This document shows, piece by piece, positions 1 through 64,000 of a stretch of DNA of 64,000 nucleotides. Position numbers and translations under genes: made by a program. The DNA comes from Octopus sinensis (taxonomy: Eukaryota): NCBI RefSeq assembly GCF_006345805.1, contig NW_021826031.1, positions 558,001 to 622,000 of the forward strand. The letters run 5' to 3'. Position 1 is the first letter of the stretch, and each line of letters begins with the position of its first letter. The notes beneath the pieces were generated by a model, which saw only the letters and a list, made by a program, of their open reading frames with translations, searched no databases and had not been told where the DNA came from.

Positions 1-59
1 AATCTTTGGAACATAAAATTTTTTTTAGTAAATACAAAAATTCAATAAAGTCAGATCAA

Positions 60-890
60 TTAGTGCAAGAAGAAGAACTGATGGCGATCCTGTTTCCCCT
101 CACTATCGCTTGGGACACGTTCTGGACGAGGCATCTTGTCTCCAGAGGATTGTGTACTCAAGATCTTGAGACGTCCAATACACTTGAGGAAGCATAACGA
201 CTCCTTCCCAATCGATCCCAGGGTTTCGACAGCAACCGGCTGGAAAACGTAACGATCGGTGAGCCCATCATATTTCTTCTTCTTGATGTCCTCTGCTTTA
301 TCCGCGGCTGTGCCGGCATTGCAGGCACATTCCAACATGTTTGGACAAGGAGTCGGAACATGTTGAATCCCATACGAGAGGCTTTCCTTCCAAAAACGGA
401 AAGATGGTCATCCCGTCTGGGCGTTTTCCATCTCCTCGGTCCAAACCAGGTGGTTCCAGCACTGATGGGAATCCGATTGAATCGATAGCTCTTCTTATAA
501 CGTCGTTGAGAGCTGAATGCCTCGGGAATCTACCAGCGCTTTTTCGACAGGAAAGAGGGTGAAGTCCAAATTGATCAATCGATGCACCACAGCGGCATTT
601 GTGTGGTTCACAAACTTTGAGACCGATACGTAGACAGATACCAACTCGTAGTGTGTCAGAATCCAAGAGAGTCCCCAAGCTTCCGATCGGGAAGGCTTCC
701 AACCATTCTCCACTCCCCGTGGACCTCCCGGCAAGCAAGCATGCTCTACGGTGTTGATTCGATGTCTTTAGGAGACTCTCGAACCGACCTTCGCACACAA
801 TCTTGTCATAACTCTTCTGTAAGGACAAGTCCGACGGCAGCTTCGATTCGTTTGCGCTCCAACTGTCAAAGTAGGGAGTCGGTAAAATTA
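60..890 (-). mobile_element. CRE-like non-LTR retrotransposon, 5'-truncated fragment (CCHC knuckle + restriction-like endonuclease)
   Basis: Translation shows HKCRCGASIDQFGLHPLSC...RHSALND, GKRPDG, LVWDSTC, then after a frameshift KKKKY...FQPVAVETLG. Same architecture as the copies at 38.5-40.8 and 49.6-52.7 kb. Confidence 0.85.
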
Positions 891-1137
891 AGAATGATAT
901 TAATTTTATACTGACAAAAATTGAAGATTTGATTTTTAAAACTTGGAATTCAATTTCAACACCAAGGTATTTCAGGTTCTCCGTTACTGTAAACCCATGG
1001 AGGTTTCTCGGCGGTTCTCGTTTAGCTCCCTGTTTGCAATCCAAGTGGTGGTGCACTTTTTGCAAAAATAGTCTGGGTAATTTTTAGCAATTATTTATTT
1101 TTTGTCTATTACGTTTTATTAACCAATTAAGTAAAAA

Positions 1138-2788
1138 TTATTTTATTTTTGAGTAAAATAATAAGTAAATTCTTTTTGAATTTTGAATCTTTTTGAAGTG
1201 AACTCTTGTGAGTTGTTCGTCATTAGCGTTTATCCAGTACTTTTTCCCATTTTCCGAAAATGCCTTAATATAGGCAGTATAGTGTCCTCGTTCCATTGAC
1301 CCAGAGTGGGCAACCGCTCCTGATAATTCATATTTTGCGTCTTTGTTAGACACGCAGTATTCAGACATATCCAATTTCTTATTTATACGTACTGATTGCT
1401 TGTTCTTCACAAATTTCCCATCCATCTAATAAAATTCAAAAACCATGGTCATTACGTAACAAAATCGAATCAAATGAATCACTAGCACGTCGGGGAGAGA
1501 GACCAGTCTTGTCGAGCGGATCCCAGTTGTTTTTACTCCTAAAATACTAAAATAACACAAAAAACCTTCAAAACACTCCGAACACTCAAAGTTGTCAAGA
1601 ACTTCATTTTTTACGAATTCTGAAAGTAGAGAACTGATGCTCTCGATTTGTGAAGTTTGAATGTGACTCAGATCAATTGATTGTTCAGATGGTTCCAATT
1701 GGGTTGTAAAATACGGTGATATTTTGTCCCAAATCCCAATGAACGGCCGAGTGAGGTATTTCGCAGTGCCAACAAATGAGGAATAAGCAGATGCAGTCTT
1801 GACTGGTCTGAACCATTCGTCTGACTGTCCTCTGTTGGGTGTGGCTACGGTAGTGTCTACACTCTTATTTTTGAGTGGCAACGACAGACACGTATATTCT
1901 TCGAGCGACTCACGTGTCTAAATAAGGATGTGTTGCAATTTACATTTTTGCATTGATCGCACTGGTAACTGTTAGTTTGTATGCCTCCAAAAACGCTGTG
2001 GCAAATATCTTTTCGGATAGATTGTGTAAAGAGAAGCCAAAACTCGTGTGCGTCCTGCTGGCTGAATACATCAAAGTAAGGATATCTATGAACGTGTGAT
2101 TAAATGAATACTTCTTGTAGAAGGAAGATATTAGATCGAATGGATTGTGAACATTATTTTTCTCAATTGCTTTATTGGAACTGTCGGAAGACTCTGATTC
2201 CGTGTGATTTGTCATTTCTCGGAAAAAGGAGACAACTGAGTTAGCATATTTGTCGTCCCCTTGTTCCCAATGTTCAATGGCGTTTACAATTGCATGGATG
2301 GTAGTCATACACTACATGTAAATGACAGGACAATACTTGCATCACACTTGCGAAATAACAAGTATTCCCCAAGTTCATAATGGCCTTTTGTAGCGAATTT
2401 GGTCTCGCATAGTTAAACAATTTTATTTCGGCATTTTCAATTTCTATTTGCGTTTGTTCTGTATAAATTTTGTGATTTTTTTGATAGTCTATTTTGGTTA
2501 TTGATGACATTTTTATTGTTTTTTTAAAAATTTCTGTTTGCATTTTTTCTTTTGATTTGAATCTTGCTCGTTTTCCCATTTAGCCGTTGAAGTGATTTCA
2601 TACATATATAAAAAAATTAGGAAGGAAGCACTTTCTTTCCTTTTTCGGCTTGGGGTAAAGTTCACCAAAAAAAGGTAAAAACCCCAACAAGACTCTTCAT
2701 CTTCTCCAGAGAGTCTTGTTGGCGATCGCCCGAAGGAACATCCAGGCCATCTTATTGTCTGCTTATAATTACTGGAATTAGGCATCAA
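1138..2788 (-). CDS. Ubiquitin carboxyl-terminal hydrolase (USP/peptidase C19), multi-exon; 5' end uncertain
   Basis: Cys box IMNLGNTCYFASVMQ|C after removing a 25-nt GT-AG intron (2312-2336). QQDAHEF is restored by a 26-nt intron. LPDVLVIHLIRF, His box AVAHSGSMERGHYTAY and YLLFY precede the stop at 1138. Confidence 0.85.
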
Positions 2789-3074
2789 GAAAGGAATTAA
2801 ACAAAAGATTTAGGAAATAAATTTTTATTTGAAAGTGTTTTTTTTATTTCTACAATAACTTTATATTTGAACGTTACTTGATGAATTTAGAATTATCTTA
2901 CTCAATATCGAATATTAAAATATTTATCTTAAAAATATAGGTAAACGATGAATACCAGCAACGAGAATAGAAAAAGCATCAGTTTTAACCTCAGCTAAAC
3001 GCTTTTCTCTGTTTTTTAATAAAATTTTATTCAGATTTGACAAAGTTCCATTGTTTTAACAATCATCACAGAAG

Positions 3075-5400
3075 TCTGTACAAGCAAACTGCCTTTAGGC
3101 AAGCATTACGCAGTTTGGCTCGAGACAGTTTTTCCTCAAAAAGCGAGAAACAGTGACCGGTTGATCGACCAGGTCTAGATCTCTACTGTTTTTCCGTGAG
3201 TACAGTGAACCCTCGCAAATTGGCCATTTTTGGTACATACAAATTTTATGGCCAATTTGAGAAATGGCCAATTGAAAAAAAATCAATACTTAAAAAAATA
3301 AAATAAACACGTTTAAATTTTCTTTTTATTGGCTCTTTTTAACTTTGCTTTGTAATTTCTTATTGCAGTAATGAGCGAAACATCATTCTCATTTTCTGCA
3401 TTACAGTAAAGTTCCCTTTCTATTTTAGTTAATCTTCTTGCAATATCTTTTCTATCGAGTGGATATATGATTTTTGTCTTCTCGTCGCTACCTTCAGACT
3501 CTTGTAAACAATTTTCGTTTATATTTTGATCTTCTGTGCATTCGACTAAGAAAATTAATTTTTTTCTTAGTAAATTGTGAAAAAAATGGCCAATTTGCGA
3601 GGGTTCACTGTATATTATTTTGCCCAACTTAAGTCGATAAACAAATAAAAGCGATTCTTTCCATTATCTTCGAGATTGTACAGATAAAGCAAATTGGCCT
3701 ATAGCTTCCTATCTGCGTATTCGGTTTTCCAGGTTTTGGGATTATTCGGACGACTGTTCGTTTCCAGTCAGCTGGAACATGACCATTGTTTAAACTAGCA
3801 TTGAATATTTTTACCAGGATTAACGCAAGATCCCTGGGATTTCATAAGTTTCTTAGATGCGAATCTATCCAGAAAGGCCGCTATATGCGTTCATAGGACC
3901 ATATCAAAACGATTAATATTTTCACTTGTGGACATGTGCATGTAGGAGAGGGTTCCAAGACTGCACCTATGTATATGTTGAATATGGGACATTGCACATG
4001 AGGCACATCGTACCCGGGAAGACATCTGACAACAACGTCGTGGACGTGCGCAACAACATTGACTGGGGCAAATAGTCACTGCCAATGTCCAGTTCTATCC
4101 CGAGCCTGTCGCAAAAGAGGCTGACAGAGGCAAAAGATAAAAATAGTCCGTCTCTGAAGCAAAAATGATTGAGTTCTTCAGAAGTCCAAACATTAAGGTC
4201 ATATTTCCTCGTGATCTTTAGTAAAGCCATCCATCTTAATTAGAGGTCTCACGTCCATAAGCAGTATTTTTTGCATTGAGATCTCCCGTAAGAATCTCAT
4301 TATCTTCAAAGAATTTCCTGATCACATCAAAGTAGTTTCTTAGGTCCTTTGAGTACATTGCACCGATCGTTATCCATCCAATAAAAGTTAAGAGTTCTAA
4401 TGCGATCAGTTCGCATCGGTTCTCTTCAAAGATCCTTAAATTCTTTACAAAGATGTTGGCTTTGTAGTAAAGTGAGGTTCTCGGAACCGCCTTTGTCTTC
4501 CATGAAATATGAAAGGATCTGTAGCCTTCGAATTTGATGTGCCGAGATCCATTCATTTTAGGTTTCATAAACAATCAAAATATCTGTCGTCGCCAAAGTC
4601 AGAAGGGACCTCAGCTCCGTTGTCCGTCTCGTGAGAAAACGGGAATTGATAAGCGTTATCACGCTCACACTTGATTTTGAAGACGGCTACCCTAGTGCCT
4701 GGGGGCCGCCCGTCTTTGTAAAAGAGTTTTTTTCTGTTTTGGTTCAAGTGGGGTTAGCAAGATATCCTATGCATCAAGTGGAGATGAAAGTGTTAATATT
4801 ACCTTCTGGATCGGATTTCCTTCTCCGTACCTCAGCCTTTTCCGGTAGACAATCGTTCCCTCCCAGATTTTTAGGATCAGCACTCCAGATTCCAGCCTGA
4901 TCAGGGAGTTAATTTTTTCCTGGACGACGATTCATCCCTTCCGGAAGGTATTTCAACTTGTTTCGGCTTGAGTTTTCCCCCACTGACGTTCGAGAACTTA
5001 TTTATTTGGAAGCCTTTTGCAAAAGGGCAACCTTTCTACTTCGCTTAGTGATCCGATAAGCAGCAGTTAACACACGTTCTATAGTACTCAGGCTCGGAGT
5101 TGCACTGGTTCCAAACCATAGACAGCGCTTCTGTTCCCTACAGAAATTGCGATATGCCCAAATTTCTGAAATCTGAAGCATTGGACTTTCGGTTTTTTTA
5201 ATCATCCGAATGAAATTTCCTTGAAACCCATCTTCGTTGCCAATCTGACCACAGATTGGGCTTCGATCTTGTTCTGCATCGTGAGTTTTGCCATCGGAAG
5301 TGGCACCCGCTTACGGACGAATCTCTCTGCCTTGAAACCTGGAGAGATTGAACGGGATATTGATCTGTTGGTATCAAATTAAAAAAATTCGCGATTCCGC
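3075..5400 (-). mobile_element. Degraded APE-RT LINE, 5' portion (ORF1 remnant, APE, start of RT), split by a MITE
   Basis: APE motif ILTGDLNAKN (4236-4574). RT PGKPNTQIGSYRPICFICTISKIMERI near 3650-3740 resumes after the MITE as LTEKQ.RSRPGRST...KAVCL near 3085-3200. Confidence 0.75.
3203..3610 (-). mobile_element. Tigger/pogo-derived MITE (internal deletion derivative of the element at 47957-53920)
   Basis: TIR CAGTGAACCCTCGCAAATTGGCCATTTTT at both ends with TA duplication (3201-3202, 3611-3612). Residual ORF 3313-3627 matches the transposase C-terminus at 48120-48353. Confidence 0.9.
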
Positions 5401-5431
5401 TACAATTGTAAGAAACATTACAAAATAACTA

Positions 5432-6306
5432 TCGATGGCTGGAGAGCTTCTTGTCAGGAAGACAATCATTTGTCCGCTGTGGAAACCGCCTATCGGGGTG
5501 TGTGGAACTTAGAAGGGGAGTCCCGCAGGGATCTATCTTGAGTCCACTTCTGTTCAACCTCTTCTTGGCGGACATTCCTCTGCCGTCGACACGTACTGGC
5601 AAGCTCGTTATCTATGCTGACGATATCCTGGTCATGGATACCTCGAAAAGGATATCGCAGTCTTGGAGACGACTGAAATCATACATTGCAACGCTAAAGA
5701 TGTGACTATAGAGAAGGGTTTGACCCAAGCACCGGAGAAGAGCACCATTTCATGGTTGCGGAGAGGGAGTCGCTATGCGGAGTCTTGTGCATATGCGATG
5801 AGTAGCTATGTGATGGATCTCTCGAAAAGAAAAAATCTTTCTTACCTGGGAGCAACCATTAACTGTCGTGGCTCGTACGTAGAGCATATAGCAAATCAGA
5901 GAAAGAGGAGTGTGAGGATCCTCAAAAGCTTAACCAGGTTCCATCTGGATCCGGAAACGTACATCTACGTATACAAAACGTGTGTGCAGCCAGTCCTCAC
6001 ATATGGCTACGAGGGCTGGTACGGTACGGAGGAGAGTGACTACCTGATCGAACAGTTGGAAAAGACAAGACGTTTCGCTATGAAATTGGCTTACGGAGTA
6101 CAACTTGACGGAAGGCTAAAAGACTCACAAGAATCCTCTGTGCCCACGATCCGGATGGTCTTGGAGAATTGTCGTCAAACATGACTAGTATTGGGGATAC
6201 GCATGGAAAGAGACACTTCGGTGCCTTGTTTTTATCTCCCCGCCGATGTTTTTCTTCCTTGTTTTTCTTTTTCTTTTTGCTCAATAAACACTATTCTATT
6301 CTATTC
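5432..6306 (+). mobile_element. 5'-truncated LINE (RT C-terminal half + tail)
   Basis: RGVPQGSILSPLLF, YADD, YLG motifs and a (CTATT)n tail. Perfect 13-bp TSD TACAAAATAACTA at 5419-5431 and 6307-6319. Confidence 0.9.
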
Positions 6307-7118
6307 TACAAAATAACTAATAAACAATGTCGTGAACGAATGCGGAAACTGACAAATTTGTCGATAATATCTATAAAGAAAATTTAGACTGTACTCGCAA
6401 ATGGAAAACATACAAAATACATTTTTTTAATCAAAATAAATTTGAGAATCACTAAAATAAAAGTAAAATCAAAAACTAACATTGATAAATTTAGTTTATT
6501 CAAGAATAAAAGATCATTAAATATGAATGAGAAAACATACATCAAGTCGTTGACAATTAAAAAAGGAGTCAACGAATATAAAAAGAATATAATAGTCTCC
6601 GTTAAAAACAAAATTCTCCCATTACAAAAAAATATTGAGCTGGATAGTAGGCTAAATGGTATTTACCCCCGTTTTGAGACAATTGTTCCTTGTACAGTTT
6701 CAGATTATGAGTCAAGAATAAAGTTTATTTACCCATACTTTCTCTTCCAAATTTTTCAAAAATGATAAAAAAACGTTTTTTATCAATCTCTACTTTTCCT
6801 ATAAGACTAAATCGATACAAATCGATTCAAAATGAACTGTCAAACTTTTTCCAATTAAATTTTATTCATTAACATGACAATTTGTGAAATAAGCTTAAAG
6901 AGGGGCATACCAAAGTTTTTATTGCCTCCACTGAGAGCAGTAGCCATACAGAAGCCTCATCGGTTGGATTAAGTTTCTTTCCTATAATTGGTGACTTAGT
7001 TGATCGAAAATATTATTTATTTAATTAATAAGAAATTTCAATAATATTGATTAATTAAATTTCAGCAATAAATACGCAAGCGGTAAAATATTAATCAAAA
7101 CGCAGCGACATAATTAAT

Positions 7119-7854
7119 GGGATACTTTCTTTCAACTCGTACCTTCATTCATTCAAATTTCCTTAGAAATTGACAAACTGAGATTGATGTGGAAACTCTT
7201 GGCCATAAATTCCAGCCATGACCTGACGGACCACCAATTGAATTTGGTCATGACTGCTTTCCTTCGACTTGCCTCCCCAAGTCCTGAATTCAAACTGATT
7301 TTATCAAAAATTCTATGTCTGGAAGGATGGATGATCTCCCTACTCTTTGAACTGGGCAAGTTGTGATGGACTGACTGTTATAATTTCCCAATAAACTGTT
7401 ACCTCAATAGTGTAAGACTGCAAACCACAAATTGATTAATAATTGGAAACCGATATTTGGTGTAATATTAATTGACCAATCTATTGAGACATTCGATATA
7501 ATTTCATTTTTGTCCAAAGTACATTCGAAAAAGTCAATTTCACTAAAATGTAATCAGCTTTGTGTTCTAATCCTCTGTCAAAATCGGATTTTAGTTTATT
7601 CAAATAAATATTAATAGGCCAGGATTCATGTGCCTAAACATTTTATGTTAAACAAATTCGATTCCCCGTTACATCACTCGCCTTCTCAGTTCTTCATTTT
7701 TAAGTTTGATGAATTGATCCCTGTGATCCAGGAGCAGCAACCACCAGTTCGTCCGGTAATATCCACCCTGAACGGGGACTTCTCTCCAAGTCTTTGTGAC
7801 CTAAGTAAAGAATACCACGCTCTCTACCTAAAGATAATCTTTCTTAAGGAATAA
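7119..7854 (+). CDS. Hypothetical multi-exon gene, no recognisable domain
   Basis: ATG at 7119. Short ORFs (7184-7366, 7432-7614, 7630-7854) can be partly joined by 28-nt and 24-nt GT-AG segments; one junction is unresolved. Convergent with TMX2. Confidence 0.35.
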
Positions 7855-7929
7855 AACCTAGCGTAATCACTCTGACATATATAATAAAATTAGACTAATG
7901 TAGAATGTTTATTAATCAGTTAACTTAAA

Positions 7930-8782
7930 TTAATCATTGAAAATTCGCTGCAAGTGGAAAGTCTCAATAACCATAGACTACGTAATATATACAAAACACA
8001 AACCTCGGTAATACAATTCGCCTGTCCATAGGACAAACGGTGTGCTCGAATGACTGGGATTCTGGCCTTCTCTACGCCCCCCTTAAACAAAATGACAGTC
8101 GGAAGTTGTTTAGTCCACACGGAAGTATCAATTTTATATTTTTCGGATTCCTGGGGGTTTTGGGCAACGTCGATCCTTCCAAATTTCAGATTCTCTTTGT
8201 GGAAACGATTTGACAAAGAATCCATGAGTTGTGAGAATCGCCAACAAGGCCCACACCACGAAGCGTAGAATTCGACGACCCAATAAAGGGCTGGGGACCT
8301 CATTCCCTCCACCTGTGACTTAAAGGTTATTCGATTGAGTTGGACGACTTTGGAGGTGGCACGTGGCTTGAGGGACAACACATATTTCTGGAGTAGACCA
8401 GAAAGGACACAAAAAATGACGTAGACCACAAAGTGGGGCACAGATTTAAGGAAAAATAAGCATGCTGATCCAATTCGGGAAATATTATTGAATTTGTCAA
8501 GGGAGTCATTTAAGGTACCTCCAAATAACATTTGAAAGACTTACCCTGCCTCCGTGCTCGCATAATGCCATAGACGACGGTGGCAAACAAGATTTGACAC
8601 TCCATCTAAACAGTAGGCCTGCATAGACAAACCATGTCAAAAATATCCACACTTAAAGGGCCATTAGTTAAGAGTAGTTTGAAAGGAATGTAGAAAGAGG
8701 ACACGACCACGTCGATTGTCACTGCCAAGTAATCTGCATTTTTTGACAGACGGTCGCCCCAATATTTTATGTATTGAGTCAT
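7930..8782 (-). CDS. TMX2: Thioredoxin-related transmembrane protein 2 orthologue
   Basis: WVVEFYASWCGPC...KFGRIDV...KYKIDTSVWTKQLPTVILFKGG matches the TMX2 signature. N-terminal hydrophobic segments; three introns of 27, 26 (8519-8544) and 26 nt (7978-8003). Confidence 0.9.
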
Positions 8783-8905
8783 CACACCTAATCGACTGTC
8801 ATTTTAAATAAAATCATTATCTAAATGTTAATTCTTTTATTATATAAATATTTATTTACATTGGACTAGTCGAGATTGAGTCATTTGAATATGAAATGGT
8901 TAGAC

Positions 8906-9980
8906 CCGCGGTTCTCACCGTGTCCCCGGGGACCACTAGTGGTCCCCAGAAAATTTTTAGTGGTCCCCAGGAATTTTCGAAAAATAAAATAATATTAAAG
9001 TTAAAACTAATTGTACATTAAGTATAAATCAAAAACAGAAATTAATCAAGCGGTTCTCAATCGTGGGTCCCCAAAATTTTTAGTGGTCCCCAGGAATTTT
9101 CGCAAAATATATTAATTAAATTAAAACTAATTGTACAATTAAGTATAAATCAAAAACATTGAAATTAATCTGATTTGATTAGCGTGGTTTATCATTCTAG
9201 TTATGGTTAACAAGAATCGTCGTCTTTGGTCGGATTCTTACGTACAATTTGGATTCACTAAATTCATTGCCCCAAATAATGAAATAAAGGCAAAATGCAT
9301 GATTTGCCATAAAATTTTGGGAAACAATTCACTGAAACCTTCTCAACTTAGGCGCCACAAAGAGTCGGTACACCCAGAAAATTCCTGTTGAAGACCCAAT
9401 TCCAAACTGGATCGTTCAGCCTTTTTTGACCTCATTTAAAGAATATCAGGACTCAATTTTCAGCAGAGCTTGATTGAACTTCAATGTAATCAGTCTGCTC
9501 AGATTATTTCAATTGTACTTCATTATTAGATTTTTGGTATTTTCATTAATAATACTTTTTTATTGTTAGGTGTCAGATGCGAAAGAATTCCCCATTTTGA
9601 GTAAAACTGCATTGGAATCAATACTTGCATTCCCCACTACTTATCACTGTGAAATGGCGATGTCGTGTCTGACTTTTCTAAAACCAAAATATAGAAATAG
9701 ACTACGTACAAGATGATATGCAGTAGCTTTGTCGAACATGAGCCTGATAAGTAAATTATTCTGAGCAACAAGATCAGAAATCTCACTAAATACTATTAAT
9801 TTCTGTTATTTTCATATGTTCATTTATTTTTATAATAAATATTCGAACATGTCTAAACCTGGCCCTGGCGAGGCCAAAATTGTGCGCTAATACCAAAAAA
9901 TGTTTATTTTATTTAAGGTGGTCCCACAAAATTTTATAGTGCAAAAGTGGTCCCCAGTCTAAAAAGGTTGAGAACCGCTG
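8906..9980 (+). mobile_element. hAT (Buster/Charlie-like) internal deletion derivative with duplicated left end
   Basis: TIR C(A/C)GCGGTTCTCA; near-TSD GGTTAGAC/TGGTAGAC (nnnTAnnn). BED finger ORF 9203-9391 (CMIC...LRRHKESVH) is fused to the dimerisation region (FPTTYHCE). About 130 bp of the left end is tandemly repeated at 9048-9170. Confidence 0.9.
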
Positions 9981-10029
9981 TGGTAGACGATACCTCTCCG
10001 GGAAAATTAATGGACAAGATACATCTGCG

Positions 10030-10960
10030 ATCGGCGAGCAAAGATTATACCTAACAATTTTGGAAGAGGATTGACTTCAATTTCTCTTCTAAATGAACGT
10101 ATGCTTTTGGGATTCCTTATGAACTTAAAAAACCGAAGTAGTGTCTGCAAAAGAAGCTTCTCGATTTTTCAGGCAGAAATGCTAGAAAAAACTTGTCTGG
10201 CCACTATTGAAGAATACTTTAAGCAGAAATATCTACTTGAAAAATCAGTTTTAATTATCAAAAAACTGAACAAGTATCTACTGAACCAGATTTTATCAAA
10301 ATGTCTCATTCCGTCCTGTACATTCTGTTACTTATGTTCCAGGAGGTTTATGATATTTGAATAATGACTAGAACGATTTTTTTACCCCGATTTTTTTTCC
10401 AATTTATTTAAAAAATAAAAAAATTAACCCAAAAAATTAATTTTATAACTAAACAATAATAACACCAAAACTGTTTTTTACACATACAAATTACATAATT
10501 TTCTAAATTTTCTTGTACAACATTTTGCTTGGATTTTAGAAAACTCTTTATTTGAGACAAAGTTCTTCAACCAAGAAAGAGGTCGGCGGACAATTAAGGA
10601 GTTAAATACTCGGCGGAGATATGTGTGAATTAGTCATGCTAATTATGTTTGAAATATCATTTTTAAGCCTTTTATCAAGAATAGCAATAGCTCAAAACAC
10701 ATTAAGTAGAATCTATATTTGCGAATGAAAAGATTGAAATCAGGGTGAATACATTTATAAAGATTGATATCGTCTTAAAACATAACAAATCCGATTTCTT
10801 CGTGTTCGAAAAAAATGAAGAATCAAAATTTTTTGGTTGAAGTTGGGATAACATCTTCCAAAAATTTACAAGTGGAGATTGAAAATATAACTTTTTTCAA
10901 AGTGCTGGAATTAATTTATTGTGCGAGAGTAAAAATAGTACCCATTCTATTAATCCGGGA
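10030..10960 (+). mobile_element. Highly degraded R4/Dong-like retrotransposon C-terminal fragment
   Basis: GRGLTSISLLNERML...TIEEYFKQKYLL and EKIEIRVNTFIKIDIVLKHNKSDFFVF...LVEVGIT align by eye with the element at 54-59.9 kb (GRGLSNIVHLSERIL; HNRPDIVV...IVEVGIT). Confidence 0.55.
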
Positions 10961-11144
10961 TTATCGACAGTGTCTGCCGGCACCTTGAATGGAAAGATGC
11001 GGGCTTGCCTACCTGAATCACTGTGCGAATGGAAGATGTATTGACCAGAAGGACAAGATTATTTAATTAACACTTAGCTTTAAATTGATAATATACTTTT
11101 TGAATTAAATATTTATTATTTTATAGCGATAGTTATTATAATGG

Positions 11145-12404
11145 TCATTTTTCTTGTCTTCCTTGAATAATCTTGAGGTACGCTTTCAGACTATAAAAAC
11201 GTTTTTTCTCATTGTAAAGTTGATCCACGAGAGACTGATTCATTTCATTTAGACTTTGAATCAGAACGTCCGAACAGCTCTTTCTGTCTGATTCCTCTGC
11301 ATTGAGGTTCAAGTCAATCTGTTTTTTGAGTAGTTTGACGAGGGCTTCATTCTTTTTGATCTCGGATACCAGGTTGATCTCTACCATTTAAAAAAATACC
11401 AACGGAAATTGCACAATTCATCTCTAAATGCGTTTTTGATGTCTCCGTTTTGCATATTTTCTTCAAACTATCAATAAATTAACAAAATATCCTGAGTCGG
11501 ATCATTCAGAGTTTCAAGCGACAAAAAATCGTTTCTCGTCCCGGAAACTTCACCTTCAAATGACTTAAAGCAGTCCTCTGCAAACGTGGTCCCGGAGTGC
11601 TCTCCCTGAAAGAAATTGCCATCCACAATTCTCCAAAAAACATCGAAATTTATTGATATTTCTCTGGAAAAAATGAACGTAAGTTCGTGGAGGGACATTT
11701 TCGTGTGTTGAACCTTAAATCGAAAAGTCCAATCGAACAAATTTTCCGACGAACCGAAGGTGTCTGACGAGAGCAGTGAGGACTCGGTGGTTGGGGACGG
11801 GAAGACGAGCAATGATTTCATCGATTGCTTGGTCAGTGGCCTTGGAGGATAATTCTGGAATATTAAGTTTACTGACCATTGAGAGGGACAATTTGTGTTC
11901 CAAACAAAGTTCCAGGAATTTTAGAAATGAACAGTTTGAGGGACGTGGCGGCGGCGTTGACTGAATAAAGTGTGAGGTCGACGTCCTGGTGGCTTTCATA
12001 GGAGTCCTTTATAAGCTCGGCATCGACCAGGAGGTCTTCAAAGTACAAATACTTTGTGCTGAGGACTAATAAAAGTTTATCAATAAACGTGGGAATACTA
12101 TTTTGTTCGATGTGGTTTATAAAGTCGACGTAGAAATGAGGGAGATGATGATCAGGGTCGCTGTAAAAGGAGACCAGGTCATCGAGATTATGTGAGTAAA
12201 ACGAGGAAGACTTTTTCAACTTAATTTTAAATGAAGAAAATGCGCGTATTTTGAATTTCTAAATTATGTTAAATAGGCCAGTATTTTAAATTACCTTTTT
12301 TTGTTTTGTCTGATCGTCCTCCAGTAGTTTCTAGATGAAAATAAATCAGGAATACATTTTTATTGCTATTAAACTGTTATTGTACAAGTAAACCTGATTT
12401 TCAT
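11145..12404 (-). CDS. RALBP1: RalBP1/RLIP76-like RhoGAP with C-terminal coiled coil; 5' end tentative
   Basis: LPHFYVDFINHIEQ, SLKLFISKIPGTLF, RLPVPNHRVLTALVRHL, TKMSLHELTFIFS and C-terminal LYNEKKRFYSLKAYLKII resemble RLIP76. Introns of 33, 22 (11855-11876), 25 and about 23 nt. Confidence 0.72.
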
Positions 12405-12571
12405 GAAGAGATTAATGTAACTACAAATGCTGGTTAATAGTTAATGACATTACTTTATGTAGGCTACTAATTATCAAAAAAAGTCTTACTAATTATTCTT
12501 AATAAGTTTTATACTTTCTCTAAAATAAGAATTCAAAAATAAATTGTTTATTTATAATCAAAGAACCTCAT

Positions 12572-13630
12572 CCAGCAACAACTATACTCCGTTGAGAATT
12601 GAAAACAGTCTCGAGGCTTCGCCCTCGAAATCATCGGTCACTTTATTTTCTTCCGACAGAAGACAATCAAACCTTCACCCGAAGTTATCTCTCTTTGGTT
12701 CTGACCTCCCACTATGCAAAAACCCTACTATCCTCGGACTTACTTTTGATCCAACTATGTCCTTCAACAAGCATGTCTCTAACATTTCTGACAAAGCAAA
12801 CAGACGCAAAAACATACTAAAAGCAATAAGTGGGCACATTACTGGCGCCCAGAAGCCACTCCTCAAACGAGTTTACAAACAATACATATGCTCCGTATTA
12901 AGTTATGCGAGTCCAAGCTGGGCGCCCTGCCTATTCATAAACTCGACAATGGCATTTAAATCAGTACAAAACAAGGCCATGCGCACAATATTTGGGTGTC
13001 TGAAATCAACCCAATTGATAACCTCCACTGTGAAACAAACCTTTTGCCAATTGAAGATCATCTAAATATAAGAGGAGCGCAATTTTTATTTGCATCTCGA
13101 ATTCCCTATCATCCATGTTCTGCTCTAAACGTGCTAAACGGAAATTCTTGTTCAGTGAAGAACACGCCGTCGAATCTATATTCTCGGATCCTTGCAAAAA
13201 TCGATGGCTTGCATATGCTCATATCCGATGAGGAAAATTCACAATTTGACATCCACATCAGCTATTCTTAAGCTGACGCCTAACTCTGTACTCAATAAAC
13301 CTCCTAATGACGTTCACTGTTCTAAATTGCTTCTCAACCGTTCGGCTCAGACAAACTTGGCTCGTTTCCGTTCTGGTCATCACTCCTCATTAAACCACTA
13401 TGCACACAAAATGGACATCTCGATCTCCCCCTTTTGTCCCATTTGCCATGCTGACGAGCACAAAACCGCCCATCTATTCCGCTGTCCTGGTCTTCTTTCG
13501 CTCCGTAAAAAATTTGCAATTCACTCCCGGAAGTCCTATGGGAGCAACCTGGGAGGGCGCTGTTATTTCTGCAAGCTGCTTGTCTCATAACTTGATGTGA
13601 GATCAAGGTTATGCAACAACAGCAACAACA
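12572..13630 (+). mobile_element. 5'-truncated Ingi/Vingi-like LINE
   Basis: SPSKSSVTLF, ILGLTFD, C-terminal LARFRSGH...CPIC...HLFRCP, (CAA)n tail, 8-bp TSD AACCTCAT (12564-12571, 13631-13638). Confidence 0.85.
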
Positions 13631-13993
13631 AACCTCATATTTTCTGTTTAGAATTATAAATAAATTTGCGTTTACGGTACCCTCAGGGTTCCGTAATACT
13701 CCTCTGTTAAACTTCCGCTAAATCTGGTCCTACAAAGGCTCGCCCTTGAGGCAGCTCCACTATCTCTGCTAATCAACTGTGGTTAATTCGGGCTACATCC
13801 ATGGAAAACAACAACTAAAACGCTTGTTTCTTTAGCTTCACGTTTACAGGGACCTTCTGGACGATTCAAAAAATAGTCGGTGGTGATATTCTAATCAAAC
13901 TAATAAAAATTTAAGGAAGTAGAATTAAGCAGTATCAGGAGTGACGCACAAACTGCCCTACCATTGGAAAAAGCAATTATTTGTATATAACTG

Positions 13994-15358
13994 TCACAAC
14001 TCAAGTGCGTCTGAAGTGTCGAGTTCATTCATCAGAGTCATTACAAAGGCGATCTCTTTGGAGGCCGACTCCATAGCCTTAAAGACCGAGTTATCCTTGC
14101 TCCGGATAATATTTGGTGCCATGATCATAGCAATTGTCTCCGCCTTCATCTTAGTCATTGCTACAGATTCCTCACTGAGAAAAACCTTCATAAACTTAGA
14201 CCTTCAAACCTGCAAAAAGTGGATCAAATGCTTCAAGGCATTCGCGTTCTCGTTAGGAAGGAGGGAAACGATTTTGAGGACGCTGGCCTTTGTGGGGATC
14301 TCATTCACACAGGCATCATAAAGGCTGCAACACACAAGAGGTTCTTCCAATTCTCGACACCACATCTTTAAAGTGGAACACAAAACCTTCAGATTAAGGC
14401 AGTTGAGGACACTAACGTGTGGATCCTTGGTCGAAGGGTCCTGGAATACTTCACATTCTCGTTTAGTCGCCATTACGTCATCCACATCTCCAGGAATACT
14501 CCAAATAAGTCAAGAAATGCTCACCGAAAAATACCTTCTACAAAGGGCGATCCACACTCGAGCATTTTAGTAGTGAGAGTAGTCAGGATCCATGGAAGTC
14601 GGAGATCGGGGAAGCGTGAATGCTGTTGTTGGAGTATCTGACTGAGCGAGGAACCAAAAGACGACTTTTCGTAAATAAATTTCTGTGGTGACTAGCCAAA
14701 AGGACCAACCCGAACATGGCGAATGTGCTCGGCGGTAACCTGAGAACACACCGTGGTCACTCTGTGGACCCTGGCTTTGGCTATTAAAAGAAGAATGTAG
14801 TCAATAATTTGAGTAAGTTTGGGACATTTTTCATTAGTGTGAAACCGACAAAGCGCGGCAATGTCGTCCAAAAGTGATGGCTGGGGTGCGACATAAGTCA
14901 AATAAATAGCCAACAGCTCCCATCCTTGAATCTCCTTTTCACTACCACCACATGACATAAACATATACATGTTGTCCCGTCCAGACAACTGCATGCAGAT
15001 GAGCACAAACATATCCTGTCGTTGATCAATATTGTATAATCCGATGGAAACTAAATCGGATATGACCACATCCCTGCTCTCTGCACACTTTTTGTCGTTC
15101 ATTATCATTTTCACATGTAAAAGTTAGAATTAGTGAAATATATTTTTAAATGCTCGAGCCAGTAGTTTCAGGTTCTTGTTCTGACCTTTAAAAAAGGACC
15201 TCGGAAATTTCTTAATTTAAATGGAAAGAATACCTTTGACCAATTCAGGTATGGAAAGTAGTCAAGTCTCTTTATACTCTATAGCCGTAATATATCGAGC
15301 GGATAACCTGGCAAAACATCGAGGTAATTGCTAAATCTAAATAATTTATATGAATCAT
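13994..15358 (-). CDS. ARHGAP39: ARHGAP39/Vilse-like MyTH4 + RhoGAP protein (no WW region seen)
   Basis: GWELLAIYL (MyTH4), LPWILTTL, EGIFR (Arg finger intact), DPH|VLCSTLKMWCRELEEPL, FLQ|VF...TKM...IAMIMAPN...ELDTS match ARHGAP39. Several 23-30 nt introns; start tentative. Confidence 0.9.
15117..15143 (-). other. Candidate 27-nt AT-AC intron in ARHGAP39
   Basis: Minus strand ATATATTTCACTAATTCTAACTTTTAC. Contains an in-frame stop and no GT or AG; removal gives ...ARAFK-N-VKMIMND, collinear with ...LFKLIQMYMGD. Confidence 0.55.
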
Positions 15359-15794
15359 ATCAAAAATAATTTATTCTTAAAAATAACAACTTTATTTTTT
15401 TGACTTTTTAAATCCATATTGGTGATATAGATGCAAGCATTTCACCACTTCATAATGGAGTTATGCATTCGCCCATATCTGGTGGGGAGGAGATCAACGG
15501 TCTTTTTAGATGATTTGCAGTGACTGAATTTATTTTCTCCGTTCTTGAAAAAACCAGTTTCGATCTTGCAGCAGGCGCATTTGCTTCATTCTGGGGAAGG
15601 GTGGTCACTTTTAGGCAGAATCCGTCAATATATACTGGCCTGTCCTTGGACTAAGAAATGCTGAAAATCCCAGACAGCATCAAATATGACTAATTGGCAA
15701 TTCCAATCAGACAGTCACCTCAATTTACCTTCCTCCACAGCTAGCCGCTCAATAAAAGTAATTACAAACAACTTTATTTGAGCAATAATACAAA

Positions 15795-16220
15795 TCAATC
15801 TTTGTCAAAACGAATTTTCCGACCTCTTTTGAAATGAGGCTCGAGGGGAACGGCAGACCGGAATGGATGTTCTAACCGTGAGACTTTGTCCACAATCTGA
15901 ACCAAGGAATCGACATAGGGCGTGGAATATGGACGTTTCATGCATTTGACATAACATGATAGACAAATCAGATTTTGCTTGTTTTGTAGGTATCTCCAAT
16001 GCGGAGTATATTTGCAGGTGCACATTGAACAGACCCTCCTTGTATATGTCGAAGTGGGACTGATTTGGTGCCTGCCAGTTGATACTCCCAAATCTTGGAG
16101 ATACTGCTCAGTGTGAATCGATGGAATAAATGTTATCGAATCGACGTTCGGGATTAATAAAACTGGCATACTCCCCATCAATTCGTTAAATTCCTGGATA
16201 AAGTTCTGACCATTCATCAA
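15795..16220 (-). CDS. Small GATA-type zinc finger protein, GATAD2/p66 CR2-like
   Basis: CSMC-x18-CLSC with TPHWR, preceded by FIPSIHTEQYLQDLGV resembling the p66 CR2 FLPS...EFIYLVGL motif; 141-aa ORF. Confidence 0.6.
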   Translation of the reverse strand: MMNGQNFIQEFNELMGSMPVLLIPNVDSITFIPSIHTEQYLQDLGVSTGRHQISPTSTYTRRVCSMCTCKYTPHWRYLQNKQNLICLSCYVKCMKRPYSTPYVDSLVQIVDKVSRLEHPFRSAVPLEPHFKRGRKIRFDKD

Positions 16221-16733
16221 AGATGCCTCACAAAATGAAAAAACATAATTTGGGCGCCATTTAATAATTTGTAAAAAATATAATTAAAAAATTAAGAAAC
16301 TCCACAAGTAAGACCAACTTGCTGGAGAATTGGGCACAACATAAACGACACATTGTATTCACATGAGATGTAGTAGTAACCAAATTTTATAAATATATGA
16401 AAAAATTGAACATAGTTGCTTTGTCTAGGGGGTACAGTCAGTCAATGGTTATCAATTAAATGTTCGTTGCTGACCACAACATGAAGTGAAGATCGACAAC
16501 TGTAACAATCAAAATATCAGGGTAACCAATATGCATAAGAAAAATAACTGGGAGTGTCAGTTGACTTGACAGAGAAGTCAGCTTCCTTATTGCAATACAA
16601 AGAAAATTCGAGATATGAATCGTCGAAGTTTCATTTGTTTTAAAAAAGTAAAAAATATTAATTAAAGATAATAATAAAACTACATTTCTTTAATATGAAA
16701 TATTATTTAATAATTAAAAAAGATATTTCACTG

Positions 16734-17066
16734 GCCGGGTGGTGCAGTGCTTGAAGATTTGGCAGTTTAGCGAAGCTCTGGGTTCGAATCTCACTGCTAT
16801 CATTCCGGCTGAAGGTTCCATGCATTACATGCACCCAGGATTGACGAGTGACGCCGTCATCAGTGATTTCACTGCGGAACCGGATGTCTACATCAGCCAC
16901 AGCACGAGAGAAAAATAGATGCGGGGGCAGCTCGTTTGGATTCGTTCGTTTGGATTAGTTAGTTCCTAATAACATGTTCTCTCTTCTATCTTGATCTTAT
17001 GTGGCTGGCCAGTGCGAGATTTCACATTAAGTTGCGATCTTGCGGACGTGCCTCTATTATTATTAT
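16734..17066 (+). mobile_element. tRNA-derived SINE
   Basis: Head GCCGGGTGGTGCAGTG (A box) ... GGTTCGAATC (B box), (TAT)n tail, 10-bp TSD TATTTCACTG (16724-16733, 17067-17076). Confidence 0.7.
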
Positions 17067-17116
17067 TATTTCACTGTAGTGAAGGATAGATTAAGATTTT
17101 TTTGGTTTATTTAATA

Positions 17117-18466
17117 TGTCGCGAGCGCAGCGAGCGACCGAGCGCAGCGAGCGACCACTCAATTTCTAGATCCGATCAATCAAAAAATCTATAAATTGAC
17201 AAATACCCAGGCTTGTATTTGGGATTAAATATATTCGATAACAAAAATTAAAATCAATGCCAAAGCAGAATAAGCTTTAAAACCGATTCATAAATAAAAA
17301 TAATATTTTAAAATTTATAATTGATATTTTAGAATAATGAGAAAAAATCAAATGCTTCATAATTTATAAAAATGTCAAAAAAAGAATCTTCTGAAGGAGC
17401 AAGCCTGTCTGCACAGTTCATTTTTGATTAGAGACCTATTTAGAGATTAAAACGAAAAAATAGCAATGAGATCTGTCAAATTATTATCCCCCTCACAACC
17501 TAACCATTAGCTTCAGTATTCATTGATTTTACTTTTCTATTAAGGTCTACTTATTATTATTATTATTAGCACTGTCATAGGAACATAATGTAATTTAAAC
17601 TAATTAAGTTCCCACATGTGCCACATATGAGACTATCTTTTCGGTCATAATTTTCCATGATGTGCGGTTGTATGCTATACTCCTGAGAGTATCTAGGTCG
17701 TCTCCATTTTTCGTCTCCATTTTTCAGTAGCATTTCACCTGGTGCATTTCTTATCCCCCGTCCATGTCTGCCCATGAACACTTCTTCACCACGGCCTTTG
17801 CCTGCCTTAGCATTCCAATCACCGGCAATTAGTATAAGGAAGGATGGTTTTTATACTCGTGTAGGTCTTTGATAGCATGTGATAGAAAGAGTCTAGTTCA
17901 TCCATGTTCTTCTTCAGTCTTCCACTTTGTGGGGCGTAGACATTTATAATGCTGATTATTCGATCCGTGTTGGTCAAAGTTTTTGTCTCAGTTGTAGTAA
18001 CATATGCGGTCGTTCACACGGTAGTATTTGTGAATTGAATTCCCCTGCCCTAATGACGTGATTCTGATGGAAGGAGAATGATTCGATACTCGTTGTGTAT
18101 CTCATCTAGCCCGCCTTTGACCTTCGTTTCTTGAAAGCATCCGATAGTTGCACCATATGCATTCAGATCCCGGCATAGATTTTTCGCTTGGATAGGTCAG
18201 ATAGTCCTCTGACATTGAATGATAGCAAAGTAAAATCTCTTTGTAGCCTCATATGTGATTAAGACTTGTGCAATAGAGTTGCGTCACTAACTCAACTAAG
18301 GTCTACTTATAAATTATTTTATGGGATTCATGGAAACTTGAGTTATTTCAATTTTAATTTTAAATCATGTAAAATTTTAAATAATTTAATAAATATATTT
18401 GTTGATGATAGGCTTTTTGGTGTCAAAGTCGCGTCTAGCGCTCGGTCGCGCGCTGCGCTCGCGACA
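17117..18466. mobile_element. Unclassified non-autonomous TIR element, copy A (TGT...ACA termini)
   Basis: TIR TGTCGCGAGCGCAGCG at both ends, GC-rich subterminal repeats, 5-bp TSD TAATA. Homologous to 24099-25369 in the opposite orientation. Confidence 0.85.
17555..18296 (-). mobile_element. Non-autonomous RTE-like element (APE fused to the C-terminal end, RT deleted)
   Basis: LLSFNVRGL...CFQETK, INVYAPQ, LIAGDWNA, then DLDTLRSIAYNRTSWK and a (TAA)n tail. 14-bp TSD TAAGGTCTACTTAT (17541-17554, 18297-18310). Confidence 0.8.
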
Positions 18467-19099
18467 TAATATAATAAAAACGACTCACAACTCAACTTCA
18501 CGTCGAACCTAAGATTTATTTTATTTATTAATAAATAAAATATTAAACAAGATAATACAATTATAATGATTCGACGTGGTCTTTCTCTTCATGGTTTAAA
18601 TTTTATAAATAAATAAGTTTTTCCATTGAATAATCAAACAAATGTACAATCATCCTTTTATTCTTACGACCCTGAATTCATTCAGAAACAAGTAACCAAC
18701 ATAAACAACGGGGGACCTCGTGCAATATCGGAAATTGCAAGCCATCTCAGTACTGACTGCGGGTAGGGGAAACTCATTCAGCAGACTTGTTTACCGAGGT
18801 GAAGATCTCAATGTCCTGTTCGTTGTCGCCAATGAGACCAGCTACGATTTAAATTTGTTCGAATACTCCGTACTGACACTCTTATAAGCATAGCTCGAAT
18901 CTTACGTCCGAAATGTTTGCAATGTCGAGGAATATGGCAATTTTGATTCTGAGAAATTATTGTCTGGCCATTTACGGGCAATCCTGTTCACTGTCAGTTT
19001 CCCTACCACTGATAAACACCAGTTCTGTTAGAATCATATTCTAGACTTAAATTGCAGGTTTACTACACCTGTCACACAACTGACCGACTGTCACTCTCC

Positions 19100-20030
19100 A
19101 AAGTACTCAATTTCTGTGTATTTCTCACAATTGCACTTGATAGGTCACTGATCTGCTCGACGTTCGACTGACAACACATTTGGTCAATGTGGCAGTATTG
19201 TGACACATTGGTAGAGTCGACGAGTTGTGGTCCACTGCTCCATTCACAACAAAGGATTGACTTCTGTACGGATAGAGTCGATCACTGCCACCGTGGATTC
19301 GCAGTATTCCCCGAATATGTCGATAACCAGCACGGATATGTCCGGGTAATCGCAGTATCATCATTGAAGGGGACATGAATTAGAGCATGATTGTATTCTT
19401 ACTAAAATATTTGTGATCCTTCTCACAGGCAATTTCAACATTCCTGCGGAGTTCGTTTTCAGAGACGTGAAAAACGTCCCCGTTGCCAAACTTGTAACAC
19501 AGTGGAGAAGAGTACACGTCCCCAACAGAACTGGAGCAATACTCAGTGTTATTTGTTGTCCTGTATCTCTCTGCAATATTTTTAGTCGAACAAGCTTCCG
19601 GAAGTCGAAGTGAAATGTGACTATTCGAAGGGAACAGTTCATATACCCCACACAATTCGCCTTACTTTCTTCAATAACAAGTGGGCCTTGTTGTTTTAAA
19701 AGGATTGAACCATTCAATGGTGTCCTCATTTTTCTCAACGAAGAGGGAGCCTCTGTGCTTTGGATTGGCAGAACTAGATGGCGGGTCCCTGTTGTTGACC
19801 CGACAGCCAAACTTGTCTTTGAAGTTGACGTACTTCCACTATTTTCCGGGATTCAGGTTTCCCAATGTGTGGCACTGCAGAATTTGGGAGCAGTTGAGGT
19901 TTTAGACGCCGATTCTAACAAAACCTATCGATTTGACAGTGTTGGGTCGACTGAGATAAGTCATTCTGTTAGCTAAAATACATTTCTGTTTAATTCTATA
20001 ATTCCTACATACGACACAGATAGAGCAATA
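19100..20030 (-). CDS. Possible multi-exon cysteine-rich gene, structure unresolved
   Basis: Higher-GC, coding-like segments in a shared frame (WKYVNFKDKFGC...; LCGVYELFP...EIACEKDHKY) separated by short stop-containing gaps; no domain recognised. Confidence 0.25.
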
Positions 20031-20495
20031 CATTTTTCTTTTGACTAATATGTACATTCAGCAGTGTCGTGATTTAAAACAAGTTTAGTGGATATTATTT
20101 GAGGTCTTAGGTCAGTTATAAGACTGTTCAATTCCGCCCATTTTTAACACTAAGGAAATATACTGTGATTGGGCTATTTATTTTCATTTGACCTTGAACC
20201 AATTTAAGATGGCCTATTTATTAAGAATTAATTAGCAGCCTAGTTTTCACTTAAACAATGAAAGTGAATTTTTGTAAAAAAATTTCTCTTGTTTTAGAGA
20301 TATTTGTAAGCTACGCCATCCACTGACCTTAGTTATCTGCCGAAATTGTGCGGCGCATTTATATCGTGGTTTGTATTACAGATAAATACAAAACTAAAGA
20401 TAAAGCGTAATACTGAAACACAAGTAGTTTCCCAGAATAACGTTAACCTGACGTCAATACCAAATATATAACAAGAAGACGTATTTCCTGAACTA

Positions 20496-21090
20496 ATGGA
20501 CAACGAAAAAACTGAAAAAGTGTATATTCTCCTCATCGGGGATGCCCATGTCGGTAAAAGCAGTCTTATCGCTGCTCACTCGGGAAAATTTACTCGTACC
20601 TACAATCCTACAAATTGTGACATATACGAGGGTAATTTGGAATTGTCGACTTGAAGGGATAATGGGAAACACAATTTATTACTTAATCGACTATGGGGGG
20701 GATCTAAATTTTAAAGGGGTCAGTCTGGATGTCAACTTTTCATAGGAATTCGATCTCTTAAATAAATATTTGAATAAAGCTGACGGAGTCGCCCTCTGCT
20801 TCGACATGTCTGACAAGAAATCCCTTATTTCCATATCCAAAAAATGGATTGGTTATCTCAGAGTACGAAATCCCTCGTGTCCGACAATTTTGGTGGGGAC
20901 CAAATGCGACCTTAGTTCCAAGAAAATGAGCAATGATTTTTTCAAATTCGTTATCTCGACAGAGGCTAAAAAAGTTTCAAAAACAGTCGGAGCTTCTGCA
21001 TATTTCGAATGTTCTTCATTGACTCAAAGAAATGTTAAACACGTTTTTAAACATATTTTAACATATACTCGAAAAAAGAATAATATTTGA
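20496..21090 (+). CDS. Atypical Rho-family small GTPase
   Basis: G1 GDAHVGKSS, effector-like YNPTNCDIY, G3 DYGG, G4 VGTKCDL, G5 YFECSSLTQRNVKHVF. Introns of 25 nt (20632-20656) and 27 nt; ends RKKNNI with no CAAX. Confidence 0.85.
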
Positions 21091-21889
21091 CTGGAATAAC
21101 TAATATATAAAATTTGAAATTTGTGCTTGTTTCTGAAACACCAATTTGATAACATTAAGAGCCCATTGAGAAATCTCTAAGGTAAATTACAGCGATATTC
21201 TTATTAAGGCTAACGAGTAGGTCATTTATTAATATTGTGATCACATGTTTAAATAAAAGGTAATAATGTATAATTTGAGTTATTTTTTTGACCTCATATA
21301 GAAATTAACATTTAAGATTGAATTAGTACAGTTGGTTATTGAGAGTCAAACTACAGAAATCATAAAATTAATTTCACTTTCGGACAAATGCCGTGTTCTC
21401 TATATTATAAGACCTATCTAAAACGTATATTGTATTTTCTCGATTTTAACGCGCAGAGAAAATAATACGCAGGTAAATTTTGAGCCAAAAAAATCTGGAA
21501 AAACGCAGAAATCAAATATCGTGCGTACCTAAAATTCTGCGCTGGCGAAAATCGGAAATGCCACTTTTATGCCTTTTCTTGAACGCTGCGCTATAATTTG
21601 CTCGTTATGATATCATGTTGCTTGTACAATGTTCAAAACTGAACTGAAGAAGGGTGAACTGAGGCAAGTACAACGCTAGAAGGGGGCAGTGGTGGTCTCT
21701 GCTCTCCGATTTTTGACGTAAAACCAAAAATTTATAATCGTACCGAGCGAAAATTTGTAATTTATTTTAGCTATTGATTATAACACGCACCTCATTTATT
21801 GGAATTAATTATATAGCAAAAACTTGAGTGTTATAATCAAGAAAATACAGTAATAAGCCCTATCAATTTTTATGGAATGACTCTGTATA

Positions 21890-22015
21890 CTAGTTAGATT
21901 GAAATGAATGTGTGGGTATCTGCACTGTTGGTGCTCCTGCAATGACGGGGCATGTTAAAGGCTATGTTTCTGTTGCGAAAAATAAGAATCCGGACTTAAT
22001 TCACACTTTTTGTTT
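21890..22015 (+). mobile_element. hAT transposase fragment
   Basis: CVGICTVGAPAMTGHVKGYVSVAKNKNPDLIHTFCF resembles the Buster-type TDGAPAM...HC motif. Confidence 0.5.
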
Positions 22016-22609
22016 CAAGAACTTTCTTTGTATCCCTCGACTGACCTATTTGCTTCGCTCTTCTCCATGTTGTCGTTTACATCAAGAAATTCTGGCTTTG
22101 GATAACGCTGTTACGTTGTCGTTGCAATTTCTTCTGAACATCTTGTTTACTAAGGTGGGACGTTCTCGTGCTGTGCTCCCGATTCGTTTTGGAGGTATCG
22201 GGGTTTGTTCTTGTGCTGGCCGATTTCCGTGCCATGCTATACTGAGTATGACTACATTCCCATTCAGGAGAGTTAGGTCTCTTGTTTGGGACGTGACCTG
22301 CGTGGATTCCCTGTCGGAGACATTGTTGTCCAGGACAGCATTTTCGTCCGACTATGCTTTCGCGCTTGCGGAGGAAAAGAAATGTTGAAATACGCTCACC
22401 TTTCGAAGGACAATGAGTTCGTGCCCCTCGTCTTTGAGACCATTGGCATGGTCGGCAAAGAGGCTGAGAAGTTGTTAAGACTGTTGGACAAAAAAATCGC
22501 ATCAAAGACCAATGACCGGAGGGAGACGAGCTGGCTCTTTCAGCACGTCTCGGTCTTAATTTTTCACGGGAACGGTTTTTCGATTTGCAGCGCGTCTTCG
22601 CTGGACTGA
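22016..22609 (+). mobile_element. CRE-like retrotransposon fragment (internally deleted)
   Basis: PRLTYLLRSSPC, LPIRFGGIG, LVWDVTCVD, FVPLVFETIG, RETSWLFQ. Confidence 0.8.
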
Positions 22610-24098
22610 TTGTCAAGTCTGCGTCACTATAGCTAGTTCCTTTCCTTTATTGATCATATGTTTTATAAATGAAAAAAGAAAGGAAGTGTAAATAAATTAT
22701 TCTACTAATTATTGATCATTTGGAGTCATTATTTATAGGTTTGAAGAATTATTTTCCATCCTATCAGCTGAACTCTAGATTTATGTTCTGGCAGCGTGGC
22801 GTTATGTGGTTCACCAACTCGCTTGAATCTCGCAATTCAGATTTGGAAACGCTTAGGGGGTACCTAATGCCCACTGGAAAAGAACCATCAAAACTTGTCC
22901 CCCTGGTGACATTTTCGTCCCAGGACGATGCACCCTACCTAAGTCTCACTCTCACTCTGAAAGGGGGCGGTCTTCTCACTCTAATCAGAAACAACGTGAA
23001 TTTCTCTGACATCTCCGCTGAAGTGAGGAAGATCATCGAGGCTGATGAGGTTTCCGAGTTAATTGGGATCTCGCTTGGCACATCGAAGGGTCGTTTATTG
23101 CTCGTCAATATGTACATCCCACCTCCTGGCTCTTGTCCAAGGAGCTATTGCCTCCCTACTCTCTCCAATCTGGCACGTGTAGACGGGGTCATCTTATGCG
23201 GTGACCTCAATGCGAAACACCCCCTTTGGCTCTGTAATCAGTTGGCGGATACGAGAGGGAAATCTCTACTTTCCCAATTGGATTCCTTAACTATCCTGAA
23301 CGACCCATCGAGAAACACAAGAACCTCATTCAGAGGGACCGACAAACCTCCGTCACCCGATGTAACTTTATGCTCTCCTTCTCTCGCATCATCTACGGAG
23401 TGGTCAGTCCTCTATGAAACGAGAAGCGATCACAACCCGATAACGGTGAAGATCAAAAGAAAAGTTGTCACCAGGAAAGTACAAAGCGGCCAACTGGCCT
23501 TTGTTCAAGAGATATTGAACACGAGACTAAAAAATTGCAATCTGTGCAGCCTTAGCTCTCTCGACAAGGCCATTGGGTTCTTCTCGAAGATCATTCTGAA
23601 AGCAAGTGCAATGGCTATTCCTAAACGTCCACCTCACTCTGCTTGTAGTCGAAGGATATCCGGTCTGGCCAAGGAGAGAAATCGCCTCAAGAAGTCAAAC
23701 TGAATGTCTTCCGACATAATTACCCGCATCAGATATTTGAACAAGGAATTGAAGACCAGTGATCACAGGCACACCTATCTGAAATGGAATCGCATTCTTA
23801 CTACCATGAAACGTAATCGTTCAACGGGTGAAGTGTGGAAAGCCATTCTGCACGTGGCCAGGGGGGACGCCCCTGAACCTTTCGAAGATTTCGATAAAAA
23901 AGACGTGAACAACTTCATGAATTTCTATGCGAAAAATGCACACAAGGAGCACAGGAAATCCGATTCACTCCCCTCCAACAGAAGCCTAAAAAACGGGCTG
24001 AACCTCTCCTTCTCTCGGTAAAGGAGATGGAAGATACCTTGCACTCTACAAAATCATCGTATTCTCACGGCCCGGACAAAATCCCGGTCATCCTATTA

Positions 24099-25369
24099 TG
24101 TCGCGAGCGCAGCGCGCGACCGAGCGCTAGACGCGACTTTGACAGCTAACAAGCCTGTCATCAACAAATATATTTATTAAATAAATTATGAAGCATTTAG
24201 ATTTTTTCTCATTATTCTAAAATATCAATTCTGCTTTGCCCAACTGGAAACGCAAATCTCGAGGGCCCTTACACACAAGATGGGGATGACAGCTGTTTGT
24301 CTGGACATTTCAAAGGCGTTCGACAGCGTTTGGTACCTAGGCCTCCTGGAAAGGATCATCAGTATCCATCCGGGGCAAAGGACTGTCAAATGGCTAGAGA
24401 ATTTCTTACACATGCGAAAGTCTTTTATCAGATGTGGTAACCGGACCTCGGATACAATCAATCTAAGGAGGGGAGTGCCTCAAGGGTCGGTCCTGAGCCC
24501 TCTACTTTTCAACTTATACGTTGCCGACATCCCGAAACCAGTAAATCCGGAGAGTCTACTAATCATCTATGCGGACGACATATTGGTTACGGATCTGTCG
24601 CGATCCAAGGACCTCTCTTGGAAAAGGCTGAGGAATATATAGCGAGGGTTGAGTCTTGGGCTACGGAGAAAGCCCTCTCCTTAGCACGAGACAAGTCCAC
24701 CATCACGTGGGTTTCTAAAACTCGGAAAGGAAGAGAACCACTTCTGGAGACAATGGACTAAGAATCTCTGACGACCTACGCTACCTTGGGGTAACGATCG
24801 GGGCTGACGGATCGTTCCTTAAGTTCGTGAAATCTAGAAGAAGGAAATGTTCCGGGATCCTGAGAAGCCTTATACGCTTCCATCTCTCCCCAGACACCTT
24901 TCTCTTCATCTATAAGGCGACTTTAGAACCAGTCCTTATCTATGGACATGAAGGTTGGTACCCTACAGACGAGAGAATCGCACAATCACCAAACTGGAGA
25001 AAACAAGGCGCTTGCGATTAAACTGGCGTATAAGCTACGGCTTGATCAGGATCTCCCCAGAGAGCTAGACGAACAAACTCAAAACATTCGGCAAGTCCTC
25101 TGCTCATTGCAAAGGGCATGAGAAGTGAAAAGGAAAGCAAGGAGGAGGCTTTCGGTGTCTCGATTTTAATAAAACCTTTTCATATAACTCTCCTCTTTCG
25201 GCTGCTAAGTCAATAAAATCTGTTCGTTCGTTCGCCCGTGTATTTGCTTTGGCAGCAGTCTCGTCCTATCACCGACCTTAATTCCCGTGTATTTGTCAAT
25301 TTATAGATTTGTTGATTTATCGGATCTAGAAATTGAGTGGTCGCTTGCTGCGCTTGGTCGCTCGCGACA
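24099..25369. mobile_element. Unclassified non-autonomous TIR element, copy B
   Basis: Same TIR as copy A; 5-bp TSD TATTA (24094-24098, 25370-25374). Removing it plus one TSD restores the host LINE frame. Confidence 0.85.
24239..25244 (+). mobile_element. 5'-truncated LINE RT fragment nested in TIR copy B (related to 5432-6306)
   Basis: AVCLDISKAFD, RGVPQGSVLSPLLF, YADD; (TTCG)n tail; possible TSD TGCTTTG. Ends approximate. Confidence 0.75.
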
Positions 25370-26699
25370 TATTAAAAAACCTTGGTGTCGAAGGAGTCAG
25401 GTTCCTAACATCTATTTTCAACTATTCAATCAGCAACAATGTGATTTCGTCAATATGGAAACGAAGCCTGGAAGACCAAGAGGGGACCCGTCATCTTTCA
25501 GGCCGATTTCCCTGTTATGTTCGATGTCAAAAATCCTGGAAAGACTGGTTCTTGGCAGAATAGAAGATTTCTTACCCGAAAGACATTTTCAACATGGGTT
25601 TAAGGAGGCGAAGTCCACGTCTTCGTACCTTCAATCCTGTCAAACTTCATCTGTACCGGTTTTGCCAGCAAACCGAGGCACCAAAAGACCGTGCTCTGCT
25701 CCGTCGACATCCATAAAGCCTTCGACTCCGTCTTGAGAAAGCTCCTCTCAAGGAAGATATTCCAATCCGATTTTCCTCTGAAGCTAAAAATATGGATTAC
25801 CAACTTTCTAAGTGGACGAAGGGGAAGGGTGTGCCTCGGTGGTCTGAAGTCCAAATCTCGTCTTCTACCCAACGGATCCCCCTTATCCCCGGAAACCTAT
25901 TTTTGGAAGACCTCCCTCCCTCGACAACAATGACATTGTTCTCTCATACGCGGACGACATCGTACTAGCCTCACGGGACCGGGACATCCAGAAGGCCTCT
26001 GAAAGGCTTCAAGCTAACTTGGATCGGCTGAACCTATGGCTGACGGACAAGCGGCTCGTGGTAAACGCGGCAAAGTCCGCCACGTCCCTCTTCACTTCGG
26101 ACAAAAGATTGGGAAGGACTTCAGTCGACTTAAAGCTGAATAATATGTCCGTACGCTTCTACAGGAGTCAGACGGTCCTAGGGATACCCTAGACATGCAC
26201 CTCTGTTTCTCCCCACATGCAGACACCTCCTTCGCAATTGCGAAAAAAAAGTTGAACATCCTACGAACTCTATCCGGAATATGGAAAAACGGGTCGCACC
26301 CGGTACTGGCGAATACTACCGCCAGTACTTCGAACCTTGTATTGCCTACGCCTGCAGATCATGGGGTCCGCGGTTATCGTGGTCCAACAGGAGGCGAATC
26401 GAGGAGGCCCAACAAAGGGCCCTCAGATTAACCGATCGTTGGTCGCATGATAGCCAACGCCCGGTCCAGCTTCTCTAGAAGACCTCATCAAGATGAACCT
26501 GGGCCCGTCAGCGAATGCTCCGCCAAAAACGGTCTGCCGCCCGGTGCGATTTTGTGTGGGCTCGTGGAAAGATCACCGAGCGAAGATGAGGTCCCTGGTT
26601 GAGTGCATCGAGATCACGTGACGTTTGTTCGGTTTTTAGCGTGGTCTTGGTGATTTAATAAATAAATAAAACTCTATGATTGGGTGACTACGAAATAAC

Positions 26700-26990
26700 T
26701 AGAAACGAGTTTTTATTCAAAGGAGGAAGAAGAACTTGCTTTTATATCAAGTGACAGAACATTAAAAATGAAATATTTAAAGCGTAATATTGATTCGTCC
26801 TGGCTGATTATAAAAAAGAATATCCTATTATAACAAACCACGCTTTAAGAGTTTTAGTTCACTTTCTAACGACTTATCTCTATGAAAGTGGAAATATAGA
26901 GCATAAGAATGCGCTAACTTACTATACGTAGAACGAGACGTGCGTTTATCCTTTTAAAAGCTAGGCCGAATATTACAGACCTATGCAAGA
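26700..26990 (+). mobile_element. hAT dimerisation-domain remnant
   Basis: WLIIKKEYPIITNHALRVLVHFLTTYLYESG matches the hAT C-terminal W...EYP...A...F.TTY.CESG pattern. Confidence 0.5.
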
Positions 26991-27053
26991 GACATCAGCC
27001 TAACCATCTCACTAATTTTTGTATTAATAAACACTGATAATTATTAAAAACTA

Positions 27054-29123
27054 TTTATTTATTTATTTATTTACCCCCGGCCCCTTCAATTGAAGGAAGC
27101 CGGTGGCTAACAAGAACGTTAGGGCCAATGTCGGACGCTCCCAAAGATCCCCGATCGTGATCCGGTGTTCCGAGGAAGTAGAAGGCGGGCCTGGACAGGA
27201 GAAAAGGTCGTTGAGGGAATAGGAAGGGGTTATTTCACCAAGACCGATTTTTATGCGATAATCGTGTAGGCCAGTATGGTGGCCACAGCGGAGACGAGCC
27301 AAGTTCACTCGGGCTTCTCTTGAGAGGGAGGATTCGATCTTATTATTGGCGGCGGAAGGCGTCCCAGAAGCTTGTTTATTCCAAGACATCTGATTGCCCT
27401 CGTAGCCACCAGGTCGTGAATCCCCTTCTGGTTAATGTCCGGAGGGGATCGTATAAGCTTGCGGACTTTGTCCGCGAGGGTCGGAACTATTCTCCTGTTG
27501 TTAGTGGAGTGCCAGAGGAAGTAGCCAGGGTGATTTAGGGTTCGGCATTTGTCAAGAATTGCAGCCCGAGCATTTCAAAATGGTCACTGATTGGAAGGAT
27601 TTTCGATTCCCAATGTAGGTGGTCGGTAGGTGTCGTTTTTAGACAGCCGGTAATAATTCGTAATGCTGAGTTTTGAGTTCTCTGAAGTTTTTCAAGGTTT
27701 GTATTAGATAAGCAGGAACCCCAAGCAGGGATGGCGTAGTTCATAGTTGTTCTAATAAACTGCTTGTATACAGTTGTTAGACTTTCCTTATCCTGCCCAA
27801 ATGAAGTCCCCGCAATAGCTCGGAGCACATTGAGTTTTTTCTGGGATTTTCCACAGATATATGAAACATGTTTCGAGAAGGACAAACAGCAATCAAATAT
27901 CAGACCCAAGATTTTGGGGGATTTTTCAACTGGGAGTGGAGTGTTGTCTAGGAATAGTTTAGGCTCTAAGTTGAACTGACGGCGGTCAGTTGTGAATAGC
28001 GTAACAGATGATTTGGAAGGAGAAGGTTGAAGAAGATTGCATTTCAGCCAGGACGAAAGAGTGTTCATGTGTTCCTGCAGAAATCCAGAAGCGGTGATTA
28101 TGTTTTGGTGGCGGGAGGCAAAAATTAAGTCATCAGCGTAGGAGAGAAGTAGAGTATTATTGTTCGTCGGGATATTTGACAGATGTAAGTTAAATAAGGC
28201 AGGTGAAAGGACCGAGCCTTGGGGAACTCCGTTAGGCAAGTATTTGTAGCGTGAGTAAGAAGACATGATTGTGGTGCGACCAAGACGCCCAGAGAGAAAA
28301 GAGAGTAGCCATGACTTTATTTGGTGGGGGAATTCCGTATCGGTTATTTTCCTACACAGAACGTGTCTTGACGTTCTGTCAAATGCCTTTTCAATGTCGA
28401 TGGATGCAATAATTGTTCTTTGAGGTGGCTTATGATTGTTAAACCATCCGCAATGAATTGTGTCAGTTTTGAAAGATGGGTGGAAGTGGAATGCAAAGAC
28501 GAAAGCCATGTTGAGATTCAGCAAGTGGGAGGAAAGGTTTTATGATGCTCAATACAACTCGCTCTGTTATTTTTGAAACCACTGAGATCAAAGAGATAGG
28601 TCGAAAAGAGGAGGGGTCAGAGGTATCACGATTTGGCTTTGGGATAGGGATGATGGTAGATTTCTTCCAAAGCATAGGAACCAGACCATGGTTGATCGAG
28701 TATTCGATTAAATTGGTCAGAGCCAGAAAGCCATTAGGACCCAGATTTTTTAGGTGGTGGATGGCAAGGCCATCAGGACCTCTGGCGTTAGAATTCCGCG
28801 AGTTAACAACAAGTTGCCTGGTAAATGATTCTGGGATGTTAATATAGTCAGTAGAATTGTCATTTGACTTATAATGTGATTTTCTTACGAAACGGAGATC
28901 CTTTGGGGTAGGAAGGTGACTGATTTTTGCATAATGGCGAATTAAGATGTTGGCTTGATCCTGGAAAGATAGGACAGATTTTTTGGTCGAGATACCGGTG
29001 GCATGTGAGAGGGGACATGTTTGCCTCGTGTGAATTTTCTTGAGGGTTCTCCAGAAAGCACGGGATCCAGTATTTGGGGTTATTGAAGTGATAAAATCAT
29101 TCCATTCGTCAGTTTTTTCAGTT
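27054..29123 (-). mobile_element. 5'-truncated Ingi/Vingi-like LINE, near-identical to 44.7-46.76 kb
   Basis: RT ORF 27535-28524 (KAFD, GVPQGSVLSPALF, YADD), SREARVNLARLRCGHH, (TAAA)n tail, 13-bp TSD TTATTAAAAACTA (27041-27053, 29124-29136). Confidence 0.9.
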
Positions 29124-29270
29124 TTATTAAAAACTATATATGGGTTCAGTAAGCCAAATAGGGTGCCACGTTCTCTAAAAGGTTGGGAACTACTGATATA
29201 GAAGAAAGAGTTTCTGATTTAGAAGTCTTTATTAATAAAAATATCCAATATCCGAATATTATTAGTAAAT

Positions 29271-32200
29271 CTAATATTTCTTATTTGCGGATCGACTAAT
29301 ACGTAGACTACATATGCTACTTTATTGTTTTTAGTCGGTTTATTTCCTTGGATAGGTTTTGATTTTCCTCCTCAAGTTCGTCTTTTTCCGACTGAATCTT
29401 CCTTAGCTTATTCTTAAAACTATCCACAGTATCTTCGAGTTCTTCGCAGTTTTTTTTAAGGGTTTTGTTCCGTGATATGAATGTGTCATTCTAGACTTTA
29501 TCTGTGCCAGAAAACCTCGGACTTTGACCTGTTCAGATCTTCTTGCATTGTGTCTGCCAAAATAACGGACTCCTTTAACTTCTTGTTCGTTAATTTAAGT
29601 TTTTTCTCCGCTTCCCGTCGTTGCCTTGGAATAAGGAAGCTATTCAGTTTACCTTATTTCCTGTTCAAGTTCAGTCTCCATTGATGCCATTTTTCGCATT
29701 TTAGACTCCAAAGAATCTTTGTAACCCTTGACTTTTGTCAGTTCTTCTTGAATGGACATGAGTTGTTCAGTCAATTCTTTATTTTTCTTTTCGTTATCCG
29801 AATTTTGTGTCTTGTATTTTTCACAATTTGCTTTCTCCGCGGAGATTTGGTTACTGTACTGGTCTTTCTAGAAACAGTAATTGGGAAGTGGATATACAAG
29901 AATATTTGATTTACGCAATTCGTCTTCTAATTCTTCGTGATTAACTTTTTCTTCGTCCAATTCTTCTGCTAGGTTGTGATTGATTCTTTTCAGTTGAGAG
30001 ATCTCAGATTGGGTTTGGGATAATTTTCCTTGTAGGGTTTCAAGTTCTTGATTTATTTCGTCTTTTTCAGAGGACATGTTTTTCTCACTTTGCTCCAAAT
30101 TAGTGACCCGCGAGGTCATTTCTGCAACTGATTGTAACGCAGAGTTCAGTTTTGATTGAAGTTGACTGCATGATTCATTCAAAGAACTTTCGTTACTCTT
30201 GGCATTTTCCAAATCTTTTTGCATTTCTTTGCACAAATTCTAATCGTTAAATTCAAAAAGAGAACATTCTGCTTTTTGTTTTGTTTGGTCAAATTTTCAA
30301 CAGTTGATTTTAATTCGTCCATTCTGCTTACAAATTCTTGCGATTCAATCTCCAATTTCTTTTTAGAGGCTAAAGCGGAAGCTTTGGCTCGACTCTCAGA
30401 CTGGAGCTCCTGCTGCGTTTCTTCCATCTGTGAAACACATTATCTATATGAACACCTTCTTGTTGATAGATCGTAGTTTATTTTCCATTTCCTCGGACAT
30501 TTCGTTAATTTTTCTAGAATAGTCGGTTCTTTCTGCCTGAAATGCCACCTCCTTCCGATTCAGTTCATTTTGAGTAGTAAATAATTCGTCCTGAAGTTCT
30601 TCATGATGAGAAGATATTTCCTCGTTTTTCTTCTTCAAGTCCCGTAGTTGTGCTTTCATGTTCACGTTCTAAACATAAATAGTCAAGGAAGACATCTGCC
30701 GCCTCCCCCGAGACAGTCGATTTCACATCCGCTAATTCCTTTGAAGTAGCGATCTGCCTTTTTGTCATCTCTTCAAGTTCGTTGTTCTTTTCGTCGCATG
30801 CTCGCGTCAACGAGAGACATTTGCTTTCAAGGTTTCTTAAATTTTGTTCAAATGTATCCCGCTCTTTTGTGAGGCTTGAAAATTGTACAATTTGAAACAA
30901 ACTTTGTGTTTAGTGTCTTCACTTCGGACATGGCGGAGTCATATTTTTTTTGTTTTTTTGTAAGATTCGACATTTCGAGTTCAAGGGCTTCAATTTGGGA
31001 ATTTGAGTCCGCCAACTTTCAAACTAATCACAAAAATAAACCTCATTTTGATACACCGTGCTTGCTTTTTCGATTTTGTGCTTGGCAGCCGAAATAATAT
31101 CAAGTTCAGTCCTAACTGATTCTATTTCTTTTTGAAGTTTTTTTGTAATTTCTTCTATCCGCTCTTTTTCTTCGGTCAAAACAGAAACGTTACTGACGGC
31201 ATCGTTGTACTGAAATGTGTTTGGAGGAATACTTTCGATTGAAGTGACATTATCTGTTTCCCTTTGGCCTCAGAATTCAATGCCTCTTCTTCGATGTGTT
31301 CGTTCAGTTCGTCGATAATGGCCTCCATTTTGTTCACTTGACTGTTCGCTTTGGACAGTGAATTCTTCTCGTCCTCGAGTTTGGACTTGATTTCTTCCAA
31401 TTGGGAAGATGACTGTTTTAATTGTCGTTCAAGTTCGGTGTTTTTCTTTTCTGCGTCGTCTAACGCTTCGCTTATCCTTGATATTTCGGACTAAAAATAG
31501 TTCCCACTCATAATACCGCGTCCTTGGATTTCTGTTTAGACATGTCCGACTTGATTTTTTCTAGATCGGTTGCTTTTTGACCCAGTTCCATGATTTGCTG
31601 TTCAAGTTGTTTCCGTTTTTTATCAGCGTCTTGCTTGTTTTTGTTTAAACTGTCAACTTCTGCGGCCAATTCTTCTTTTTCAGTTTCAGTCACTTTAAGT
31701 TTTTTCATAAAATTGTTTTCACTCTAAACATAGTAGAATTTCTCGACCTTCTGAACTGATTCAACTTGATCGGTAAGACGACTGATTTCATCCACGGCCT
31801 TTTCTTAGCGATTCGCATGGCATCTTCATTTTCCGCACTGAGCTCTTCCATTTGTTTTTGGAGTAAATTTATTTTGGTATCTTTTTCTTTCATCAAGTTC
31901 CTCTCGGCTTGACTCAAATCCGCAGCCTCCTCTTCTTGAAGTCTCATTCCTTCCAATTCCTTGAAATCATTTATATTTCAAACGTTCATGAGAAAGTGTT
32001 TGGACTTTTCAAGGTTTTTTCGGGTTTCTATTTCCCCTTCAAGCTCCTCCTTTAACTCCTCCAGAGTAAATTTCAACTCACGGTTTTCCTTCATTGACTT
32101 TTCCTTTAGCATACTTTCTTCGTCCGCCCTATTAAATCATAAAAAACTATAGACTTTGCTGTTAAAAAGCTCAGTTGCTCATTGTTGGCCAAAATTTTCT

Positions 32201-35200
32201 GGTTCATGTATTGAATTGTCGTTTTTTGTTCCTCGACTTGTTCTTTCAACTCTCTCACGTCTGAGGCACCCTTCCGTTCGGCTTTTTGAGAATTCACTTT
32301 GTCCTGTGGAATATTAAAAGACTTTACAGTTATTTCACTCTGCAGCTGTGCTTGCAATTCGGAGACACTCGCTTCCAGTTTTTTGTTTATTTTTTGCATG
32401 TTTTTCTTTTGATCTTCTTCAGCGTGTAACAGTTCCTCCATTTTGATCAAATTAGATTCGGCAGTCTTATTTTCTTTTTTAAGCTTAGCATAATCTAATA
32501 TTATGCACATTTTCAATCAAATGAGTTTTATTGGACAAATCGTCCGTTCGCTCCTGCAGTTTTTGTTCCAAATTGCCTTTTTCGTGCATTACCCGTCCAT
32601 ACTTATCTTCCTGCTCCCTCAACCTATCAATTACAGCATCCTATTCAATTACGTTTTCTCTGTTTCTGCGACTATTTCCTCCAATTCCTGCCTTTCTTTT
32701 ATCACTTTTTTGGAATTTTGTTCAATTTCTTGCATTTCTTCGTTCATTTCTTCAATCAAACTGTTATATTCATTTTTCTTTTTGCTCAGATCGGCAAGTT
32801 CCTACTTTCAAGAGAAATCCTCACCTGCTCAAGTTCTTCATTTCTGTTAACTTCTTCTACAAGATTTGTAGACGCCTTTGAATTTTCTTGCTCTAATTTC
32901 GAAATTTGATCTATCAAGTTTTGTATTTGCGCGGTCAATTTTTTGACTTGTTCTTTGAGAGAGTTCATTTCATTCTCGACAGCTTTCTTCTCGTCGTCTT
33001 CTCTCTTGAAGTCGACGAGTGGGAGTAGCTATCGATATTATTCTCGAAGTAAACTTTAGTATACATCTTAAACCATCCCCACTCCCTTAGTCGATTATAC
33101 CCTCGAAAGTTCTTTTGGATGACAACAACGCTGGAAAGTATATTCTGCAGTTTTAGGTAATGTCTATAATTATCTTAAGTCAAATTTGCACTTTTTGGCC
33201 AAAAACATTCGACATTTTGTGCACATGTCGATCATGATTGCATTGAGCTTAATATCTCTCTCTTCCTCCAAATTGGCCAATACTCCAGCTCGAAAAAATA
33301 TTTTAGTTGTCCCAAGTCGGTAGAGGGTTGAGTCTAACTCAAGTTCCGCCAACTACCACAATTTCCTTAATTAAAGTACCATGTTCTCAGTGGCCTTTCG
33401 ACTATCCATAAAATTATCCATTTCTTTTTTAAAGACTAGAATTGAATATCGTTGAAAAAAATCCTGGTAAATAATTCTGTTCGGGAATCCCTGACGACAA
33501 ATTCGAATTCCCTCGAGCACTCCGTTGCAACGAAGTTGATCCAAAATAAGAGAATGGTCAATCATCGCAGGCTGAAATAAAAACGATAAATTTACCTTTT
33601 TCTGTAAGTTGGGTATTATACAGCGGACAAAATGGACTTTGGTATTGGTGAGAGTTTCAATCAACTTTGTCAATTGTCCTCTGTAAAGTTGAGAGACCGT
33701 CCGCAACATTCCACGTTTTTTACGCGAACTTTCTTCAGTGCCTATCGCAGAACGGCCTAAATGAAAAATAAAAATGCTCAGAAAACCTTCTTTCCATATC
33801 TCCGAGACAAGAGGGTTCGAAGAGGATTCAAGTATAGTCACAATGTTGTCGTTAAGTGGATCCGTGTTCTTAATTAGCCAATCTACGCAGAAATAGTCCA
33901 CCTATAGTAGTTAATAAAGCTTAAACTCTGCCGGCATAGTGTTGGATACCAAAATCAGCAAATTTTTTTAGTTTTTCAGGAACAATGAATTTGTTCTTCT
34001 CTTTATTTTGCGAAATAAGTTTTTCAACGAATGATTTGTGTGTAGCTTTTGGAAACAAACATTCCTCGTCAAGCACCGATAAGATACCAAGAGGCTTAAA
34101 AATGCAAAAAAATCAAGACTTTCTCGATAAGTTCAATGGTGGGTTGCAGATCAAGTCCAAAGTCGATAAAATCCCAGCTAATATTTTCCTTTTTGTATTC
34201 CTCTTGTTCCATAATAAACATTGTATGATTGAACAACTGCTGTAATTTCTCATTGGTGAAATTTATGCACAACTGTTCGAATCCGTTGACCTAAAGGAAA
34301 TGACTCCAAAAATGAACCGCAAAGACTTCGAATCCTGCAATATCCAAAATTCCAATGAAGTTTTCGTGAACCAATTTATTTTTGTTAAGCTGTTTATTGA
34401 TCTTCACTACAATGTAATTAAACAGTTTCTCATAGGTTGCTTTCACAATTGACTCCACTGAAAAGACTGCCTGAGAACAATTTCGGAATTTACAATACCT
34501 GGTCCTTTGTCTGTGCCTTTTGTACAGTTTCAATCCCGACTTTGAACTTTGGCTTCAAAATAGCTTGAGTAAAAGCTCCAATTTGAATTCCTAATAAATG
34601 GCACATTTTTTGAGCATCTGTGAATGTAAATATAATTTGGAACATGAATTGTCCGGTAACGTCGCTTGGTCGCCGTTCCGTTCTTTTCCAAACTCTATTT
34701 TTCCAAAGGTCAAAATCCCAAAAAGAATTTTGTAAATATCTGCAATGTTAACAAAACTACCAACTATTCGTGACGTCTGACGAGATTCCAAGAACATTAA
34801 AAGCTTCTTGAGTTTCTTGAAAAAGTTTGGAGTCATCAATTCCTGGGACCTGGATATTTTTGTACGTCAAATATGGATAATTGCTCAGATCCTCGCACAT
34901 AAATTCAGCTGAAACATGTTTCATGATTAATAAAACTCTTTAATTCTTGAGAAAAACCATTTGAGAGAATTTGATAGAAAATATGAAAACACCGTTCGTT
35001 CTCTGATTGCCTAACGACTCTACTTTTCTCCAACAAGTCTAAAATTTTCAAAATTCAAATTACATGTGTCAATGTTAACAGACGATATTAGCCCAGAAGA
35101 ATTAAAGTTTATTTTAATGAATTTTCCCTTTAATAATTAGAAAAAAGTACAAATCTTGAAGAATTGTCATTTTTTATAGTTTTTGCGTTCCCAAAGGCCT

Positions 35201-35973
35201 CTAAGATTGGATTTGTTTGCAAAAGCCGCTCGTTCAAGTCTTCCTATTTGAGGATCAAAATAAAAAACTAACCCCAGCCACGTCGTGAGATTTTTCCGTT
35301 TTTGCAGCGACCTGAGCTAAAAATTGGATGATTTTTTTGGTATTTTCAGTTTTTCCCGCTCCAGACTCTCCCCTAATTTGATTACCGGGTAATCAGTACG
35401 TGCAAAGAATCGACTGATTGTCCCGATCTACGTGTTTTGTGCAACAAAGCTACCCTGGATCATATTTCTGTAAGCCTCAGACGCGATGGCGTACACGTGT
35501 GGAGGGAGCTCGGTCTTGCGTTTCGTGCTGTAGTGGTTGATGATTTGCGGTGTGTATATTGGCATCTTCCGGTAGGGGTTAATAACAACGCAGAACAGTC
35601 CAGAATAAGTCTGCTCATTAAAAATGGAAAATAGGCCATTTACATAAATTAGGCCAGCATTGTAGCGAAGACGGATATTGTGCAATACAGAGGCTTCATT
35701 TAGACACGTGAGCTCGGCCATGTCTTCAACTTTGTCAAATTTTGGTGGATTCATTTTGTGGACATCCATTTTTGTAACGTTTTTTATTTGACCATTTTCT
35801 AGCTTGACTTCAATAATTTCCCCGTCGATGTTCGTGATGCTTCCTGCAACAAAGCCTTTTTCTGGATCTGATATCCATGCCATTTTCTTTGATGACCATT
35901 CTTTTAGTGCAGATTCGTCAGAGAGTTCATTCTCTTTTCTGCAGAGATCTTTTAGCACATCTTGTGAGGTCAT
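29271..35973 (-). CDS. Conventional myosin II heavy chain, non-muscle/smooth type (MYH9/10, zipper-like), about 35 introns of 23-33 nt
   Basis: [26 protein letters not shown]|[27 protein letters not shown]|[36 protein letters not shown] region, heptad tail. I traced GT-AG introns (e.g. 35611-35643, 35428-35453, 35373-35399, 35128-35150, 35039-35063). One -1 frameshift near 31800. Confidence 0.97.
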
Positions 35974-36179
35974 AATGAAGTTATTTCTTAATTTAAATTA
36001 TTTATAAGAATTAATTCTATTTTAATTAATTGGCCTAGCCAATAAAAAATACTCCAAATTAAAATCTATTATTATTTATTAAATAAATTTTTTTGATGAG
36101 TTGAAAGATTTTTGAGAAAATAATGTTTTATTTAGATTATCAGAACAAAAAAACTATTTAATTGTCAGGAGGGCTTTAG

Positions 36180-36610
36180 AGTCGGCTGATTTCCCTTTCA
36201 TTTTAGAGCCAGTCGGCCTTTTTTGGAGCGACGGCAAGCATCCCGACATTCCTTTTTAGGGAAAGTAAGTACCTGGTTTGGGATGCCATTTGCGTCGAGT
36301 TTTCTTCGGCGACGATGCTACCAAAGACTTGCACCAATCCGGGATCTGTTAGTGCTCAGGCCGAAGAGTTAAAAAGGACGAAATACCTGTGTATTCGGGT
36401 CTCTTTTGAGTTTGTTCCTCTTGCCTTCGAAACCTCGTAAATCGTTGGCAAGGTCGCAACTCAACTCCTCACTGACTATGGTATGAGAATCTCTTCAAAA
36501 ACAAACGACCGGAGGGAAAAGAGCTGGCTTTTTCAATGAATCACGGTAGCTGTATTTCGTGGAAACTGTCATTCAATATGCAGCGCGGTGTCGTTGACCT
36601 AGCCTCTTGA
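36180..36610 (+). mobile_element. CRE-like 3' fragment, degraded
   Basis: LVWDAICV, NPGSVSAQAEELKRTKY, FVPLAFET, REKSWLFQ; related to 38108-38455. Confidence 0.7.
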
Positions 36611-37830
36611 CTATCCTTTCAGTCACTTTAGGTAGCATCTAACTTTGTTCTTGTTATCGTTTTTTATAAAATACACGATGTTACTCAGTCCACGTCTTAG
36701 CTGCCCATGAGATAAGTATAATGCCTGCTTATTGCTTGCCAATACGTGGAAGTAATTCTTTCGGAGTACTCTTCGGAAAATAAGGTCAATTTCATCGTAC
36801 TCACTCGGCTCGAAATCGATCAGGCCTACGTAGTAGTTTAGCAATGAGATCGTGTACTCGTTCAAGGCATGGAATAAATTCCCTACATTTAGGCGAGTTT
36901 TGTATAACATTTCTGCCATACTACGCAACCCTCCACTTTATACTTTCTCGTTTCAGTTGTGATTAATGAAGCTGGGCACTCAACCACGCCAAGATACTTA
37001 TACTCTTGGAGATCTTCAAGACTTTGACTAGGTCACCACACACAGGAGTGTCAGTCGTCAACTTGTATTTGAGCTCCAGACCCACGACCATCATATAACG
37101 TTCCAAGATTTTGCCCATCGAGTCTTTGCAGGCACTCCATAAAATTTCTGACCTCAGTAGCTACCACTTTAATCATCAACTGTTACATGTTGGGGATACA
37201 TGTTATCTACTTTAGGCATAAAATAAGTGACCCCATTACATAAACACTCTGAAATTGAGCCAGGGTCAGATGTAAACTGTTCGATTGTTCGACACATGTA
37301 ATCATTGATTGGTTTTCAATTTTATATAATGAAATTATACACCTTATGGTAGCCAACTATAACCCACACTCACTCCAACACAACCCATAAAGCGCAATAG
37401 TACTTGGGCCAAAATAAATCGCAATCTTCAATTAGCACAATAAGAAAAGTCAGTGCGAAGTCTGTAAGACAAAACTGACCGTCTCGTAAACTCGTTTAGG
37501 GTTACTTTACTGACCGTCCCAAGATATCTTTCGAGTCACTCTGCGGTCCGCAAAAGGGACAACACGATTCGCAGAGATATGCCTACTAAATATTTTCTTA
37601 ACTTGCAAAAGTAGCAATAATTCGCTACTCTGGTTTTCTTGTTGTTCAGAAAACGGGGGCATCCCGTCGGAGTAACCCCAGCGCCAGTACTCTTCCGCAA
37701 GCCAGGAAGAGGCGTCTTGGCAACCTTCTTCACTGCATTCAACAATAAGTTGAGCTAAAGCGTCGATTGAAGCACTGAAGCAGGGTAGGCTACCGATTCC
37801 TGACCATCTGGAAGCTCTTTCCAACGATTG
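36610..37830 (-). mobile_element. Internally deleted R4/Dong-like retrotransposon, relative of 54050-59875
   Basis: N-terminal LPCFSASIDALA...SRHISANRVVP and KTRLNVGNLFHALNEYTISLLNYYVG match the full copy. Confidence 0.75.
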
Positions 37831-38107
37831 GAAAACTTTTTGGTGACAGGAAAATTGCACTGGCAGGGATTACATATTTCATCAGTTGAACAAATTGTTC
37901 GAGCGTGTTCTAAGAAAAAATTTTTATTACTCAATAAAATATAGATTCAAATCAGCTAAAAATAATATATTGCGTAGTATTTTTTTCAAATTAATGAAAT
38001 TTGTGAAATTTTTTGGAATTGGATTAGGAAATTTTTTTTTTTTTAGAACGAGACTTTTTTTCAAAATGGGGAATAAGTTATACACGAATTAATAAAGAGC
38101 CTGGAGG

Positions 38108-38455
38108 TCAGCTCAAAGTCGCCGCACTGCGTATCGAGTGGCAGTTTCCGCAGAGCACTGCGACCGAGATTCGCTGGAAGAGCCAGCTCGTCTCCCTCCG
38201 GTCGTTGGTCTTCTTGGCAATTCTCCTGGCAATGTCGGCAAGAAGGCGAGTTGCAGACCTGCCGACAATTCCAGATGTTTCGAAGGCGAGGGGGACAAAC
38301 TCGTAAGAGTCCGAAATATTTTTATACTTCGACCTCTTAGCCTCTTCAGCCTGAGCACTGGCAGAACCCGGGTTAGTGATGGACTTTAGTAACACCGACG
38401 CGGAGAACGAGTCAACACAAGTTGCGTCCCAAATCAGGGACTTGCCTTCCCAAAA
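38108..38455 (-). mobile_element. CRE-like 3' (RLE) fragment
   Basis: GKSLIWDATCVDS...AEEAKRSKY...FVPLAFETSG...RETSWLFQRISVAVLCGN. Confidence 0.8.
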
Positions 38456-38494
38456 TTGGAAAATTATAATATAATTTCGATAATTAAATGATCA

Positions 38495-40841
38495 TTGCAT
38501 TTTTATATCAAAAAGCTAATGGCGCACGACGTCGGTTCTGCGGTCCGCATTCTTTCATCTTCCGATTCCGTCCGCACCATTACTCCGGATGTAGTCAAAA
38601 TTCTCAGCTCTAAGCACCCGACTGGCAATGTGTCTAATTTTTGTGCCCAAACTCCAGAGGGGGTCTCGATTGCTTCTTCGTCTGTCCAGCAACTTTTGTT
38701 TGCCTTGAAATCTTTCAGAGGCAATAGTAGTGGTGGTGTTGACGGTCTCCGTCCCATTCACTTAATCGACCTCATTTCCGATACTGCCGAGGCCGGAAAC
38801 TGTCTTTCACATTCTATCACCAAGCTATGTAACTTATTCCTCTGCGGGGATATATCTGAACATGCTAGATTGCTTTTCTTCTCTGCGAACCTGACAGCAT
38901 TGGAGAAAAAAGACGCCGGCATCAGGCCTATTGCCGTCGGAAACGTTTTCCGCCGTTTGTTTGCAAAAGTCGGGTGCAAACTGGTAATTCCGTCTATTAG
39001 TGACGAACTCCAGCCCATTCAGTCGGGCGTTGGCGTGCCTGGCGGCTGCGAGACCTCGGTCCACGCATCCCGGTGTTTTATTGATTCGACTCACCTCTCT
39101 GAAAAGCCCCGGCTACTGCTAAAATTGGATGTTAAAAATGCGTTCAATTCTCTCAACAGAGAGCATCTACTTGAGGTTTGTAAAGATAGAATTCCTTCAT
39201 TGCTGCCATTTGTTTTTCTTTCATATGGATACCCGAGCCTTTTGGCTGCAGGTGATTCCTTTATTTCCTCTTCTTGTGGTGTACAGCAAGGCGATCCTTT
39301 GGGCCCATTATTATTTGCCCTTTCCGTGGATTTTATTGCCCGTAAGAATTTGTCGCCTCTGAATATTTGGTATTTGGATAACTGTACTATGGGTGGTCCG
39401 CCCGATATTTTGATAAAGGACTTGGAATCTCTAATCCCAGCTTTGTCATCCATTGGTCTCAAAATTAATTCTCTCAAATCTGAAATCGTAAATGTTAACA
39501 TCGATCGTGTTAGTTTTCAAAACATTTTTTCTCAGTTTCGAGGCCTTTTGCCCGATCTGAGACATACTTCCACTGCCGATCTCGAAATCTTGGGTGGTCC
39601 AATCTACGACCAATCCGCCATCCGTATTCTTAATTCCAAGAAGAATTCCCTTTCTTCCCTTTGTGATAAACTTGCAGATATTGATCCCCACTGCTTTTAT
39701 TTCATTCTCAAAAATATCTTCTGATCCCGAAAATCAATTATGTCCTAAGGAGTTCCCGCTGCTTTTCTATTCCTATTGCCTTGGATTCTTTCGACGCTCT
39801 GGTGCGTTCTTCCGCTGAGAAGATTTTTAATGTCAAGTTTGATGACGTTGGTTGGTGTCAGGCCAAACTTCCTGTATCCTTTGGCGGTCTGGGGCTTCGC
39901 TCCGCGCTCGACCTTTCTCTTCCCGCTTTCCTTTCATCTTCTTCAGGATTGTATCTTCTTGTCCATAAGATTCTTGAAAAATCACCCGAATCAACTTTGG
40001 ACTCTGATATCAATTCTGCGCTCTTGCTTTGGAAAGAAAAGGATTTCGTCTTACCGTCAGAACGATCTCTCCAACGTGAATGGGACAAAATTATTTGTGA
40101 ATATTACGTTGACTCGTTGGAGCGTCTCTTGGACCAGCACAGACTAGCTTGCTTCCGTGCCAGTCGCCAACCGTATTCTGGCTCCTGGCTTAACTGCTTT
40201 CCCACGACCCATTTGGATACCTGCCTCGACTCTGATGCCCTCCGTTTTGGAATATGCCTTCGTCTCGGACTACCGATTTGTATCCCCACCCATGCCGGTG
40301 TGGATCAACGATGGACACATACGGGCTCCATGCCCTTTCCTGCAAGAAAAGCGCAGGTCGCATACTCGTCATTCGGCTCTTAACAAGATCATTCTCCATG
40401 CCCTCGAAAAGGCAGGTATCCTTCTGTCCTTGAGCCAATTGGTCTTGACCGTGGTGATGGAAAAAGCCTGATGGCTCGACGTTGTTCGCTTTCGACGCTG
40501 GTAAACCACTAGTTTGGGATGCACGGTGTTGATTCCTTCTCTAAGTCGGCCATCAACGAATCCGCCTCTCTGCCCGGGTCCCGTGCTAATAGGGCTGAAT
40601 ATACAAAATCCGAAAAATACCAGGGCTTGTTAGACGGCTTTTGGTTTTGGCCCATTGTGTTGAGACTTCGTGCGTCTTTGGCACAAAGACAGTTGATCAT
40701 CTGAAGAAACTTGGCCACCTCTGTTCTTTACGCTCCAAGGATCCTAGGGAATTTACATTCCTAATCCAAAGGATCCTGTTGACCGTTGTGCGTGGGAACA
40801 GCTGTTCCATCCGGCTTGCTGGCCGATTAATTTCTGATTAA
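38495..40841 (+). mobile_element. CRE-like retrotransposon, 5'-truncated, RT + RLE
   Basis: 409-aa ORF with GVDGLRP, IRPIAVGNVFRRL, KLDVKNAFN, GVQQGDPLGPLLF, WYLDN; downstream LPVSFGGLG, GSWL, knuckle and RLE motifs with frameshifts. Confidence 0.9.
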
Positions 40842-41879
40842 TTTAACTTTCCATATTTTTAATAAATTAACACTTTGTGAAAAAAAAGCTAATAAAAATG
40901 AATAAATTATATTTTTAATTTGAACTGCAATAATATGTTGATTAGAATAAATTTTTTCAAATTTGATGATCTATCTAAGCAGCAAAATTTGTTATCTAAA
41001 TTTCTAAACTTGAGTGACTTTAAAGTTTATTTGTCTTAAAAATCTCTCAGAAAAAACCAGTCACTTACTTATCCCGTTCGAGGGACAGTTTCCGTTTGAA
41101 AAGTCCAGAAGACCGTCTAATCTAGGAACTGATCACCTCAGAATTTTACAAAACAAATACATATCGATTTTTCACGAATAAAAAATGGGAGCCAGTGAGA
41201 TATGAAATGTTTGGCTGACTCCTTTTTCACTCGCACTATAAAGTACTCAGTGCAGTATACTCTTTACAGGCAATATGAGCCTAAATTGACCGATAGAAAT
41301 ATAAATGATGTCATTGAGAGGATACTTTGTCAGTTTTACTTTTAGAATATTACAGAAAATAAAATTTCTGTTTATCTTGACTTGATCTAAGAAATATTTG
41401 ACCTAGAGAAAAGCGAGCAAGTCCACAAAGAACACTTTGATATTTCAATTACCTTATTTTACTCTCAAGCTGAGTATCAGATAGCACGGAATAATCACAG
41501 AAATTTATTTAGGTTTCATCGTGTAAAGACTGGTATAAAATAGGTTCGTTCTGGCTCACAATCGATGCAACATGTTTTATCAACTCAGAGGTATTTGAGA
41601 ATGGAATATTTGCAAGAGTTTTAAATGTCGTCAAAAAAGAAAAAGATTAGAGTTCATGATTGGGAACCCACATTTTGGTGGTTTTCACGTTGTCTGAAAG
41701 CAACCTTCCTAATAACTTTGATTGCCGTACATTTGGTGGTGTAATGTATCTGAATCAAATGTACTGTTTTCCCTATTAAAGACCAGGCCATCTGTAAATC
41801 ATTTTAAAACTTTTAGTACTACTGAGTGTTTGAGTCACATTATTACATTATGACTAATTGGTTTGTTCAGTTTTCAGAA

Positions 41880-42530
41880 CAATACGGGATTCGTTGCATA
41901 GGGATTGCAAACTACTTCCGTCTTCTGACTGCTAAATTGGCAGTGAGGAGTGTATGCCTCCGCCTCAGCTCCGAATTTGCTCCTCATAACTCAGGGTGGG
42001 TGGAGATCGCCAACGGTTTCGAGGCCTCAGTTTCGAGGCTTCCAGAAGTCTTTTCTTCTCTAGCTCAGGACTCAACTTCCTCTACGCAGCCGTAAAGTTC
42101 AATTTACGCAACACTTTTAATAGCACAAGGAGAAATTATATCCTTGAGGCTTGCCTTAAAAGGGTTCCAGAGATCGCCCAGTTGGTCTCCTCACCTACGA
42201 CGAAGAAAGTTGTTCATTTTCGGGAATTAAGTCGTCGGTTCCCGGACAGGAGTTCAGTAGGGTGACCCACTCGGGCCTCTCCTTTTCGCTCTTGCAATCG
42301 ATGATGCCGTACACTCCCTAAACTCTTTTTTTAGGATCCATTGAGTCTATTTTCCGGGACCTCTCAATCTTGCCCTTGCCCTCCGCCACTTCAAGCTATA
42401 AGTAAATGAAGGAAAATGCCATCTTTTGAATATCAACTATTCTCTGGCAAATTTTCTCGATCTGAAAAAATCAATAACCGATCTTAACTCTCTAAAGCTT
42501 AAGCGGGTTGAGGAGCAACTTAATAAATAA
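41880..42530 (+). mobile_element. Degraded CRE-like RT fragment
   Basis: GIRCIGIANYFRLLTAK, VKFNLRNTFNS, GDPLGPLLFAL. Confidence 0.65.
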
Positions 42531-42536
42531 AAGTTA

Positions 42537-43417
42537 GGCGGAACATAACTATAACCACTTTGGGAAAAACCGACTTTTTTCAAAATTAAGAAATTTCTAT
42601 TATGAATTGAATAGATACAAAATTTCTAAAGTAATTGCGCTTTGTGCTTTCTGTCAGGTAATAACTCCTTTCTGTAAATATTCTCAGTCGAAAAAAATTA
42701 TTGTCTACAAAGCTCCTAATTACGCCAACCATTGCAAGAAGACACCAGGAGAAGACACCAGGAGAAATACATTGCGGATTTAATTGACCTCAAAAGATAT
42801 TCGGCGATAAATGATGGCTTTAGCTGGGTATGAATTTGATGTTACCAAAATTTATTTTGGTAATTGTGAAATTCTTTTTCAAAATATGTAATGCTTGAAC
42901 TGTCGGTGACCAAACCGTCTGCAGAAATCACAGATTTATTCTTAAGAATTTTGGATTAAGGACCCTCGCGAACTACCACGGTCGGAAATGGAGTCAGTTA
43001 CGTTCTTACAGGAGGTCGGAATCATACCAATGGAAAAGAAATGCGAAAAAAGACATTTCATGGCCCTTCAGCGGGATAATACCACATGGGTGTGCAATAA
43101 AAGCGAGTGCCGAACTTATAGTTCTGTCAGAAACCTTACAGTCAATCACAGGCGGAATTTTGTAGACCCGAGGACCGGTGCACATACTCAGACTGTGGAG
43201 AGAATGTGGGGGAGCGCAAAATGGCGCAATAAAAGACACAGAGGAACCGCACGACACTACATGGGTGAATACTTTGCTGGTATGGTATACTCCGATTTAA
43301 TGTGTAGAATTTTTATGGAGAAGGCAAGTGAGCCATTTGGACAACGCTTTCGACGAATTATTAGACGCAATCGTTGGATATCGCCCACCGAACGTCACAC
43401 TACGTCGAAACAACTGA
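42537..43417 (+). mobile_element. Merlin (IS1016/ISXO2-like) transposon, internally deleted, with a 28-nt intron
   Basis: N-terminal zinc finger remnant joined to VNHRRNFVDPRTGAHTQTVERMW. Removing GT-AG 43280-43307 gives YFA-E-FLWRR...FDELLDAI. Left end GGCGGAAC is tentative. Confidence 0.75.
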
Positions 43418-43490
43418 ACTTTTTTGACTTTAATAACTTTTTTACTTTGTCGGTATAGTCTTAACACCATTAAGACGTTAAGAATTCAAA

Positions 43491-43557
43491 ATCGTCATGT
43501 GTTCACCTTCTCGTGGAGACGATGGGATGCTGATTTCACATCAGCAACAAACAGAAC
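43491..43557 (+). ncRNA. Candidate HDV-like self-cleaving ribozyme at the LINE 5' end
   Basis: P1 ATCGTC/GACGAT, P2 GTTC/GAAC, P3-L3 ACC TTCTCGT GGA, GG after P1, P4 TGCTGAT/ATCAGCA, then A-C-AAA. P2 is short and P3 has one mismatch. Confidence 0.45.
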
Positions 43558-43629
43558 CAACTTTTCCCCCTTGCCAACCAACCTGTCAAACGGTTGGTTG
43601 GTGTGGCTACGGGACGAGCGCCAAGCTTA

Positions 43630-43685
43630 CGTTCCCTGACTCTATTGTTGATTCGGTGTGGAGATGTGGAACAAAACCTGGACCT
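43630..43685 (+). other. 2A-like (StopGo) peptide motif, one base short
   Basis: CTA TTG TTG ATT CGG TGT GGA GAT GTG GAA CAA AAC CT GGA CCT reads LLLIRCGDVEQN-(P)GP if one C is restored, and that puts it in frame with the APE start. Confidence 0.6.
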
Positions 43686-46600
43686 GAGCCAATTAGAACA
43701 CTAACCATCCTTCAATTGAACATCAACGGGATTTCCAGAAATGCAATGGACCTACGCTACTTTCTAACACACGAACTCTATTGATATAGCTCTTATTCAA
43801 GAGACCAAACTTACTCCAAAATCCCAAAACCCCCCGTTTTAAGGGATATTCCACCATTCGTCGTGACCGCCAGTCTGGAAAGCCTGGCGGTGGTCTCATT
43901 ACTCTCATTCACGAGGCCATTCCCTTGCAGATTCAACTGCCAACATTGAATCTCTCTTAACTAATGATCGATTTACCGAAATTTCATCTATTCAAATTAA
44001 CATTAACAAGATATGTTACTCTGTTGTTAACACATATATCCCCCCGATTTCGTCATGTGCTCCCAATTATACACCGAACTTACTGCCTCTTTTTCAATTG
44101 AAAACTGTATTCTATGTGGCGACTTCAACGCCCACCATCCTCTCTGGTTATCCACAAACAAAACTGACAAACGTGGCCAGCAAATCACAACGGATGCGGA
44201 AGAATTGATCACTCTAAACAACCCTCTTCTACACACCCGCTGTGCAATGCGACCTGGAGATTCAAACACTTCTCCTGACATTACCTTATGTTCCCCAAAC
44301 ATCGCCCTCGACGCCAAATGGACAGTTCTGTACGACCTACCAACGGACCACAATCCTATTCTAATCAAAATAAACCATCACCCTGTAAAGAAGAGAATAC
44401 GAAGACCTACATTAACTACAAACGTGGGAAATGGGACTCGTTCAGGAGTGAAACTGAACGTATATTCAGTAATTTTTCTTGCTCCTCCATTCAATCATTT
44501 GACGCGCTGCCGTTGCTTCTTTTACTAGTACATCTTTCTGCGGACAAAAAATTTATTCCCCGCGGCTTCATCCGAAATCACGGCCTCCATTTCCCCCACC
44601 TATCATTGAACTATTCAAAAAACGAAGGAGGATCAAATCGACGACTTCTATCAATGGAAATGGAGAATCTCTAGCAGAAATCAACAAACAAATGACGAAT
44701 TAATCAAGAAAGAAAAATAAAACTGGAATGATGATTATCACTTCAATAACCCCAAATACTGGATCCCGTGCTTTCTGGAGAACCCTCAAGAAAATTCACA
44801 CGAGGCAAACATGTCCCCTCTCACATGCCACCGGTATCTCGACCAAAAATCTGTCCTATCTTTCCAGGATCAAGCCAACATCTTAATTCGCCATTATGCA
44901 AAAATCAGTCACCTTCCTACCCCAAAGGATCTCCGTTTCGTAAGAAAATCACATTATAAGTCAAATGACAATTCTACTGACTATATTAACATCCCAGAAT
45001 CACTTACCAGGCAACTTGTGTTAACTCGCGGAATTCTAACGCCAGAGGTCCTGATGGCCTTGCCATCCACCACCTAAAAAATCTGGGTCCTAATGGCTTT
45101 CTGGCTCTGACCAATTTAATCGAATACTCGATCAACCACGGTCTGGTTCCTATGCTTTGGAAGAAATCTACCATCATCCCTATCCCAAAGCCAAATCGTG
45201 ATACCTCTGACCCCTCCTCTTTTCGACCTATCTCTTTGATCTCAGTGGTTTCAAAAATAACAGAGCGAGTTGTATTGAGCATCATAAAACCTTTCCTCCC
45301 ACTTGCTGAATCTCAACATGGCTTCGTTCTTTGCATTCCACTTCCACCCATCTTTCAAAACTGACACAATTCATTGCGGATGGGTTTAACAATCATAAGC
45401 CACCTCAAAGAACAATTATTGCATCCATCGACATTGAAAAGGCATTTGACAGAACGTCAAGACACGTTCTGTGTAGGAAAATAACCGATACGGAATTCCC
45501 CCACCAAATAAAGTCATGGCTACTCTCTTTTCTCTCTGGGCGTCTTGGTCGCACCACAATCATGTCTTCTTACTCACGCTACAAATACTTGCCTAACGGA
45601 GTTCCCAAGGCTCGGTCCTTTCACCTGCCTTATTTAACTTACATCTGTCAAATATCCCGACGAACAATAATACTCTACTTCTCTCCTACGCTGATGACTT
45701 AATTTTTGCCTCCCGCCACCAAACATAATCACCGCTTCTGGATTTCTGCAGGAACACATGAACACTCTTCGTCCTGGCTGAAATGCAATCTTCTTCAACC
45801 TTCTCCTTCCAAATCATCTGTTACGCTATTCACAACTGACGCCGTCAGTTCAACTTAGAGCCTAAACTATTCCTAGACAACACTCCACTCCAGTTGAAAA
45901 ATCCCCCAAAATCTTGGGTCTGATATTTGATTGCTGTTTGTCCTTCTCGAAAATGTTTCATATATCTGTGGAAAATCCCAGAAAAAACTCAATGTGCTCC
46001 GAGCTATTGCGGGGACTTCATTTGGGCAGGATAAGGAAAGTCTAACAACTGTATACAAGCAGTTTATTAGAACAACTATGAACTACGCCATCCCTGCTTG
46101 GGGTTCCTGCTTATCTATTACAAACCTTGAAAAACTTCAGAGAACTCAAAACTCAGCATTACGAATTATTACCGGCTGTCTAAAAACGACACCTACCGAC
46201 CACCTACATTGGGAATCGAAAATCCTTCCAATCAGTGACCATTTTGAAATGCTCGGGCTGCAATTCTTGACAAATGCCGAACCTAAATCACCCTGGCTAC
46301 TTCCTCTGGCACTCCACTAACAACAGGAGAATAGTTCCGACCCTCGCGGACAAAGTCCGCAAGCTTATACGATCCCCTCCGGACATTAACCAGAAGGGGA
46401 TTCACGACCTGGTGGCTACGAGGGCAATCAGATGTCTTGGAATAAACAAGCTTCTGGGACGCCTTCCGCCGCCAATTAATAAGATCGAATCCTCCCTCTC
46501 AAGAGAAGCCCGAGTGAACTTGGCTCGCCTCCGCTGTGGCCACCATACTGGCCTACACGATTATCGCATAAAAATCGGTCTTGGTGAAATAACCCCTTCC

Positions 46601-47109
46601 TATTCCCTCAACGACCTTTTCTCCTGTCCAGGCCCGCCTTCTACTTCCTCGGAACACCGGATCACGATCGGGGATCTTGGGAGCGTCCGACATTGGCCCT
46701 AACGTTCTTGTTAGCCACCGGCTTCCTTCAATTGAAGGGGCGGGGGTAAAAAATATAAATAAATAAGAATTAAAAATTTTTTAAAAAAATTTAATAATAT
46801 TTATAAATTCGGCATTGTTCATTTTTTTTTAAATTTCATATTTTTAATCAAAAAAATTTTCCAAAATTAAGTTAGAGCCTTATTTCATGCAGCATGAAAT
46901 CTACAAGTACCAAAAGTTTTTCTGTATGTTCCGCAACATGTTCTCTACTGAATTCAATTCAATTCATGAAATCTTTTAAAATAAGCAATTTTTTAAAACC
47001 GTTCTGTTAATTCACAATCACTTTGAATCACTACGTGAATAACAGTAGGGCAAGTGAAAGCATTCTAATAAAAGCTAATATTTTATTTTAAATAATATTT
47101 TATTTTCCA

Positions 47110-47518
47110 CTCTCAACTCGAACCAGCTGGTCTTGATAGAGGGGATGGCAAACGCCCAGACGGCGTAACCATCTACCCGTACACGAGAGGGAAAGCACTT
47201 GTTTGGGATTTTACCTGCCCTGACACGTTTGGACCTTCTTCATTCGGAAGTTCGGCATCCTTTCCTGGGTCTGCTGCAAAACGTTCTGAAGAGTTGAAGA
47301 AAAAGAAATACTCTTTCCTGGCAGACAGATATCTTTTCCAGCCGATCGCTGTGGAGACTTCCGGAGTCTTTGGATCAGAGAGTTTTTCGTTCATTCGAAG
47401 ATTGGGTGGTCTAATCACCAAAAAAACAGGTGATCCGGGGGAGACGTCGTGGCTCTTCCAGAGGATTTCGTGTGCAATTGTCCGCGGAAATTCACACGCT
47501 ATCCTAGGGTCATTCTAA
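47110..47518 (+). mobile_element. CRE-like 3' (RLE) fragment
   Basis: GDGKRPDG, LVWDFTC, KKKKY, FQPIAVETSG, ETSWLFQRISCAIVRGN. Confidence 0.8.
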
Positions 47519-49603
47519 AATAATTGATTAAAACAATTTTGACATGTTAAAAAATTAATTTTTCTAAAAATAAAAAAATAACTCATTGCTTAGACCAGGC
47601 ATTCTCAACTTTTTTTTGTTCATCACCCCCTAAGATATTTTATCTTCTCCTTGTCCACATACAATTTAAAAATTTTTGTGCATTGTCCCTTAATTGGTTG
47701 TTTTTTGTATATAACTTAAAAATCAAAATATAAACAATAAATCAATTGAAAAATTGAATTTGTATTAAAAATTATTTGTGAGACTCTTGATATTGATTTT
47801 TACTTGCTACATATTTAATATCGGGTTTAATTCTGCTCAACTTCAGGCGTATATCCCCTCTATAATACACTTTCAGTCTATTTCTTTCACAATGTGTGTT
47901 ATGAGTGACAAAACTAAATCCACTTTCAACTAAATAAGTGTTAAGGAATCTCAATACAGTGAATCCTCGCAAATTGGCCATTTTTGGTACATAGAGATTT
48001 TATGGCCAATTTGAGAAAATGGCCAATTTGAAAAAAATCAATATTTAAAAAATAAAATAAACACGTTTAAATTTTATTAAAATAAAATTCAATCCCTAAT
48101 TCCTTTTTATTTGCTCTTTTTACATTTTCTTGTATTTTCTTATTGCAGTAATCAGCGAAACATCATTCTCATTTTCTGCATTACAGTAAAGTTGCCTTTC
48201 TATTCTAGTTAATGTCTTTGCAATATCTTTTCTATCGAGTGGATATATTTTTGTCTCTTCGTCGCTAATTTCAGACTCTTGATCCTCTTGTAAACAATTT
48301 TCGTTTATATCTTGATCTTCTGTGTTTTCGATATTTAGAAAATCTTCGCTCATTAGAGGATCGAAAATGTCAGTTCTTTCAATTTCAGTCTCATAATGTT
48401 CAATTAATGTATTTTCGTGATTAGATTCATTTAAAATCTTAAAACAATTTGAATAGTTTCAGTAGATACGTCATCCCAAGCCATATTAACAAACAAAATT
48501 GCATCTTTTAATGTCAATTTTTTGTATGAATTGTATACAGAAATATTTTCAGTCCAGCAAATCAGTTAAGTACTGTAGCTTTCTTCTCATGAAATGAGTC
48601 TTGAAGGTTTTTATAATTCCAATATCCATTGGTTGTAGTAATCCAGTAGAATTTTTAGGAAAAAATAAAATCTTAATACAATCCAAGTTTTGAGAATAGA
48701 ATGTGCAGGACAGTGGTCTATTAGCAATAAAATTTCTTCTTTTTAATTTAAGCTGGAGATCAAGCTAATAATCCAATCAAAAAAATAGATCCAGTCATCC
48801 AAGCTTTCTGTGAGCTATAATATGAGACAAGACATCCATAGTCAAAATTTTTAAAACATCTAGGCATTTTTGGTTTCCAATCATCACAGGTTTCAATTTA
48901 TGACTTCCGGTCATGTTTGAACAAAGAAGCATAATAGACACACGGTCTTTAAAATTTTTGTATCCTTGGAATCGGTTTCTGCATACGCTTTTCGATGGAA
49001 TAAGCTTGTAGTATAATGTAGTTTCATCCAAATTATAAATTAGATCAGGCTTATACGATTTAGAAATTTCTTTAAATTCTTCACGAAAAGAATTAATGTC
49101 ATTACTACTTTATCTGTTCGCATCTCTCCATGTAATTTTAGCATTCTAAAACGTGTCTCTTTTTGAATTTTGCCAGAAATCCATTAGAATTTTTAAAGTT
49201 ACTAAGTTGTAGCTCTTTGGCAAAATGCGCAGCCTTACACGATATTAAGGAATCATTCAAAAAACCACCTAAAAATTGGTTTTCAATTAATACCTTTAGA
49301 CTCTATTGTATCCATCCATCGATCAATTTTTCTTCAAGCGTAGGAAATTTTGGTTTGTGAGCAGCTTTATACGAATTTTTAGATTTTCGAATCCCGTAAA
49401 ATAGAGTCTTTATTAAGCAGTAGATTATTGATCGTCTTTCTCGAGATCGTCTTGTGGAATAAATGTGAGAATCTGTCAGCCAGAAGCTGACACGAAACAC
49501 TGTCATTTTCTTCCTTGTAGTTTATAATTTGTGTTTTTTCAAGAAAAGTGAGCCGAGTATAACGTCCACGAGAAATTTTATAAGACATGTGATTAAAAAA
49601 ATA

Positions 49604-52600
49604 GTTTATTTTAAAAATCAACACGTTGTTGTTGTTGTGGTGTAATTTTTTTCAATTTATCTGTTATTTTTCATATCTTTTGTATAATTTAATACATTAT
49701 CGAGTTGTCTTAGTTGTTACTATTTCTTTCGTCGGTATTTCTGTTATCTTTCTTAATACTTCTTTTCCTATTTTTACATGTCATCCCTTTTCACGATCCA
49801 TTACCATGTGGTAAATGCAGTAAAAATAACTGCCGCAAAAACGGCATTTACTGCGCCAAATGCCATGCTTACTTCCATATTGGATGTCTCAAGATTTCGA
49901 AGAAACCGTTTCCAGCATCCAATATGGCACTGTAACTCTTGCCTGGCAGCTGCCTCATTCCACGACACACCCACATTGTTTGATAGTTCCCATGATCAAT
50001 CTCCCAATATACTAACTTCATCGAACGCAATACTATCCTACCTATCAAGATATCGTCATTCGAGAAGCATCCCTATCCGTTTACCGAAACCAGCTCGTCC
50101 AGCAGCTGCGGAGGCCTTGTCTCATCTATCCAGAGCTATGTCCTCAAACAGGGACGAGGATTGGGCAAAAGCGTTCTGCTTCCCTTTTTCGGACTTGGCC
50201 TGACCCGTGGAGATAAATTGCCGGGAATTTCACTTCCAAACTTAAAAGATCTATTTCTTCTTACTTCCCCTTTCCATCGACACATTTATCTCAGGAAAGC
50301 CACTCACTGTCAAAACCAAGACTAAACCACAACGAAAAACCTACGCAAGAGAGTACGTTCCAAGTTAATGTCGGGCGACTTCTCGGCCGCCTTGAGAATA
50401 ATTTCCTCAGACGATAAAGTTGCGAGGGTTGACGAACAAACATTACAGTCCCTCCTAGCAAAACATCCCACTCCATCTTCTCCTACAACAGTACCAACAC
50501 CAAGCCCGGATCATGATTTGTGCATGTCGATAAAGACGAAGTGTTGAGAGCCTGAAGTCTTTTCGCCTAGTAGCAGCGGTGGAATCGATGGCCTCCGTCC
50601 AAGTCATATCATGGATCTGGTCTCCTCTTCAGCTTCCGCAGCCGGAGAACGTCTTTTGACGGATATTTGTGGTCTAATGAACGCATTCCTCGAAGGGTCT
50701 CTGTCTGATTTCCCACGCTCCCTTTTTCTCTCGGGTACCTGACCGCGAATGAATAAAAGGACGGTGGAATCCGTCCCATATCCGTCGGTAATGTTTTCAG
50801 GAGACTGGCGGCTAAGATCGCTTGCGCCAGGTCTTCACATCTGTTTCCGAAAATTTTCCATAACATACAGATGGGGTCGGTGTTAAAGGTGGCTGCGAAG
50901 CCACTGTCCACGCCGTGAGGGATTTTACAGAGTTTTCACACTCTGCTTATAACGACTGTATTCTTGCTAAATTGGACATGAAAAATGCTTTTAATTGCAT
51001 CGACCGCTCATACTTCTTAAAGAATGCAGCAAACATAACATTCCATTACTCCCGATGGCCAGCATGTGCTACGGTTGCACACCTGAACTAATGATAGACG
51101 GACACACGATCTTGTCCTCCTCTGGGGTCCAACAAGGTGACCCCCTGGTCCATTACTCTTCTCCATGGGCGTTAACCCAACAGCACACGCCGTAAAATCA
51201 CCGCTCAAAGTTTGGTGGATCTGGATGATTACTATTGTGTGGTCCTGCTCACCAAGTCATCTTGATATAGAGATCAATCGCTGTAAGTCTGAACAAAATT
51301 GGATTACAGTTGAACCCTTCAAAATGTGAGATCATAAACCTCAACGCCAACGAGGAAGATTTCGCGACTATAGTGGAAAAAATCACTCAATCTTACCGGG
51401 TGGTATTATAACCAGGAAAGGGTCGCTTGAAGTCTTAGGATCTCCCATTTTCTCGGAAGGAATCGAGAAAATACTGTCCGGAAATTATCCACTTTTGAGC
51501 TCATGTCAAGCAGGCTATCCATCCTGGACGCTCACGAAGGGTTTTTCTTGTTGAAAAACTTCATATCACTCCCCAAGCTACAACACGTTCTCCGCTCTGC
51601 CCCCTGCTTTATAAACCTGAACTTCTCAAAGAACTGGAAACAGGGCTGAAACACAGTGCCGAAAATCTCTGCAACATTCGTTTTGACGAAGCCTCGTGGA
51701 CCCAAGCCACGCTTCCAATACGATTCGGAGGCATTGGTCTCCGGTCCCCAGCAGATATTGCATTACCCGCTTTCCTCTTTCGATTGTCGTGTGGACTCAC
51801 TGGTGGTTGCTGTTCTCCCCTTTCCACTGAACGCAACGCATCCTCCTGTATCAGATGGCAATCGAATTTGGTCGAACAAAGGCCTCAAGACACCTGCTAA
51901 CTCATTCTCACAGAGATGTTGGGACGACTGTATTCTATGTCAATTACCACCACTTGGAAGAGGTCTCTGATCAATCTCGTCTTGCATGCCTTAGAAGCGC
52001 TTCACAAAAACAATCCGGGAGCGTGGCTCAATGCATGTCCTATCCCTTCAGTCGGAAACAAACTGGACGACGAGACATTGCGAATTGCAATCTCCTACGC
52101 CTTTGCATGAAGATCTGTCGCCAGCACCGCTGTAGTTTGAGGGGCTTCCGTTGACGAATTCGGACGGCCACGCTCTCTCATGCAGACGCAGTGCAGGCCG
52201 GTTCCAAGACATCACGCAATGAACCTAATTGTCAAGAACGCTTTGCATGCAGCTGGTTTCCCGGCACAGCTGGAGCCTCCTGGTCTCATCGCACAGACGG
52301 AAAAAGACCTGATGGGATAACAATTTTCCCGTACACCAACGGGAAGTGCCTTGTTTGGGACTGCGCTTGCACCGACACCTACTCAGAGACAAACCTGATC
52401 GCCTCAGCCTCCTCTCCAGGATATGCTTCACAGAACTACGAAAAAAATTAAAATATTCAGAGCTCAAGGACAGGTTCATAGTGCAACCGATTATTGTGGA
52501 GTCATCTGGAGTCTTCGGTCCGGAAATCCATCTCTTTTATTAGGAAACTTGGATCCCTGATCTCGGTTCAGACGAAAGATAGAAGGGAGACCGAATGGCT

Positions 52601-53769
52601 TTCAACGCCTTTCAACAACCGTTGTCAGAGGTAATAGCCACGCTATCCTTTCTGCTCTTAAGCACCTTAATTAACTTAGGCGATATCGTGTTTAGCGTCT
52701 TAAAATCATAAGGGACCAATTTTGATTAGAAAATCGCAAATAAATTAATATTATTATATTATTTTTAAAAATTATTATATATCAAAATAATTATTATCTG
52801 CAACGCTTTAACAGTATTTTGAATGATGTATTGTGGAAGGCCGTCTGCATCGACTATTATTGTAATAATACTCAACCAACATATGATTTGTTACTATTTG
52901 AATTGAATCACCGAGATTGTTGTGGAAAAAAATGACCACGCAAGATACGGTCAATTGGTTGGCTCAATATCAGCTAATCAAAAAATTCGATGAAATGCGA
53001 AAACTGCAGCACGGATTGCCGTCTTCTTTCAGACAAATCCCGACTCGACAAATTAAAGTGGAAATGTAAAAATGCAATTTCTCAAAATCGATTCGAGATG
53101 GCAGCTTTTTCTCACATAGTCATCTTGAATTGAAGCAAATTTTGGACTATATCTATTTTGGGCACTCAACTAGAAACGATTATCTGCAGCAAGAATCTCG
53201 ATCAGACTTTAAAAAACATCAATTGATTGGGGGAAACTTTTACGTGATGTATGCGTAAAGTGGGTCGAGGACCATCCTTGTTCTCTCAGTGGAATTAATC
53301 AGAAACTATGTTGCCCAATTGTCGTAGAAGTGGATGAAACAATTATTTTCATCGAAAATACGCAAGAGGTACCTGGCACGAAGGGCATTGGGTTGTTGTG
53401 GAAAAGAGAGGGGCAACCCTAGGAATATTTTTCTGGTCGTCGAAGGTTCCTGATCGGAGTCGAGACACGTTAATAACTATTAATTCTCAGTATCTTTTGT
53501 CTTAATAATTCGAATTTTTCACTGTTTTCATGTTTTACTAAGTTGCTGTAAAAAATGTAGTTTTAAAAAATTTAATTTAGGGTTGCCACAGTATTGTACA
53601 TATAAATTTAATTATAATAATTTAAAAATAATATAATAATATTAATTTATTGCGATTTCTAATCAAAATTGGTCCCTTATGATTTTAAGACGCTAAAACA
53701 CGATATCGCCATAACTTATATTTTCTTTTATAACATGGGCTTTTAAAAAAAAAAAAAAGTTCATTTCTA
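49604..53769 (+). mobile_element. Near full-length CRE-like retrotransposon with N-terminal PHD finger; ends approximate
   Basis: C4HC3 pattern at 49807-49942; RT GIDGLRP, IRPISVG, KLDMKNAFN, GVQQGDP; RLE GKRPDG...VESSG; poly(A) near 53745; possible low-complexity TSD ATTAAAAAAATA. Confidence 0.85.
52679..53710 (+). mobile_element. Merlin transposon, deletion derivative retaining the N-terminal half
   Basis: Long TIR GGCGATATCGTGTTT(T)AGCGTCTTAAAATC; 8-bp TSD TTAACTTA/ATAACTTA; zinc finger and VEVDET...WV..VPDRSRDTL. Confidence 0.9.
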
Positions 53770-56700
53770 ATTAAAAAAATAATAATTCAAAAATTGTGGC
53801 AATTTGAGAATTGGCCAATTTACTAAGAAAATTAATTTTTTTCTTAGTAAATTGTGAAAAAATTGGCCAATTTAAAATTGGCCAATTTGCGAGGTGTGCC
53901 AATTTGCGGAGGATTCACTGTAGTACATTTCTAATTTTCTTCCATAAATGTGGAAATTTAATTTGTAGATCTTTTGATTGCCAAAATTTAGAGATATCAT
54001 CCTTTTGAAATCTGTGAATATATTCTTAATTATATTTCAATTCAATTATATAGTCTGTTATGCAACGTGCTACTATCTCGATGTGTGCTCTACCTGGACA
54101 ACAGAAACTAACAATATTATTAATAATAATATACCTAGAGCAGGATGGACACCGCATCGGAGAGACAGACGTCAGATGGCAAGAACATCGTCTTTGCCAT
54201 TGCTGAAGGGATCGAGTGCACGACCCGGGAGGACTGGGTTAAATCCGCCCTTTCCCAAGTGTGGGAAGAGCTTCCAGGATGCCCAGAAATGGGTGGCCTA
54301 CCCTGCTTCAGTGTTTCAATCGACGCTTTAGCTCGAACCTATCGTTAGATGCACTGAAGAAGCTGGCCAAGACCCCTCCTCTGGCTCGCGGGGGAGGACT
54401 GCCGCTGCGGTTACGCCGTCAGGATGCCCCCCGTGTTCTGAACAACACGAGCACCAGAGTAGTGAGTTATCGCTACTCTTGCAGGTTAAGGAGATATTTA
54501 GTAGGCATATCTCTGCGAATCGTGTTGTCCCCCTTGCGGACGCAGAGCAGAGTGACCCGAAAGATACCTCGGTGGCAACTCAGAAGTGACGTGATGGGTT
54601 GCATCAATCGTGCCATAGCTTACGCGATCGTGCGTGAGCCTCCGGAGACAATGGACGAGATTTCTCTTTATTTGTACTCGGCACAGAACCTATGATGAAA
54701 TCACTCAGAGGCCTGCCCCAAAGAGTAGATGGAGAGAAAACATTGCCGCAAAAGTAGCCGCAAGGAAAGCCGAGCTGGAAGCGCTGACTGGGCACATTTT
54801 GAATGTGAGCAATGGGGTCAAGGGCAAGACTCCCCTTGGTGCGTACTTTACTTCGTCGGGAACGAGCTGCCAAATGGGACCTCAACGAGTTGAGGCGTGT
54901 CCGGGCAGAGAGGGAGGAGCTGATTCTCGTTTATCAGAAGAAGCTCTCAACTCATGAGTCTCGGTGTCAGCGCAGGCGGGAGAACAACCTGTTTGAATTT
55001 AATCGCAGGTCGTTCTATCGTCGGTTGCACGGAGAGACGAAGGAGGGTACCCAGCAAAAGGCCGAAAGCTTGACACATGGGGGAGTATGTGGAAAGCACG
55101 TCCTCGCAAGGGTGTGTCGTTTCCGTTTTTGTGGACCCGATGCTCCCTTGATGACCGAGTCTTGTGGTGTCCCTGACATCCGCAAGAAGTTCGATGAAGC
55201 AGTAACCCGTCTCTCTGACTGGAAGACACCTGGGGTCGATAAGTGTATAATTTCTTTATTAAAAATTGCAAACCTATCCATGATTGCATGTGTCGAGCAA
55301 TCGAACAGTTTACACTAGACCCTGGCTCGATTCCAGAGTGGTTATGTACTGGGGTCACTTATTTGATCCCTAAAGTAGATAACCCTTCCGCTCCGACAGA
55401 TTATCGTCCGATAACCTGTATGCCCAACCTGTACAAGTTATGACTAAGGTGGTGGCTACTGAGGTCAGAAATTTCGTGGAGGTGAATGGGTTCTGTCCGA
55501 GAACCAGTTAGGTACTCGGCTGGATTGTCAGGGAGCTAAGGAGCAGGCACTGATCAACAAATGCCTCGCGAGAGCCCACGGAAACTCACTAGTGTCAATG
55601 TGGGTGGATGTGAAGAAGGCATATGACTCGGTTGATCATGCCTACCTCGTTGAGTGTCTGCGATGCTTAAGTTGCCAATGTGTTTATCAAATTTGTTGCA
55701 ACTGTGATGGACAGGTGGAACGTCCATCTAAATTACAACAAATGCGATATAGGCGAGGTGAAACTAGAGAGGGGCATATTACAGGGCGACAGCATGTCTC
55801 CGCTGCTGTTCGTCCTCTGCCTAGAACCGCTGAGTAGAGTCCTCACTGCCCAATTCGAACAAATGTCGATCGAACTGAAGGAGGGTGTTTAGCACCAACC
55901 ATCTCATGTTCATAGACGACATTAAGCTGTTCGCTCGGTCTTCAGAGATCCTTCACTCAATGGGTAAAAGTCCTGAAAGGTTTCATGAAGGCCGTGGGGG
56001 TTGGAGCTCAACTACAACAAGTCGGCGACTAACACCCCTGTGTGTGGTGACCTAGTCAAAGTCTTGGAGGACACCAAGGATATAAGTATCTTGGTGTGGT
56101 TGAGAGTCCAGCCTCATTAATCACACCCGAAACGAGAAAGTGTGTAGTGGAGGGTGTGCGTAGTAGGGCGGCAATGTTATGTAAGACTCGGCTTAATGCA
56201 CGGAACTTATTTCATGCCTTGAACGAGTATGCCATCTCATTGCTAAACTACTACGTGGCCTGATCGAATTCGAGCCGAGTGAGTACGATGAAATGGACCT
56301 TATTGTCCGAAGAGTACTCCGAGAGAATCATGTCCACGTGTTGGCAAGCAATAAGGAGAGATTGTACTTGTCTCGCGGGCAGCTAGGACGTGGACTGAGT
56401 AACATCGTACACTTAAGTGAGCGAATTCTTACTAAGATGCACGACACCTTGTGGAGTGGGTCGAGTGTATCCCAAAGGAAGGCTGCCATCCTTGCTGCTG
56501 AAAAAGCGCGTGGTACACACCTAGGGACATAAAAGGCTATGTGTCGGCTAAGTATGGTCTAGGTGCTACCCAAGTTAATGGAAGGAGTTGATCCAAACTT
56601 CAAAAGGAGTCTTTAATTAAAAAGATCAACTTAAAAGTCCTTCACAAGACTCTCTTTAGCAGCACATTGACGTATCGTCGTCATCTACGTGGCTGAAATA

Positions 56701-56857
56701 TGGGAATAACTCTCCCCGATCAGAAGGGTTGTTCTCATATTTCCAGGATAGAAACTTTTTTAATGGTCAACGGAAACAGTGTAACCACTGTAAGAGTAAG
56801 GCAATGACCGTTGACCATTTAGCCACGAAGTGCGGGAGTATGCTTTACCATGATTAC

Positions 56858-58504
56858 TAGGGCAATTTAAGTGCTAAAATGCTATTTTTACTTTTTATAT
56901 TTTTTTTAATATAAAATTGAATTTGGAATAATTATTTTTTAATTTTGTTAAAAAAAACATACATTATAAATGCTATAAATGCTATTTGTAATTTTAAATG
57001 CTAATTTTTTTTTAAATGCTAATTTAAATTGCATTTAAAATTTTTTTAATGCCACCCATATTAAATAAAATAATTTAGCACGCTATATAGTATTTTGAGT
57101 GATGCCAAAACCCAAGTGTTCGTTGCTTAAGAAAGCCAAGCGTATAGTTCAGAATTCAAGATGAGTTTGTATTGCTGACCATGGCCTTCTATTTTGTTCT
57201 CTTTGTTTATCCAAAGTCAACTGTGCAAAAAAATTTTCTGTCGATTCTCATTGTTCTTCTTTAAAACATCAGAACAATATGCGTATAAATGTAATACAAT
57301 TGTAGGTCATTCATGTGATTCAGTTCAAACGAGATTAACTGAATCAATCAAAGTAGATTCGGTTTAAAGAACGATCACGGAAACTTTTGTGCAAGCAAAC
57401 ATCCCGCTATACAAATTAAAAAATGATTCGATCAAAAAAATGTTTAAAACATTTAACATTAACACCGTCCGAATTTTTATGCAGAACTACGGTTAAATTT
57501 CTTGCACAAAAAAAGATAAATGAGTTGACAAAATTATTAACGTATTAAAGTTTATTTTTTAACTTTTAAAAACGAAAAGATTTTTATAATAATTGATGAA
57601 ACAGATATCCGAAGGAAAAGTTTTGTAGTGATTCTAATTGGAAGCATTCGCTTTCCAACAAAATCCTATTTGGTTGAATGCAAACCACTGGAAAATCATG
57701 CCAATGCTGCTGTCATCTGCCAAATAATAGATGACGTCATTAGAGAAATGAAGATTATTCGTGACAATTTTTATCTGTTAATCTCAGATGCCGCTCCTTA
57801 TATGATTTCTGGTGATATAAAAGTATCTAAATAAATAGGCGGTAAAACTTTAATGGTCATGTATAACACATGCATCATGTGACTTGTGTTTCTCATTTGT
57901 TACACAATACGGTTTTACGTATAAAGTCTGCATATCCGGAAATAGATGGCTTAATTGCAAGCATTAAAGCTGCCACAGTAAAAAACCGAAGACGTCGTAA
58001 TTTGTTCAAGGATGTTGGATACCCACCTGATGTCGTAATTACTAGGTATTCTTTTTCTTAATTTATGCAGATGGGGAAGTTGGTTTAAAGCAGCGAAATA
58101 TTATTTTACGAATTTTGAAAAAATTTGTGAAATTGTTAACGCATTTCAGTCAGATGGAGTTTTAGTATCAAATGCTAAACATCATGTAAATAATCCCGAT
58201 ATTAAGTTGAAATTAACGGAGATAAAATTTAAATGTTTTTTTATTATTTTGGCGCCTGGGGATCATATCGAACACAGAGAGAGGATGCGTAGTCTGATTG
58301 GGAATGTCGGGATCACCTAATAATCTTGTTTTCTGGCCTGACGGTGCTCTTGGTTTTTAAATAAATAAATTTTTATTATTTTAAGTTATAGATTTTACAA
58401 TTTTAAATGCTAGATTTGATCATTTTAAGTGCTAATTTTTTTAATTATAAATGCTAGATTTAGCGCTAAATTTTTTTTTTTAAGTGCTAAAAAAAATTGC
58501 CCTA
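56858..58504 (+). mobile_element. hAT-superfamily transposon with TAGGG termini, truncated transposase with micro-introns
   Basis: TIR TAGGGCAATTT; perfect 8-bp TSD ATGATTAC (56850-56857, 58505-58512); IIDETD, SDAAPYM, HVTCVSHLLH, TR|WGSW. Confidence 0.9.
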
Positions 58505-58946
58505 ATGATTACACATGGAGGCATAACGAGGTGTGAGGTCCCTCCATCTTTTGCTCTGCAATAAGTACGGCTTGAGGCGGTCCAGAAAGTTGCGAACCCA
58601 TCGAGTTCAATCGGTGTGTGAGAACTCGCGGGTGTGCATTAAGGTGGATACCCCCATACGCACCTCGATTGTTGTCCAGCACAACAGACCCGACATTGTG
58701 GTCCACGATAAGGTCACCGGGGAGATTGTTATCGTGGAGGTGGGCATCACGTGCCTAGACCGTTTGCAAATAGTGAAAGTGGAGAAAAGGAGGAAGTATG
58801 ACCTCCTTGCAAACGAGCTAGGACTGATGCACCAGTGCAAAGTCCATGTCATCACGTGTGTGATGACATGGGATGGACTGGTCACCAAATACCACAAGCG
58901 GTACTTAAGACAGTTGGATGTAGATAAGTCTCTACAGGCTTATATA

Positions 58947-59627
58947 CAGTGGGCGCAAAAAAAATCCGGTTTTCTAATTTCTCTATTTTTTTATATTGTG
59001 CGATATAATATTTTTTTTTAATCTTAAATTTTAGTGAAAAGTAACTCTTATTTTTTTATTTTGATTATTTTCATTATTTTTTTCAAGAGATATTTCCAAT
59101 TTAAATTTACAATGCGCAAAAAAAACCCGGTTTTTTAAAAAAATGTCAAATTAATATTTAATATGCCGTCCTTTAGCCATAAAAACATCGTACACCCTTC
59201 TCGGCATGCTGTTTATGAGTTTCTGTATTAGATCTTTCGGCATATTTTCCCAAATTTCGATAATTTTATCTTTCAGCTCATGCATATTTTTTGGAGGATT
59301 TTCGTACAATTTACTTTTAATATATGCCCAAAGATGTTCTATTGGATTTAAATCTGGCGATTGCGGTGCCCAATCCAATAGTTTGACGCTTCTTTCGGCA
59401 ATTTCAAATTTTTGAGAATAAAAGACTCAATAATTAAAAAAACCGAGTTTTTTTTGCGCATTTTAAAATTAAATTCAAGATATCTCTATGAAAAATAAAA
59501 AAATACTTAAAATTAAAAACATACTCGATTTACATTTCAAAATGATACTAAATTAAAAAAAAATAATATAAAATTTATATTGAAAAATTCGAAAAATAAG
59601 AAAACCGGATTTTTTTTGCGCCCACTG
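58947..59627 (-). mobile_element. Tc1-like deletion derivative with long IR/DR-type ends
   Basis: TIR CAGTGGGCGCAAAAAAAATCCGG, TA TSD, internal repeats of the terminal motif near 59113 and 59440; ORF 59151-59378 WAPQSPDLNPIEHLW. Confidence 0.9.
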
Positions 59628-60508
59628 TACAGTCAACTGTTCTTAAGAGGACTCTGGAGAGTGTCTCGTTTGATGCTCGCCGATCCAGCCCTTTCCTGAC
59701 GTTTAGTCAGCAAGAGGCGCTGGACTGCACCTTCTCGAAGGTCTACAGTGCCAGAGAAGAGGAGGAAGAAGGGGAGGAGGTGCGTGGAGTGCCGCCTTCT
59801 GCTCACTTCGAAGGCTCTGGACTTAGTTAGTAAAATTACTTAGTTAATTAGTTTCTTTCTTAATAAAAATTAAAATCAATTCAATTATCTCTTCCTGCAT
59901 TGTTTCGTTCATATCTTCTAGCACACATGAAAACGGATCAATCATCCATGCTTCAAATTCAAAATCAAACAAATCTTTGAATCTAAGAGATATATCCGCT
60001 TCTAGTTCCGTCAAATATTGTTTTGACTAAAATATTTACTTATCTCAGATAGTTATGAAATGTTTCCAAACTGATTTATAGAAAAAAATTATGTCGATAA
60101 AGCAATAATTTTCTTGCAAATGTTTTCATTATTCTTTTGCAATCAATCATGTTGACAAAATTTCCTTGAAGAAGAATAGTAATTTCATTAAATTTTGTAA
60201 AAATCCAATTCAAATAGAATATATCATTTTTTTCGTGAAATGATTTCTTCAGTTTAAATCAAGTTTTCTTCAGTTTGCAAAAATTGCATTGTAAAGATTA
60301 ATAAATCTTTCTAAAGCATTTCCTTTGAAAGCCATCTTACTTTCGTATGTAATAAAAGTCGAATAAAATCTTCATCAGCATCCTTACAAAACTTTGCTTC
60401 TTGTTTTTATTTTGTTAATTGTTTTGATTACAATGTTTAAAGATTGATGTAAATCATAACATAAAATCTTCGATACCAGTGGATGGTGATGTAAAATACA
60501 AAGAACGG

Positions 60509-61343
60509 GGCGATATCGTGTTTTAGCGTCTTAAAATCATAAGGGACCAATTTTGATTAGAAATCGCAAATAAATTAATATTATTATATTATTTTTTAAA
60601 AATTATTATAATTATCAAAATAATTATTATCTGCAACGCTTTAACAGTATTTTTGAATAATGTCTCGTGGAAGGCCGTCTGCATCGACTATTATTGTTAA
60701 TAATACTCAACCAACATATGATTTGTTACTATTTGAATTGAATCACCGAGATTTTGTGGAAATAACAATGACCACGCAAGATACGGTCAATTGGTTGGCT
60801 CAATATCAGCTAATCAAAAATTCGATTATCTGTACGGATTATTGGCCAGCCTACAATAGAATCGAATTGTTAGGATATGCCGATCATTTAAGAGTCAACC
60901 ACAGCCGCAATTTTGTTGACCAGAACAATCGCTCCACACATACGCAGGGAATCGAGTCATTGTGGTCTCACGCCAAGAAAAAGCTAAAAAGGATGAATGG
61001 AACATCCCGTGTTCTTTTTAATTCTCACCTGGCGGAATTTGAATGGCGGTGGAGAAATGATACGTATCCCTGTGGAGGCGGGAATGCATTTATTAAAATG
61101 TTAATAACTATTAATTCTCAGTATCCTTTGTCTTAATAATCGAGTTTTTCACTGTTTTCATGTTTTACTAAGTTGCTGTAAAAAATGTAGTTTTAAAAAA
61201 TTTAAATTTAGGGTTGCCACAGTATGTACATATAATTTAATTATAATAATTTTTAAAAAATAATATAATAATATTAATTTAGTTGCGATTTCTAATCAGA
61301 ATTGGTCCCTTATGATTTTAAGACGCTAAAACACGATATCGCC
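60509..61343 (+). mobile_element. Merlin transposon, deletion derivative retaining the C-terminal half
   Basis: Same TIR as 52679-53710; perfect 8-bp TSD AAGAACGG; 158-aa ORF with ICTDYWPAY, VNHSRNFVD, HTQGIESLW, LAEFEWR. Confidence 0.92.
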
Positions 61344-61640
61344 AAGAACGGTAATGACCCATGGATAATCTTTAAGAAGAAAAACAATTCCCTTATATCT
61401 CCAACCATTGACATCGCAGCATCAGTCGCACAGGAAACCAAATTTTCAAATAATATTTCATTTGTTTCAAAAAACACTTTTACTACGGAATATATTAACA
61501 TTCCAGTTGTACAGGTTTCTAATAATTCGACAAACAATTAATCCTCATTTAATACACATTCATTATCGAAATACCTAAATTTTATTAAAAAAATTCGAAA
61601 ATAACCTCACAAATCCCATTAAAACAGCTTTACTATAAAC

Positions 61641-63586
61641 CAGGCATTCTCAACCTTTTTTTGTTCATCGCCCCCTAAGATATTTTATCGCCCCCTTTGA
61701 AATTTTATCGCCCCCTTGTTCACATACAATTAAAAAAATTTTTGGCATTGTCCCTTAATTGGTTTTTTTTGTATATAACTCAAAAATCAAAATATAAAAT
61801 AATAAATCAAATGTAAAAAAAATTGAATTTGTATTAAAATTATTAGTGAGACCCTTGATATTGATGTTTACTCGCTAAATATTCTATGTCGGGTTTAATT
61901 TTGCTCAACTTTAGGCGTATATCGCCTCTATAACACACTTCCAGTCTATTTCTTTCACATTGTGTATTATGATTGACAAAACTAAATCCACTTTCAACTA
62001 AATAAGTGGTAGGGAATGTCAATAGTACATTACTCATTTCCTTCCATAAATTTGGAAATTTCATTTTTAGATCTTTTGATTGCCAAAATTTAGAGATACC
62101 ATCCTGTTGAAATCTGTGAATATATTCTTCATTATATTTCAATTCAATTATCTCTTCTTGGATTGTTTCGTTCATATCTTCTGGCACACATGAAAACGGA
62201 TCAATCATCCATGCTTCAAATTCCAAATCAAACAAATCTTTGAACCTAAGAGATATATCCGCTTCTAGTTCCGTCAAATGTTGACAATATGTCATAATAT
62301 TGTTTTGAATAAAATATTTACTTATCTCGGATAGTTGTGAAATGTTTTCAAACTGATTTATAGAAAAATTATGTCGATAAAGCAATAATTTTCTTGCAAA
62401 TGTTTTCATTATTCTTTTGCAATCAATCATGTTGACAAAATTTCCTTGAAGAAGAATAGTAATTTCATTAAATTTTGTAAAAATCCAATTCAAATAGAAT
62501 ATATCATTTTTTCGTGAAAGCATTTCCTTTTGAAAGCCATCTTACTTCCGTGTGTAATAAAAGTCGAATAAAATCTTCACCAGCATCCTTACAAAACTTT
62601 CTAAAAAGACGATCACATTTGCTTCGTGTTTTTATTCTGTTAATTGTTTTAATTACAATATTTAAAGATTGATGTAAACCAGGACATATAATCTTCGATA
62701 CCAGTTGGTGGCAATGTAAAATACAATGAACCGTAATGACCCATAGATAATCTTTTTCAATAAAAGAAACAAATCCCTTATATCTTCCAACCATTGACAT
62801 AGCACCATTAGTCGCACAGGAAACCAAATTTTCAAATAATATTCCATTTGTTTCAAAAAACCCTTTTACTACGGAATATATTGACATTCCAGTTGTACAG
62901 GTTTCCAATAATTCGACAAACAATAAATCCTCATTTAATACACATTCATTATCGAAATACCTAAATTTTATTAAAACTTCGAAAATAACCTCACAAATCC
63001 CATTAAAACAGCTTTACTATCTACAATGACGCTTTCATCAATTTGTAATGAAAACTTACTTCGCTTCAGTCTTTCAATAAGGATTTCCTTTACATTGTCA
63101 CCCATTTGATCAATTCTTCGACGAATCGAATCATTGCTAAGAGGTAGACTTTTAATAAGTTTAGAAGCATCTTGATGCACTACATCCGATATTATTACTT
63201 CCAGTGATGGAATTATGCGATAGTATGAGAACTGGAATTTTTCGCAATAATTTCAGCAATTTTATAAAAAGCGATGTGCGCACCCACAACTACATATAGA
63301 TAAATGTTAAATAACCATCATGTACTAGAGAGAAGACATCTTGGATACCAAACAAGAATGTAAAAACAGCGTGCTATTTTAAATATAAAATTTAAGGATA
63401 AACACTATAGAAAAAATATTAATAAATCTGAAACATTATTAAAATTAACATGTATAAATACTTGTATTATATTAAAATTCGAATATTTTATTAAATATAT
63501 TATCGCCCCCTTGTAAAAAATTATCGCCTCCCTGTACAAAATTTTCGCCCCTAGGGGGGCGATTCGCCCCCGGTTGAGAACACCTG
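61641..63586 (-). mobile_element. hAT (Buster-like) copy inserted into its own family
   Basis: TIRs CAGGCATTCTCAACC/CAGGTGTTCTCAACC; perfect 8-bp TSD CTATAAAC (61633-61640, 63587-63594); SLQIDES, TNGAMSM, HCILH, EVRWLSKG, FPTTYLVESGFS; 29-nt intron 62961-62989. Confidence 0.92.
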
Positions 63587-64000
63587 CTATAAACAATGAC
63601 GCTTTCATCAATTTGTAAAGAAAACTTACTTCGCTTAAGTCTTTAAATAAAAATTTCTTTTACTTTATCACCCATTTCATCAATTCTTCAACGAATCGAA
63701 TCATTGCTAAGAAATAGACTTTTAATATTTTAGAAGCATCTTGACGCATTACATCCGATATTATTACTTCCAATGGAATTATTACATTTTCTGCGATAGT
63801 ATGAGAACTGGAAGTTTTCACAATAATTTCAGCAATTTTATAAGAATGGATCTGCGCTCCCACAACTACATGTAAATAAATTTAAATAACCATCATGTAC
63901 TGGCTTTGTGAATAACGATTTGATCGTTTTCTTATTTTCAAAATTGTATTTTAAAGTTTGAAAATATTCAATCTGCTTTGACATTTTATCCGGGTGCTTG

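What the first reader, a model, noticed from the sequence alone, without database searches (positions are those of the whole stretch)
15117..15143. Candidate 27-nt AT-AC intron with a TTCTAAC branch-like motif
Seen: the upstream exon (YLNWSK|KFPRSFFKGQNKNLKLLARAFK) and the downstream exon (VKMIMND) are in one frame, separated by a stop-containing stretch with no GT or AG. Removing ATATAT...TTCTAACTTTTAC restores MyTH4 spacing. Known: AT-AC ends with a CTAAC-type branch point typify U12 introns (donor ATATCCTT; here ATATATTT). Inference: an exceptionally small minor-type or converted AT-AC intron.
Basis: partly seen in the sequence, partly recalled or inferred. Interest (0 to 1): 0.72.

Follow-up and report, generated by a model that had tools for sequence, protein, structure and literature searches.

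The report
Tiny AT-AC intron, relic of U12-type
A 27-base stretch that interrupts an ARHGAP39-like gene is very probably a real intron with rare AT-AC ends, sitting exactly where an oyster and a priapulid worm carry a classical ~1-kb "minor spliceosome" intron, so it shows what becomes of such an intron in an animal whose introns have shrunk to about 26 bases.

Summary
On the minus strand, 15143-15117 (ATATATTTCACTAATTCTAACTTTTAC) lies between two coding exons of an ARHGAP39/RhoGAP93B-like gene. It carries two in-frame TAA codons and no usable GT or AG. All 26 aligned homologues lack these 9 codons, and the flanks align without gaps. Every in-frame GT/GC-AG alternative scores at least 24 bits worse against a homologue profile.

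The new result is orthology. Priapulus caudatus and Saccostrea echinata ARHGAP39 have textbook U12-type AT-AC introns (ATATCCTTT/C ... TTTCTTGAC or TTTCCTTAAC, 9-11 nt, AC) in the same codon and phase: phase 1, the codon after F-K. The window's intron is therefore a miniaturised descendant of an ancestral minor-type intron.

Its U12 signals have decayed. The donor is ATATATTT (C+5 and C+6 lost), and its U12 branch-site match is no better than in neighbouring GT-AG introns. Its length (27, the local mode) and AT content match 22 verified GT-AG introns of 23-33 nt.

Most likely it is now removed by the major spliceosome as a U2-type AT-AC intron. Continued U12 dependence is not excluded. No transcript data were reachable. 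The source looks like a dicyemid, but this is not proven.

The parts
15117..15143 (-). Candidate 27-nt AT-AC intron ATATATTTCACTAATTCTAACTTTTAC; phase 1, splitting codon a|at (Asn) that follows Phe-Lys
   Evidence: Sequence. It is a 9-codon insertion relative to 26 homologues. Profile gain from removal is about 10 bits. It has the same codon and phase as the U12 AT-AC introns of Priapulus and Saccostrea.
15124..15132 (-). Two in-frame TAA stop codons (15132-15130 and 15126-15124) inside the intron
   Evidence: Translation of the minus strand
15123..15129 (-). TTCTAAC, a U2-type branch-site-like motif (6/7 of UACUAAC); the putative branch A lies 7 nt from the 3' end
15129..15137 (-). TTCACTAAT: the best match in the intron to the U12 branch consensus TTCCTTRAC (6/9). 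Its A lies 13 nt from the 3' end. It also contains CACTAAT, a second yUnAy-type motif
   Evidence: The 6/9 match is no better than in 10 of the 22 GT-AG introns scored there, so it is a possible vestige only.
15144..15210 (-). Exon B (67 nt): KFPRSFFKGQNKNLKLLARAFK plus the first base of the Asn codon. It is the counterpart of the small exon bounded by a U2 intron and a U12 intron in Priapulus and oyster
   Evidence: (shuffled B reaches the observed score in 2/200)
15211..15233 (-). Intron 1, GT-AG, 23 nt, phase 0 after ...LNWSK. The position is shared with Priapulus, Saccostrea, Ischnura, Hypsibius and the fungus Endogone
15234..15278 (-). Exon A (SIKRLDYFPYLNWSK); the 5' limit was not determined
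   Evidence: (shuffled A reaches the observed score in 1/200)
14969..15116 (-). Exon C1: (at)VKMIMNDKKCAESRDVV...QLSGRDN(i)
14942..14968 (-). Intron 3, GT-AG, 27 nt, in frame and without a stop; seen only as a 9-residue insertion relative to homologues
14683..14709 (-). Intron 4, GT-AG, 27 nt
14499..14524 (-). Intron 5, GT-AG, 26 nt, phase 2 in the Arg of GIFR. The position is shared with U2-type introns of Priapulus and Saccostrea
14387..14416 (-). Intron 6, GT-AG, 30 nt (probable). It is in frame and stop-free, and no intron lies here in the two orthologues checked
   Evidence: 129.3 bits, against 126.6 unspliced and 124.9 for a 21-nt alternative
14186..14209 (-). Intron 7, GT-AG, 24 nt, after ...HFLQ
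13994..14185 (-). Last exon of the ARHGAP39-like gene, ending in TGA. The model from 15278 to 13994 encodes 366 aa with a weak MyTH4 match and a full RhoGAP domain
   Evidence: RhoGAP 87.3 bits, E 1.2e-24; MyTH4 26.5 bits against a cut-off of 27; 2044 homologues

Best explanation
Bases 15143-15117 (minus strand) are a genuine spliceosomal intron of an ARHGAP39/RhoGAP93B-like gene. It is cut at A(+1)T...AC(-1), joining ...AFK-a to at-VKM... and restoring an uninterrupted MyTH4-RhoGAP protein.

It descends from an ancestral U12-type (minor-spliceosome) AT-AC intron that still exists, about 1 kb long and with textbook signals, in the same codon and phase in a priapulid and an oyster.

In this lineage all introns have shrunk to about 23-33 nt and splice signals are minimal. 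The intron kept its AT-AC ends but lost the U12 donor (ATATCCTT became ATATATTT) and the U12 branch site. It now has the length, AT-richness and yUnAy-type motifs of the neighbouring major-type introns.

The most likely mechanism is excision by the major (U2-dependent) spliceosome as a 'type II' AT-AC intron. In that case the A-C pair of terminal bases substitutes for the usual G-G pair.

What is shown: the insertion, the stops, the lack of canonical sites, the orthology of position and phase, and the decay of the U12 motifs. What is inferred: that it is spliced at all, and by which spliceosome.
For: Intron reality:
- It is a 9-codon insertion relative to all 26 homologues, with gap-free flanks.
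- The profile score is 59.3 bits spliced, 49.1 unspliced and 33.9 for exon skipping.
- All 33 in-frame GT/GC-AG alternatives score 34.8 bits or less and are 66-252 nt long, far outside the local intron size.
- The rest of the gene is intact: RhoGAP 87.3 bits, full length.

AT-AC ends and U12 ancestry:
- Priapulus L002: aaa c|ATATCCTTTACC...TTTCTTGACTGCCGCGCAC|ta att cag.
- Saccostrea L004: aaa c|ATATCCTTCTT...TTTCCTTAACATATTCAC|tg atc caa.
- Both are phase 1 in the codon after F-K, exactly as in the window.
- The chance of AT..AC at that fixed offset is about 0.004.
- The upstream WSK| intron is also shared, so the small exon is orthologous.

Major-type character:
- 22 GT-AG introns (16 in the myosin II head checked against human myosin-10; 6 in this gene) have mean length 26.6 nt, mode 27, range 23-33, and 69.5% AT.
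- The candidate is 27 nt and 81% AT, against 56% AT in the exons.
- The donor has mismatches at +5 and +6, the most conserved U12 positions.
- Its U12 branch-site match of 6/9 is equalled or exceeded by 10 of the 22 GT-AG introns scored, whereas TTCTAAC matches 6/7 of the U2-type UACUAAC.
- The A of TTCTAAC lies 7 nt from the 3' end, against the U12 optimum of 11-13 nt (PMC3584512).

Literature:
- A rare direct pathway from AT-AC U12 to AT-AC U2 has been described (PMC2831892).
- Weak 5' splice sites may ease conversion from minor to major type (PMC10639083).
- Dicyemid introns have the weakest known 5' boundary signal (PMC2483917; PMC13644364).
Against: - No transcript evidence could be obtained. 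The organism is absent from the protein and contig collections.
- U2-type AT-AC introns described so far have G at +5 (PMC2831892), and this one has A. Only 6 of the 22 local GT-AG introns have G+5, so that rule may not apply here.
- TTCACTAAT (6/9 of the U12 branch consensus) places an A 13 nt from the 3' end, within the U12 optimum. Retained minor-type recognition with co-evolved snRNAs therefore cannot be excluded.
- The presence or absence of U11, U12, U4atac and U6atac in this genome is unknown. Rfam found nothing in the window, which is uninformative.
- AT-AC, TA-CA and AT-AT excisions give the same mRNA.
Confidence: 0.6

Rival explanations
1. It is still a minor-spliceosome (U12-dependent) intron, miniaturised to 27 nt. 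It would be recognised through a lineage-specific, degenerate donor (ATATATTT) and the branch site TTCACTAAT, 13 nt from the 3' end, by co-evolved U11, U6atac and U12 snRNAs.
For: - It is orthologous to bona fide U12 AT-AC introns and retains the AT-AC termini.
- 6 of 9 donor positions are retained, including ATAT and TT at +7 and +8.
- A 6/9 branch-site match has its A 13 nt from the 3' end, within the U12 optimum of 11-13 nt (PMC3584512).
- Direct conversion from AT-AC U12 to AT-AC U2 is considered rare (PMC2831892).
- Minor intron length scales with major intron length across species, and surveys excluded introns under 30 bp, so such introns would have been missed (PMC10639083).
Against: - C+5 and C+6, the core of the U12 donor, are lost.
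- The branch-site match is no better than in ordinary GT-AG introns of the window.
- The shortest minor introns on record have a median of 39 bp, in Blastocystis (PMC10639083).
- Fast-evolving animal lineages have repeatedly lost the minor spliceosome. If the source is a myxozoan, the loss is already reported (PMC10639083).
- No minor snRNA was seen, but only 64 kb were searched.
Confidence: 0.22
2. The 27 nt are not removed. Either the gene is a pseudogene, or its product starts downstream at the ATG codons of VK-M-I-M-ND, and the upstream 'exons' are decaying remnants.
For: - There are two in-frame stops and no canonical splice sites.
- An ORF of 140 aa starts just downstream, at 15114.
- Exon B alone is not detectable by a 24-column profile against the six-frame background.
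- There is no transcript evidence.
Against: - Exons A and B are open and in phase. Each adds significant profile score: +6 and about +10 bits, with shuffles reaching the observed score in 1/200 and 2/200.
- The upstream GT-AG intron is intact and at the ancestral position.
- The insertion has exactly the modal intron length and intron-like composition.
- Its AT-AC ends fall on the ancestral U12 site (p about 0.004 by chance).
- The remaining 330 codons and six introns are intact.
Confidence: 0.1
3. The segment is removed with other boundaries or by another process. Examples are non-canonical TT-TG excision at the position used by amphioxus and tick, DNA-level elimination in somatic nuclei, or an assembly artefact.
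For: - Several 27-nt offsets give equal or marginally better profile scores: AA-TA 60.4 and TT-TG 60.2, against AT-AC 59.4.
- A 2-nt AT repeat flanks the segment.
- Amphioxus and tick have an intron 8 nt downstream.
- From my own knowledge, not tested here: developmental DNA elimination has been described in dicyemids.
Against: - None of the other offsets has a dinucleotide pair known to be spliced.
- The score differences of 1 bit or less are noise.
- The amphioxus and tick intron is a normal GT-AG at a different phase.
- A 2-nt repeat is expected by chance in roughly one case in ten in AT-rich DNA.
- An artefact would not reproduce the position, phase and termini of an orthologous intron.
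Confidence: 0.05

Closest known systems
U12-type AT-AC intron of ARHGAP39 orthologues (Priapulus caudatus XP_014668112 locus; Saccostrea echinata XP_061181101 locus)
   Same: The gene, codon and phase are the same (phase 1 after F-K), and so are the AT-AC termini. The donor begins ATAT and has TT at +7 and +8. The same small upstream exon is bounded by the same WSK| U2 intron.
   Different: The orthologues are 1,073 and 1,013 nt long. They have perfect or near-perfect ATATCCTT(T/C), and TTTCTTGAC or TTTCCTTAAC placed 9-11 nt from the AC. The window's intron is 27 nt, lacks C+5 and C+6, and has no distinctive U12 branch site.
U2-dependent 'type II' AT-AC introns (human SCN4A/SCN5A; 15 found in human, 0.008% of introns; PMC1557818, PMC2831892)
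   Same: Both have AT-AC termini on an otherwise major-type intron. Both are thought to derive from U12 AT-AC introns and to be 'trapped', because switching to GT-AG needs two simultaneous changes.
   Different: The known cases have G at +5 and a good U1 match, and they are of ordinary length. This one has A at +5, in a genome whose 5' splice sites are essentially GT(A/T) only, and it is 27 nt long.
Vestigial U12-like introns in lineages that lost the minor spliceosome (C. elegans, PMC1557818), and minor-to-major conversion in Helobdella (PMC10639083)
   Same: These are former minor introns that survive at ancestral positions with decayed U12 motifs in fast-evolving animals.
   Different: Those reported are GT-AG. 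All 87 converted introns in PMC2831892 had GT-AG ends. Here the AT-AC ends are kept.
Ultra-short introns of dicyemids and myxobolid myxozoans (PMC2483917, PMC6736024, PMC13644364)
   Same: Length is about 22-27 nt and AT content about 70%. The 5' signal is reduced to GT(a) and there is no clear branch or polypyrimidine signal. The window's 22 GT-AG introns have mean 26.6 nt and 69.5% AT, against 24.9 +/- 2.5 nt and 69.9% AT for Dicyema acuticephalum.
   Different: None of the papers I read on these lineages mentions AT-AC or U12-derived introns.
Shortest documented minor introns (Blastocystis, median 39 bp, mostly AT-AC; PMC10639083)
   Same: They are short and of the AT-AC subtype.
   Different: They retain recognisable U12 motifs and are at least 30 bp by the survey's cut-off. 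The candidate is 27 nt with decayed motifs.

Membership tests
U12-type (minor spliceosome) AT-AC intron | AT at the 5' end and AC at the 3' end | tested here: met
   ATATAT...TTTTAC at 15143-15117. TA-CA and AT-AT give the same mRNA.
U12-type (minor spliceosome) AT-AC intron | Highly conserved donor /ATATCCTT | tested here: not met
   ATATATTT: mismatches at +5 and +6. The match is 6/9 to ATATCCTTT, against 9/9 in Priapulus and 8/9 in Saccostrea.
U12-type (minor spliceosome) AT-AC intron | Branch site TTCCTTRAC-like | tested here: not met
   The best match is 6/9 (TTCACTAAT). It is equalled or exceeded by 10 of the 22 GT-AG introns scored. TTCTAAC is U2-like.
U12-type (minor spliceosome) AT-AC intron | Branch A 10-20 nt (optimum 11-13) from the 3' splice site | tested here: inconclusive
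   The distance is 7 nt for TTCTAAC and 13 nt for TTCACTAAT (PMC3584512).
U12-type (minor spliceosome) AT-AC intron | Orthologous position shared with accepted U12 introns | tested here: met
   The codon and phase are the same as in Priapulus and Saccostrea. The intron is absent in Hypsibius, Ischnura and Endogone.
U12-type (minor spliceosome) AT-AC intron | Genome encodes U11, U12, U4atac and U6atac and the minor-specific proteins; excision depends on them | not testable with these tools
   Only 64 kb are available. Rfam finds no snRNA in the window. The organism is not in the searchable collections.
U2-type (type II) AT-AC intron | AT-AC termini on an intron that otherwise matches the host's major-type introns in length, composition and 5' positions | tested here: met
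   It is 27 nt, the local mode. AT content is 81%, against 69.5 +/- 8.9% for the 22 GT-AG introns. A at +3 occurs in 10 of those 22.
U2-type (type II) AT-AC intron | G at +5 supporting U1/U6 recognition, as in SCN4A/SCN5A | tested here: not met
   A is at +5. Only 6 of the 22 local GT-AG introns have G+5, so the feature may not be required here (PMC2831892).
U2-type (type II) AT-AC intron | yUnAy / UACUAAC-like branch site | tested here: met
   TTCTAAC (6/7) and CACTAAT (5/7).
U2-type (type II) AT-AC intron | Splicing requires U1, U2, U4 and U6 and not the minor snRNAs | not testable with these tools
   This needs experiments or at least whole-genome snRNA content.
ARHGAP39 / Vilse (RhoGAP93B) gene family | C-terminal RhoGAP domain | tested here: met
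   PF00620 scores 87.3 bits, E 1.2e-24, covering 1-147 of 148.
ARHGAP39 / Vilse (RhoGAP93B) gene family | MyTH4 domain directly upstream of RhoGAP | tested here: inconclusive
   PF00784 scores 26.5 bits against a cut-off of 27. However, single-stretch alignments over residues about 5-373 to ARHGAP39 proteins reach E down to 6.5e-48.
ARHGAP39 / Vilse (RhoGAP93B) gene family | N-terminal WW domains | not tested
   The 5' part of the gene (upstream of 15278) was not modelled.
Dicyemid genome (source organism) | Introns of about 25 nt and about 70% AT; GC about 37%; about half of the genome repeats rich in LINE ORF2 | tested here: inconclusive
   Intron statistics match (against PMC2483917). Window GC is about 0.29-0.49 per 2 kb. 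There are many RT/EN ORFs (PMC6736024). Myxobolid myxozoans share the short introns (PMC13644364). No sequence identity test was possible.

The most novel reading that the evidence does not exclude
The intron is still removed by a minor spliceosome. That would make it a functional 27-nt U12-dependent intron, shorter than any on record and below the 30-bp floor of published surveys. Its altered donor (ATATATTT) and branch site would imply co-evolved U11, U6atac and U12 snRNAs in an animal with ultra-short introns.
Probability: 0.2. Interest if true: 0.8.

Novelty: new member of a known kind. Interest (0 to 1): 0.55.

Why it matters
How minor (U12-type) introns disappear is an open question. Conversions studied so far almost always pass through GT-AG, and direct AT-AC U12 to AT-AC U2 conversion is known from only a handful of vertebrate sodium-channel introns.

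Here one locus shows an ancestral, textbook U12 AT-AC intron (in oyster and priapulid) and its descendant. The descendant is squeezed to 27 nt, keeps its AT-AC ends, and has lost its U12 signals, in a genome whose major-type splice signals are the weakest known.

This gives a concrete test case for two ideas. One is that relaxed 5' splice-site requirements let minor introns be taken over without changing their termini. The other is that no one yet knows how short an AT-AC intron of either class can be.

It also flags a practical point. Surveys that discard introns under 30 bp or non-GT-AG introns will miss such relics. Gene models (as in the oyster RefSeq entry) can be wrong at U12 sites.

Tried and rejected
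1. Word-indexed protein search with the spliced MyTH4-RhoGAP fragment found nothing. The exhaustive HMMER search was needed.
2. Pfam cannot test the spacing claim. Its MyTH4 model starts about 20 residues downstream of the junction.
3. A 24-column profile of exon B alone did not pick exon B out of the six-frame background. Only the longer regional profile with shuffling controls showed its contribution.
4. A minimal-intron dynamic-programming stitcher over the myosin gene merged or mis-chose introns. I replaced it with manual, homology-checked introns.
5. My first guess for intron 6 (21 nt, gttttg...aaag) was wrong. A 30-nt GT-AG intron fits the homologues better.
6. TTTCTTGAC in intron 5 looked like a second U12 relic. 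The orthologous introns are ordinary GT-AG, so I treat it as chance.
7. RTATCCTT occurs 9 times in the window against 5.2 expected, which is not significant. The one I looked at (2078-2085) lies inside an ORF.
8. Rfam and tRNA scans of the window found nothing.
9. Junction and exon sequences are absent from the metagenome contigs, so that test was uninformative.
10. The literature search found no paper on ARHGAP39 minor introns or on minor splicing in dicyemids.
11. Five orthologue look-ups returned no usable DNA: P0004, P0009, P0012 and P0014 were not on record, and the Lymnaea gene was too long.
12. A reassigned genetic code (TAA = Gln, as in some ciliates) was considered and rejected. The genes are metazoan, the 9 codons are absent from all homologues, and the gene ends at an ordinary stop codon (TGA).
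Full report
**What is in the sequence**

The finding lies on the minus strand. It reads ...ctg gct cga gca ttt aaa a|ATATATTTCACTAATTCTAACTTTTAC|at gtg aaa atg ata atg aac gac.... The 27 bases are window 15143-15117. They contain two in-frame TAA codons (15132-15130 and 15126-15124). The minus strand has no G from 15152 to 15115. No GT donor or AG acceptor is therefore available inside or next to the stop-containing stretch.

Upstream, ...YLNWSK is followed by a 23-nt GT-AG intron (15233-15211). Then comes a 67-nt exon encoding KFPRSFFKGQNKNLKLLARAFK (15210-15144).

**The gene**

The reading frames belong to a MyTH4-RhoGAP protein. An exhaustive HMMER search with my spliced model found 2044 homologues. 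The best are single-stretch alignments over residues about 5-373, with E-values down to 6.5e-48. Their sources name them ARHGAP39 or RhoGAP93B, from amphioxus, tardigrade, horseshoe crab, oyster, bee, sea urchin, snail, priapulid, damselfly, tick, nematodes, a sponge, a choanoflagellate and a fungus.

The refined 366-residue model (15278-13994, seven introns) gives Pfam RhoGAP 87.3 bits (E 1.2e-24, full length). MyTH4 scores 26.5 bits, just under the cut-off of 27. The junction lies in the conserved N-terminal extension of MyTH4, upstream of the Pfam core. Pfam itself therefore cannot test the spacing claim.

**Is the 27-nt stretch extra?**

Yes. In a MAFFT alignment with 26 homologues, the nine codons are an insertion relative to every sequence. 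The flanks align without a gap: ARAFKN|VKMIMNDKK against E(L/I)FKL|IQ.YMGDRK (repeated more cleanly).

I also scored variants against a profile built from 80 homologues:

| Model | Score (bits) |
|---|---|
| Spliced | 59.3 |
| Unspliced (stops as X) | 49.1 |
| Downstream exon alone | 44.1 |
| Exon-skipping isoform | 33.9 |

Shuffling exon B reached the observed score in 2 of 200 trials, and shuffling exon A in 1 of 200. The upstream exons are thus homologous coding sequence, in phase with the downstream exon.

All 33 in-frame GT-AG or GC-AG introns (up to 260 nt) that could bridge the stops score 34.8 bits or less. They are 66-252 nt long.

Among non-canonical excisions, the 27-nt ones score best. 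Several offsets lie within 1 bit of each other. AT-AC, TA-CA and AT-AT give the same mRNA because of an AT repeat at both edges. Homology fixes the length but not the exact boundaries.

**The local intron population**

I spliced the head of the neighbouring non-muscle myosin II gene by hand (16 introns). I then checked the product against solved structures. It aligns to human myosin-10 over residues 23-782 at E 3.9e-298, with no gap at any junction.

With six GT-AG introns of the ARHGAP39-like gene, this gives 22 verified introns:
- All are GT-AG.
- Length is 23-33 nt, mean 26.6, mode 27.
- AT content is 69.5 +/- 8.9%, against 56% in the exons.
- +3 is A or T in 20 of 22.
- G at +5 occurs in only 6 of 22.

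Some introns are in frame and stop-free. They show up only as insertions relative to homologues, for example 14968-14942 and 14416-14387.

The candidate is 27 nt and 81% AT. Apart from its terminal dinucleotides it is a typical member of this population. A GT-AG-only path exists through the rest of the myosin gene. In the two genes examined, no other intron needs non-canonical ends.

**Orthologous introns: the decisive result**

I fetched genomic loci of seven homologues and mapped exon boundaries by tblastn plus inspection of the DNA.

| Species (locus) | At the candidate's site |
|---|---|
| Priapulus caudatus (L002) | U12-type AT-AC intron, 1,073 nt (25793-26865) |
| Saccostrea echinata (L004) | U12-type AT-AC intron, 1,013 nt (54212-55224) |
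| Hypsibius (tardigrade) | No intron |
| Ischnura (damselfly) | No intron |
| Endogone (fungus) | No intron |
| Branchiostoma (amphioxus) | No intron here; GT-AG, phase 0, 8 nt downstream after FKLIQ |
| Ornithodoros (tick) | No intron here; GT-AG, phase 0, 8 nt downstream after FKLIQ |

- In Priapulus the exon ends ...gag atc ttt aaa c. The intron is ATATCCTTTACCGTG...GCTACGTTTCTTGACTGCCGCGCAC, followed by ta att cag atg tat atg.
- In Saccostrea the exon ends ...gaa gtc ttc aaa c. The intron is ATATCCTTCTTATTG...TTTCCTTAACATATTCAC, followed by tg atc caa ata tat atg.
- Both are textbook U12-type AT-AC introns. The donor is ATATCCTT, the branch site is TTTCTTGAC or TTTCCTTAAC, and the branch A lies 9-11 nt from the terminal AC.
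- Both split the codon after F-K after its first base. The window's AT-AC boundaries do exactly the same (aaa a|AT...AC|at).
- The upstream phase-0 intron after W-S-K is also shared by the window, Priapulus, Saccostrea, Ischnura, Hypsibius and even Endogone.
- The chance that a fixed offset shows AT and AC is about 0.004.
- Position, phase, termini and the first four donor bases all agree. The candidate is the orthologue of an ancestral minor-type intron.

**Which spliceosome now?**

The U12 signals have decayed:
- The donor ATATATTT has lost C+5 and C+6.
- The best match to the U12 branch consensus TTCCTTRAC is 6/9 (TTCACTAAT). That is equalled or exceeded by 10 of the 22 GT-AG introns scored.
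Its A lies only 7 nt from the 3' end. The U12 optimum is 11-13 nt (PMC3584512).
- The A of TTCACTAAT does lie 13 nt from the end, so a vestigial U12 branch site cannot be ruled out.

The literature fits a takeover by the major spliceosome:
- U2-dependent AT-AC introns exist: 15 in human (PMC1557818).
- A rare direct pathway from AT-AC U12 to AT-AC U2 has been proposed. Its products are then 'trapped', because switching to GT-AG needs two simultaneous changes (PMC2831892).
- Weak 5' splice sites may lower the barrier to conversion (PMC10639083).
- Dicyemid introns have the weakest 5' boundary signal known and no branch signature (PMC2483917).
- Ultra-short introns of dicyemids and myxobolids keep only GT(a)...AG (PMC13644364).
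- The shortest minor introns recorded have a median of 39 bp, and surveys excluded introns under 30 bp (PMC10639083).

My estimates:

| Hypothesis | Probability |
|---|---|
| U2-dependent AT-AC relic | about 0.6 |
| Still U12-dependent | about 0.2 |
| Not spliced, or pseudogene | about 0.1 |
| Other boundaries or processes | about 0.05 |

**Source organism**

Neither the ARHGAP39-like protein nor the myosin has a near-identical hit. The best are 39% and 60% identity. The organism is therefore not in the collections, and no transcripts could be found. The junction and exon probes also found nothing in metagenome contigs.

The genes are metazoan. Intron length and AT content match Dicyema acuticephalum: 24.9 +/- 2.5 nt and 69.9% AT (PMC2483917). 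The window is packed with LINE RT/EN fragments, as described for D. japonicum: GC 36.7%, 49% repeats, LINE ORF2 expansions (PMC6736024).

Myxobolid myxozoans share such short introns (PMC13644364) and are reported to have lost the minor spliceosome (PMC10639083). I regard a dicyemid as most likely, but this is unproven.

**Verdict**

The correction is that the CTAAC-type motif argues for, not against, major-type recognition.

The feature is a new member of a known, rare kind: an AT-AC intron of U12 ancestry. It is notable for its size and for the clean orthology to textbook U12 introns.

Noticed in passing
L004 54140-54211 and 55225 onward (Saccostrea echinata ARHGAP39 locus): The RefSeq protein models (XP_061181101 and XP_061181121) read ...ACEVYSLIQ... 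. The genomic U12 signals (aaa c|ATATCCTTC ... TTTCCTTAACATATTCAC|tg atc) give ...ACEVFKLIQ... instead. The annotation pipeline seems to have mis-placed the boundaries of a U12 AT-AC intron by a few bases.
   Followed up: partly
L001 2575-2600 and 8170-8190 (Branchiostoma belcheri); L006 about 7480-7500 and 8195-8210 (Ornithodoros turicata): Amphioxus and a tick both lack the WSK| intron and the U12 intron. Both instead have a GT-AG phase-0 intron 8 nt downstream (after FKLIQ). This near-intron pair is shared by a chordate and a chelicerate. It could reflect an ancient 8-nt micro-exon, parallel gain, or loss plus gain.
   Followed up: partly
window 29500-35973, minus strand: This is a non-muscle myosin II heavy-chain gene. 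Its 16 head introns are all GT-AG and 23-33 nt. Several are in frame and stop-free (35643-35611, 33 nt; 33786-33757, 30 nt; 33595-33572, 24 nt), so they read through as false extra residues in a naive ORF. About 13 more tail introns were predicted only by a crude stitcher.
   Followed up: partly
window 14499-14524, minus strand: The GT-AG intron GTGAGCATTTCTTGACTTATTTGGAG contains TTTCTTGAC. This is 8/9 of the U12 branch consensus, is identical to the Priapulus branch site, and lies 11 nt from the 3' end. Its donor is not U12-like, and the orthologous introns in Priapulus and oyster are ordinary GT-AG. I treat it as coincidence.
   Followed up: yes
window 14387-14416, minus strand: This is a probable 30-nt in-frame, stop-free GT-AG intron inside the RhoGAP domain (DPH|VLCSTLK). 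It has no counterpart in the Priapulus or oyster genes. It may be a lineage-specific intron gain, or it may be real extra residues. The profile evidence is modest (+2.7 bits).
   Followed up: partly
window 298-1065, 5663-6184, 12544-13590, 21912-28524, 38495-40383, 44055-46702 and elsewhere: There is a dense cover of LINE-like reverse-transcriptase and endonuclease ORF fragments on both strands. Some are near-duplicates of each other (for example 27535-28524 and 45331-46320). There are also ISXO2-like transposase ORFs (42988-43458, 60660-61136) and a hAT-like ORF pair (61843-62923).
   Followed up: no
window 7920-8531 and 1426-2308, minus strand: Further probable host genes were not modelled. 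One is a thioredoxin-domain membrane protein (WCGPC motif). The other is a ubiquitin-hydrolase-like ORF pair.
   Followed up: no
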